Part shown: positions 1-43,720 of the stretch, piece after piece
Position numbering within the stretch: the first letter of the stretch is position 1
Layout of the letters: every line of letters begins with the position of its first letter
Virus record (IMG/VR): IMGVR_UViG_3300020183_006509
Span: 1-43,720 of that record
DNA: 43,720 nt
Direction: 5' to 3' (one strand)
DNA from: a virus
Taxonomy: Duplodnaviria; Caudoviricetes
The notes under the pieces: model-generated
Told to the model about the DNA's origin: nothing
Database searches by the model: none
The model's input: only the letters and a program-made list of their open reading frames with translations
Position numbers and translations under genes: made by a program

Positions 1-872
1 GGTATTACTAATGGGATTAATGATTTATGTTCCGATAAATATTGGACACAAGTTTTGAATGAATCGGAAGATTCTATAACCACATCTACGTCTAACCCGA
101 AGGTTGGAATCCTGTGGGTTAAACGTGAAGTTGGAGAAGATGAAAGTGAAATTCCCTTCTCGTCTATCATCGAACTTTCACCGTGAAAATAAATTGGTTT
201 GTGTGGGGATTCCCAGGTAGAACAGGATAAAAATAAAGCCTCTCTAAAATTCAAACCACCCGTATTGAACTGATGTGGCAAAGATCGAAAACAAATTGGA
301 ATTTTTGCCGGATAAAAAACTCCAGATAGCAAATCTGTAACCGAAAATAAACTTGGCTTATCATCATTCGTCACGGCCAACATGTTTCGGATTGTGATTG
401 GAAATTTGAAAATCTCCTCACAAAATCTTTGGGCGGTTTCCCTTCGGTTTCCATAGGCGCTTCCAACCCGGAGCAAAATACAAGGTTCGGCAATGCCAAG
501 ACCTTCAACCAGAGAAGCCAGCTTGCCAATCATCGTGTGTGTTTGTTGGACCGAATCTGGTAATCTTGATCCCAAGAAGAAATACGATGACAGGAAAAAT
601 AAAATCCTATGTCCTTTAATTCTAATTGATTGACTCAATTCGTCCAGAGAAACGAGATCCGGATGTTCCTCTTCTAAGGAGGAAAAATCCGGAAAATTCA
701 AATCGGATTCTGACAATTGAAAACAGGTAACATCTATTCCATTCTTCACGTGTGTTTCAACCGTTTTTGAGATGTATTTTATGAATTCATCGGCATGAAT
801 TTCTCCAGATTTTGGAAAATTCATGCTGGAAGCAATAGAACCTAATTTGTGTGGGGTTTTGCTTAAAATCAT
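1..872 (-). CDS. uvsE: UV-damage endonuclease (UvsE/UVDE)-like TIM-barrel protein, metal ligands largely lost; 3' end runs off window
   Basis: Not in the ORF track because it has no stop inside the window. I translated it from ATG at 872: MILSKTPHKLG...HRILFFLSSYFFLGS...LLRVGSAYGNRRETAQRF...LAVTNDDKPSLFSVTDLL...IPICFRSLPHQFN...STWE..KPIYFHGES...LDVDVVIES. This follows the UvsE motif order (RLSMHPGQF / IHVGGxYG / LENDDK / PxVLDxHH / TW / DxMIEAK). Confidence 0.75.
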   Translation of the reverse strand, partial: MILSKTPHKLGSIASSMNFPKSGEIHADEFIKYISKTVETHVKNGIDVTCFQLSESDLNFPDFSSLEEEHPDLVSLDELSQSIRIKGHRILFFLSSYFFLGSRLPDSVQQTHTMIGKLASLVEGLGIAEPCILLRVGSAYGNRRETAQRFCEEIFKFPITIRNMLAVTNDDKPSLFSVTDLLSGVFYPAKIPICFRSLPHQFNTGGLNFREALFLSCSTWESPHKPIYFHGESSMIDEKGISLSSSPTSRLTHRIPTFGLDVDVVIESSDSFKTCVQYLSEHKSLIPLVI

Positions 873-880
873 CCTGTGCT

Positions 881-906
881 TTACAGGAAGAACAGGTAAA
901 AGTTTC
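881..906 (-). promoter_or_regulatory. Putative ECF-type (middle) promoter GAAAC-N18-TAA
   Basis: Minus strand GAAAC ttttacctgttcttcctg TAAAG, just upstream of the uvsE-like ATG. The same architecture recurs at five other intergenic sites. Confidence 0.55.
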
Positions 907-1389
907 TCAACCTCCGACTGCTTCGATCCCTAAACCAGGATTGTTATAAACAGTTTTAGAATTGTAGGCATCACCCGTAATATCATTGAATTTGTACTGA
1001 GAAACAACCTGACGGTGGCCTTTGTCCCCCATGTCTACAAACTCAACCGTGTCAGGCTTAAGTTCTAGAACTTTTTGATCCTTTTTACCTTTGGTATGGA
1101 TCTGAACAAAAAAACGATATGATTTGTGATCTGGGGCCAGGATATTTTTAACAACCATACCTGCCACCTTCTTATCATCATTGATGGGTTCTCCAATAAC
1201 AATATCACCAACCTGAAATTTAGAACCAGGAATGTTTCTAGGAACTCTGGGATCAGGTCCAACGGAAACAGAAAGATCCTTGTATGGCTTATATTGGACC
1301 TTGAAAATTCCGTTTGCCCCGCCATATCCATAGGTGTCACCGAAAACCCCGGTGTCGAAAAATTCATTCAAAGTAAGGATGTACTTCAA
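907..1389 (-). CDS. Hypothetical protein (160 aa) with KOW/SH3-like segment
   Basis: ORF with TTG start that fills the gap between neighbours. FQVGDIVIG...GMVVK resembles an SH3-like barrel. A late-promoter variant (GATACATA, 1406-1413) lies upstream. Confidence 0.7.
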   Translation of the reverse strand: MKYILTLNEFFDTGVFGDTYGYGGANGIFKVQYKPYKDLSVSVGPDPRVPRNIPGSKFQVGDIVIGEPINDDKKVAGMVVKNILAPDHKSYRFFVQIHTKGKKDQKVLELKPDTVEFVDMGDKGHRQVVSQYKFNDITGDAYNSKTVYNNPGLGIEAVGG

Positions 1390-1413
1390 GAGACAACTTT
1401 TTTTATATGTATC

Positions 1414-1950
1414 TTAAATCTCTTCCGGTTTTTGGGACATCTTTAGAATGTCCTGGATCTTTTGTGCCATCTCGTAATTTTCCTCGGCCAAGGCATTTTC
1501 CAACATCATCTTTAGGGTATCGGTATCTGAAGTAGTTGCTGGATTAGATCCTTCGCCCGTATCCATCGTAATACAAATTCTTTGTGGAGCATAAATCACC
1601 TCAAGCTTGGTGTTGGGCATTTCAATTTCAAATTCTGTTTCCTCGTCGTCTTGGCTCAGTGTTTCAATCACGGTTTCATCGTTCCATTGTTGATTGTACC
1701 ACGTGACGATCCAATTGCCATAGGTGAAAGATTGGTAATCGTTTTCCACTACATACTTCAAAATTATTTTCAATTCGTGTTTCAAATCCTTCACACTTAG
1801 GTTTTGATCGTAATTTTTTCTTTTTAAACCGGGTATTACCTCGCTACCCTGACCGGTACCATGTTTAAATGCCTGGTGAATTAGAAGGATAGAATTCCAA
1901 TCCAAACTCTGAACTAACTTATCAACAATTTTTTGAATACCTTTCTCCAT
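1414..1950 (-). CDS. Hypothetical protein with C-terminal UVR (UvrB/C) helical motif
   Basis: The C-terminus LKMMLENALAEENYEMAQKIQDILK matches the UVR consensus (L..A...E.YE.AA..RD.I). Confidence 0.7.
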   Translation of the reverse strand: MEKGIQKIVDKLVQSLDWNSILLIHQAFKHGTGQGSEVIPGLKRKNYDQNLSVKDLKHELKIILKYVVENDYQSFTYGNWIVTWYNQQWNDETVIETLSQDDEETEFEIEMPNTKLEVIYAPQRICITMDTGEGSNPATTSDTDTLKMMLENALAEENYEMAQKIQDILKMSQKPEEI

Positions 1951-1973
1951 GACTTTAAAATTATTTTCTGTCT

Positions 1974-1981
1974 TATATATC
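1974..1981 (-). promoter_or_regulatory. Putative late promoter GATATATA
   Basis: Octamer 24 nt upstream of ATG 1950; recurs upstream of structural genes. Confidence 0.55.
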
Positions 1982-2407
1982 CTATTTCTGATTTTCCTTG
2001 CCCATCTGCTGGGATAGGGATTTCATCCAATCATGATATGACGTAGGAAAAAATTGTTTCAATTCTAGAAGTTGTCTTTTGCTAAGTTGATTTCTTTCCC
2101 TGATGAAATCTTCTACCTCCTGGAAATTTGGAATCTTTTGGTTCGATTTATTTTGTTCTTTTTTTCCAGTGGAAGTGAAAACCCACTTTGGTGTTTTTGC
2201 AAATTTTGGGCCCAAGGCAGAATGCCACCAATCCAAAACCAAATTCGGGACGACCTTAGTGTGGTTGAACTCGTGGGCCTGAACCGGGAATTGGATGGAC
2301 ATGAACCTATTGACCATGAAAAAATTTCGAGACTTGTCTGCCTTGCCCACAGATTCCCACTTTTTATCTGATCCAAAAAGAGAATTTACAACATCGAAAA
2401 GTTCCAT
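1982..2407 (-). CDS. gp62: Clamp loader small subunit (T4 gp62-like)
   Basis: NFFMVNRFMSIQFPVQAHEFN resembles the gp62 F(I/M)VNRxLS...ANEMN motif. Size 141 aa, in the same gene run as gp44. Confidence 0.55.
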   Translation of the reverse strand: MELFDVVNSLFGSDKKWESVGKADKSRNFFMVNRFMSIQFPVQAHEFNHTKVVPNLVLDWWHSALGPKFAKTPKWVFTSTGKKEQNKSNQKIPNFQEVEDFIRERNQLSKRQLLELKQFFPTSYHDWMKSLSQQMGKENQK

Positions 2408-2409
2408 TT

Positions 2410-3543
2410 CTATTCGGAAAAAGGATTGTACATCTTAGGTACAGCAGTAGATGTTACCCACTCTGTACCCTCTAAAATTTTAATTCTATCGAGGGTGATT
2501 GACCTTCTTTCAAGATTAATTCCTCTTCTAATTTCTGCCACAGAATTCGTAATTACCCAAGAGGGCATAACCATTTTATCCAACCACATCAGTTGATAAT
2601 TTCTTTTTAAATTTTCGGATGCCTTCTGCCTATTTTCTTTGGAATCTATGTCTTTCATTAATCTCAAAATGTAACCTCCGGCCCAATCAAGAAATTCTGT
2701 GTCCTGTAGTAAATCACCAAAAGAACTTCCTGACCATTTAGATTGCTGAAGTGATTCCAAAAGTTGTTCTGCCTTTTTTGGAGTCATTCTTGACATCTTA
2801 CCAGGGGTTGCCTCAAAGTTCCAGACCCCCGGAACAGCATCCCCTTCGTCTCCAATCAGCATTTTTGTGAAAATGAAACTTTCTGGTTTGATTTCATTTA
2901 CGGTTAGATTTTGTATCCATTTTTTTAATTTTTCTTTGTCGGTTTGATTCAAATCCGGCATATCAAAAATTGAAACTTGTGGTTGGTGGTCTAGCCACCT
3001 TTCTTTCCATCCAACTGGACATGAAACAACATTGTTTTTGGAATTATTTGACCAAACTAAAGTCCAATTGTCTCCCTTCCATCTTGAAAGCTGATGTAGA
3101 TCTTTGTCGCCGGAAACGATGATACAATCTTGGGATTTGGCTGTGAAATAGTCTGCCCAAAAATACAACAAATCATCTCCCTCGGCCCCGTCAGCCCGAG
3201 AGTGCACGAATCCCATTTTTTCAAGTTGTTTTCCAAAAGAGTCAAGTAAATTAAAAAAAATTGACCAGTCTACAGATTCGTCTTTAATACGGTTAGACTT
3301 GTAACCTCCGCCTTCAATAACCACGTCCTTTCTCCAGCTTCTTGAGTCAGCCGTGAAAATTAATCTTCCTCCGGTAGGAAGCTCCCTAAGGGCGGCACAA
3401 AGATCAGTGGCTATCTTCCGAATAAACATGGCCTGCTCATTTTTAGTTTTTAGCACTTCTCCTGGATCTTTTGATCCATAACCTCCGAAGATTCCAAAAG
3501 TTTTGTGGAAAATATAATTTCCGTCGATGAGAATGTTAATCAT
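2410..3543 (-). CDS. rnh: RNase H / 5'-3' (flap) exonuclease, T4 Rnh-like
   Basis: FEN-family motifs ILIDGNY, YKSNR, EGDDL, IVSGDKDLHQL and LIGDEGDAVPG. Confidence 0.9.
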   Translation of the reverse strand: MINILIDGNYIFHKTFGIFGGYGSKDPGEVLKTKNEQAMFIRKIATDLCAALRELPTGGRLIFTADSRSWRKDVVIEGGGYKSNRIKDESVDWSIFFNLLDSFGKQLEKMGFVHSRADGAEGDDLLYFWADYFTAKSQDCIIVSGDKDLHQLSRWKGDNWTLVWSNNSKNNVVSCPVGWKERWLDHQPQVSIFDMPDLNQTDKEKLKKWIQNLTVNEIKPESFIFTKMLIGDEGDAVPGVWNFEATPGKMSRMTPKKAEQLLESLQQSKWSGSSFGDLLQDTEFLDWAGGYILRLMKDIDSKENRQKASENLKRNYQLMWLDKMVMPSWVITNSVAEIRRGINLERRSITLDRIKILEGTEWVTSTAVPKMYNPFSE

Positions 3544-4165
3544 GGTAATACTTTAAATCAAACCAAATTTCTGAACCCACAACAAAATTGGGATCGGTTA
3601 TTTTGAAATCAAAATCAGTGAAATTAGAAAAATCTTCCTCGTCTGTTCGAAGTCTTCTGTCCACAGAATCCGCATCTTTTCTTAAAGACAATCTGGATTT
3701 TCTAGTTTTTGGGTCTATATCTAAGAAAATAATGAAAGACTCTTCTCTGTCGTCCGGTTTAAGGTTAGCAATACCAGAAGGTGTTAGAATCATTAAATCG
3801 CTCGAATTGAATTCCTGAATAGAAGTACCATAAATCCATCCGGCGAAAAGATTCACCTCGTAAAATTCTTTCCTTTCGAACATTCCTTTGAGAATTTCAA
3901 AATCTTCCAAATTTTTAACGAAGAAGTAGTCTTTGCCTTCCTGTTCTTTGGTTCGACGAGGTCGTGTTGTGTGAGACACACAGTACTTGAAACCTTTTTC
4001 TTCTAAAAGTTGACGGAGGTGATCCTTTCCCGCTCCACCCTTACCACACAGGATTATTCTTTTTATTTTTTTGGAGTAAAACAAACTACTGGCATACAGC
4101 CACCCATCAGATCGGTTGGGGTTGAAATCTATATGGATTTTTGGATCTGGATTTCTATTCTCCAT
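3536..4165 (-). CDS. gmk: Guanylate kinase-like NMP kinase
   Basis: P-loop GKGGAGKD, GK signature VSHTTRPRRTKEQEGKDYFF, and YGTS. Confidence 0.88.
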   Translation of the reverse strand: MENRNPDPKIHIDFNPNRSDGWLYASSLFYSKKIKRIILCGKGGAGKDHLRQLLEEKGFKYCVSHTTRPRRTKEQEGKDYFFVKNLEDFEILKGMFERKEFYEVNLFAGWIYGTSIQEFNSSDLMILTPSGIANLKPDDREESFIIFLDIDPKTRKSRLSLRKDADSVDRRLRTDEEDFSNFTDFDFKITDPNFVVGSEIWFDLKYYHD

Positions 4166-4466
4166 CTTCGTAACCCCTGTGATTTAAACCTTGTTCTAAT
4201 TGGTTGAAAATAAATTCTGCCTTTTCCTGACTGGAAGGAGCCCATGCCCATTTACCAAAATCCTCATTTCCAGGAAAGATTTCTCTTTCTCCTAATTTAA
4301 CCCCGAAAACCTCTTTTGGTGGGTCAATTTTTCTTTTGAACACTTCCCAGGCGATTACCCTTTCGGCATCCGTACAAAATTGTTCATACATCATAGCCCT
4401 TTCTCCCCTCTTAACAAGTCGGTAGATAAAGGTGTTCTTTTTTATTTCATTAGGCAAAAGATCCAT
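4155..4466 (-). CDS. Hypothetical protein (103 aa)
   Basis: ORF tightly overlapping both neighbours; contains E.FPGNEDFGKWAW. Confidence 0.7.
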   Translation of the reverse strand: MDLLPNEIKKNTFIYRLVKRGERAMMYEQFCTDAERVIAWEVFKRKIDPPKEVFGVKLGEREIFPGNEDFGKWAWAPSSQEKAEFIFNQLEQGLNHRGYEDGE

Positions 4467-5416
4467 TAGGCTTGAATTTGTTTTTGAATTTTAAATACGA
4501 GGGCGAGCAAAGAAACTATGGGATCTATGACCAACATTCTCTGTGCCTGGTGTTCGGCAACCATCACGATTATTCCGGGAATTATTTTGGCGAGTTCTGG
4601 TCGGTTGTGCTGGATCCAACTTACAAATTCATCACCCATAGCCAACATCACGCTGTCAACTTTACCGGCATATTGTGACACGACAAACTGATAATTTTCA
4701 ACGGGATTTTTTCCGTCACAGATTAAAAGGTAAAGATCCTCGTGGGAATAAGAGGAATCTTTAACTTTTTTGGCGTCTACATTTTGAATTCCCTCAATTG
4801 ACCATGCTTGGATTTTGTTCAAAGCAGATCTTAAATCTGGAAAAAAATCCCTTTCGAAAACATCCAAAGCTTCAGAATCTATTGAGATGGAAAGTTTTCC
4901 CAAAATCAAAGTGATCCTTCTTCTCCATTCTTCCTTCAATTCCTGTTCTTCTTCGTAATTTACTGGGTCGAAATTGATAACTTCAAATCTGGACTGAATT
5001 GCCTCTGGCACCTTGGCAATCCAATTACACGTTGCTACAAATCTGGCATTTCTAGCGAATTTCTCAATTGTTCCCCTTAAAGCCTTGTAAAATTGATCCG
5101 AAGCACCGTCAAACTCGTCTAATATTACCACCTTCAAGGCAGATTTACCATCCATAATGCTTAATGTTGAACAGAAATCGTTAATCTTTGTTCGAATAAC
5201 ATCAACCGAGCTTTCATCTGAAACATTGATAAACAGGTGGGGAGAACCAGTGGCTAAAATTTTTGCTAGGGTTGTTTTGCCACAACCGGGTGATCCTGCC
5301 AACAAAACATTCTGTGCCAATGGCTTGCCGTCAAAGAGATTCCGTATACGATCCGGCAAAATCATATGTTTTAGATCCCGGGGCCTAAGCTTTTCAGTCA
5401 ACAATTGATTAACCAT
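4466..5416 (-). CDS. gp44: Sliding-clamp loader large subunit (T4 gp44 / RFC-like AAA+)
   Basis: EKLRP, Walker A GSPGCGKTT, Walker B VILDEFD, and the ATCN and IQSRF (SRC-like) motifs. Confidence 0.93.
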   Translation of the reverse strand: MVNQLLTEKLRPRDLKHMILPDRIRNLFDGKPLAQNVLLAGSPGCGKTTLAKILATGSPHLFINVSDESSVDVIRTKINDFCSTLSIMDGKSALKVVILDEFDGASDQFYKALRGTIEKFARNARFVATCNWIAKVPEAIQSRFEVINFDPVNYEEEQELKEEWRRRITLILGKLSISIDSEALDVFERDFFPDLRSALNKIQAWSIEGIQNVDAKKVKDSSYSHEDLYLLICDGKNPVENYQFVVSQYAGKVDSVMLAMGDEFVSWIQHNRPELAKIIPGIIVMVAEHQAQRMLVIDPIVSLLALVFKIQKQIQA

Positions 5417-5433
5417 AATTCCTCTTTCAAATT

Positions 5434-5458
5434 TTATGAAAATTCAAATAAAGGTTTC
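5434..5458 (-). promoter_or_regulatory. Putative ECF-type (middle) promoter GAAAC-N17-TAA
   Basis: Minus strand GGAAAC ctttatttgaattttca TAAAA upstream of gp44, heading the replication gene run. Confidence 0.6.
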
Positions 5459-5461
5459 CCC

Positions 5462-6799
5462 TTACTTGAAAAAAGAGGTCATGTCGTCTGCCTGATTTTT
5501 GTCCGACCTAACCTCAATGAAGCGGGGAAGAAATAGGCTTCTATTTCCGAATTTGTCAGTGATAGGCTCGTTAAATTGAACGGCAGCTACCTGACCAATC
5601 CACTGATCAGGATTGGCACTAAGAGTTTTCAGATCGGCATCTGTAAATCCAGATCCTATCTTCACTTCCAAAGTTCTAGAGGCATCAGTACAAATGAAAC
5701 CCCCTATGAATCCTTCTCTCTTACCCTCGCCTGGATACCATCCAGTGATTTCCAAATCACAATCTTGAACCTGCTTCAATTTGACCCAACTTTTACTGCG
5801 TTTACACTCGTACACGTGGTGCCCTGGTTTGAGAATTACCCCCTCTCCTCCCAGAGAAATAATTAGTCCATAAATCTTTTGGGTTTCTTCCATGGAATCT
5901 ACCACCCATTGGCGGGCTAGTTTAACTTGGGAGTTTGAAGGCAAGAACGAGGTCAAAACCTCTAGTTCTTTTCTTCTTTCAATGAATGGAGTGGTTCCGT
6001 GTCCAACCTTCAGAACCGAAGACTTTTCCAAATCGAAAACATTGAACATAAATTCCTTGTCGATTCCCTTAGGAGCTGTACCCTTCAGAATTTGGGTTAC
6101 CTTTCCAGAAACAGACTTTCGGTTGAGATCTGTTAGTTCACCGTCAAAAAATACTTCTTCTACAATGTTGGAATTGTGGAGAATCTGAACTAGGTCTCGC
6201 TCTATAGAGGAAAGTCTGGTTTTGTCCAGCTCGTTAAAGGCCCTGGTGTAAAATTGAAAACCTTTTTCTTTGTCTCCTACAGCAATTACCCTAACACCGT
6301 CGTATTTCTCCTCACAGTAGATCTTATCCCAACCCAAAACTTCTTTTTGATCGTCGGTGGCCAACATTAAAGAGGGGTCCGGAATTAATTCCTTGCCCAA
6401 GGCCTTGTTAATGAGCTTGGCACCAATCCCCGAATTCATTCTCTTCGTGAAAATTTTCATTAGAATATCCCGAAGTTGTCTGTCTTCGATTGAATCCTCA
6501 GAAAGACGAGAATTGATGAGTGCTGTGGCCTGACCCCTAAGGTTATCGTTGGCAGCCGGAGCTGATTTCAGGGATTCCATAACGGACTTGAAGATTTCGA
6601 ATCCAGGAAACTCCCCGGTGGGGGTTGGTTGTAGGTCCAACTTATGTAACTTGGTCGTTACAAAAGGATTGAAGCACACGTCCAGAAGGTAGGACATCAC
6701 TTCGGTGAGATTTTCTGAGAGCAGTCTTTGCTTCTCTTTTTGGGACCCGTTACCTGTTAACGATTCGAGTGCCGATAGGATTTTTAGTTCGTTTATCAT
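5462..6799 (-). CDS. lig: ATP-dependent DNA ligase (T4 gp30-like)
   Basis: Motif I EEKYDGVR, FFDGEL, FNVFD, EGVILK, WVKLK, OB-fold GSGF and LFLPRF. Confidence 0.95.
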   Translation of the reverse strand: MINELKILSALESLTGNGSQKEKQRLLSENLTEVMSYLLDVCFNPFVTTKLHKLDLQPTPTGEFPGFEIFKSVMESLKSAPAANDNLRGQATALINSRLSEDSIEDRQLRDILMKIFTKRMNSGIGAKLINKALGKELIPDPSLMLATDDQKEVLGWDKIYCEEKYDGVRVIAVGDKEKGFQFYTRAFNELDKTRLSSIERDLVQILHNSNIVEEVFFDGELTDLNRKSVSGKVTQILKGTAPKGIDKEFMFNVFDLEKSSVLKVGHGTTPFIERRKELEVLTSFLPSNSQVKLARQWVVDSMEETQKIYGLIISLGGEGVILKPGHHVYECKRSKSWVKLKQVQDCDLEITGWYPGEGKREGFIGGFICTDASRTLEVKIGSGFTDADLKTLSANPDQWIGQVAAVQFNEPITDKFGNRSLFLPRFIEVRSDKNQADDMTSFFK

Positions 6800-6803
6800 G
6801 ATG

Positions 6804-6828
6804 TAAATGTAGAACTAAACCTCGCAAA
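6804..6828 (-). promoter_or_regulatory. Possible host-sigma (Bacteroidota-type) promoter TTTG-N13-TACATTTA
   Basis: One mismatch to the TAnnTTTG -7 box, directly upstream of the ligase ATG. The spacer is shorter than the canonical -33/-7 spacing. Confidence 0.3.
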
Positions 6829-6840
6829 AAAAAAATTAAA

Positions 6841-7830
6841 TCAGTAAAAAATTGGGTTTTTTTCGAATAATTCTTCAGCATCAACAGAAACCGCTCCCGG
6901 GTGCCTACACACTAAAGATCCTGCCAAATTAGCGAGTTTTGCCACACCAATTAAATCATCATTGGATGTAACCCCGTTCTCCCCAGAAAAGAATCCCAAT
7001 CCAAATACGGCAGAAACGGTATCCCCTGCCCCAGAGACATCGGCAACATCCACACTAATTCCAGGGATATGATGAGAAAAATGTCTTCCAACCAATAACA
7101 TGCCATTTTCTGATAAAGTAATTAGGAAATATTGGTAGTCGAATTCTTCCATCACCAATTGGGCATAATTTACAATCTGGTCAATTTCTAAATCTTCTTC
7201 AGATTTGATATTCACCATAGCCTTAAATTCACTCAGATTTGGCTTGATCAGATCGATTCCTTGATATCGCCCAAGATCTGCCACTTTAGGATCTACCAAA
7301 ATCTTTTTCGAGTATTTTTTCGCTATTTCAATTAGAGACGCTAAAACATAATTCGTTAGTAATCCTTTCCCATAATCTTGAAAAATAACTCCATCGTGAA
7401 ATTGAATCTGTTCGTCGAAAATTTCAATAATTTTTGAAGTTGAGTTTTCTAATAAATCACAAGTTGTTTCAACATCAATTCTAACGATTTGATGTTTGTT
7501 CCCTATTACTCTGGTTTTTTTTGTTGTTGGTCTGGATTCTTCTTCGATAAAAATAGGATTGATTTTTTTCTCGATACATTTTTCAAACAAAATTTTTCCA
7601 TCTTCATCATCACCAACCAAAGATAACAGGGTACAATTGGCTCCGAATGTCGTGATGTTCTGTGCTACATTTGCCGCCCCGCCCAGGAAAAATTCTTCTT
7701 TGTTCTTAAGAACAACCGGAACTGGTGCTTCTGGAGATACCCTGTGAACTTTTCCATACACATAGTGATCCAAAATGGAATCACCCACAACAAGAATTTT
7801 TTGTGTTGAAAATAATTCTTTGAAATTCAT
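6841..7830 (-). CDS. rfaE: D-glycero-D-manno-heptose-7-phosphate kinase (HldE/RfaE domain I, PfkB family), stand-alone
   Basis: ILVVGDSILDHYVYGKVHRVSPEAPVPV, GGAANVA, TTKKTR, QIVRID, DYGKG, VDPK, KPNLSE and DVSGAGDTV are the HldE kinase-domain signatures. No adenylyltransferase domain is present. Confidence 0.92.
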   Translation of the reverse strand: MNFKELFSTQKILVVGDSILDHYVYGKVHRVSPEAPVPVVLKNKEEFFLGGAANVAQNITTFGANCTLLSLVGDDEDGKILFEKCIEKKINPIFIEEESRPTTKKTRVIGNKHQIVRIDVETTCDLLENSTSKIIEIFDEQIQFHDGVIFQDYGKGLLTNYVLASLIEIAKKYSKKILVDPKVADLGRYQGIDLIKPNLSEFKAMVNIKSEEDLEIDQIVNYAQLVMEEFDYQYFLITLSENGMLLVGRHFSHHIPGISVDVADVSGAGDTVSAVFGLGFFSGENGVTSNDDLIGVAKLANLAGSLVCRHPGAVSVDAEELFEKNPIFY

Positions 7831-7840
7831 TTATTGAAAT

Positions 7841-9442
7841 TTAAAGAGTGAAATCTGGTGCATCTGCTGATTCCCCACCTTCCCCTTTATCCTTTTTGGC
7901 CTTGTCCGCTTGTTTCTTTTCGTCTTTTTTGAATTTTTCGTTCTCTCTATATTCGTCCATACTCAAACCAAGCCATCTTTTTATTAACCACTCCTTATCG
8001 AAATATGGAACTTCCTCTTCTCCGATTTTTTGTTTCATATCTCCCAATGCGGTGATAAATGTCGTTCTTTTCGTGTAGTTAGATAAAACAATTAGTTGTT
8101 CGAAAACATTTTCTTTAACGAAGTTCAAACCCAAATTTACTTTAAATGATCTGTCTTCAGACAAGGCAGGAAAATCCAAACAAGTTTGGATATAAAGAGG
8201 TTTAACCAAAAGTTCTTGGAAAATAGATCTCAAACGGGTAACAAATTTTTCGTATCTAATTTCGTCTCTTTCTAACTGGTCGATTGATATTTGATAGGTG
8301 GCAGGACCACTTCTCCCAGCAAACCTAGCATATGGAATTTTGGAGTCTAATTTTAGCTTGTTGTAAAAATAAACAACATTTTCCATCACGTTAAAATCGG
8401 GACCATTTGGATTTAAAGTGTTAATGTCTGGCGATTCCCCGTCTTTTTCCGGAAAGAGATAATTTTTGTAAAACTGTACTCTGGGGGCACCATTGACAGT
8501 CAATTCCCCGGAAGTATCATTAATTTGAATTTCTTCTTTATACTGAGACATCAGCTGTCCCAGGGTTTGCATAGCTTTTTGTCCGGATTGTGTTCCAACA
8601 GGAATAACGAATTTCAAACGATACGAAGCGTTCATGACATTCCAAATTACCCGAGTATTTTCCATGATTCTCAGAATGTTATAAGATCTGATCAGCCTTT
8701 CAGTGTAGCTGACTCTGGAAACGGAATTACCCTTGGCATAGGAAAGATAAATGACCTGCTCTGCCTTTAATTTTCTGGTCATTCTAGGATCACCCGGATA
8801 TTGAATCCAGATTTGTTGAAATTCTTTGTTGGGCTGTTGTTCAGTTGCAGGTTGAAGAGAGGTGGCATCTAATTCTTTGAAACCAACAATTTTTTTTCCA
8901 TCTGTCGAGTACACAATTTCAAAAGCCAAAAAACCATCAATTAGAAATTGACGAAAATACTGCCAGGCAAGAGTACTTTGTTGAAAACCAAACAGCATGT
9001 ACAAAGTTCTGAAATTTTCTTCTACCTTAGAACGGACTTCGGGTTTTAAATCAACATTTAATAAAGATGGATACCCGAAGAAATTTTTGTCGTCGTAGTT
9101 GATAGCATCGTCTGATAAAGTATCCAGAATGAAATCAATTTCTCCGTTTAAAGCAAATTTTCTTAAGAATTCTCTTTTCCCGAGATAATCCTTGTCGAAA
9201 TAGGCTATGTATTTTCTTACTCTAGTATCTTGATAACCTAAAGTCCAGAAGAAAGCGTCATTCTCGGTAAATCCAGTTCCTTCATTGTTGAAAAAGGTAG
9301 ATTCGGTTGCCCCTATAGCCTGAGAATTCCGGATAACCATATCCTCGTACTGCATACCAAACCTTCCAATTTTAGATAGGTTTCGGTACAGATTTCCTAA
9401 AAAGGAACGCTGTTGACTGTTATCATCGTTAAATCCTGCCAT
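7841..9442 (-). CDS. gp20: Portal protein (T4 gp20-like), copy 2
   Basis: EIDFILDTLSDDAI, YFRQFLIDG, YNILRIMENTRVIW, RDEIRYEKFVTRLRSIF and an acidic tail. Clear full-length paralogue of 9445..11070. Confidence 0.85.
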   Translation of the reverse strand: MAGFNDDNSQQRSFLGNLYRNLSKIGRFGMQYEDMVIRNSQAIGATESTFFNNEGTGFTENDAFFWTLGYQDTRVRKYIAYFDKDYLGKREFLRKFALNGEIDFILDTLSDDAINYDDKNFFGYPSLLNVDLKPEVRSKVEENFRTLYMLFGFQQSTLAWQYFRQFLIDGFLAFEIVYSTDGKKIVGFKELDATSLQPATEQQPNKEFQQIWIQYPGDPRMTRKLKAEQVIYLSYAKGNSVSRVSYTERLIRSYNILRIMENTRVIWNVMNASYRLKFVIPVGTQSGQKAMQTLGQLMSQYKEEIQINDTSGELTVNGAPRVQFYKNYLFPEKDGESPDINTLNPNGPDFNVMENVVYFYNKLKLDSKIPYARFAGRSGPATYQISIDQLERDEIRYEKFVTRLRSIFQELLVKPLYIQTCLDFPALSEDRSFKVNLGLNFVKENVFEQLIVLSNYTKRTTFITALGDMKQKIGEEEVPYFDKEWLIKRWLGLSMDEYRENEKFKKDEKKQADKAKKDKGEGGESADAPDFTL

Positions 9443-9444
9443 AA

Positions 9445-11070
9445 TTATGCCGGTGTTTCTGTTTCTGGCGGGGATCCTTCTGGTTCAGTTCCTGCTTCTG
9501 AATCACCACCTTCAGCGCCTTCTCCACCTTCTGGAGTTTCTTTTGATTTTTTATTCTTGGTCTTCTCTTTAGCTTCTTCATTGGCTTTGATATCATCCTC
9601 AGTCATTCCTAGAAAATTTTCAATTAGATAACCCAAAGAAAAGAAAGGCTGTCCTTCTCCGTCCACCAATCCATACATGGCATCTATGGATTCTTTCCTT
9701 TTGTTCATCGTTTCTATTTCCTGATTCACTCTGAATGGATTATCCGAAACAAAAGTTAATCCAAGTTGACTTCTGAACATATAATCTTTCTCCAATTGCG
9801 GAAAATCTCTACACAATTGAATCCACAAAGGTTTTATAAGAATGTCCTGGAAAACGGATCTTAATCTCATGATAAACTTTGCGAATCTAATTTCCTCTTT
9901 ATCCAATCCTTCGGCTGCATTGGCATATTTACCAATCGATCCACCATCTGGTCCTTGGAATCTAGAAAATGGAATTTTAGATTCTTGAACCAACTTGTCG
10001 AAAAAATAAGCCAAAGGAGCTGGATCATTCAAATTTGGTCCGGCGGTGTTAAGGGGTTCAATATTTGGAGTACCTAAAGCTCCCTTAGGCATAAGATAAT
10101 TTTTGTAAAATTGAATTTTTGGCTGACCATTTACCGAAAGTTCCCCACTTTCATCGTTGAATTGAATATCTTCTTTGTATATGGACATCAACTCGCCAAG
10201 GGTTTGCATAGCCTTTTGTTGCGATCTGGACCCCACTGGGACTGTCATTTTTAGACGGAATGATGCATTCATCACAGACCAAATAACACGGGTGTATTCA
10301 ATGATCCTGAGAACATTGTACGGACGAATCAATCTTTCTGAATAACTTACTCTTGAAACAGTATTGCCTTTGGCATAAGAAAGATAAATGATTTGGGAAT
10401 CGTAAAGCATTCTCCTTTTTCTTTCGTCCTTAGGATATTGATACCAAACATTTAAGAAGGTTCCATCTTTTTGCTTTTCTACGGAAGGCATAAGGGTGGT
10501 TGCGTCTAGTTCTTTGAAACCAATAATATTTTTCCCCCTGTCATCGTATACGATTTCGAAAGCAACGAAACCATCAACAAGGAGTTGTCTGAAATATTGC
10601 CATGCAGAAATATCGTCATTGAAACCAAACATGTCGTACAATTTTTTGTACGTCGAATCAATTTTATCTGAAACATCTTTTTTAATTCCAATAATGTTTA
10701 AGAAGGCTGGATATGCGAAAAAATTAAATCCATCATAGGAAATTGCCTCGTCGCAGACCGTATCCAAAATGTATTCAATCTCAGGATTTAAAGAAAATTT
10801 TCTTAGATAATCTCTTTTTCCTGCATAGTCTTTATCAAAATATGAAATATACTGTCTGGTAGTCGTATCTTGTCTACCTAAAGAGAAAAGTGTAGTTTCA
10901 TCTTCAATCGGACCTTTCTTTAAAAATTCTGCTTCTGTGGTACCAATTGCCTGTGAATTTTTGACCACCATGTCTCCATATCTCAATCCGAAATTGCTCA
11001 GATTTTTGATCGAGTCCCTAATTCTTTGGAATACAGGGTTGGTGTTTGGGTTCTCATTAAATCCTGCCAT
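9445..11070 (-). CDS. gp20: Portal protein (T4 gp20-like), copy 1
   Basis: NPEIEYILDTVCDEAI, YFRQLLVDG, SKIPFSRF, EEIRFAKFIMRLRSVF and LGMTEDDI are T4 portal motifs; 541 aa. Confidence 0.88.
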   Translation of the reverse strand: MAGFNENPNTNPVFQRIRDSIKNLSNFGLRYGDMVVKNSQAIGTTEAEFLKKGPIEDETTLFSLGRQDTTTRQYISYFDKDYAGKRDYLRKFSLNPEIEYILDTVCDEAISYDGFNFFAYPAFLNIIGIKKDVSDKIDSTYKKLYDMFGFNDDISAWQYFRQLLVDGFVAFEIVYDDRGKNIIGFKELDATTLMPSVEKQKDGTFLNVWYQYPKDERKRRMLYDSQIIYLSYAKGNTVSRVSYSERLIRPYNVLRIIEYTRVIWSVMNASFRLKMTVPVGSRSQQKAMQTLGELMSIYKEDIQFNDESGELSVNGQPKIQFYKNYLMPKGALGTPNIEPLNTAGPNLNDPAPLAYFFDKLVQESKIPFSRFQGPDGGSIGKYANAAEGLDKEEIRFAKFIMRLRSVFQDILIKPLWIQLCRDFPQLEKDYMFRSQLGLTFVSDNPFRVNQEIETMNKRKESIDAMYGLVDGEGQPFFSLGYLIENFLGMTEDDIKANEEAKEKTKNKKSKETPEGGEGAEGGDSEAGTEPEGSPPETETPA

Positions 11071-11100
11071 GAAGTCAGAAATTTGGTTTTATAGACAAAA

Positions 11101-11703
11101 TCAAATTTTTATTTTCGATTTATATTCTTTATATATCTGATCCAAAGAGAGACCCTCTAAAGTTGCTTGGCTAAAATATGGAATTTTTACCCAATCTGAA
11201 TAATCTACTATTTTCATTCCTCGCAAATTTTCCTTTTCGAATCCAAAAATTGCGAATTCATATCCAGTTCCTTTAAATATTTTTTGTAAATTTTCCCCTT
11301 TTAGATTCAATGGCATCTGAGATTCGGAAATGTTTCTCACATTTTCTTCAAGTATTTCCGAAAAAGTCGTGGTCAAACGTGTTAAAATTTCTGCGAGATT
11401 ATCGGGTGGGATAATTGTTAAATCCATAACTTTACAAATTATCCTATTTCCAATTCTTTCTTCGGATAAAAAAAGAAAACAAGGGTATCTATTCACAAAA
11501 GAATTTTTTTCTCCTGTTTTTGATTTTGTGGTATGCAATCCAAAATAAATTTTTCCACTTTTGAAGGCTGTGAATTTTTCACCGGTATTTTTCGAGTCGG
11601 GACCATACTTCTCCGAGAATTCTTGGTTTACGGAGGAATTAAGTTCAGATAAAGAGGAAAATTGACTTCTCAATTTTTTAGCCTGTTCAGGAAAGTCTAT
11701 CAT
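11101..11703 (-). CDS. Putative DNA end-protector protein (T4 gp2-like)
   Basis: Start re-called to ATG 11703 (ATGA overlap with the gp4 stop). GKIYFG...FVNRYPCFLFL resembles gp2 GxxYxF...YxDRFPL, and it lies next to gp4 as in T4-like phages. Confidence 0.5.
   Translation of the reverse strand: MIDFPEQAKKLRSQFSSLSELNSSVNQEFSEKYGPDSKNTGEKFTAFKSGKIYFGLHTTKSKTGEKNSFVNRYPCFLFLSEERIGNRIICKVMDLTIIPPDNLAEILTRLTTTFSEILEENVRNISESQMPLNLKGENLQKIFKGTGYEFAIFGFEKENLRGMKIVDYSDWVKIPYFSQATLEGLSLDQIYKEYKSKIKI
11130..11137 (-). promoter_or_regulatory. Putative late promoter GATATATA
   Basis: Inside the 3' end of the gp2-like gene, 60 nt upstream of the portal-1 ATG. Confidence 0.55.
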
Positions 11704-12185
11704 TTGCTTTGAAATAGGAATTTCTCGTTGACAACTCCGAATTTCATACCCCTGCTTTCTGCCCAGTGTTTTGCAGCTTTGAATTTTGCTTGATTTGTAA
11801 TCCAAATTTGCATTTTGTGATTGTAAGATTTTAATTTTTCTACGGTGTATGTTCCTTCGTAGATTGGCTTTTGGTGTTGTTTTTCTGGCTTCACCTCGAC
11901 CAACCATTCCTGCTCATTTCCATCATCTTGAAGAACTTTCAAGTAAAAATCAACGTTGTAATTGTGATCTTTTTTATCTAGTGGATTGTAATAAGGAATT
12001 GCCGCTGGTTCAGAACTCCATTTTAAAATTTTTTCGTTGTTGTCACAATATTTGCAAAATCTGAATTCCCAGCTTGATCTACAAATAATGTTGTGAATAT
12101 CCCCAACATATTTTTCTGGATTAACGGGTACATACAAACCAGATTTGTAGTCACCGTTGGGTTTTATTTTCTTGATGTCAGTCAT
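11700..12185 (-). CDS. gp4: Head completion nuclease (T4 gp4, TnsA-like)
   Basis: YKSGLYVPVNPEKYVGD, RSSWEFRFCKYCD, WSSEP..IPY, DF, VEVKP and NQAKFKAA. Confidence 0.9.
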   Translation of the reverse strand: MTDIKKIKPNGDYKSGLYVPVNPEKYVGDIHNIICRSSWEFRFCKYCDNNEKILKWSSEPAAIPYYNPLDKKDHNYNVDFYLKVLQDDGNEQEWLVEVKPEKQHQKPIYEGTYTVEKLKSYNHKMQIWITNQAKFKAAKHWAESRGMKFGVVNEKFLFQSK

Positions 12186-12545
12186 TTAAATATTATAGGA
12201 ATTGTCTTCTCCTGTAATATAAGAAAATGGAATGGTTTTGGGTGATTTTGGGGGATGTATTTTTTTCCAGCCCTTTGCAAATCCGTTTTTAGCTATTTGT
12301 GTATAATATGCAAATGGATTATTTGATTTAGTAGGGTCGAATCTGTTCCAATATTTACAAAGATCCTCCATGGCAAAAGCCATACAATCAGCTTTGTCGT
12401 CTGGATCTTTGTAAGCCATTTTCTTGGAAATTCCAGCAATCATTAAATTGAACATTTCAATGGCCTCTACAGTCAGCTGTCCATTTTTTTTAGATTCTAA
12501 AATAGCATCCATTAAACTGGAGTTGGTAACGTAAACTTTCGTCAT
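12186..12545 (-). CDS. gp55: Late-transcription sigma factor (T4 gp55-like)
   Basis: YVTNSSL and FDPTKSNNPFAYYTQIAKNGF match gp55 YVNNKEL and NFD..K..NP.AY.TQ...NAF. Compact (119 aa), sigma region 2 only. Confidence 0.88.
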   Translation of the reverse strand: MTKVYVTNSSLMDAILESKKNGQLTVEAIEMFNLMIAGISKKMAYKDPDDKADCMAFAMEDLCKYWNRFDPTKSNNPFAYYTQIAKNGFAKGWKKIHPPKSPKTIPFSYITGEDNSYNI

Positions 12546-12575
12546 TAAATGTTAAAAAATTGCTAACTTAGAATC

Positions 12576-12601
12576 TTAGTTTTAACCTCGGGGTTAGTTT
12601 C
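12576..12601 (-). promoter_or_regulatory. Putative ECF-type (middle) promoter GAAAC-N18-TAA driving gp55
   Basis: Minus strand GAAAC taaccccgaggttaaaac TAAGA, 30 nt upstream of the gp55 ATG. Confidence 0.6.
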
Positions 12602-12603
12602 AT

Positions 12604-12774
12604 TTAAAACTTATTTTCCTCTGGTGAATCATCAGAAAGTTTGTTGTCTTCAGATTTTCCAGTCGGAGCAAAACTCATTCCTTTTTTGTAGTCATCTACA
12701 AAAGGTTTTGGTTTTTTATCCTGATCCGGATCAGATGGTGCAAAAGCCCAAACCCTGCTAAGGATTTTTTTTAG
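12604..12774 (-). CDS. -1 frame C-terminal extension (56 aa) of the 888-aa protein
   Basis: Open -1 frame LKKILSRVWAFAPSDPDQDKKPKPFVDDYKKGMSFAPTGKSEDNKLSDDSPEENKF*. It carries two more copies of the upstream protein's xxAP repeat and is entered at A AAA AAC within an A9 run. Confidence 0.7.
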   Translation of the reverse strand, partial: LKKILSRVWAFAPSDPDQDKKPKPFVDDYKKGMSFAPTGKSEDNKLSDDSPEENKF

Positions 12775-15437
12775 TTTTTTTTTGACTCTTCGCTTTCGTC
12801 GATATTGTAACCCATTTCACTGTTTGACTTATAATCAAGTTTACCGTCTGCTCCTTTAGAGGGTGCAACCGAAAAATTAGGATCTGTTTTTTGTACCTGC
12901 GGACTGTGTGATTTACCTTTGATGGTTTTTACTCCATACCCGGCATCTCCCTCAGCCTTACCCGGGGCAACAGCAAAATTTTGATTTATTTTTCCTAGTC
13001 CAGTTTTTTCATCAACATTGTAACCCATTTCATCGTCTACTTTGTAATGGGGTTGTTTTCCCTTTTCATTTCCGGGGGCAGAAGCAAAATTCGGATCTGT
13101 CTTCATGACTTGTGGATTTTTTGCTTTGTATCTAATTCCTTTTACATCATAATCTGCATCTCCTTCTTCGGATCCGGGGGTTTCTGCCAATCTCATGAGT
13201 TTAACATCAGATTTGCTAAATGTTGTATCTTCGGACAAATTATAACCTGCACCTTTATTTGCCTTATATTTGGTGTGTTTTTCATTTCCTTCTGGAGCTT
13301 CTTCTAAATTAGCATCCTTCAAATTTTCGAAATCTTTTTGACCAGACTTATCGTTATCCTTTCCCTTGGGAGCAGTTTCGGTATTTTTTCTCATCGTGTT
13401 TGCTGGTGTTGAATCTTTCTTTTCTTTCGAAGATTTTCCAGGGGCAATTGCCATTTGCTGCGAAGCTTCTTTTAATTCCTCTTGTGATTCTGAATCTGCT
13501 TCGTTCTCATCCCCTGCTCTGGATAAAGCATCATCTAAATTTTCAATCTCATCGATTTTAAAATCCCCGGTTCTGCCGTTATCCATCAAAACAGTGTAGG
13601 ACCCAGAGGTGCTGTCAATAGAAATAATTTTTCCCGTATTACCGTTCTCTAAAACTTTAACATATTCTCCCACATTGAATTTATCATCCTCGAAAACTTC
13701 CTCGAAAGCAAGAGCTTGGTTTTCAATTTTATCCAGTTCGCTGTTAACAGCAGACCATTTTTTGCGCAACGAAGAAAGTTCTTTTTCTAACAAATTTTGT
13801 GCTCTTTGAAGTTCGTCCGAATTAGCAAACAAAGGATTTAAACCCATTTGAGATTCAACTTTTCGAAGCTGTCCTTCTAAAACTGTGATATTTTCCATCA
13901 GTTTTTTTCTATCATTAATCATAATAGATTTGATTCTAGATTCTCCCTCTAAGAATTCTGTTAAACCTTCTGAAATGTCATACTTTAGGAATTCCTTAAC
14001 CATATTAGTTGCCTGTGTTCCGTTAACTTCGAATACGGAATTATCTGACATTGACTCGTTGATTCGATTTAGGAAAATTTTGTTTTCCCACTTGATCAAA
14101 TTAACAGAAGCACCTTCGTAAACTTTAGATTCGATTCTCTTTGCAAAATCAAGTTCTACGATAGAAAAGAAGTTTTCATACAAATTCAGAATGTCATAAA
14201 CAATTTTATTTTCATTCATTCCCAGTGATCCAGAAATTTCTAATCCGATTGCTTTTGAAAGATTGATTTTATCTTGAAATCTCATCGATTTTCCATTGAA
14301 AAGAACCGATACGCCTTCCCCTTCTTCGACCAATGAGAATTTATTTTTACCTACAAAAACATTTAAACCATGCTCATCAGCTTTCACATAAGGAGCATAA
14401 AAAGATTCCAAAATAGAAAGATAATTTTTAGGCAAAACAGCAACTTGGCCACGATTCAACCTCTTCAATCCTTGATTAGATCCTTCGAAAACATTTGACC
14501 CTATAGTAAATATTGTTTTACCTCCTTCAACGAGAACAGGTGAGAAAACTCTTCTCACCGAAGAATTACCAGAATGAATTGGAATATTTAATTTGGACGA
14601 ATCGCTCTCCATCAGAGAAAGATTATTCAATAAATTTCTCACGATTGGATTAAATTGCCATCTTGAAATTTCCTTCGACAAAAGAGAAATTGATTTATTT
14701 TCGGAAACCAACCAATTGTTCAAGGATTCAGTTACTGGCGAGTAAAAGTCGGATCCGGCATTGCTAGAAATTGCATACAATGCTTTTGAAACTTCAATTT
14801 CGGGTCTAAGATCATTTAAAAGGTCTTCTATAGATTCGGTAATTTCCTGAACTCTTTCATCCCAATCGAAATTCTTCATTTCTTGTAGAAATCCTTCTGC
14901 AACAAGAAATTCTGGCATGTTTTTGGTTTTGAGCAAATGATAATATTTTTCGCAAATAATTTTGATAGAAGGATGCTCGAAAATGCCAGAATTACGAATA
15001 ATATTAATACCTTCTAAAACACCTAGATTGTGTACTTCTTCGGATTTCATGAAAGCTTCTACCCCTTTGTCGTGTGAAGAAAGAGCGGCTAAATTTTCGT
15101 TCAAACTAGAATAGTCTACTTTAGACGTTTGCGACTTTTCGCTTTCAACATAGCTTCCTGAGTTTTTGGATAATCCGTTTCCAACACCACCCCAAGATTC
15201 CATGATTCTACTAGCTGAGTTTCTCGATCTAGCCAATTCTTGTTCTCTTATCAACTGAAAGGGATCTTGTGCTGGTGTATTCACAGTTTCAATATTTTGA
15301 ATAGATTCCATAATCAGATCGGTGTTGATATTAGAATCCCCCCTTTCTATCTTTTGAATGTTTGATTCGCAGATAGCTTTTACCTCAGGAGAGGTTGTTG
15401 TATTTCTTAGTGTTTTGAGTTTATTCAGTAAATCCAT
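12771..15437 (-). CDS. Large head-region protein (888 aa): coiled coil, SH3/KOW-like domain, C-terminal xxAPG..GYN repeats; probable internal head/core protein
   Basis: Long ORF under a late-promoter motif and upstream of the gp55/gp4/gp2/portal genes. It has many (I/L/V)xE motifs of the kind cut by T4-type prohead proteases. Function is inferred. Confidence 0.6.
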   Translation of the reverse strand: MDLLNKLKTLRNTTTSPEVKAICESNIQKIERGDSNINTDLIMESIQNIETVNTPAQDPFQLIREQELARSRNSASRIMESWGGVGNGLSKNSGSYVESEKSQTSKVDYSSLNENLAALSSHDKGVEAFMKSEEVHNLGVLEGINIIRNSGIFEHPSIKIICEKYYHLLKTKNMPEFLVAEGFLQEMKNFDWDERVQEITESIEDLLNDLRPEIEVSKALYAISSNAGSDFYSPVTESLNNWLVSENKSISLLSKEISRWQFNPIVRNLLNNLSLMESDSSKLNIPIHSGNSSVRRVFSPVLVEGGKTIFTIGSNVFEGSNQGLKRLNRGQVAVLPKNYLSILESFYAPYVKADEHGLNVFVGKNKFSLVEEGEGVSVLFNGKSMRFQDKINLSKAIGLEISGSLGMNENKIVYDILNLYENFFSIVELDFAKRIESKVYEGASVNLIKWENKIFLNRINESMSDNSVFEVNGTQATNMVKEFLKYDISEGLTEFLEGESRIKSIMINDRKKLMENITVLEGQLRKVESQMGLNPLFANSDELQRAQNLLEKELSSLRKKWSAVNSELDKIENQALAFEEVFEDDKFNVGEYVKVLENGNTGKIISIDSTSGSYTVLMDNGRTGDFKIDEIENLDDALSRAGDENEADSESQEELKEASQQMAIAPGKSSKEKKDSTPANTMRKNTETAPKGKDNDKSGQKDFENLKDANLEEAPEGNEKHTKYKANKGAGYNLSEDTTFSKSDVKLMRLAETPGSEEGDADYDVKGIRYKAKNPQVMKTDPNFASAPGNEKGKQPHYKVDDEMGYNVDEKTGLGKINQNFAVAPGKAEGDAGYGVKTIKGKSHSPQVQKTDPNFSVAPSKGADGKLDYKSNSEMGYNIDESEESKKN

Positions 15438-15461
15438 TTTGTTTTGAATTTTTTTACGTTC

Positions 15462-15469
15462 TATATATC
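15462..15469 (-). promoter_or_regulatory. Putative late promoter GATATATA
   Basis: Intergenic, 25 nt upstream of ATG 15437. Confidence 0.65.
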
Positions 15470-15497
15470 ATTCAGAAATTTCGTTTTCCGAATTTTT

Positions 15498-16040
15498 TTA
15501 TTTAGCAACAAGAACTTGTAGCTTAACATCAAAGTCGGGGTGGGGATTAGTAAAAGTGATTCCCCCACCAGAATAAAGTAAATCATATTCGCTCAAATTC
15601 CATCCAGTTACATCGGAATCGGTAGATCCGAGGGGGTTTCCGCTCAACACCATAAGTTCTCCTAGGTTGTAATTTTTTCCTTGATAGCTCCAATGAATGT
15701 ATTTTTGAATTTGAGGTGTACCGTTAGTAGGGGTTGGAACGCCGGGAATAATTGGAGTTTGTGAAGCGAATAATATTGGATTTTTAGGAGCTGGATATTG
15801 AACTTTGACTGCTATCCATCTCACAAATCCTTCAGTTCCAATATCGGTTTGACTTAGTTTTATTGATTTAGTTCTTTTGAGTGTGATCATCAATCTTGAG
15901 TAATCCTCAACATCAAAGAATAAATCTTTGAAATTAAAAAAAGTTGTATAGTTGAAATCTTCCTCCAACACGAATTGGTTTTTGAAGAAAATCCAACCAT
16001 TGGGAGGAATTGGAGGGCAGAGTATAGGTCTGGTAGCCAT
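15498..16040 (-). CDS. Hypothetical (probable virion) protein, paralogue of 16042..16719
   Basis: Shares the C-terminal pattern W.Y.G......M.L.G...GW......GG..F.NP....VKL.VL.A with its neighbour. Confidence 0.7.
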   Translation of the reverse strand: MATRPILCPPIPPNGWIFFKNQFVLEEDFNYTTFFNFKDLFFDVEDYSRLMITLKRTKSIKLSQTDIGTEGFVRWIAVKVQYPAPKNPILFASQTPIIPGVPTPTNGTPQIQKYIHWSYQGKNYNLGELMVLSGNPLGSTDSDVTGWNLSEYDLLYSGGGITFTNPHPDFDVKLQVLVAK

Positions 16041-16041
16041 T

Positions 16042-16719
16042 TTAACTTGCGGTTAGAACCGTTAATTTTACATTATACTCGGTTGGATTTGAAAATACAA
16101 ACCCCCCGGTTGCAGCTCCGGTGTATCCTATCTCTGAACTAACATCATTGCTTGTTTGCCACCCCTTCCAAATTCTACCATTTTTTACCTGCCCGGTCAA
16201 CATCATAAAATCAGCCATAATGAATCTTGAACCTTTGTATTCCCAGTAAAGCATTCTTTGATCTGGTGTAGCATCTGCATAAAATTGTGCTCTTGCCATA
16301 AATAAACCAATTTCACCCAAGGTTGTGTCAAAGTCACCCTGATCTAGATTAACCGATGTATAAGGAGCTATAACAAAAGTCTGCTGTTGATACCCAGAGA
16401 AATCTCTCACCGGATAGAAAAAATCAACCAGATCCAACTTTTGTTCTGTAACGTCTTGCCACGCAACATTCATAGATGTATTATAGAACCTGATTTTTTT
16501 AGGGTCATTGAAATTCGAAAAAGTCAAATTAACTCTTTCTAAACCACCAGGATTTAAAGCAATCAAAGTGTACCTAGTATCGAAATTAGCCGATGGTCCT
16601 GGGTCCAATCCTATCTGTGAAGACCCTTCACCAAAATATGTTCCACCCGTTATCGCAGGAGAACTTCCTCCATAAATATCAAGATCCCCGCCGGTTATTG
16701 AATTATTCCCATTGGACAT
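16042..16719 (-). CDS. Hypothetical (probable virion) protein, paralogue of 15498..16040
   Basis: Start re-called to ATG 16719 (MSNGNN), just after the upstream stop. Beta-rich and Gly/Thr-rich. Confidence 0.7.
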   Translation of the reverse strand: MSNGNNSITGGDLDIYGGSSPAITGGTYFGEGSSQIGLDPGPSANFDTRYTLIALNPGGLERVNLTFSNFNDPKKIRFYNTSMNVAWQDVTEQKLDLVDFFYPVRDFSGYQQQTFVIAPYTSVNLDQGDFDTTLGEIGLFMARAQFYADATPDQRMLYWEYKGSRFIMADFMMLTGQVKNGRIWKGWQTSNDVSSEIGYTGAATGGFVFSNPTEYNVKLTVLTAS

Positions 16720-16721
16720 TT

Positions 16722-17522
16722 TTATAATGTGGTCGGATCGACCCAAGGTTTCTTTGGAGGATCACTTATTTTTGGTCTATTGGAATTTGTATAAAGAATT
16801 TGCTGGTTTGAAAAATCAATATTGCTTTCTAAATTTTTTTCTTGTTCTGTTTCGGATTTTTCTAATTCCAAAATTTCTTGGTTAGAATTTTCTTCAGAGG
16901 ATAGATTTTGTATTTCATCAGGGTTAAAGTGTTCATTTTCCGGATTTACTTTATCATCAACAGATTTAACAAGAATTCCTCCACCATCAATAATCACTTC
17001 ATCTTGATTAGAGTAATCGTGAGTAAATGAAATATTCTGAAAAGTTTTGGTCTCAGGTTGTTCGAATTTTTGATCTTCTTCAATTTTTTCGGTCGGTTTA
17101 AGATAATCAACAAGGGATTTTATAAATCCGAGAGCGACCAAGGGTAAAATAGCTCCAGAAATTAGACTTAGAACTCTTTTTTGAAAAATTAACTCTTCCC
17201 CTTCTAATCCAAAAAGTTGACTCCATGATTCGAAATTTTCCAAATTAACAAATGCATAATAGGTGTTTCCCATTGATTGCATGAAAGTCAAAACAAAAAA
17301 TAAGAGCCAAATCAAATTTTTGTTCATCTTTTCCAAAGTTATAATTGAAGCCAAAGAAGCTGCTGCTCCTATCTCAAAGGCGATAGCCAAAAAAATTGCC
17401 AACCATTCTGGATTAGACAACTTAAAAAACTCAATTACGTGGATGGTTGAGATCACACTAACCACAACATAAAGAGAAACAAAGGTTGAAATAATAAACC
17501 AATGCAACTTTTTACTGTTCAT
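16722..17522 (-). CDS. Multi-pass membrane protein (about 4 TM) with acidic C-terminal tail
   Basis: Four hydrophobic stretches in the N-terminal ~140 aa, followed by a charged low-complexity tail. Confidence 0.7.
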   Translation of the reverse strand: MNSKKLHWFIISTFVSLYVVVSVISTIHVIEFFKLSNPEWLAIFLAIAFEIGAAASLASIITLEKMNKNLIWLLFFVLTFMQSMGNTYYAFVNLENFESWSQLFGLEGEELIFQKRVLSLISGAILPLVALGFIKSLVDYLKPTEKIEEDQKFEQPETKTFQNISFTHDYSNQDEVIIDGGGILVKSVDDKVNPENEHFNPDEIQNLSSEENSNQEILELEKSETEQEKNLESNIDFSNQQILYTNSNRPKISDPPKKPWVDPTTL

Positions 17523-17859
17523 GTTTCAACAATTTTATTTTGGTTTCCAAATCCTTTTTTCCCGGCAATATATGTTCTTTTTGAAATTGCATCATTTGCT
17601 GACTTCTATCCTTTTTAGAAATTTCATCATTTAGATAATTATATAATTCTAATTTTGATTCAATCTTAATTTTTTCAAGATTTTCCCGAGAAATGACCAA
17701 ATTACTTAAACTGTCCCGCTGGCCGGTACAATTCGTTTTTTCTTTGTTTAATTTTCTTATTTCACTGTTCTTTGAACAATTATGAATGAACATGAGAAAA
17801 AACATCATCACAAAAACCAAAAACCCGTGTTTAGAGAAAAAAACTTTTATCCTTTCCAT
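17512..17859 (-). CDS. Membrane-anchored/lipoprotein-like coiled-coil protein
   Basis: N-terminal hydrophobic helix GFLVFVMMFFLMFIHNC followed by a charged helical region; late promoter upstream. Confidence 0.65.
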   Translation of the reverse strand: MERIKVFFSKHGFLVFVMMFFLMFIHNCSKNSEIRKLNKEKTNCTGQRDSLSNLVISRENLEKIKIESKLELYNYLNDEISKKDRSQQMMQFQKEHILPGKKDLETKIKLLKHEQ

Positions 17860-17879
17860 AATTTCAATTTTTCTTCAAG

Positions 17880-17887
17880 TATATATC
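17880..17887 (-). promoter_or_regulatory. Putative late promoter GATATATA
   Basis: Intergenic, 21 nt upstream of ATG 17859. Confidence 0.65.
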
Positions 17888-17936
17888 TTTAAAAACTAAA
17901 ATCTTTTACTGGATGAAATCACAATCCTAGATTTTT

Positions 17937-18461
17937 CTAGACTATATCTATACCTTGCTGTGCAGCGGCTAATTCTTTTTCTAAGTTAGCAATAATTTGT
18001 GCATCCTGTTTAGAAATTTCTAATCCAATTCCGAAGGGTCTAAGAACAGAAACAAAATTTTCGGCATCTTTCAAACCTTTTCCTGTTTTTTTAGATAGGA
18101 AATAATAAATAGCATCCAAAGGGGTTGCCTCAATGAATAAGGTATTTTCTTTTATCTTTTCCTTCTTAAATTTTGTAATCAATTTATTAATTTCGATAAT
18201 TCCAACCGCTTCTCTTTCTTTCCATTCGGCTTCTTCCAACATGTAATTATAGAAAATCTGAATGTGTTCCGATTTTTCGAATTTGATTGCATACAATTTA
18301 CTGGAAAATTTTTCTTTTGCTTCCTGTAATCTTTTTTCACATTCTTGTATTCTTTTTTGATCCAATTGGAATGGAACATCTAATCCTTCAAAATCGTTTG
18401 AATTAACTGGAAGAACCTGAGTGACAACTTCCGAATTTTTTGTTGAAATCTTTTTTCCCAT
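17937..18461 (-). CDS. Hypothetical protein (174 aa)
   Basis: ORF with its own promoter motif; helical and charged; no family recognised. Confidence 0.75.
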   Translation of the reverse strand: MGKKISTKNSEVVTQVLPVNSNDFEGLDVPFQLDQKRIQECEKRLQEAKEKFSSKLYAIKFEKSEHIQIFYNYMLEEAEWKEREAVGIIEINKLITKFKKEKIKENTLFIEATPLDAIYYFLSKKTGKGLKDAENFVSVLRPFGIGLEISKQDAQIIANLEKELAAAQQGIDIV

Positions 18462-18481
18462 GATAAAATTTTTTATTGATC

Positions 18482-18506
18482 TTACATGAGATTCTAAATT
18501 TGTTTC
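18482..18506 (-). promoter_or_regulatory. Putative ECF-type (middle) promoter GAAAC-N17-TAA
   Basis: Minus strand GAAAC aaatttagaatctcatg TAAGA upstream of ATG 18461. Confidence 0.6.
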
Positions 18507-18511
18507 AACAA

Positions 18512-19312
18512 TTAGACCTTAAAAACATCGAAATCTTCCCGATTTTGTTGTAAATAAATTTTTAGCCTTTCCCTCAGATCTTTTACTGGGTAAATTTTGG
18601 CATCGGATTCCGGTCCAATGTGAACTAAAAAACCTCCATGAGTTTCTATCCCCAGTTCTTCCTCTAAAATCAAACGGTACAAGCTAATTTGAATCGAATA
18701 CTCGTTGTGTGAATTTTCGTATAAATCAACAAATGGATGAAGAAGTTTTTTGTATCTTCCTTTAGGGTGGTGGTCATCCTTGAACTCTTTGTTGGTTTTC
18801 CAGTCACCGATAAGAAACAAAAGCTTGTTTTGTTTCTCGTCCCACATTAAAAAAGGTTGGTCGATAGTTCCAGCCAATTTCCATTTTTTAGAAAAAATTT
18901 TTAGCTCTGATTTCAAAGGCTTCAATTTTTTCAATCTTGATTCGTATAAATTCAGAAAAGACTGAACTCTCCGGATATCCTCTTCTTTCTCAGGCATTTC
19001 TGGATTATCGCCAGACCAAAAATCTTCGATCCATTTGTGAACACGGGTTCCAAGTGAAGCTGCAGTAACTGCTTTTTGTGTCCAATCATTTTCTATTACA
19101 GAAGGATCAACACCTGCTTCTGAAGCTTTTCTTTTGATCCAATAATCACGATCGAAGGGAATTTTGAATCTCCTTAGAAAAGTTGTTACTGAATCGTATG
19201 TTATCCCTCGGTAAGAATAGGAGTGGCTGTTTTCTTCAAAAATAAAATATGGATCTTTGAAAAAATCCAATTTTTTTTGATATTCATTTAATACTTCTTC
19301 CCAATTTACCAC
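18512..19312 (-). CDS. PD-(D/E)XK family exonuclease (RecB/Cas4-like fold)
   Basis: GTRVHKWIE, SELKIF, AGTIDQ, IGDWKT and YSIQISLY. The start is probably GTG 19312, overlapping the upstream stop (the ORF track gives 19351). Confidence 0.85.
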   Translation of the reverse strand: MVNWEEVLNEYQKKLDFFKDPYFIFEENSHSYSYRGITYDSVTTFLRRFKIPFDRDYWIKRKASEAGVDPSVIENDWTQKAVTAASLGTRVHKWIEDFWSGDNPEMPEKEEDIRRVQSFLNLYESRLKKLKPLKSELKIFSKKWKLAGTIDQPFLMWDEKQNKLLFLIGDWKTNKEFKDDHHPKGRYKKLLHPFVDLYENSHNEYSIQISLYRLILEEELGIETHGGFLVHIGPESDAKIYPVKDLRERLKIYLQQNREDFDVFKV

Positions 19313-19788
19313 GATATGAATGAATTTACAAATTGCATGATCTGTTCCCAATTCCTAATCACATAACCAAGAGCTACCATTTCTAAACAGAATCTTAGCA
19401 ACCAAATCCAACTCAATTCCCTATATACAAAATAATAAATAACCAAAAATGAATCACCGCCAGTTTCTTTGATAGGCTGCAACCAAGGAGCAATTATTTC
19501 GTGCAAATTAAGGCGGGTTAGGTATTCGTTGATAGGTCTGATTTCTTCGAAAACAAAAGCTGGCCTGGCATCGTCGGGGAAATCTCTGGATTGTGTTACC
19601 TCTGGCGGAAGATTTACCACCGTGTAAATTCTACCAAACCAATCTTTTCTCAATCTTAGTTTGCTCCACTGAGGAGAACTCAATGACTCTTTTTTAATAA
19701 TCGTGAGATAATCTGAATATAATTTCAGGTCCTTGAGAACATCCCATAATCGAAGGGTAACTATGATTCTACCTAAAAAGTCAATCAT
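19306..19788 (-). CDS. Hypothetical protein with C-terminal hydrophobic segment
   Basis: ATGA-coupled to the sigma gene; 160 aa. Confidence 0.7.
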   Translation of the reverse strand: MIDFLGRIIVTLRLWDVLKDLKLYSDYLTIIKKESLSSPQWSKLRLRKDWFGRIYTVVNLPPEVTQSRDFPDDARPAFVFEEIRPINEYLTRLNLHEIIAPWLQPIKETGGDSFLVIYYFVYRELSWIWLLRFCLEMVALGYVIRNWEQIMQFVNSFISW

Positions 19789-20402
19789 TTTTTTGAATTT
19801 TTTTTCGTCAAGGTCTCGATTTTCTTACGAATTTTTGTTCTGGCCCTTCTTATTCTTGTAGCGATGGACCTTTTCTTAATTCCATACTTGTCAGCTATGT
19901 CCTTGTACTTCATACCATAGATCTCTCTATCAATCATGATATCCCTATAAAGTTCCGGGAGATCTCTAATTTCATCTACAACCTGCTCATAAACTTCATC
20001 AATATCAGATCCGCCTGATAGGAAACTCCAGATAGGATCTTCTTCCACCGAATAAACCACTGAGTCTGAGTCCATCTTGGTTGAATCCAATTCGATTTCT
20101 TCTGTGGTTTTTGTTACGAGCCTTTTTCTACTTTTTTGTAAAAGTAAAGATTCGTTTTTGGCTATATTGTAGCACCAAGTTGAAAAATTTCCCTTCTCCG
20201 CATCATATTGATCTATTTTTTGCCAGACCTTGGACATAGAATTTAAAAAAGCATCCTCTGCTAATTCCATGTCGTTGAGGATGGTGAAACAGTGGTTCAA
20301 GACCCCCGGTTTTAACCTTTCAAATAAAAATTTAAAAGACATATCGTCTTTACCTTGAATAAAATTTTCTGCTAATACCTGAATGTTTTTCTCCTTTGCC
20401 AT
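19785..20402 (-). CDS. ECF-type (group 4) sigma-70 factor
   Basis: Region 2 LAEDAFLNSMSKVWQKIDQYDAEKGNFSTWCYNIAKN and region 4 LPELYRDIM...GMKYKDIADKYGIKKRSIATRIRRARTKIRK. Confidence 0.9.
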   Translation of the reverse strand: MAKEKNIQVLAENFIQGKDDMSFKFLFERLKPGVLNHCFTILNDMELAEDAFLNSMSKVWQKIDQYDAEKGNFSTWCYNIAKNESLLLQKSRKRLVTKTTEEIELDSTKMDSDSVVYSVEEDPIWSFLSGGSDIDEVYEQVVDEIRDLPELYRDIMIDREIYGMKYKDIADKYGIKKRSIATRIRRARTKIRKKIETLTKKNSKK

Positions 20403-20413
20403 TTTTTTGTTCC

Positions 20414-20992
20414 CTAGATTTTTTTTCCCAATTTTACAATTTCTAAACCTGCCTCCAATAAGAAAGACAGGGGCTCAGGTTTTCTGTAGACCTTGCCGAA
20501 AACTACTTTTTTGATTCCCGATTGAATGATCAATTTAGAACATTCAAAACAAGGAGAAACGGTTACATACATAGTTGATCCTTCTGAACTTTGTGTGCTC
20601 TTGGCAAGTTTGGTGATTGCATTAGCTTCGGCATGTAGCACATAGCTCAAAGTCACAAAATTTTCATCTTCGCACTCATTTGGAAATCCCGTAGGAGATC
20701 CATTATAACCATCGGATATAATTGATTTATCTTTTACAATTAGACTACCTACCTTCATTCTTCTGCAATGTGAATTTTGTGCCCAGATTTCAGCCATGGC
20801 CAAATATACAGGATCAGTTTTAATATCTTTTGGTTTATAAAAGGTTTCGTCTTTTAAATTTTCAATTTCACTAAAAATAAAAACATTTCTCAGGTTAGGT
20901 TTTGCCACCCAGGAAAATTCTTCATATGAGCCCAAATCCTGAAAAAACTCATCCACAGGTATTTCTTTGAATTTAAATTTATTGGTGCTCAT
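20414..20992 (-). CDS. cd: dCMP deaminase
   Basis: Zinc motifs HAEANAI and SPCFECSK, plus VGSLIVKD and GYNG. Confidence 0.92.
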   Translation of the reverse strand: MSTNKFKFKEIPVDEFFQDLGSYEEFSWVAKPNLRNVFIFSEIENLKDETFYKPKDIKTDPVYLAMAEIWAQNSHCRRMKVGSLIVKDKSIISDGYNGSPTGFPNECEDENFVTLSYVLHAEANAITKLAKSTQSSEGSTMYVTVSPCFECSKLIIQSGIKKVVFGKVYRKPEPLSFLLEAGLEIVKLGKKI

Positions 20993-21014
20993 AAGGAATT
21001 CGGTTTGAAAAGTT

Positions 21015-21040
21015 CAAATATAGCCAACTTCTTTGACAAA
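21015..21040 (-). promoter_or_regulatory. Putative host-sigma (Bacteroidota-type) early promoter TTTG-N14-TATATTTG
   Basis: Perfect TAnnTTTG -7 box 23 nt upstream of the dCMP deaminase/ECF sigma operon. The -33 spacing is non-canonical. Confidence 0.5.
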
Positions 21041-21060
21041 TAAAAATTTAACCTGATTTT

Positions 21061-22785
21061 TCAAATTATATTAGAACTTGGTCTGAATGGCGTGTCATTT
21101 GCTATCCTTAAAGGACCCGATAAAGATTTATAAATTCCTGCCAAAAGTCCTTTTATCTCTTTAATGTCTGAAGAGGATAAAGTTTCGCCTTCTTTTGTTC
21201 CTTTAGGGGTTTTATTTGTTTTTGTTGGAGCTTGTGGGGGTGTGTTTTCTACTTTATCGGGGGTTGATGTGCTTGGTGATGGTTCAGCTTGTTGGGGTGA
21301 AGATGCGGATGGACTTTTTTCGTCTGACTTTTTTAAAGTTGGAGTTTCTTTATTTAGTTTGGATGAATCCAATTTTTCAACTAAGTTTCCCGCTTGTTTG
21401 GAAAAATAATCCATCGTTGGGTCCCCACTTTCTGGAGTTTTTTGGGATAAAGATTGTTGGTAATCTTTGATTCCTTTAGTCAAATTTTCCTTGAATTTTG
21501 AACCAAATTCTTTTCCCTTGGCCTTTAATGATTCCAAAAGTTTAGGCTTAGTCGGGGAAATTACAGATTCTTGATTTTTCTTATTTTCTTTTTTAGATTT
21601 AATTTTTGAATCTGTTTCTGGTTTCATTCCGTCCGTAAGCCCTGGTATTTTTTGCCCTTGTTCTTTCTGTGTAGGTATTTTTTGCCCTTGTTCTTTCTGT
21701 GTGAGAGATGATAAAACAGAGATTGGTTGGGTTTCGGTTGGTTCGGGTGCTTCATTATAGGACTCTATAAAATAATCTAGGTCCTCTTGAAGATCTTCTG
21801 GATATTTGGTGTAGTAATCTAGATCGGATTTCAAAAGATCTTCTCTTTCTTTTTGAATAGCAGCTTTTGGGACTTTAACACCAAATTTATTTTCTATGAA
21901 CCCTTCTAGTGTAGGCATTTGGGTAACAATATCCTGCAGAAAATTAGAATTTTTTTCAGACGAAACTTCATTTATTTGGGATTTTGCTGTGTTTATTTCT
22001 TTTTGTTTTGTTTTTTTTATGTCTGCCAATCTTTGCTGAGGGGCAACCACAGACAAATCCTGTTTTTCTGGATTAGCTCGTCTTTTTCTGTCTTCCTCCA
22101 TTTCTTCTAGAGCGGATTTATAAAGTTCATCTTGATTGATAACTTTCTGGTCTTTTTTCAACTTTACAATTTCTGGTCCTGCTTCGCCTACAATAGCCAT
22201 CCCATCCTTTTCAATTTGTCCTCCGTCTTTTAGTTTGGGTAACTTATCCAAACCTAACTTATCCAAACCTAACTTATCCAAACCTAACTTATCCAAACCT
22301 AAATTACCCAAACCTAACTTATCCAAACCTAACTTATCCAAACCTAAATTACCCAAACCTAAAATTTTAGTCAAATCCAAATTTGGAATATTTGGTTTCA
22401 CTTCTGCTGGCTTCGTCTGATTTTTTGCGATGGATTCTTTCATTTCTTTCAATAAATCAGATACGTTAGATTTAGAACCTACGCCATCGGATTTATTAGA
22501 ATTTGCTGTCTTCGAATTTTTCTCTGCCTGCTTCCCTAAAGTTTTTTCTAATTCTTTAGAGAAAGATCCAACCATTTTTTCAAACTTTTTTGGATCTTCC
22601 TTTTCTTCGGTGGAATTTTGTGACCCAGATTTGTTTTCCTGCTTTAATTCATTGACAAGTTGGTTCGTATTTTTGTTGGTTTCTGCAGAAATTTTATTTT
22701 GTTCTTTGAGCTCCCGAGCTAAAGAATCTAAATTGTTGGAAAGAGAAGATAGCTCCTTCAAAATGCTAGCTGTGTCCTGTGCCAT
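21061..22785 (-). CDS. Tape-measure/baseplate-hub-like tail protein (574 aa, low complexity)
   Basis: Follows tube and gp26/gp51 genes. Contains LKDGGQI...AIVGEAGPEIV, a motif typical of tape-measure-type proteins, plus an N-terminal coiled coil. Confidence 0.5.
   Translation of the reverse strand: MAQDTASILKELSSLSNNLDSLARELKEQNKISAETNKNTNQLVNELKQENKSGSQNSTEEKEDPKKFEKMVGSFSKELEKTLGKQAEKNSKTANSNKSDGVGSKSNVSDLLKEMKESIAKNQTKPAEVKPNIPNLDLTKILGLGNLGLDKLGLDKLGLGNLGLDKLGLDKLGLDKLGLDKLPKLKDGGQIEKDGMAIVGEAGPEIVKLKKDQKVINQDELYKSALEEMEEDRKRRANPEKQDLSVVAPQQRLADIKKTKQKEINTAKSQINEVSSEKNSNFLQDIVTQMPTLEGFIENKFGVKVPKAAIQKEREDLLKSDLDYYTKYPEDLQEDLDYFIESYNEAPEPTETQPISVLSSLTQKEQGQKIPTQKEQGQKIPGLTDGMKPETDSKIKSKKENKKNQESVISPTKPKLLESLKAKGKEFGSKFKENLTKGIKDYQQSLSQKTPESGDPTMDYFSKQAGNLVEKLDSSKLNKETPTLKKSDEKSPSASSPQQAEPSPSTSTPDKVENTPPQAPTKTNKTPKGTKEGETLSSSDIKEIKGLLAGIYKSLSGPLRIANDTPFRPSSNII
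21644..21702. repeat. Tandem duplication, 30-nt period (TQKEQGQKIP x2)
   Basis: ggtattttttgcccttgttctttctgtgt occurs twice in direct succession. Confidence 0.9.
22241..22360. repeat. 15-nt tandem repeat x8 encoding LGLDK/LGLGN
   Basis: aacttatccaaacct x6 and aaattacccaaacct x2, contiguous and in frame. Confidence 0.95.
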
Positions 22786-22798
22786 AATAAAACTAATT

Positions 22799-22806
22799 TA
22801 TATATC
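22799..22806 (-). promoter_or_regulatory. Putative late promoter GATATATA
   Basis: Intergenic, 14 nt upstream of ATG 22785. Confidence 0.65.
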
Positions 22807-22826
22807 TAATTGTTGCAAAATGGAAA

Positions 22827-23015
22827 TCATTTCGAAAAATTAAAAACCTCAGATTGGCCAGAATCCTCCATATTTTCTTTGTTTTGTTTTTCTACAGACT
22901 TGTTAATTTTATCCAACCAAATTTGGAACTCGTAATATGGAATTTTTTCTATCCATTCCGGATCTAATTTGTGTTCGTTCCAAAGGCGAAACTTCAAATC
23001 AAAGTAGTTCTCCAA
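22827..23015 (-). CDS. gp51: Baseplate hub assembly protein (gp51-like); start uncertain, possibly reached by frameshift
   Basis: SLENYFDLKFRLWNEHKLDPEWIEKIPYYEFQIW resembles gp51 of T4-like phages (SLENYY..NF.LM.HH...IE.M.PWE). No ATG near the 5' end; nearest option is TTG 23015. Confidence 0.6.
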   Translation of the reverse strand: MENYFDLKFRLWNEHKLDPEWIEKIPYYEFQIWLDKINKSVEKQNKENMEDSGQSEVFNFSK

Positions 23016-24093
23016 AGATATCTGAAATAACGAAAAGAGATCTGATCCCTCCGGGAAAGGAAATTGGGGCGGTGACCTCCTGAGCACCGCACTTAGAACA
23101 AGGTAAATTCACCTCCAACTTCGTACCTATCTTAAGTAAGTCTGCTACTTGAAATAAAATAGAAAATTCCTCCTTGGACCAAGAATTTGATGCCTCTTCA
23201 AGTTCGGCCAATCGGTTTTCATCTAAACCTCTCCAATCTTCGTAGAGATGCGGTGCTATTTTGATGAAACTTTCGTCTACATCCATCCCCTTTCTAATCC
23301 TATTTCGAACATAAGTAGAGATTGCATCTACAACACCTATTGAAGGAACTGTTAATTTGATGGTTCTAGATAACTTTGAAATATTCAGAACGAACTTTCT
23401 ATCCGATTTGGAATAATAGGACATCAATTTCTCGTCTATAGCATATTTGGATAAAACCCCAGTCCTTAGCTCAACACCATTTTGAAACGGACAATCCCCA
23501 GTTACACAATTAGTTTTAGGTTTTAAAACAATCATATTTTCTCCCCGTACAAAGGTTAAATCTCTGATCGTCATAAGGATAAAAAAGCGATCCTCCTGTT
23601 TAATTTCTTTGTAGGACACAACTCCGTATTGTGGAAACTTGATTACACAGCATCTTTCGAGAATCAAATTTAATTTGGCATCAATGTCGAGCATATCTGT
23701 TTCATCGATGGTTGAAAAGTGTCTTATTTCCTTTACCTCTGCAGGACGTATAGCGATCTGAACTCCTTCCGGGTAAAATAGTCCGCCAGAGGGAAGAAGT
23801 GAAGGAGGTAAATTTTTCCAACCCAAATCAGAAGGTCCGAAATCCCTTGGGATGGAATTTTCTGGACTTGTGGTGAGAATAGGCTCAGATTTTATTTGCT
23901 CAGCCAATCTCGTCTGAGATGGGCCTTCGGTTTTTTCTTGTGCCTGTTGGAATAAGGCATTGGCTTCTTTCTCTGCCCTTTCCTCTAAAGGATTGATTGG
24001 GTTTAGATCGGCTACGCCATCATCAAAAGAAATTCCGCCAAGTTTTTCTTTTTCTTGTAAAATTTTTTCTGGTGATAAATTTTTTGGATCCAT
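22999..24093 (-). CDS. gp26: Baseplate hub subunit / tail assembly protein (T4 gp26-like)
   Basis: LPSGGLFY..IAIRPAEVKE, DRFFILMTIR and C-terminal CSKCG...GGIRSLF. Start re-called to ATG 24093 (MDPKN). Confidence 0.7.
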   Translation of the reverse strand: MDPKNLSPEKILQEKEKLGGISFDDGVADLNPINPLEERAEKEANALFQQAQEKTEGPSQTRLAEQIKSEPILTTSPENSIPRDFGPSDLGWKNLPPSLLPSGGLFYPEGVQIAIRPAEVKEIRHFSTIDETDMLDIDAKLNLILERCCVIKFPQYGVVSYKEIKQEDRFFILMTIRDLTFVRGENMIVLKPKTNCVTGDCPFQNGVELRTGVLSKYAIDEKLMSYYSKSDRKFVLNISKLSRTIKLTVPSIGVVDAISTYVRNRIRKGMDVDESFIKIAPHLYEDWRGLDENRLAELEEASNSWSKEEFSILFQVADLLKIGTKLEVNLPCSKCGAQEVTAPISFPGGIRSLFVISDIFGELL

Positions 24094-24107
24094 ATAATTC
24101 AAATTAG

Positions 24108-24142
24108 GTCACACATAAATGTGCTCCTTATATATGTGTGAC
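24108..24142. other. Inverted repeat (10-bp perfect stem) overlapping late-promoter variant CATATATA
   Basis: gtcacacata (24108-24117) and tatgtgtgac (24133-24142) between the tail tube and gp26 genes; octamer at 24129-24136. Confidence 0.7.
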
Positions 24143-24158
24143 AGAAAAAAAACTAAAA

Positions 24159-24740
24159 TTATAGGAATTGGTCTTGCCAGTAATCAGATTTCCAGGTAGT
24201 ATCTAGAATGTATAAAGCATCCCCAGAATCATAACTTAATGCCATTGTGGTCAAAGGTTCGATCAAAAAGCAGTTGTTTAAAGTTAATCTGCGAAAAACA
24301 TCGCCTTGTTTGTTGTAGATTGAAACAACAATTTGTCCAGTGTAATCTTTTTTCAATCCCATAGCACCAGTCAGAGGATTGTAAATCAGATCTGACCATT
24401 GACGCAAGATTTTAAAAATGGTCATTGAATTATTCTCGTTTAAGTTCACCTCAAAAGAAATCGAAAATTGAACATCGGAAGTTGAAGGTTCACCACCTGC
24501 ATATCTTCTTTCGGCAAATTTATAATACTGAGTTACTGGGGCAGCAGGTTGAATATCAACTGCAAGAGATCCGGTTACGCTTTTGACCTGCTGCGTCATA
24601 ATAGATTCCCCATTGAATCTCACATTACCTAATGTCACTCCTGCCGGAGGTGTAATCAGAACTTCGAATTGGTTAAGAAAAACTGGTTCGAAGTTGTTGC
24701 GAGCCGCTAGAGAATTATTGAAGTGTGGTAAACCTGCCAT
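24159..24740 (-). CDS. gp19: Tail tube protein (gp19-like), copy 2
   Basis: MAGLPH..EPVFLNQFEV, RRYAGG, LRQWSDLIYNPLTG...KKDY; paralogue of the adjacent gene. Confidence 0.8.
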   Translation of the reverse strand: MAGLPHFNNSLAARNNFEPVFLNQFEVLITPPAGVTLGNVRFNGESIMTQQVKSVTGSLAVDIQPAAPVTQYYKFAERRYAGGEPSTSDVQFSISFEVNLNENNSMTIFKILRQWSDLIYNPLTGAMGLKKDYTGQIVVSIYNKQGDVFRRLTLNNCFLIEPLTTMALSYDSGDALYILDTTWKSDYWQDQFL

Positions 24741-24755
24741 TTATTTTTTTAATTT

Positions 24756-25310
24756 TTAAGTAAATAGATCATCCCAATAATCAACCGCCCATGTCATGGT
24801 GATTTCATACAAAGTAGTTCCATTCACATAATCCAACTCCATCGGATCAATAGCTTTCATAGGGAAACAGTCTTTGCAGGTAATTCTCCTGAAAACATCT
24901 CCGTTTTTGTTGAAAATAGAAATGATAACCGTTCCAGTGTAATCCCTTTTGATCCCCATAGCTCCCGTGAGTGGATTGTAAATCAAATCGGTCCACTGTC
25001 TTAGGGTTTTAAACGTGTACATCGAATTATCGTCATTCAAATTAACCGTAAATTTCACGCTCAAATCCAAACTGGTTTTATCTGGTTTACCCCCCGCATA
25101 GTTTCTTTTGGCAAACTTGTATTTCTGAAAAATAAAAGATGGGTTTTTATCCACGTCCATTCCTTGTACACTCATAACCTGTTGTAACAAAATTTGACCC
25201 CCTAGAACAGCTGCAGGGGGAATTACCGTTACCTCAAATTGATTGAGATAAACTGGTTCGTATTTATTGATCGAATACAATGAATTTTGGTAATGTGGTA
25301 AACCGGCCAT
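24756..25310 (-). CDS. gp19: Tail tube protein (gp19-like), copy 1
   Basis: Directly after the sheath. NQFEV, W.D..YNP.TG, DCFP..I..M.LDY and W..DYW are tube motifs. Confidence 0.85.
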   Translation of the reverse strand: MAGLPHYQNSLYSINKYEPVYLNQFEVTVIPPAAVLGGQILLQQVMSVQGMDVDKNPSFIFQKYKFAKRNYAGGKPDKTSLDLSVKFTVNLNDDNSMYTFKTLRQWTDLIYNPLTGAMGIKRDYTGTVIISIFNKNGDVFRRITCKDCFPMKAIDPMELDYVNGTTLYEITMTWAVDYWDDLFT

Positions 25311-25329
25311 TAATTGTTTTTCTTTTTTT

Positions 25330-25337
25330 TATTTATC
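25330..25337 (-). promoter_or_regulatory. Putative late promoter GATAAATA
   Basis: 20 nt upstream of the tube ATG; one mismatch to both GATATATA and the T4 late box TATAAATA. Confidence 0.6.
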
Positions 25338-25363
25338 TTACCTTCTAAAATTCACAAAATATG

Positions 25364-28300
25364 TTATACAAAGTTGATGAAACCACCAGATGCAATACCA
25401 CCAGTTTTAGTAACCGTGATTCTATTGATGAATTTCTGAATTCCTCGAGCAGGCTCTATGATGATATCAATAATACCCATATTCATGTCGATAACAGAAG
25501 GAGGATTGTTTGATGCGTCCATAATTACTTGATAGGCATAAATACCTCCACCTGCTCTCACTCCATCTAAATAGGTATCGACCAGAGTTTTGATTTCAAG
25601 ACGGATAGAATCCTCGTTGAAATCGAACAAATAGTTTGATAGTATTTCTTCCACGTCATTCTCCAGACTAATCAATAAATCTCTGACGTGAAGCAACCCA
25701 AAGGCGGAATTAACAGTCTGGTAAGCAGTTTGATTACCAAAGATAACTACACCAAAACCTCTTTTCTTAATAATAGGATTCAATCCAAAGGGTTCTAGCC
25801 ATCCGCGATCTTCGTTGGTGAAATCATATTCAACTCCGACGATATTACCTCCGGAAATCGTACCTCTTTTTTGACCTGCTATGATGTTGTAGGGTTCTCC
25901 GTTTGCGAATTTTCTTACGAAATTGTTAGAGACATAAGCAGCTGGTGGAACATTCGCGTTTCTGTTATTTTCCCTAACAGTAATATAAGGAGTGAAATAA
26001 CCAGCAAAAGAAGCTCCCAAATCTTGGGTAGGAAGGCTGAATGTGTAAGCTGGATTCAAAGATAAATTTCCACCCTCTGCAATGTATTGTGCTTCTAGGG
26101 GAGGGAACGGATCTACAGCTGTTGGAGCATTAGTAAATCTTGGATCCGTGCTGGCTCTAAACTGAGCCATAGAAGGAGCATTGATAAATGCCAAAGCCTT
26201 CTGTCTCATCATAGCAAGCTTTGAAAGTTGGTATTTAGAATTCGGTTGAATCGTTCCGCTGAAAGTATCTACGATATAACGGAATGAAATAACGTCCTTA
26301 GTAGCCAAGGTTGCAGCCAAATTTGTGTCATACAAAACGTTTAAAATTTCATCCACTCTCAAATCTGTTCCATTAGGTCTTTGAGCATCTCTCATTGTGT
26401 AACCACCCAAATAAATGAAATCGAATGATCTGGTGAATTGGGGAATTGATTTAAACTTTTGAACTTGAATTGGGGATCCAGAATAAAAGAAAATAGGCCT
26501 AGCGCAAACAACTCTAACAACTCCAGAAGTAGTGGTTCGTGCCACTGCGGTTACTTTAGTCAATCTAGATTGTCTGTTGGCTCCTACGGTTTCACACAAT
26601 TCTAGGTCAGTGGAAACTAAATAATCTCCCACGGAAATTATTTTATTGTTAATCTGATCAGGAACGAACGTAAAACTGTTTGGACCAGTTGTGCCCAATA
26701 CATCTAAGAATTGGTTGATAGATGCAACACTCGAAACAATGTCCGTCTGGTTTGACCCAACGGGGAATCCGATATTATCAGAGGCATAAACATCTCCAAA
26801 AGGTGGATAGGCAACCAGATCAGATGGGCTTTGTCTAGCAATATTATTAAAAGCTCTGACAAAAGAAACATTAAATTGGTCTCTGTCGACCGTATTCTGT
26901 GTGTCCAGATATAAAATGTCTGTTCCGTCTTCGTCCAGCCAAACTGTGTCCCCGTCTTCTATTTCTCGGTATAAAATATTTTGATATAATCTGGTAGAAA
27001 TTTGACCAGTTAGAGCATTAGAACTAGCTGTCCCACCTGTTATTGAAGCAACATTAACAATGTCTAAATAATCGGAAGCACCGAATTGTTGATAATATCC
27101 AGCAACTACACTAGAAGTACTTTCGGTAAATGAAGTTGGTCTTACTTCAATTCCCTGTGAAGCATAAACTGGTGAATCCAAAGGATGAGTAAATGTAATG
27201 GTCAAATTTCCGGCAATTTCTCTAACACCGGAGATTTTTAGTTTTACTAAATCACCGGTTGTAAATTGATTTATGATATTTCCCGAAGCTCCCGCTGGAA
27301 TTGTAACTGTTCCAACAATGAATGGGCTGTATGAAGAAGTGGGGGTAACAAAATCCTTCAGCCTCAATTTTTCTGCAGAGGTAAGAGAAGGTTCAGTTAA
27401 GATATCTGCAGAAGCCGCTGCTCCCGTACCACCTCCACCCCCCGAGATGGATACTGATGGGTTGGACGTATATCCAGATCCACCATCTATTAAAACAATG
27501 CTAGATACAGCACCCGAGGTTAAGACCGCAGTGGCAGCAGCACCAGTTCCAGACCCGGAGAAAGATACCGTTGGTGCACTTATGTAACCAGAACCGCCGT
27601 TGGTAATATAAACATTTACAACTGCACCCCCAGTAACACCAGAATTGGTACGGAGATAATGAAGACCACCAAATGTTAAACTTGGGTTATAGGGTTCCAA
27701 TGCGGATGCGGGAACTCCAGCAGTGGGTCCGGTCGGACCGCCTAGATTGAACAAAGTTCCAACATTTAATTGGTTATAATCAACACCCGCTGTTCCTCCC
27801 GTTACCCCCGATGCTCCAGTTATTCCGATCGAATTTTGCGTATAAAGATAATCCTGAATCAACTGTTGATCGTAACTTAAAAAATTCAAAGTAGGATCTT
27901 GAAGGTCTCTATCTGAAGTGAGCTCATCGATCAAAAAGTTACCGACCAAATCTACTTTGAATCTATTCTGGCATAGATATTCCAATCCTTCTGCATCTAC
28001 TGCACAAAATAGTCCAGAGGAAGGAGTGTTGTTGTTAACCAGAGTTTCAATGAATTGATTGTTACCGTTTAGATCGACAAAATCAACAATCAAACACCCA
28101 GTTATTTGGGTGACGATGTTCACGTTTTGTTGGCTCAGAAAATTATTGATTTGACTTTTTATGAATCCATTTGGGGTGAAGAAAGCAGACCATTCTGGAT
28201 CTTTAGATAGAGCCTGGTAATCCGTCCAATCCCCCGAAACCGCAATAATATCAATAAACCAATCGGAAATGTAGTCATATGGGTGTACATAACTGGGTAC

Positions 28301-28900
28301 ATTATTTGCACCATACCAATCAATCGCGAATACGTCGTATCCCTGAAGAGGGGGTGTAGCATCAGTGGATTTTCTAACAATGACAGACATAGACTGTTGT
28401 CCTAAATTCACCAAATTGAAAATTCTTCCCTGATCCACCACAGACATTGTGGCGAGAAAATAATCGACATCGGCAAACCAAAATCTTTCTTTGTTGTAAA
28501 AAGACGAGTACAAACGGGAAGTTAGAACTCCATTGGGCTCATCGGTAGCAACAGAGAAACCAAAATAGTCTACTTTGTCTGCAGTTGGTGAATCAACATC
28601 GTTGTTGAGTCGAAGCAAATTCAAGGCAAAAACTGGTCCTGTTGAAAGACAGGTTAAAATTGATCTCTGAAAATACGATCCCTGTGATTCTAGATTTTTA
28701 TCAATGTCACCAAAAATTGCAACTGCAGTTGTGACGTCTGGGATATAAACCGGAGCATTGAAAGGACCCTTATTCGAAAAACCAACCACCAGACGAATTG
28801 TTTGGGAGGTTAGAATGATGTTTTCAGAGGCATCAAATTCCAACGTATAAACGCCGGAAGCTTTGAATTGTGATAAATCGAGTTTGATTTTCTTAGCCAT
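25364..28900 (-). CDS. gp18: Contractile tail sheath protein (gp18-like), enlarged to 1178 aa
   Basis: N-terminal SGVYTLEFD and VGFSNKGPFNAP; C-terminal VPPAAYV, AGQKRG, LNPII, IFGNQT, LHVRDLL, FDFNE and DASNNPPSVID. Confidence 0.93.
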   Translation of the reverse strand: MAKKIKLDLSQFKASGVYTLEFDASENIILTSQTIRLVVGFSNKGPFNAPVYIPDVTTAVAIFGDIDKNLESQGSYFQRSILTCLSTGPVFALNLLRLNNDVDSPTADKVDYFGFSVATDEPNGVLTSRLYSSFYNKERFWFADVDYFLATMSVVDQGRIFNLVNLGQQSMSVIVRKSTDATPPLQGYDVFAIDWYGANNVPSYVHPYDYISDWFIDIIAVSGDWTDYQALSKDPEWSAFFTPNGFIKSQINNFLSQQNVNIVTQITGCLIVDFVDLNGNNQFIETLVNNNTPSSGLFCAVDAEGLEYLCQNRFKVDLVGNFLIDELTSDRDLQDPTLNFLSYDQQLIQDYLYTQNSIGITGASGVTGGTAGVDYNQLNVGTLFNLGGPTGPTAGVPASALEPYNPSLTFGGLHYLRTNSGVTGGAVVNVYITNGGSGYISAPTVSFSGSGTGAAATAVLTSGAVSSIVLIDGGSGYTSNPSVSISGGGGGTGAAASADILTEPSLTSAEKLRLKDFVTPTSSYSPFIVGTVTIPAGASGNIINQFTTGDLVKLKISGVREIAGNLTITFTHPLDSPVYASQGIEVRPTSFTESTSSVVAGYYQQFGASDYLDIVNVASITGGTASSNALTGQISTRLYQNILYREIEDGDTVWLDEDGTDILYLDTQNTVDRDQFNVSFVRAFNNIARQSPSDLVAYPPFGDVYASDNIGFPVGSNQTDIVSSVASINQFLDVLGTTGPNSFTFVPDQINNKIISVGDYLVSTDLELCETVGANRQSRLTKVTAVARTTTSGVVRVVCARPIFFYSGSPIQVQKFKSIPQFTRSFDFIYLGGYTMRDAQRPNGTDLRVDEILNVLYDTNLAATLATKDVISFRYIVDTFSGTIQPNSKYQLSKLAMMRQKALAFINAPSMAQFRASTDPRFTNAPTAVDPFPPLEAQYIAEGGNLSLNPAYTFSLPTQDLGASFAGYFTPYITVRENNRNANVPPAAYVSNNFVRKFANGEPYNIIAGQKRGTISGGNIVGVEYDFTNEDRGWLEPFGLNPIIKKRGFGVVIFGNQTAYQTVNSAFGLLHVRDLLISLENDVEEILSNYLFDFNEDSIRLEIKTLVDTYLDGVRAGGGIYAYQVIMDASNNPPSVIDMNMGIIDIIIEPARGIQKFINRITVTKTGGIASGGFINFV

Positions 28901-28927
28901 TATCGTTTTAAAGATATTTTTTCCTAG

Positions 28928-28986
28928 TATATATCAAAATGAATTACCACAAATGAGGATATTACTAGGGTTCCATCCTATATATC
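28928..28986 (-). promoter_or_regulatory. Two tandem late promoters GATATATA (28928-28935 and 28979-28986)
   Basis: Both lie in the 95-nt gap upstream of the sheath. The proximal one forms one arm of an imperfect inverted repeat (28923-28969). Confidence 0.7.
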
Positions 28987-28995
28987 TTTAATCAA

Positions 28996-30795
28996 TTATG
29001 ACATTAGCTTGCTAAATGAATCATAGAAGCTTCCTTCTTTAGTTTTTCCGTCGGTTTCCTTGTCATTTAATTTGGTTTCAATCAATTTTCTATAGTCCTC
29101 GTCCATTCGATCGTAGAGATCCCCAATCAAATCGTAGAAAGCTGTTGTTTCAAAAAGTGCAGACAAATTCACCAAAGTCATGGCGACATCGTCGTGTCCA
29201 GATTGTGATGAATATGTTCCGCTATTGTTTAATCCAAAAGAAAAAATTTCTGGAATTGTCCATGCTTTTTCGTTGATAATGACTCTGTTTTGTCTGAACG
29301 ATGCCCTCAACATTTCACAGTACTTCATTTTGTTTTTTTCGTTGTACTTGATGCCAGGTTTTGCAGTTCGTGCAGACTCCGTGTGTTTGGTGTGTAAAAA
29401 CATATCCAGAGAAATCTCATCGTTGGAAATCAATTTGTCTAATAGGAGCTCCCCTCTAAAATTCATTTCGAGTAAAACAGTCAATCTTTCTTTATTGAAT
29501 ATATTTAAAATCAAGGCCTCAATCATTTTTTTAATATCTTCAATTTGAATACCATTGTCTCTGAAAACCCCAACCTGGAGTAAACTAAAAAAATCACCTT
29601 CGTCCTTGAAATCATCTATGCTTTCAATTAATTTTTTGGGTAAAGGAACAACTCTAAAAATATTGATAACCGTAAAATCTCCTCTGCCCCCTCCTGCAAG
29701 ATCGACAGATAAAACAAAATTTTTATCATCTAAAGATGCCGAATCTAAAGAAAATTTTGGATGCCATCTAAAATTTTCATAGAAAATTCCTAGATCACTT
29801 AGAACATCTATTTCTCTCCACTCATATTCAGATTCATTTGATTTTATTTTCTTCAGCTCATTCGATCCGAGCAACAAGGAGGTTGAACTTAGAAATTGGT
29901 TTCCGTATTCCTGATTGAAAAGCTCTTCGCTGCCAAGATTGGCGATTTCCTGTTTTTTCCATTCTTCGTCTCTACCTGGAACTTGCCACCAATCAACTCG
30001 AACAGGATTGAATGAATTTTCTCCTGTCAGTGCTCCTTGATAAATGTCATAAAATTTATTCATTCCATTTGGGGTAGAAGTAATGATAATCCTCGAGACC
30101 TTAGATGATGAAACAGTGGGATAAGAAGAGCGGAAGAAAGACTCAATAAAATTCGGATGAATGTGTGCAAACTCATCCATGTACAAAAAGTGAATTGTAA
30201 AACCAATCGCGGTTGTTTTCGTTGTGGTTTTGGCTATAGCCCTACATCCGTTATCGAATTTCATGGACATAACGTTGTTCACAATCATACCTGGCTTCAA
30301 AAACCAAGGCAAACCTTTCACAATAGCCTTGATTTTATCCATGAGTTCTTCGGCAGTTGATCCAACGTTAGCCAAAATCATTGCGTTTTTATCGTGATTG
30401 AAAAGCAAATACCACACCAAAATAATTGATGAAGTGATGGATTTTCCAACTTGACGGGGTGCAAGAAAAATATTAAAACGATTATTTTGATATTCTCTCA
30501 ATACAGATTCTTGGTAATCTCGTAATGTGATGTATTGGAGACCATCATCGGTCATAACCTGACAGTACTGGGCAAAGTGTACCACATCTAAGGCACATTT
30601 TTGCATTTCTTGTAATTCCTCTGGTGTATACTCCCAAAGCAAATTTGATCTTTTTAAAGAAGGGTCACCTTCGTGAAATGGATTATCAACAGATTTGTAA
30701 TCTAAACCTTCATCCTCAACCTTCCTCATAAGGTCGTCTACCCTTTTGGTAGACCAATAATTGGAATCTAGGGGGTCATCTTCATGTTTGCTCAT
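28996..30795 (-). CDS. gp17: Terminase large subunit (T4 gp17-like)
   Basis: Q-motif LRDYQ, Walker A APRQVGKS, Walker B FLYMDEFAH, ITSTPNG, and nuclease motifs SVDLAGG..GDF and GHDDVAM. Confidence 0.95.
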   Translation of the reverse strand: MSKHEDDPLDSNYWSTKRVDDLMRKVEDEGLDYKSVDNPFHEGDPSLKRSNLLWEYTPEELQEMQKCALDVVHFAQYCQVMTDDGLQYITLRDYQESVLREYQNNRFNIFLAPRQVGKSITSSIILVWYLLFNHDKNAMILANVGSTAEELMDKIKAIVKGLPWFLKPGMIVNNVMSMKFDNGCRAIAKTTTKTTAIGFTIHFLYMDEFAHIHPNFIESFFRSSYPTVSSSKVSRIIITSTPNGMNKFYDIYQGALTGENSFNPVRVDWWQVPGRDEEWKKQEIANLGSEELFNQEYGNQFLSSTSLLLGSNELKKIKSNESEYEWREIDVLSDLGIFYENFRWHPKFSLDSASLDDKNFVLSVDLAGGGRGDFTVINIFRVVPLPKKLIESIDDFKDEGDFFSLLQVGVFRDNGIQIEDIKKMIEALILNIFNKERLTVLLEMNFRGELLLDKLISNDEISLDMFLHTKHTESARTAKPGIKYNEKNKMKYCEMLRASFRQNRVIINEKAWTIPEIFSFGLNNSGTYSSQSGHDDVAMTLVNLSALFETTAFYDLIGDLYDRMDEDYRKLIETKLNDKETDGKTKEGSFYDSFSKLMS

Positions 30796-31577
30796 TGGAA
30801 TAAATCATCGTCGATTTCGAAAGTTCCTTCGCTTTCGGGACTTATATTTTTAGAGGCATCTTGACTTGCTTTTTGTCTGGCATTAACCACCGCATTTTCA
30901 TTCACTTCTTCGACTTTCACATCCTGAATTTCAGCACCCAAAATGTCTCTGAGTCCTTCCATTAGACTTTTAGTTCCTCTAACCTTCAATGCAGAGTTTA
31001 TTCCTTGGGCAGGTGGAGGGGGACTGGGAGAAAAAGAAGTATCCGAACCTTGATTTTGTTGCATGGGAACATAACCCGATGAAGCTTTCATCTCCAATTC
31101 TTTTCTTATATTCTTGTAGCTGGCTTCCGTCTTTTCGAGATAGGTCTGGTGATCCTTGGACATTTGCATAATTTGTCCCTGTAATTGTGCAAGAACCTCG
31201 AACATTCGAGCAGAAGCACTTCCTAAATCAATTTCTTCTACCAATTTTGTGATGGCGTGTTGTGCAGTTTTTATTTGAAGCATCATCGATCCAACGTTCA
31301 TGGCATCTATTTTCTTCTTGTATTCAAGGAATTCTGATTCATCAATTAGATTTTGATCCACATAAAATTTAACCAATGACTCTAGCAGATCCCTAGAGTC
31401 TGTACCGGTAGACTGGATTTGAACCTGAAAATCCATAACCTCTGTAGTTTTCATACGGGGAAGGTTGTCTACAGTCAACGATTCAATTTCCAAATTTTCT
31501 TCCATTAGAATGGAATCTAAATTTGCCTTGATTCTCTCCTGGACAACCTTCTCTGGCTTTGGTTTACGTCTTGGCAT
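30792..31577 (-). CDS. Helical protein, candidate terminase small subunit
   Basis: ATGA-coupled upstream of TerL; ARMFEVLAQL resembles the gp16 PR.xEVxxxL motif. Confidence 0.5.
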   Translation of the reverse strand: MPRRKPKPEKVVQERIKANLDSILMEENLEIESLTVDNLPRMKTTEVMDFQVQIQSTGTDSRDLLESLVKFYVDQNLIDESEFLEYKKKIDAMNVGSMMLQIKTAQHAITKLVEEIDLGSASARMFEVLAQLQGQIMQMSKDHQTYLEKTEASYKNIRKELEMKASSGYVPMQQNQGSDTSFSPSPPPPAQGINSALKVRGTKSLMEGLRDILGAEIQDVKVEEVNENAVVNARQKASQDASKNISPESEGTFEIDDDLFQ

Positions 31578-31588
31578 AACTCATTTTT

Positions 31589-34138
31589 TTAACCCTTTCT
31601 GGGAATTTTAGGAATTGCCAAAGTTGGTTTGGCGTTGTCGATTATGTGAGCCAGTTGTGCATCCCTCACGATGTTTTGGTTCAACACAATCGATTGTTTG
31701 TTTATATCTATCATCGATTTGAAAATTCGAATATTGGAAAGCAAAACGGGCGAAGTATATATCCTATAGGCATTGTTGTCTGTTCCATATAGGGGGTTGG
31801 CTGGATTAGTAACAATATCTTTAGGTAAGTCGAAAGTATATGTTTGGGACAAAGTTCTAAAATCTTCATGGACCGGGATTAGATTAGAAGATTGTTCCTG
31901 TGGGTTATTCACATCGTAACTCATCTTCCACATATTGACACCCATCTGGTGATATTTATTAGAAATATTTACAACCAATCCATACCATTCCCCTATTTCT
32001 GGTATGAATTGTAGCTTCGAATTGAAAACAAAATCATTCAAATTTATTTGAATGCTGCCCTCCTGAAGAAAATTCGTGTTGTTGTATTCTTGTGAACCAG
32101 AATAAATTAAATCTACTCTAAGACCTTGTGGTCCATCATTTGGGTCCAAATAATCTCCTGCAATCAAATTTCTAGCCTGTGCTTTTTGCATCTTAAGGGT
32201 AGGGGTATCTAATGAAAAAGGTAAATTAGGATTGACGACGGAAAATTTGAATTGGTCAATCACAGAAGCCACCTGAAATCCACCGGAGTGATTTAAATCT
32301 GATTTTATTGCAACATATCCATCTGGATTTTCAGCATAGCCAAGCCACGGAGAAAGTCCATGTTTATAAGGAGTAGTGTTGTAAACAATTCTTGTTGGGG
32401 TTACCGTTTCCTGAGCCATCGGGACAGGGGGATAAGGTTTTTTAGTTAGAGAATTTTCGTTTACATAATTTTTAATTGAAAACCAGCATGTAAAAGCTAT
32501 TTCTCCATCAGAATCTAATTTAGGGGTAGTTAAATATCTCACCCCATTTCTATATTTATTCGGTTCAAATACAAATTCTGGATTAGATTGGAAAGCATCA
32601 TATAAATCATAATAATTGTTAAACACAATAGTCCAGTTGTTGTTCAAATCGTAACTTACAATGGGAAGTTTTTCGTACACGTACGATCGGGTGGGGTCGT
32701 TCCCTCGGTCGATCGTGGTCGTTTCGTATTGCTGGGGTTTGGTGATTAATTCCTCCTGAGCCTCGGTTTCCGCACCAAACAATTTTTGAGAATTTAAAGC
32801 TATTCCGTCTAGTTCTTCTTTGTAGGCAGGATCTCTGAAGTAAGTGTTAGATTTCGGATTATATTTTTTCAATTCAATTTTGAAATAAATCGGGGAATAC
32901 ATGAAGTCTCTGAACAAATAGGTAGAATTGATTTCATAAATTCTATTGGTGAGAGGAAAATAAAGGATATCCCTTTTACGGGGTTGTGAACCACGACCAA
33001 AAAGACTTTCAAAATATACCTTGTCAATGTGTATTTCGAATGGCTCTTCGAAAGAAATGCCAAACGGGTCATAGTTGGGTTTATTGTCAGGAAATTGGTT
33101 TTGCGGAACCAGCACTTTAACGCATCTTTCTTCCACCACGTCATACAAAGTCCATTCTTTGAGTACCACGTCTTTTGATCTGGACTGAGGTTGAACAGAA
33201 TAGTAATTGGTTTCAAATCCAAACATTTTGTTGACAATCAAACTTAGATCCTTGTAAAGATTGATTGCCTTATTGATGTTATAAGGATTGAATGTGAAAG
33301 GTCCACACTCGTTAAATACCACAGGGCGATTTGATTGTTCAGGAGAACATTGAGGAACTGGGTTTCTAATAACTAAATTATCAGGGCCAGTCGGCACATT
33401 AGCATCATAAGTTAAATTCAAATCGAAATTAACAATGACTACATTTGGACTGATTGGTTCTTCTGATTGATAGGCTATACTCCCGTCCGGATTTACGACA
33501 ACGGACGTGAATCTAAACTCGGGGTAAAATGGCTTGCTTGGATCCAATTGTATCGTAAACACTTCTGCTCCTTCACCTGACTCATAAGAATTTTGTAATC
33601 CCGTTGTTGCAAACCCCATATTTACCCAAAGAGACCAAGTTTCACCATCGACGGAATATCTAAAATCAATTGCAATACCATTGGAGACATTTGCGTTCGA
33701 TACGGAATTTAAATTCACACTATATCCCTCTAAAGATGAAGCTGAATCAATAATCCATCCATTGAAAGAACTAACATAATAAAAAGGTTGATCATAACTT
33801 AGAACTCTGTAGTTTCCTATATAGGTAAAATTCAGGGCAGAGTCTAACTGGGTCAACCTTTCAATTAGCCATTCCTGCGATTGACAAGGAGCATAATAAT
33901 ACGTTCCGTTTGAAGCCAAAACCGTATGATAACCATTGCAACCTATTTGAATTGCTCTGGCCAAAGCAGCACCGGTTGTTCCGTAAAGATTATCCGTGCT
34001 TGTCTCTTGAACCTTGGCAGTATTAGGTAAATCGTCCTGATATCTATATCTAGGATCCGATAAATTTCTCTGTTGACCATTCCCATTATATACGGGAAGT
34101 CCAGTAAAGATAGCTTTGTTAGGGGGAATGGCTGACAT
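31589..34138 (-). CDS. gp14: Neck protein (T4 gp14-like core) with N- and C-terminal accessory domains
   Basis: Central DPFGISFEEPFEIHI...PRKRDILYFPLTNRIYEI matches gp14 (KFG...P.EGDLIYFP....FEI). At 849 aa it is much longer than T4 gp14. Confidence 0.7.
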   Translation of the reverse strand: MSAIPPNKAIFTGLPVYNGNGQQRNLSDPRYRYQDDLPNTAKVQETSTDNLYGTTGAALARAIQIGCNGYHTVLASNGTYYYAPCQSQEWLIERLTQLDSALNFTYIGNYRVLSYDQPFYYVSSFNGWIIDSASSLEGYSVNLNSVSNANVSNGIAIDFRYSVDGETWSLWVNMGFATTGLQNSYESGEGAEVFTIQLDPSKPFYPEFRFTSVVVNPDGSIAYQSEEPISPNVVIVNFDLNLTYDANVPTGPDNLVIRNPVPQCSPEQSNRPVVFNECGPFTFNPYNINKAINLYKDLSLIVNKMFGFETNYYSVQPQSRSKDVVLKEWTLYDVVEERCVKVLVPQNQFPDNKPNYDPFGISFEEPFEIHIDKVYFESLFGRGSQPRKRDILYFPLTNRIYEINSTYLFRDFMYSPIYFKIELKKYNPKSNTYFRDPAYKEELDGIALNSQKLFGAETEAQEELITKPQQYETTTIDRGNDPTRSYVYEKLPIVSYDLNNNWTIVFNNYYDLYDAFQSNPEFVFEPNKYRNGVRYLTTPKLDSDGEIAFTCWFSIKNYVNENSLTKKPYPPVPMAQETVTPTRIVYNTTPYKHGLSPWLGYAENPDGYVAIKSDLNHSGGFQVASVIDQFKFSVVNPNLPFSLDTPTLKMQKAQARNLIAGDYLDPNDGPQGLRVDLIYSGSQEYNNTNFLQEGSIQINLNDFVFNSKLQFIPEIGEWYGLVVNISNKYHQMGVNMWKMSYDVNNPQEQSSNLIPVHEDFRTLSQTYTFDLPKDIVTNPANPLYGTDNNAYRIYTSPVLLSNIRIFKSMIDINKQSIVLNQNIVRDAQLAHIIDNAKPTLAIPKIPRKG
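31756..31763 (-). promoter_or_regulatory. Possible late promoter GATATATA for the terminase pair
   Basis: Within the 3' end of the neck gene, about 180 nt upstream of ATG 31577; could be a chance match. Confidence 0.35.
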
Positions 34139-34174
34139 GTAAGGCGATTACTTCGAAAAGGAGGGCTTTTCTTG

Positions 34175-34182
34175 TATATATC
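34175..34182 (-). promoter_or_regulatory. Putative late promoter GATATATA
   Basis: Intergenic, 37 nt upstream of the neck ATG 34138. Confidence 0.65.
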
Positions 34183-34201
34183 ACCAAATATCTAACAGAG
34201 G

Positions 34202-35383
34202 TTACAATTTCTGTTCGGACATTAAATTTTGGATTTTTGAAATTACCATATCGGGGGTGATTTGTGTTGTACACTCAAACATTCTTTCTGTGTTCTTGAG
34301 TCTAGGACACCAATTCCAATCTCCACGATCGAATTTGTGTCTAACGTCGTTGAAACACCCATGGCACACATCGAAATTAATTACTCTATAATTCAAATGA
34401 GAAAATTCACAATGGGGAGAAGAAAATCCAGAAATCATTACCACTGGTTTTCTCAAAGCCCAAGCCAGCCAAGATAAACCGGATCCAATACCGACGAAAA
34501 AATCTGCATGATATAAATCTATCATTCGGTCGGTCATGTCTATAGTTCCGGTTTTATCAACAACTCCATCCAAAGTATTTTGTTGGCTGTGAATCACCAC
34601 CACTTCATATCCAATTGATTCGAGATGATCAACCAAAGTTTGCCAACCTCCTGGATAGTGCCAATGTTTTGCATTTGCCGTGGACTCGGTGGCAATACAA
34701 ACATATTTTCCTTCAAACCTCGATTTAGTTGTCTCCAGCCATCCCGGAATTTGAGAAGGTAAAATATCCGAATTTACTTCGACACCAATTAAGTCACCTG
34801 CAACTTGTTGCAAAGAAATTGATCTCGGATCACGCCGGTGTATGTTCCTATCGTCTTCTTCATACCATCCTACCCCAAACACCACATTGGCAGCTGGATC
34901 CCTAAATCCAGGGGGTGAAAATTTAATTTGGGGGAAAAAGTGTGACATAATTTCATTCCAAAATGTTGTAACGATTAATTGTGCCTTGTATTTTTTTCTT
35001 AGTTGATCAATCACAGGTAACCATGCAATTGTGTCTCCTAATGAAGAAGAATCTATTGATATCAAAATTTTTCCCCCAAACAAAGTAGACTCGAAATCTA
35101 AAGACCAAACCTTATTTTCACGATCATAACCTTCCACTAACCAGGGGGTAAACCATCTTCGAAAAAGGGAGGTAAAATGACCAGGCTTCAAAGTACTTTC
35201 GTGGACACACTCCGAAGTGGTTGGATCAATGAATTTTATATTTCTTTCACTCTTTGGATCATTTCCCTTCAAATCTATTTTTGGAGAATAATCATAAGAA
35301 AATTGAAATTGGATTTGTTCAGGAACGTGTACGTTTTTATTTTTGTTGATATTTCTGTAAATTTCTATCCCACTTTTTTTCAT
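34202..35383 (-). CDS. Aah/TibC-family (autotransporter) protein O-heptosyltransferase
   Basis: SLGDTIAWLP, YVCIATESTANAKHW..PGGW, ADFFVGIGSGLSWLAWA..KPVVMISGFS.P..EF, and the iron-finger C-x2-C-x15-C-x11-C (VCHGCFND...WCPRLKNTERMFECT). Confidence 0.88.
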   Translation of the reverse strand: MKKSGIEIYRNINKNKNVHVPEQIQFQFSYDYSPKIDLKGNDPKSERNIKFIDPTTSECVHESTLKPGHFTSLFRRWFTPWLVEGYDRENKVWSLDFESTLFGGKILISIDSSSLGDTIAWLPVIDQLRKKYKAQLIVTTFWNEIMSHFFPQIKFSPPGFRDPAANVVFGVGWYEEDDRNIHRRDPRSISLQQVAGDLIGVEVNSDILPSQIPGWLETTKSRFEGKYVCIATESTANAKHWHYPGGWQTLVDHLESIGYEVVVIHSQQNTLDGVVDKTGTIDMTDRMIDLYHADFFVGIGSGLSWLAWALRKPVVMISGFSSPHCEFSHLNYRVINFDVCHGCFNDVRHKFDRGDWNWCPRLKNTERMFECTTQITPDMVISKIQNLMSEQKL

Positions 35384-36441
35384 GATGGTAAATTCAAAAT
35401 TTTTCGAATTAGTTCAACATTGTATTCATGATCAGTCACAGGCTCTTGGTTTGAATAAAAATGAACTAAGGGGGTTTCGTCGTAGTCGTCCATGTAAGAA
35501 GGCAATCTCCTCATTAGTATGGGTAAATTCCAAGAAAGAGATTCCTTTATAACAATCGGGTTCAATTCCCAAATCGAGGAGAAAACAAACAAATCGGATG
35601 CTTCATAAAATAGGTCAGTATCGTGTCTTTCCCCCCAAATTCTGCAATTTCTTGGAACATTCTTCATCAGAGGCTCCCAATATTCTTGAAAGTTACCCGC
35701 CAAATTACCAATGAAATGAAATTCTATTTGTTCATTTTCTAGTAGTCTGGCGTATTCCATGAGTTCCCCTTGATTTTTACCTGGGGTGAAAAGACCGATG
35801 TTAATAACATGTTTTTTGTTTGGGTCTAAACCAAGTTGTTCCCTGGCACTTTCTTTTCCAATCCCGATAAAATCTTCTATGGGATATTCCAAGATATCCA
35901 ATTCGAAACCAGAACTTTTAAAAACTTCGGTCATCCATTTATTTACCATCACCAATTTATCAGGAGCCCAGAATTTGTCCAAAATTTTAACATTTGAAGA
36001 GTGACACGTTTCAAAAATAAACCAAGGTCTGTCTGGGGAGAATATTTTTCGACAAATATCATCACCAACGAAGAATTCCACAAAGTCTTGGAAGTGGATG
36101 ACGTCTGGGCAAACCCTTTCCACAATTTCTAGAAATTCACTTTTGTCTTCTGTGTCTATTCTAAAATAATTTTCCCCCAATAAATTTTGTATTCTTTGTC
36201 TTTGAACTACAAATTCGTCCGATAGGTTATTGTATTCTACACAATAGATTTCTCCTTCTGGCAAAAGTTTCTCGATGCACTTATAAAGATACTGAGGCAT
36301 CCCCCCAGTTGAAAGGTGCGGAGCAACAAAAAGAATTCTGGGTTTATTTCCAGATTCTTCGAGGATAGAATTTTCAACAGAACTTAAAATTCTATGAAGG
36401 TGATATTTTGTTCTTCGCAGGGTATCAGTTGGGCTTTTCAT
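35380..36441 (-). CDS. GT4-family (GT-B) glycosyltransferase
   Basis: APHLSTGGMPQY, IGLFTPGKNQ and DLFVFSSIWELNPIVIKESLS. ATGA-coupled to the heptosyltransferase; start re-called to ATG 36441. Confidence 0.85.
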   Translation of the reverse strand: MKSPTDTLRRTKYHLHRILSSVENSILEESGNKPRILFVAPHLSTGGMPQYLYKCIEKLLPEGEIYCVEYNNLSDEFVVQRQRIQNLLGENYFRIDTEDKSEFLEIVERVCPDVIHFQDFVEFFVGDDICRKIFSPDRPWFIFETCHSSNVKILDKFWAPDKLVMVNKWMTEVFKSSGFELDILEYPIEDFIGIGKESAREQLGLDPNKKHVINIGLFTPGKNQGELMEYARLLENEQIEFHFIGNLAGNFQEYWEPLMKNVPRNCRIWGERHDTDLFYEASDLFVFSSIWELNPIVIKESLSWNLPILMRRLPSYMDDYDETPLVHFYSNQEPVTDHEYNVELIRKILNLPS

Positions 36442-36715
36442 CTTGGTTTTGGGAATAAATTCCGGTGTTGAAATCCAATTGCCCTTCACCGTATTTAGAT
36501 ACAATATTGTTCACCAATTCTTGTTCTCTTTTTTTGATATCCGACGTTTCTCCATATAAAGACTGAAGTTGTTCTTCAACAAATCTGATTTCCTCGGTCA
36601 GAAAATGATGTTGGATGTTCATGCGACCTATTTTGTCAACGTTTTCACGAGCCTCGTTTCTTAGAGATTGAACCTTTTCTAGTTCTTCTGAACTTAATTT
36701 AATTTGATTTTCCAT
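36425..36715 (-). CDS. Small coiled-coil protein, paralogue of 37963..38229
   Basis: KLSSEELEKVQSL...KYGEGQLDFNTGIY. Confidence 0.75.
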   Translation of the reverse strand: MENQIKLSSEELEKVQSLRNEARENVDKIGRMNIQHHFLTEEIRFVEEQLQSLYGETSDIKKREQELVNNIVSKYGEGQLDFNTGIYSQNQDEKPN

Positions 36716-36726
36716 AGCAAATTCTT

Positions 36727-36752
36727 TTATTTTGAAATTGGGTAATTATTTC
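36727..36752 (-). promoter_or_regulatory. Putative ECF-type promoter GAAAT-N18-TAAAA (leftward)
   Basis: Upstream of ATG 36715, heading the GT4/heptosyltransferase run. Confidence 0.45.
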
Positions 36753-36763
36753 ATCCCTCTTTT

Positions 36764-36789
36764 GAAATTTTTATTTTTCAAATTCATAA
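36764..36789 (+). promoter_or_regulatory. Putative ECF-type promoter GAAAT-N18-TAAAA (rightward)
   Basis: GAAAT ttttatttttcaaattca TAAAA upstream of ATG 36806; mirror partner of the leftward site. Confidence 0.45.
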
Positions 36790-36805
36790 AAGTTCAAATG
36801 GAAGA

Positions 36806-37951
36806 ATGAAAAAAAGAATTTTAAGTTTAATTCCAGATAGATTGGAAAAACCTATGGGAGGATTAGGCTATCAATATTTAGCCTTACACGATGAATTGAG
36901 TTCCGAATTTGAATTACACACCATTTGCTTTCCCCATCTTTCTTCTGGTTTTGAATTTCCAAATACCAAACAAATTTTTCCGAGTTTTGTTCCAACAAAC
37001 GGTGGAAATATAAACCCTTTGGTTTTCAATTTGGCACATCAAATTAATTTCTTTGTCACATCATTGGGTATGCCAAAACCAGATTTGGTGCACGCGTACG
37101 ACTGGCCGGTATACATGCCCGGTGGACATTTGTCTAATCACTTCAATGTTCCTTTGGTGTGCTCTTTAAATTTGGCAATAAGAGGGCAGATCCATAGGAA
37201 TTTGAATATTGCCCTTGATCCAACAACAAAAGACGGGAAAACAATTCAAGAAACTTTATTGGAAATGGAAACTGGATTTTTGAGATGGTCCGATCGAATT
37301 ATCACCATATCTAAATTTTATCTCGATATATTTCCAGAATTTTCGTCCAAGATGTCCTTGGTCCCAAATGGAATTGACCTTAAAAAATGGAAATCAAACA
37401 ACCCAAATCCCAAAAAGAAAAAAAATAAAATTGTTTATATCGGACGGTTTTGCGAGATGAAGGGAGTGGATAAATTATTGGAAGCCAATATCCCAGACGG
37501 CATTGAACTTTGGATCATTGGTTCTCCCGATGGGGGAGATTTATTGTGCAATAAACTTTTGGATCAAAAACTTCAGGAGGGAAAAAAGAACATGTTTTAT
37601 TTGGGTCCAAAACACGGTTCAGAAAAAATTCATGTCTTGAACGATGCCGATGGAGTTATTATGCCATCTGTTCACGAACCATTTGGACTGGTTGCCTTGG
37701 AGGCGATGGCCTCTAATTGCGTTTTACTTTCTTCCAGAAGAGACGGGTTATCAGATTTCGTTAATTCAGAAAATTCTATTTTTGTTGATCCCACGGTAGA
37801 AGGGATCGAACAAGGATTTTTAGAATTCTTGAATTTGTCGGAAGAAAGAAAAGATTATTTCAGAGAGCAGGGAAGAAAAACATGCCAGAAATATACATGG
37901 TTTTCGGCTGGAGAAAAAATGGCAGAAGTTTACCGTGAACTCCTGAATTAA
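36806..37951 (+). CDS. GT4-family glycosyltransferase (only plus-strand gene)
   Basis: MGGLG, PDLVHAYDW, VPNGIDL, YIGRFCEMKG and MPSVHEPFGLVALEAMA. Confidence 0.9.
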   Translation: MKKRILSLIPDRLEKPMGGLGYQYLALHDELSSEFELHTICFPHLSSGFEFPNTKQIFPSFVPTNGGNINPLVFNLAHQINFFVTSLGMPKPDLVHAYDWPVYMPGGHLSNHFNVPLVCSLNLAIRGQIHRNLNIALDPTTKDGKTIQETLLEMETGFLRWSDRIITISKFYLDIFPEFSSKMSLVPNGIDLKKWKSNNPNPKKKKNKIVYIGRFCEMKGVDKLLEANIPDGIELWIIGSPDGGDLLCNKLLDQKLQEGKKNMFYLGPKHGSEKIHVLNDADGVIMPSVHEPFGLVALEAMASNCVLLSSRRDGLSDFVNSENSIFVDPTVEGIEQGFLEFLNLSEERKDYFREQGRKTCQKYTWFSAGEKMAEVYRELLN

Positions 37952-37962
37952 AATTGATGTCT

Positions 37963-38229
37963 TTAATTTCTAGGAGTGAGAATTCCTGTTTCTATATCCA
38001 AATTAACGTTTCCGTACTTGTAATCCATCATTCCCATGAAGTTCTTTTCCTCGATTTTGAATTTCATGAATTTATCCTCTAAATCTTTTTTTCTTTGAGA
38101 TAGAACCAACATCTCCAATTCCAAAGATCCAAACTCAATTATAAATTTTTCACCGGTGGATTTCAAATCCTGAATTTTATTTAATTCTTCGGAGGTAATT
38201 GTTTGCTGTGTGGAATCTGTTGTATTCAT
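37963..38229 (-). CDS. Small coiled-coil protein, paralogue of 36425..36715
   Basis: ITSEELNKIQDL...FGSLELE...KYGNVNLDIETGIL. Confidence 0.75.
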   Translation of the reverse strand: MNTTDSTQQTITSEELNKIQDLKSTGEKFIIEFGSLELEMLVLSQRKKDLEDKFMKFKIEEKNFMGMMDYKYGNVNLDIETGILTPRN

Positions 38230-38534
38230 ACCCTGCTGAAAGTAGAAGTGGAGTTGATAGAATTTGAAGATTGTAGTTCCGTTATAAGAAAAGTTTCCAA
38301 TCCGTTTATCAACCGATCATAAGGATCAGAAATATTGACGTCGAAAGTTAATGTCTCTCTGTTTAAATCGGGGTAAACCACTGTATCCCTACAAATTCCA
38401 TCAGATGAGGTAACAAAAAGATCCACCATTAAATCTCCTTTATAAGAAAGATGTGCATTTATTTTCAACAAAGGAGACTCGTGAATGAGAAGCGATGTTG
38501 GACTTTTAAAAAGTCCTGTAACTTGAATTGCCAT
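38226..38534 (-). CDS. Hypothetical protein (about 102 aa), fibre-associated position
   Basis: Start re-called to ATG 38534 (MAIQVTG), after the SET gene stop. Confidence 0.65.
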   Translation of the reverse strand: MAIQVTGLFKSPTSLLIHESPLLKINAHLSYKGDLMVDLFVTSSDGICRDTVVYPDLNRETLTFDVNISDPYDRLINGLETFLITELQSSNSINSTSTFSRV

Positions 38535-38548
38535 ATTTTTATATTTTT

Positions 38549-39109
38549 TTATATTATGTTTTTCTTTTCTCTCGAATTCCAATAATCTTCACCCCCGTAA
38601 TAAATACATATCTCTTTTCCTATTTCTATATCTTCCAAAGCAAAGAAATTGAAAGCTTTATATTCGGGATGGTCTATCCAATCAGCATTTGGTGAATTGG
38701 AATGATTATAAATACATCCATATCCAAGTGGAATAACATACTCGGAGAGTGTTCTTTTTGGATAAAGATATCTATAATCAGTGAGAAGATCACCTTCTTT
38801 TGGTATTTTTAATAGATAGCAAGTTTCAATTATTTCTCCCTTTGAAATTTTTTGAGTTGCAAAAACTCCCATTCCCTTTCCTTCTGATATCTTAATTTCT
38901 ATTTTTGTTGGTACATTTATTTGTGGAGGAGGTTCTGATCTTAATTGTGAAATTTTTTCTTTTGACACAAAGACATTTTCAGGCAATGTGTAATTTTCAC
39001 CTAGGTGGTGATATCCCTTTATTTTCTTTTTAAAATCTTCTAAGTCAACTGTTATAACCATAGCTCCGCTATTTTTGATTTTTTGAATTATTTGAGGATC
39101 AGTTATCAT
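38549..39109 (-). CDS. SET-domain protein-lysine methyltransferase
   Basis: GKGMGVFA...I.KGEIIE, YNHSNSPNA and ALEDIEIGKEICIYYG are the canonical SET motifs. Confidence 0.9.
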   Translation of the reverse strand: MITDPQIIQKIKNSGAMVITVDLEDFKKKIKGYHHLGENYTLPENVFVSKEKISQLRSEPPPQINVPTKIEIKISEGKGMGVFATQKISKGEIIETCYLLKIPKEGDLLTDYRYLYPKRTLSEYVIPLGYGCIYNHSNSPNADWIDHPEYKAFNFFALEDIEIGKEICIYYGGEDYWNSREKKNII

Positions 39110-39112
39110 AAA

Positions 39113-42100
39113 TTAACCTGGCCTGTAACAAGGGATTAAAACTACAGCACCACCTTTACCAGCTGAATCAAGTATAACTTCCATCCAAACATCTGGTTCT
39201 TTGAGATACATTTCAGCGCTACCATCACTACCTATAGCATATTCTGGCGGAACTACCTGATTTACGGGCGGTGTATTACTATATCGCGTGGCATCAAATC
39301 TTATCCATTTAGAGGATGATGGTGTTGATGATATATGTACCCATGCACTTGGTGACGTTTGAATTCCATAACCTGTGTTATTAATAATACCTCTACTGGT
39401 ACCATTTGTTGAAAATCCAATCGAATCAGCTGCCGGAAAGTAAATTCCGGTGTTGGTGTCTGAAGAATTTAAACCAGCGTTAAGAACTGGTGCGGTGGCA
39501 GATCCTGCAACCAACTGGATATTGGCGTTGGTCGTTGTATTCAATCTGAGAGTCTCGGTACCACCAGCCACAAGACCCATATTGTCGGCTGAGGGAAAGT
39601 AAATTCCGGTGTTGGTGTCTGTAGAATTTAGACCAGCGTTTAAGATCGGATTAGCAGCAGACCCTGCCAGAAGATTAATTCTTCCATTAGAATCTATCCT
39701 CATCGCTTCTACGCCACCTTCAACAAATCCAATTGTGTCGGCAGCCGGAAAGTAAATTCCGGTGTTGGTGTCTGAAGAATTTGCTAAACCAGCAGAGATA
39801 GAAGGCAATGAAACACTTCCTGCCGTTAATTGAATTTGTCCATTTCCTTGAATCCTAAATAATTCTGTTGTTCCCCCGTAGAAAGCATGAACAAAAGAAG
39901 AGGTTGCCTGTGGAACAGAATACCAAAGTCTTCCAGTGAGGGGATATGTACCAAAGGCGTAGTTTACATTAGAAGCATTAATACCAGACCACAATGTTAT
40001 CTTTTCTCCGGTGGAAACATTAGTGGGAGTAGGACCAGCATTCCCCGCCGATGCATTAGGATAAGGAGAAAACTCTATTCTATTTGATGTTGTATTTGAA
40101 AGATGAATTTGACCGCCACCTAAAGCATTTGTTGGGGTTCCAAGAAGATTTAAAGTCGGGGAAGAAAAAGTTATATTCGATTCAACAGATACATTAGGAG
40201 AAGAACCATTTAGGGTTAAAACACCATTGTCAGTTGTTCCAGATAAGGTGACAGAACCAGATGTTCCCGAAGATCCTGATGATCCAGAAGAACCAGAAGA
40301 ACCGGACGATCCAGAAGAACCGGATGATCCAGAAGAACCTGATGATCCTGAAGAACCTGATGATCCAGAAGAACCTGATGATCCAGAAGTACCTCTTGTT
40401 CCCGAAGAACCAGAAGTTCCTGATGATCCGGAAGAACCAGAAGAACCTGATGATCCGGAAGAACCAGATGATCCAGAAGATCCAGAAGAACCGGATGATC
40501 CAGAAGAACCAGATGATCCAGAAGATCCAGAAGAACCTGACGATCCAGAAGAACCAGATGTTCCCGAAGATCCTGATGATCCAGAAGAACCAGAAGAACC
40601 GGACGATCCGGAAGAACCGGATGATCCAGAAGAACCTGATGATCCTGAAGAACCTGATGATCCAGAAGAACCTGATGATCCAGAAGTACCTCTTGTTCCC
40701 GAAGAACCAGAAGTTCCTGATGATCCGGAAGAACCAGAAGAACCTGATGATCCGGAAGAACCAGATGATCCAGAAGATCCAGAAGAACCAGATGATCCAG
40801 AAGATCCAGAAGAACCGGATGATCCAGAAGAACCCGATGATCCTGAAGATCCTGAAGAACCGGATGATCCAGAAGAACCCGATGATCCTGAAGATCCTGA
40901 AGAACCGGATGATCCAGAAGACCCAGAAGAACCTGATGATCCGGAAGAACCAGATGATCCAGAAGATCCAGAAGAACCTGATGATCCAGAAGAACCAGAT
41001 GTTCCCGATGAGCCAGATGTTCCAGAGGATCCAGGAGTTCCTGAAGAACCTGATGATCCGGAAGAACCAGATGATCCAGAAGATCCAGAAGAACCAGATG
41101 ATCCAGAAGATCCAGAAGAACCGGATGATCCAGAAGAACCCGATGATCCTGAAGATCCTGAAGAACCGGATGATCCAGAAGAACCCGATGATCCTGAAGA
41201 TCCTGAAGAACCGGATGATCCAGAAGACCCAGAAGAACCTGATGATCCGGAAGAACCAGATGATCCAGAAGATCCAGAAGAACCTGATGATCCAGAAGAA
41301 CCAGATGTTCCCGATGAGCCAGATGTTCCAGAGGATCCAGGAGTTCCTGAAGAACCTGATGATCCGGAAGAACCAGATGATCCAGAAGATCCAGAAGAAC
41401 CAGATGATCCAGAAGATCCAGAAGAACCGGATGATCCAGAAGAACCCGATGATCCTGAAGATCCTGAAGAACCGGATGATCCAGAAGAACCCGATGATCC
41501 TGAAGATCCTGAAGAACCGGATGATCCAGAAGAACCTGATGATCCAGAAGAACCAGATGTTCCCGATGAGCCAGATGTTCCAGAGGATCCAGAAGAACCG
41601 GATGATCCAGAAGAACCTGATGATCCTGAAGAACCTGATGATCCTGAAGAACCGGATGATCCAGAAGAACCAGAGGTTCCTCTAGTACCGGAAGATCCAG
41701 AAGAACCTGATGTTCCAGAAGAACCTGATGTTCCAGAAGAACCTGATGATCCTGAAGAACCTGAAGAACCTGAAGAACCAGAAGTTCCAGAAGAACCTGA
41801 TGATCCAGATGATCCTGAAGAACCTGAAGAACCTGATGATCCTGAAGAACCTGATGATCCTGAAGAACCGGATGATCCAGAAGAACCAGAGGTTCCTCTA
41901 GTACCGGAAGATCCAGAAGAACCAGATGTTCCAGAAGAACCTGATGTTCCAGAAGAACCTGATGATCCAGAAGAACCTGATGATCCTGAAGAACCTGAAG
42001 AACCTGAAGAACCAGAAGTTCCAGAAGAACCTGATGATCCAGATGATCCTGAAGAACCTGATGATCCTGAAGAACCAGATGACCCAGATGATCCAGATGT

Positions 42101-43720
42101 TCCAGAAGAACCTGATGTTCCAGAAGATCCAGAAGTTCCCGAAGTACCAGATGCTCCAGTAACACCAGAAGTTCCCGAAGTTCCTGATGAACCTGACGAT
42201 CCAGAAGAACCGGATGATCCAGAAGAACCGGATGATCCAGAAGAACCGGATGATCCTGAAGAACCTGATGATCCAGAAGAACCGGACGATCCAGAAGAAC
42301 CGGATGATCCAGAAGTTCCTGAAGATCCAGAAGTTCCTGAAGATCCAGAAGTACCAGATGACCCAGAAGAACCGGACGATCCAGAAGAACCGGATGATCC
42401 AGAAGAACCGGATGATCCAGAAGAACCCGATGATCCCGAAGAACCTGATGATCCAGAAGAACCCGATGATCCTGAAGATCCTGAAGAACCGGATGATCCA
42501 GAAGTTCCTGAAGATCCAGAAGTTCCTGAAGATCCAGAAGTTCCTGAAGATCCAGAACTACCCGATGATCCAGAAGAACCTGATGATCCTGAAGAACCTG
42601 ATGATCCTGAAGAACCTGATGATCCTGATGATCCAGAAGAACCTGACGATCCTGATGAACCAGATGTTCCGGAAGAACCAGAAGTTCCAGATGATCCAGA
42701 TGATCCTGAAGAACCTGATGATCCTGAAGAACCTGAAGAACCTGATGATCCAGATGATCCTGAAGAACCTGATGATCCTGAAGAACCTGATGATCCAGAT
42801 GATCCTGAAGAACCTGAAGAACCTGATGATCCTGAAGAACCTGATGATCCTGAAGAACCGGATGATCCAGAAGAACCAGAGGTTCCTCTAGTACCGGAAG
42901 ATCCAGAAGAACCAGATGTTCCAGAAGAACCTGATGTTCCAGAAGAACCCGATGAACCTGAGCTTCCTGAACTTCCTGAACTTCCGCTTGACCCGGAAGT
43001 GCCAGAAGATCCGGCAATCCCAAAATCTAAACAAGCTTGATCTCCTGCGGTGGGAAAATTATTTGAAGCGTTAGCTGAAATAAAAGAAACACCAAAAACG
43101 TGATATGTTCCCTGGTCGGTGTTGGAAGTAACCTGGTATCTGTATTGCTTCCCGTTGATTAAAACTCGCATTACAGAGCCAACCGTAACACTATCCAGAA
43201 AGGCATCTACATTATTACTGTTTGAATCTGTATCGCTTATAGAAAAAGATGTAACGTTCGATCCGATTTCACCATTAGTCCCAAATATTTGGCCGGATGA
43301 AACAGCCTCACTTGAACCCCAACTCCAACATCCGTCGGAAGGGGTTTCGCCAGAAGTTCCTGAAGTACCTCTTGTTCCGCTAGATCCAGAAGAACCTGAT
43401 GAGCCTGAAGTTCCGGAAGATCCTGAAGAACCTGATGATCCTGAAGAACCTGATGATCCTGAAGAACCGGATGATCCAGAAGAACCAGAGGTTCCTCTAG
43501 TACCGGAAGATCCAGAAGAACCAGATGTTCCAGAAGAACCTGATGTTCCAGAAGAACCTGATGATCCAGAAGAACCTGATGATCCTGAAGAACCTGAAGA
43601 ACCTGAAGAACCAGAAGTTCCAGAAGAACCTGATGATCCAGATGATCCTGAAGAACCTGAAGAACCTGATGATCCAGAAGAACCTGATGATCCTGAAGAA
43701 CCTGATGATCCAGAAGAACC
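39113..43720 (-). CDS. Giant Gly-Ser-Ser repeat (collagen-like) fibre protein; 5' end outside window (>1535 aa)
   Basis: The frame stays open upstream of the track's ATG 43171 to the window edge. Layout: GSS block, ~112-aa globular spacer (43013-43348), ~920-aa GSS block, ~380-aa tail-fibre-like C-terminus. Confidence 0.85.
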   Translation of the reverse strand, partial: GSSGSSGSSGSSGSSGSSGSSGSSGSSGSSGSSGTSGSSGSSGSSGSSGSSGSSGSSGTSGSSGTSGSSGSSGTRGTSGSSGSSGSSGSSGSSGSSGSSGSSGTSGSSGSSGSSGTRGTSGTSGETPSDGCWSWGSSEAVSSGQIFGTNGEIGSNVTSFSISDTDSNSNNVDAFLDSVTVGSVMRVLINGKQYRYQVTSNTDQGTYHVFGVSFISANASNNFPTAGDQACLDFGIAGSSGTSGSSGSSGSSGSSGSSGSSGTSGSSGTSGSSGSSGTRGTSGSSGSSGSSGSSGSSGSSGSSGSSGSSGSSGSSGSSGSSGSSGSSGSSGSSGSSGSSGSSGSSGTSGSSGTSGSSGSSGSSGSSGSSGSSGSSGSSGSSGSSGSSGSSGSSGTSGSSGTSGSSGTSGSSGSSGSSGSSGSSGSSGSSGSSGSSGSSGSSGSSGSSGSSGSSGSSGTSGSSGTSGSSGTSGSSGSSGSSGSSGSSGSSGSSGSSGSSGSSGSSGSSGSSGSSGTSGTSGVTGASGTSGTSGSSGTSGSSGTSGSSGSSGSSGSSGSSGSSGSSGSSGTSGSSGSSGSSGSSGSSGSSGSSGTSGSSGTSGSSGSSGTRGTSGSSGSSGSSGSSGSSGSSGSSGSSGSSGSSGSSGTSGSSGSSGSSGSSGSSGTSGSSGTSGSSGSSGTRGTSGSSGSSGSSGSSGSSGSSGSSGSSGSSGSSGTSGSSGTSGSSGSSGSSGSSGSSGSSGSSGSSGSSGSSGSSGSSGSSGSSGSSGSSGSSGSSGSSGSSGSSGSSGSSGTPGSSGTSGSSGTSGSSGSSGSSGSSGSSGSSGSSGSSGSSGSSGSSGSSGSSGSSGSSGSSGSSGSSGSSGSSGSSGSSGSSGSSGSSGSSGSSGSSGSSGTPGSSGTSGSSGTSGSSGSSGSSGSSGSSGSSGSSGSSGSSGSSGSSGSSGSSGSSGSSGSSGSSGSSGSSGSSGSSGSSGSSGSSGSSGSSGSSGSSGSSGSSGSSGTSGSSGTRGTSGSSGSSGSSGSSGSSGSSGSSGSSGSSGSSGSSGSSGSSGTSGSSGSSGSSGSSGSSGSSGSSGSSGSSGSSGSSGSSGSSGSSGSSGTSGSSGTRGTSGSSGSSGSSGSSGSSGSSGSSGSSGSSGSSGSSGSSGSSGTSGSVTLSGTTDNGVLTLNGSSPNVSVESNITFSSPTLNLLGTPTNALGGGQIHLSNTTSNRIEFSPYPNASAGNAGPTPTNVSTGEKITLWSGINASNVNYAFGTYPLTGRLWYSVPQATSSFVHAFYGGTTELFRIQGNGQIQLTAGSVSLPSISAGLANSSDTNTGIYFPAADTIGFVEGGVEAMRIDSNGRINLLAGSAANPILNAGLNSTDTNTGIYFPSADNMGLVAGGTETLRLNTTTNANIQLVAGSATAPVLNAGLNSSDTNTGIYFPAADSIGFSTNGTSRGIINNTGYGIQTSPSAWVHISSTPSSSKWIRFDATRYSNTPPVNQVVPPEYAIGSDGSAEMYLKEPDVWMEVILDSAGKGGAVVLIPCYRPG
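39410..39830 (-). repeat. Three ~52-aa fibre-type repeats (AGS...P...AGL.S.DTNTGIYFP.AD..G)
   Basis: ggaaagtaaattccggtgttggtgtctg occurs three times, at about 39435, 39594 and 39747. Confidence 0.9.
40253..43012 (-). repeat. 9-nt-period coding repeat, about 306 G-(S/T)-S triplets
   Basis: Continuous ccagaagaa/cctgatgat-type units, with higher-order duplications of about 216, 297 and 306 nt. Confidence 0.97.
43349..43720 (-). repeat. Second GSS repeat block, truncated by window end
   Basis: Same 9-nt units and the same GTRGTS landmark (gaggttcctctagtacc). Confidence 0.95.

Follow-up and report, generated by a model that had tools for sequence, protein, structure and literature searches.

The transferase, the repeat protein and their neighbours

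The window, i.e. the whole stretch of 43,720 nucleotides that was analysed, represents its genome by one contig and contains at 34202..35383(-) an uninterrupted ORF of 393 aa that belongs to the BAHT (Aah/TibC) family of O-glycosyltransferases. It scored 261.9 bits against the autotransporter heptosyltransferase (Aah/TibC) model TIGR04414 (cut-off 200) and 31.9 bits against the model of LPS heptosyltransferase I, WaaC (cut-off 185.3), and phmmer matched it to TibC (4RAP) with an E value of 1e-56. Pfam PF01075, a GT9-related fold, was also found in it; in the phylogenetic tree the BAHT family stands apart from the 7 GT9 outgroup rows at 100/100, and the LPS GT9 identity that the initial annotation had considered can be set aside. 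The AF2 model (pLDDT 91.8) predicts an N-terminal beta-barrel (residues 24-96 are strand-rich) and a GT-B fold, and Foldseek with this model retrieved TibC at E 4.5e-36 (TM 0.83 across ~380 columns) and WaaF at 8e-12. The catalytic base of TibC, D110, corresponds to D117, and its donor-binding residues T226, K230, R286 and W305 to T235, K239, R286 and W305 (roles from PMC4358343). Cysteines C340, C343, C359 and C371 align with TibC C339, C342, C358 and C370; this four-Cys finger, predicted to bind iron, is present in all 51 phage domains compared. The intact enzyme with an iron finger that had been annotated is thus confirmed, and a true TibC relative is encoded by this large phage from lake water.

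The enzyme has lost the thumb. The segment has 13 residues here and 13-19 in the 51 phage domains against 22 in TibC, and the F265/V266 tip is absent; the basal rows L387, L405 and L408, and likewise L386 and L403, have inserts of 22-24 residues, unlike the TibC thumb in sequence. In TibC this beta-hairpin is required for the dodecamer and for activity, and thumb mutants are inactive dimers (PMC4358343), indicating that the phage enzyme probably forms no dodecamer and is either inactive or active by other means. Instead of the 12-mer ring, a back-to-back dimer would be its probable form. Position 300 is Gly, while TibC has Pro and Aah has Ser, so that stereoselectivity is not readable from the sequence.

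The other end of the cluster is a giant Gly-Ser-Ser repeat protein of at least 1,535 aa (39113..43720(-)), predicted to be a virion fibre from its likeness to PHROG 18345 and its place in a structural module. The ORF runs out of the window, whose end is also that of the contig, and the gene is therefore cut at its 5' side. Repeat block 1 (43343..43720(-)), cut by the contig end, has 42 Gly-X-Y triplets (32 GSS, 7 GTS); a non-repetitive spacer of 107 aa with weak family matches only (43022..43342(-)) separates it from block 2 (40250..43021(-)), with 308 unbroken triplets (259 GSS, 38 GTS, 5 GTR, 2 GTP). The C-terminal module of 378 aa (39113..40249(-)) has three internal repeats and resembles tail fibres (PHROG 18345, E 2.2e-18; PHROG 9942, E 1e-10); PF13884 was found in many of its 120 listed homologues. 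The same 308-triplet block is found in three other assemblies (L001-L003) with an identical (100%) enzyme, and the counterpart in a 65% relative (L492) has 2,845 aa and 561 triplets. With a triple-helix rise of 0.286 nm per residue, block 2 would measure ~264 nm if triple-helical.

The part seen contains 691 Ser and 105 Thr. Within its 350 triplets there are 629 Ser and 2 Pro, bearing out the annotated figure of well over 600 Ser/Thr in GSS triplets, and no other run of at least 5 triplets exists in the six frames of the window. Ser plus Thr amount to 20 per 30 residues, while none of the 10 other window proteins checked exceeded 12. With 42 and 308 triplets the protein falls within the definition of collagen-like proteins (at least 6 contiguous Gly-X-Y triplets, cited in PMC11923368).

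Directly downstream of the fibre gene lies a SET-domain protein (38549..39109(-); PF00856, E 5.9e-12), not seen in the other close-clade representatives, followed by two small genes of 88 and 102 aa (37963..38534(-)), each present in 4 of the 18, in a stretch between fibre and GT4 that is variable. A second GT4 glycosyltransferase, on the opposite strand (36806..37951(+)), is optional, as among these 18 only the window and L006 have it. The core GT4 (35380..36441(-), 353 aa with its ATG at 36441; PF00534) is preceded directly, in 18/18, by a conserved protein of 96 aa without family match (36425..36715(-)). Its stop overlaps the start of the transferase (ATGA). Of the 48 other representative loci, 40 have an orthologue (E<1e-46), which in 9 is fused with the transferase into one ORF. 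Both GT4s contain the GT4 motif EX7E. Both annotated GT4s are therefore present, but only the adjacent or fused one is core. Across loci the variable neighbours include GT2, FkbM, sulfo- and carbamoyl-transfer genes. On the other side of the transferase, genes for a neck protein, a 261-aa protein, the large terminase, the tail sheath and two tail-tube proteins (24159..34138(-)) make up a T4-like myophage morphogenesis module, with the same order across the close clade. As annotated, a scan of 41 ORFs and ORF parts of the window revealed no autotransporter family.

Co-occurrence of transferase and repeats

A Gly-X-Y run of at least 8 triplets was found within 10 kb of the enzyme in 48 of 80 enzyme loci. 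In the close clade, 13 of the 18 representatives have it in the locus and 2 elsewhere on the contig; the remaining 3 have under 4.7 kb of contig upstream of the enzyme. In the reverse direction, 25 of 46 virus contigs selected for GSS repeats contain the enzyme (E<=1e-50), including 4/4 of those at least 90% complete, against 0/48 contigs selected for GPQ (Gly-Pro-Gln collagen) repeats (0/9 of the complete ones). The Fisher p of 1.7e-10 is uncorrected for kinship, and the GPQ set is unmatched in lineage and habitat. Among the 21 GSS-selected contigs without a full enzyme match, 20 are at most 51% complete and the other one (G045, 83%) stops inside the repeat gene. The pairing extends over divergent phages, with terminases from 70% down to 29% identical to that of the window or with none detected, and includes an isolate, Microcystis phage Mel-JY01.

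Furthermore, the pairing is also found in bacteria. All 8 marine gammaproteobacterial loci (L395-L402) have predicted lipoproteins with GSS/GTS tails beside a thumb-less enzyme, with no phage genes seen nearby; in 81 genomes of the same order the enzyme occurs in 3, each time paired. A Bdellovibrionota enzyme locus has a protein of 50 triplets. By contrast, none of 65 classic BAHT loci has such repeats. In the 636-kb phage genome LR756504 an enzyme without thumb exceeds the cut-off (223.6 bits), yet searches with three patterns gave no G-X-S repeats. Over the repeats counted, Y is Ser in 93% and Thr in 0.1%, while X is Thr in 16%; TibC modified Ser and not Thr (PMC4358343). The serine bias could be structural. 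The repeats themselves vary: in the close relatives L016 and L018 the part seen consists mostly of GAQ/GAK triplets. The association holds in both directions and with controls, and the sequences make it quite likely that the repeats are the acceptor of the transferase, the fibre being its likely substrate here, as had been proposed.

Proposed mechanism and its alternatives

We consider it reasonably probable, taking the proposal as a whole, that a thumb-less TibC-family enzyme glycosylates Gly-Ser/Thr-Ser repeats, probably with heptose from ADP-heptose; here it would likely coat the serines of the predicted fibre. Late in infection, ADP-heptose would come from the host pathway, with the phage kinase increasing flux at one step. 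The enzyme would move in the cytoplasm along the repeat chain while this is unfolded or extended, acting mainly on the Y-position serine; the coupled GT4 could cap or lengthen the sugar added first, and methyl-, sulfo- or additional glycosyltransferases that differ between lineages could diversify the glycan. Starting at the C-terminal fibre module, modified chains might then assemble as trimers, giving a collagen-like, proline-free shaft of hundreds of nm, which the sugars would stabilise and shield. Mimicry of the host surface, which had also been proposed, is conjectural.

That the sugars stabilise a triple helix is a hypothesis to which we give somewhat less than an even chance. Galactosylation does render (Gly-Pro-Thr)10 triple-helical, according to PMC11923368. 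A reading we hold to be slightly less probable, yet take seriously, rivals this trimerisation and stabilisation step only: the glycosylated repeats would form a flexible mucin-like brush or a polyglycine-II bundle. The repeat block is nearly devoid of Pro and of charged pairs, its monomer model has low confidence (pLDDT 36-42), and the GSS tails of the cellular proteins comprise only 8-25 triplets, are frequently interrupted, and have acidic ends and no obvious trimer domain, all of which suits a brush. What speaks for a helix is that Gly recurs at every third residue without interruption, over 308 triplets in the window and 561-727 in relatives, where GSS is moreover mixed in frame with GAQ, GAT, GDK and GPQ triplets. 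Besides, the terminal region of several repeat proteins (L009, L033, L036 and L061) resembles the intramolecular-chaperone domain that trimeric fibres have.

If the repeats are the acceptor, the sugar is likely heptose. The window encodes, between the portal genes and DNA ligase (6841..7830(-)), a stand-alone kinase, probably of the HldE/RfaE domain I type, which had been annotated as heptose-7-phosphate kinase. Its 318.2 bits for TIGR02198 are under the cut-off of 345, as are those of a Flavobacteriales homologue (294), but far above ribokinase, the next family (69.2 bits), and it matched the PDB heptose-7-phosphate kinase 4E84 with E 1.2e-52. The notion that the phage boosts or supplies the donor could be kept for this step only, in close relatives: the kinase was strongly matched in 11/16 contigs of the close clade and in 1 of 25 records outside, whereas RfaE domain II, GmhA and HldD were each found in 0/15 close-clade contigs (all incomplete, best 85%) and a GmhB-type phosphatase in 0/4 (likewise incomplete); TIGR01656 gave 0/5 records. 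A complete ADP-heptose pathway (GmhA, HldE I and II, GmhB, HldD) was not found phage-encoded.

It is fairly unlikely that the same repeats are glycosylated from a different nucleotide sugar, with the kinase having some other purpose. Of the 51 phage domains, 24 have another residue in place of R286, which contacts adenine in TibC, and all have another in place of P300, indicating that the donor may vary; the kinase lies ~26 kb from the transferase cluster, no further pathway gene was seen in the close clade, and most of the distant BAHT phages have no strong kinase match. Mel-JY01 has R286I, and no heptose-pathway gene tested in it was over or near its cut-off. Heptose is favoured by the window enzyme, which keeps R286, W305 and the equivalents of T226 and K230, by the retention of the kinase in the close clade and by phage G072 (99% complete), in which transferase, kinase-like, HAD-like, cupin, RfaE II-like and GSS genes form one run. 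An RfaE I kinase was over the cut-off in 3 of 4 cellular carriers of the enzyme tested, and a kinase homologue is present in 66 of 101 Bacteroidota genomes.

Fibre adjacency might also reflect a shared structural module, with the enzyme modifying other virion proteins such as capsid or tail tube. The gene does lie between the fibre and the neck-terminase-sheath-tube genes, LR756504 has the enzyme without repeats, and there is a mycobacteriophage precedent for capsid and tail tube (cited in PMC12619734). We find this improbable, since the pairing recurs in phages with different gene orders and in bacteria, where the surroundings showed no phage genes, and the 10 other window proteins checked are poorer in Ser and Thr. 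An action on the host surface (LPS or host glycoproteins), blocking superinfection or changing the receptor, is slightly less probable again: the GT9-related fold and the variable neighbours, which resemble surface-polysaccharide genes, would fit, but the WaaC, Foldseek and tree results given above point away from it, the gene lies among late structural genes, and the linkage to repeats would be left unexplained. Heptosylation of phage DNA by the enzyme, or by kinase and GT4, is very improbable, as the enzymes of the phage system that heptosylates 5-hydroxymethylcytosine via a kinase-like/HAD enzyme, a cytidylyltransferase and a GT-B enzyme resemble T4 beta-glucosyltransferase in a report that never mentions TibC (10.1101/2023.12.21.572611), no DNA methyltransferase or dioxygenase was found among the window ORFs scanned, and bacterial chromosomes carry the same enzyme beside repeat lipoproteins.

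Glycosylation of the repeats by the TibC relative, if true, would extend protein O-heptosylation from pathogen adhesins to viruses, with a new acceptor motif, and would explain a common and so far unexplained repeat of large aquatic phages. With 337 Y-position serines in the part seen (~65 kDa of heptose), no virion glycoprotein so far proposed for a phage would be denser. It also bears on the folding of proline-free collagen-like chains, and a (GSS)n tag with one soluble enzyme of 393 aa would make a simple glycoengineering tool. A much broader picture is speculative and, as a whole, rather unlikely: thumb-less BAHT enzymes would be a widespread sister family with the Gly-Ser/Thr-Ser triplet as acceptor, dense heptosylation would let a proline-free "serine collagen" of 250-600 nm fold in large aquatic phages, as prolyl hydroxylase does for animal collagen, the GT4 and a variable methyl/sulfo/carbamoyl cassette would create a strain-specific virion glycocalyx, and marine bacteria would tag exported lipoproteins likewise.

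Comparison with known systems

The closest known systems are TibC-TibA and Aah-AIDA-I (BAHT; TIGR04414; PDB 4RAP/4RB4; PMC4358343), which share with the phage enzyme the beta-barrel and GT-B architecture, the catalytic Asp, the equivalents of T226, K230, R286 and W305, the four-Cys iron finger, the absence of a membrane anchor and a gene adjoining that of a repetitive Ser-rich partner. Unlike TibC, the phage enzyme lacks the beta-hairpin thumb, has Gly at 300 and falls in a separate sister clade; it is phage-encoded and coupled to a GT4, and its partner is a Gly-X-Ser triplet protein rather than a beta-helical autotransporter. The phage DNA heptosylation clusters (10.1101/2023.12.21.572611) are alike in the use of heptose by phages and in their kinase, phosphatase and nucleotidyltransferase genes, but employ T4 beta-GT-like enzymes, not BAHT, on 5hmC beside a methyltransferase and a dioxygenase.

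Mycobacteriophages glycosylate structural proteins of their own with glycosyltransferases that they encode, and shielding was proposed (Freeman et al. 2023, as cited in PMC12619734 and PMC10877033). We predict the same principle here, but there the glycans sit at capsid and tail-tube C-termini, while here a fibre with hundreds of sites would be the acceptor, the enzyme is a BAHT, and the host is probably Gram-negative. Moraphages, described in PMC12619734 as freshwater jumbo phages with predicted Bacteroidota hosts and four core glycosyltransferase orthogroups, are alike in habitat, size class, contractile tail and conserved glycosyltransferases. Virion glycosylation is raised there as a possibility, in a main text in which "heptos", "serine" and "collagen" do not occur. 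Finally, in vent-worm cuticle collagen, Bacillus BclA and the peptide (Gly-Pro-Thr)10, as presented in PMC11923368, a Y-position hydroxy-amino acid with a sugar replaces hydroxyproline, as predicted here. In those cases the residue is Thr, and the peptide also has Pro at X and galactose; the fibre differs from these glycosylation-stabilised collagens in being nearly free of Pro, in having Ser at both X and Y and in its dedicated BAHT-family enzyme.

Phage, fibre and genome

By its gene content the window comes from a T4-like myophage, with genes for two portal proteins of the T4 type, a neck protein, the large terminase, a sheath and two tube proteins, as well as for DNA ligase, a clamp loader and sigma factors. 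The record is a single contig of 43,720 bases and the genome beyond it was probed solely via relatives, for which CheckV estimates (e.g. 230 kb being 85% complete) indicate a genome size near 270 kb. The portal genes (7841-11070, minus strand; 533 and 541 aa) and the tail-tube genes (24159-25310) are each arranged in tandem. Two large proteins without family carry several "APG.." motif repeats at the end (12771-15437, minus) and a short LGLDK repeat (21061-22785, minus), and a 290-aa ORF open at the contig start (3-872, minus) is presumably, judging by its motifs, UV-damage endonuclease-like. There are no tRNAs in the window and the promoter scan stayed at chance level (22 matches versus 20.4 by chance). 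All 21 runs with at least half of the sampled words, out of 24 listed, were lake-water metagenomes, and 19 of these could be sources of the window DNA. RNA-labelled runs had just 5-12% of the words, their contigs being short and in part divergent. The top NCBIfam match of the ECF sigma factor was a Bacteroidetes model, with a score under its cut-off, a weak hint at the host group.

The observed feature is real, and the enzyme, GT4s, fibre and kinase named in the initial annotation were all found in the window by ORF, family and repeat scans. The start codon of the repeat ORF (39113-43720, minus strand) is not in view and its visible part is 1,535 aa long, with uninterrupted Gly-X-Y runs of 42 and 308 triplets; Ser occupies X in 292 of these and Y in 337, and the runs also contain 56 Thr and 2 Pro. 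The repeat codons are a synonymous mixture, the pattern that a protein-level repeat would show, in contrast to a DNA slippage tract. The 308-triplet block recurs in three further assemblies whose enzyme is 100% identical, and a 65% relative (L492) has a complete repeat protein of 2,845 aa and 561 triplets, preceded by a second GSS protein. Longer versions exist, such as one ORF with 727 + 308 triplets in contig G045 (L489:1-9452, minus), and the 735-kb phage W02 (LR756501.1) gave 1,247 overlapping pattern matches; contigs of this group often break within repeats. In loci L016 and L018 the triplets shown are mostly GAQ/GAK. Directly after the fibre gene there is a SET-domain protein (38549-39109, minus), absent from the other representative loci.

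The C-terminal 378 aa resemble phage tail-fibre families in profile searches, with no PDB sequence match at E<=1, and in the ESM Atlas they retrieved just virus clusters without names (0.90-0.91, low recognition). The junction monomer model had a pLDDT of 56.7 and its best Foldseek match an E of 0.29, none reaching E<=0.001; fibre proteins made up many of the top rows, all at E>0.001. The fibre is predicted to be trimeric and located in the virion. Searched by tblastn against INPHARED with the low-complexity filter on, the first repeat block together with the spacer had no match, and none of 120 homologues of the C-terminal module (among the matches listed) had a Gly-X-Y run, indicating that either this module moves between fibres or repeat proteins are under-represented in the collection.

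The transferase and its family

The transferase (34202-35383, minus strand, 393 aa) had been assigned to the Aah/TibC (BAHT) family rather than to the LPS GT9 enzymes, and this assignment held. It scored 261.9 bits with the autotransporter heptosyltransferase model TIGR04414 (cut-off 200) and failed the WaaC model (31.9 bits versus 185.3). It matched TibC in sequence at an E of 1e-56, and its predicted fold (pLDDT 91.8) matched TibC in Foldseek at 4.5e-36 (TM 0.83), WaaF at 8e-12. In an IQ-TREE phylogeny of 60 chosen rows, including 7 LPS GT9 rows as outgroup, support was 100/100 for the whole BAHT family, 95/90 for classic BAHT (the ring-forming, TibC-like side), 92/85 for the phage-type group and 91/84 for the window clade as sister to marine gammaproteobacterial enzymes, the last two values not being starred. 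A FastTree of 155 rows over 300 aa agreed with this split. The WaaC score, Foldseek and the tree rule out an LPS GT9 identity.

The window enzyme keeps the equivalents of TibC D110, T226, K230, R286, W305 and the four iron cysteines. Among 51 phage domains out of 49 representative loci, D110, K230, W305 and the four Cys were invariant, R286 was kept in 27, and position 300 was Gly in 39, Ser in 11 and Ala in one. The beta-hairpin thumb was absent in all 51, with 13-19 residues versus 22 and no F265/V266 tip. In the accessible part of the TibC study (PMC4358343), the F265D and V266D mutants were inactive dimers, and TibC modified Ser, not Thr. Given the absent thumb and these mutants, the phage enzyme can be classed as a BAHT member without one of the traits that define the classic, ring-forming type. 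Five rows of the phage-type side (L386, L387, L403, L405 and L408) have inserts of 22-24 residues of different sequence, so that "thumb-less" fits the bulk of this side and not each row. Two loci (L061:6423-7235 and L065:5362-6177) have, after a GT4-fused copy, a second, shorter paralogue (270 aa) without the N-terminal barrel that keeps the catalytic Asp and the four Cys.

Pairing of transferase and repeats

The proposal that the fibre is the likely substrate was strengthened by pairing found in both directions. Starting from the enzyme, the IMG/VR scan returned 80 loci of 93 confirmed relatives, and 48 of these 80 had a Gly-X-Y run of at least 8 triplets within 10 kb. Across 18 close-clade representatives (the window and relatives at 53-69% identity), the repeat protein and the variable genes come first, followed by a 90-aa protein, the GT4 and the transferase, then the neck gene, a 260-aa protein, the terminase, sheath and tubes. 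The repeat was within the locus in 13 of the 18, mostly at the contig end, and elsewhere on the contig in 2 more; in the remaining 3 the contig stops <4.7 kb upstream of the enzyme. Both GT4s initially attributed to the system are present, but only one is core: orthologues of 35380-36441 (minus) appear in 40 of 48 other representative loci, as one ORF with the transferase in 9, whereas the antisense 36806-37951 (plus) occurs in 2 of 18 close-clade representatives and is ruled out as a core component.

The variable genes code for GT2s, FkbM methyltransferases, APS kinase, carbamoyltransferase and DUF6445. In contig G004 (L490:5114-10325) this stretch contains a GT4, an FkbM methyltransferase, an APS kinase, a nucleotidyltransferase and what we take, from its motif, to be a sulfotransferase-like ORF, a gene set that suggests a methylated or sulfated glycan. 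Microcystis phage Mel-JY01 (PP395634.1) has ~200 Gly-X-Y triplets (GSS/GTS/GPQ) in a plus-strand frame (L081:2-3052) missed in its GenBank annotation, which places two minus-strand hypothetical ORFs there, and its transferase is concealed in a 1,226-aa gene labelled "methyltransferase FkbM". Being an isolated phage, it is a possible test system.

Starting from the repeat, a GSS-GSS-GSS-GTS-GSS DNA pattern gave 146 stretches on 110 distinct contigs, from 53 of 64 collection parts. After exclusion of 16 known enzyme carriers, 51 contigs of 30 kb or more remained. Of these, 46 were examined, and 25 gave an almost complete match to TIGR04414 (E<=1e-50), which exceeded the cut-off in 22; among those at least 90% complete the enzyme was present in 4 of 4. 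The control pattern, (Gly-Pro-Gln)5 in 20 of 64 parts, provided 63 contigs among its first 80 loci, and of the 50 longest 48 were examined: the enzyme was found in none, nor therefore in the 9 of them with a completeness of 90% or more. The Fisher p is 1.7e-10, or 3.5e-7 versus the 27 control contigs that reach 30 kb, both with kinship ignored and a control unmatched for lineage or habitat. Carrier terminases were 70, 47, 42, 35, 31 and 29% identical to that of the window (none was detected in contigs G072 or G084), indicating that carriers span distant lineages. Contig G045 (83% complete, repeats, no enzyme) is uninformative as a counter-example because its repeat gene exits the contig end on the enzyme's usual side. 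The 636-kb phage LR756504 has a thumb-less transferase (L083, LR756504.1:457181-458227; 223.6 bits, R286L) plus a GmhA, and no G-X-S repeats were found in its 636 kb; a broken gene is ruled out by an ORF of ~389 aa over the cut-off, making this a true exception to the pairing.

Among the best 79 of 575 confirmed loci in GTDB genomes, 8 from marine Gammaproteobacteria (L395-L402; one a 5.2-Mb chromosome) have a thumb-less enzyme beside 1-3 small proteins with terminal GSS/GTS runs of 8-25 triplets. Gene-by-gene inspection of 6 of these 8 showed neither phage nor autotransporter genes. In the same marine order the enzyme was over the cut-off in 3 of 81 genomes, with the pairing in all 3. The repeat proteins start with what we take to be twin-arginine and lipobox-like motifs. 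The arrangement (L399:6423-10493, L395-L402, L508-L510) comprises the transferase, a conserved family-less protein of 280-350 aa and 1-3 predicted Tat lipoproteins, whose tails end in poly-Asp, often with a two-component pair close by. In Bdellovibrionota, a 50-triplet GTT/GTS protein with a signal-peptide-like start (L451:9941-11545, minus) and mostly Thr at Y lies 0.9 kb from a thumb-less transferase. Among the matches listed, a Ser/Thr-rich run accompanied 11 of 18 phage-type-side loci of the genome collections (two of the 11, L403 and L410, look like phage contigs that ended up in MAG bins; of the 7 loci without a run, 4 are <6 kb) and none of 65 classic BAHT loci. The bacterial pairing and this absence from the classic loci are the strongest argument for the repeat as acceptor and not mere neighbour, and we strongly infer that the repeats are the acceptor. 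In the close clade Y is Ser in 93% and Thr in 0.1% of triplets, with 16% Thr at X; in distant phages Y is Ser in 67% and Thr in 7%.

Sugar donor and known systems

The kinase (6841-7830, minus strand) scored 318 bits with TIGR02198, under the cut-off of 345; among solved structures it matches the heptose-7-phosphate kinase 4E84. The initial annotation had the phage boost or supply the donor, and the kinase part stood: 16 close-clade contigs gave a strong match in 11, a shorter PfkB form in 4 and none in 1 (outside the clade, strong in 1 of 25 records and shorter in 2). RfaE domain II, GmhA and HldD were each not found in 15 close-clade contigs, nor TIGR01656 (GmhB-type) in 5 records. A complete set of ADP-heptose genes was thus not found in phages of this clade, and the phage seemingly does not produce the donor by itself. 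Among 28 distant records, 3 had a GmhA-like match of at least 200 bits and 2 an RfaE II-like match >120 bits. G072 has in a single run GT4-transferase-FkbM, kinase-like, HAD-like, cupin, RfaE II-like and GSS genes. A Bacteroidota host could plausibly supply the pathway, judging by the kinase step, with homologues in 66 of 101 genomes (33-44% identity). In Mel-JY01 the enzyme-repeat pair is present with R286I and no heptose-pathway match. A Tet/JBP search for DNA modification found no match anywhere, nor in controls; phage DNA heptosylation, in the accessible part of its description, uses T4 beta-GT-like enzymes (10.1101/2023.12.21.572611). The sugar transferred to the repeats would probably be heptose.

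Our literature search, with most subscription journals outside the searched set, turned up no publication dealing with GSS fibres or with BAHT enzymes in phages. What is new, as read from sequence, is a sister branch within BAHT that lacks the thumb and is linked to Gly-X-Ser repeats, both in phages and in certain bacteria. We hypothesise a structural role of the sugar in the fibre; according to PMC11923368, a Y-position sugar can induce the formation of a triple helix. The moraphages have four core glycosyltransferases, and the accessible sections of that paper draw no heptose, serine or collagen link (PMC12619734). In its working the phage system would resemble both the hyper-heptosylation of adhesins by BAHT enzymes and the glycosylation of mycobacteriophage virions (Freeman 2023, as cited in PMC12619734 and PMC10877033).
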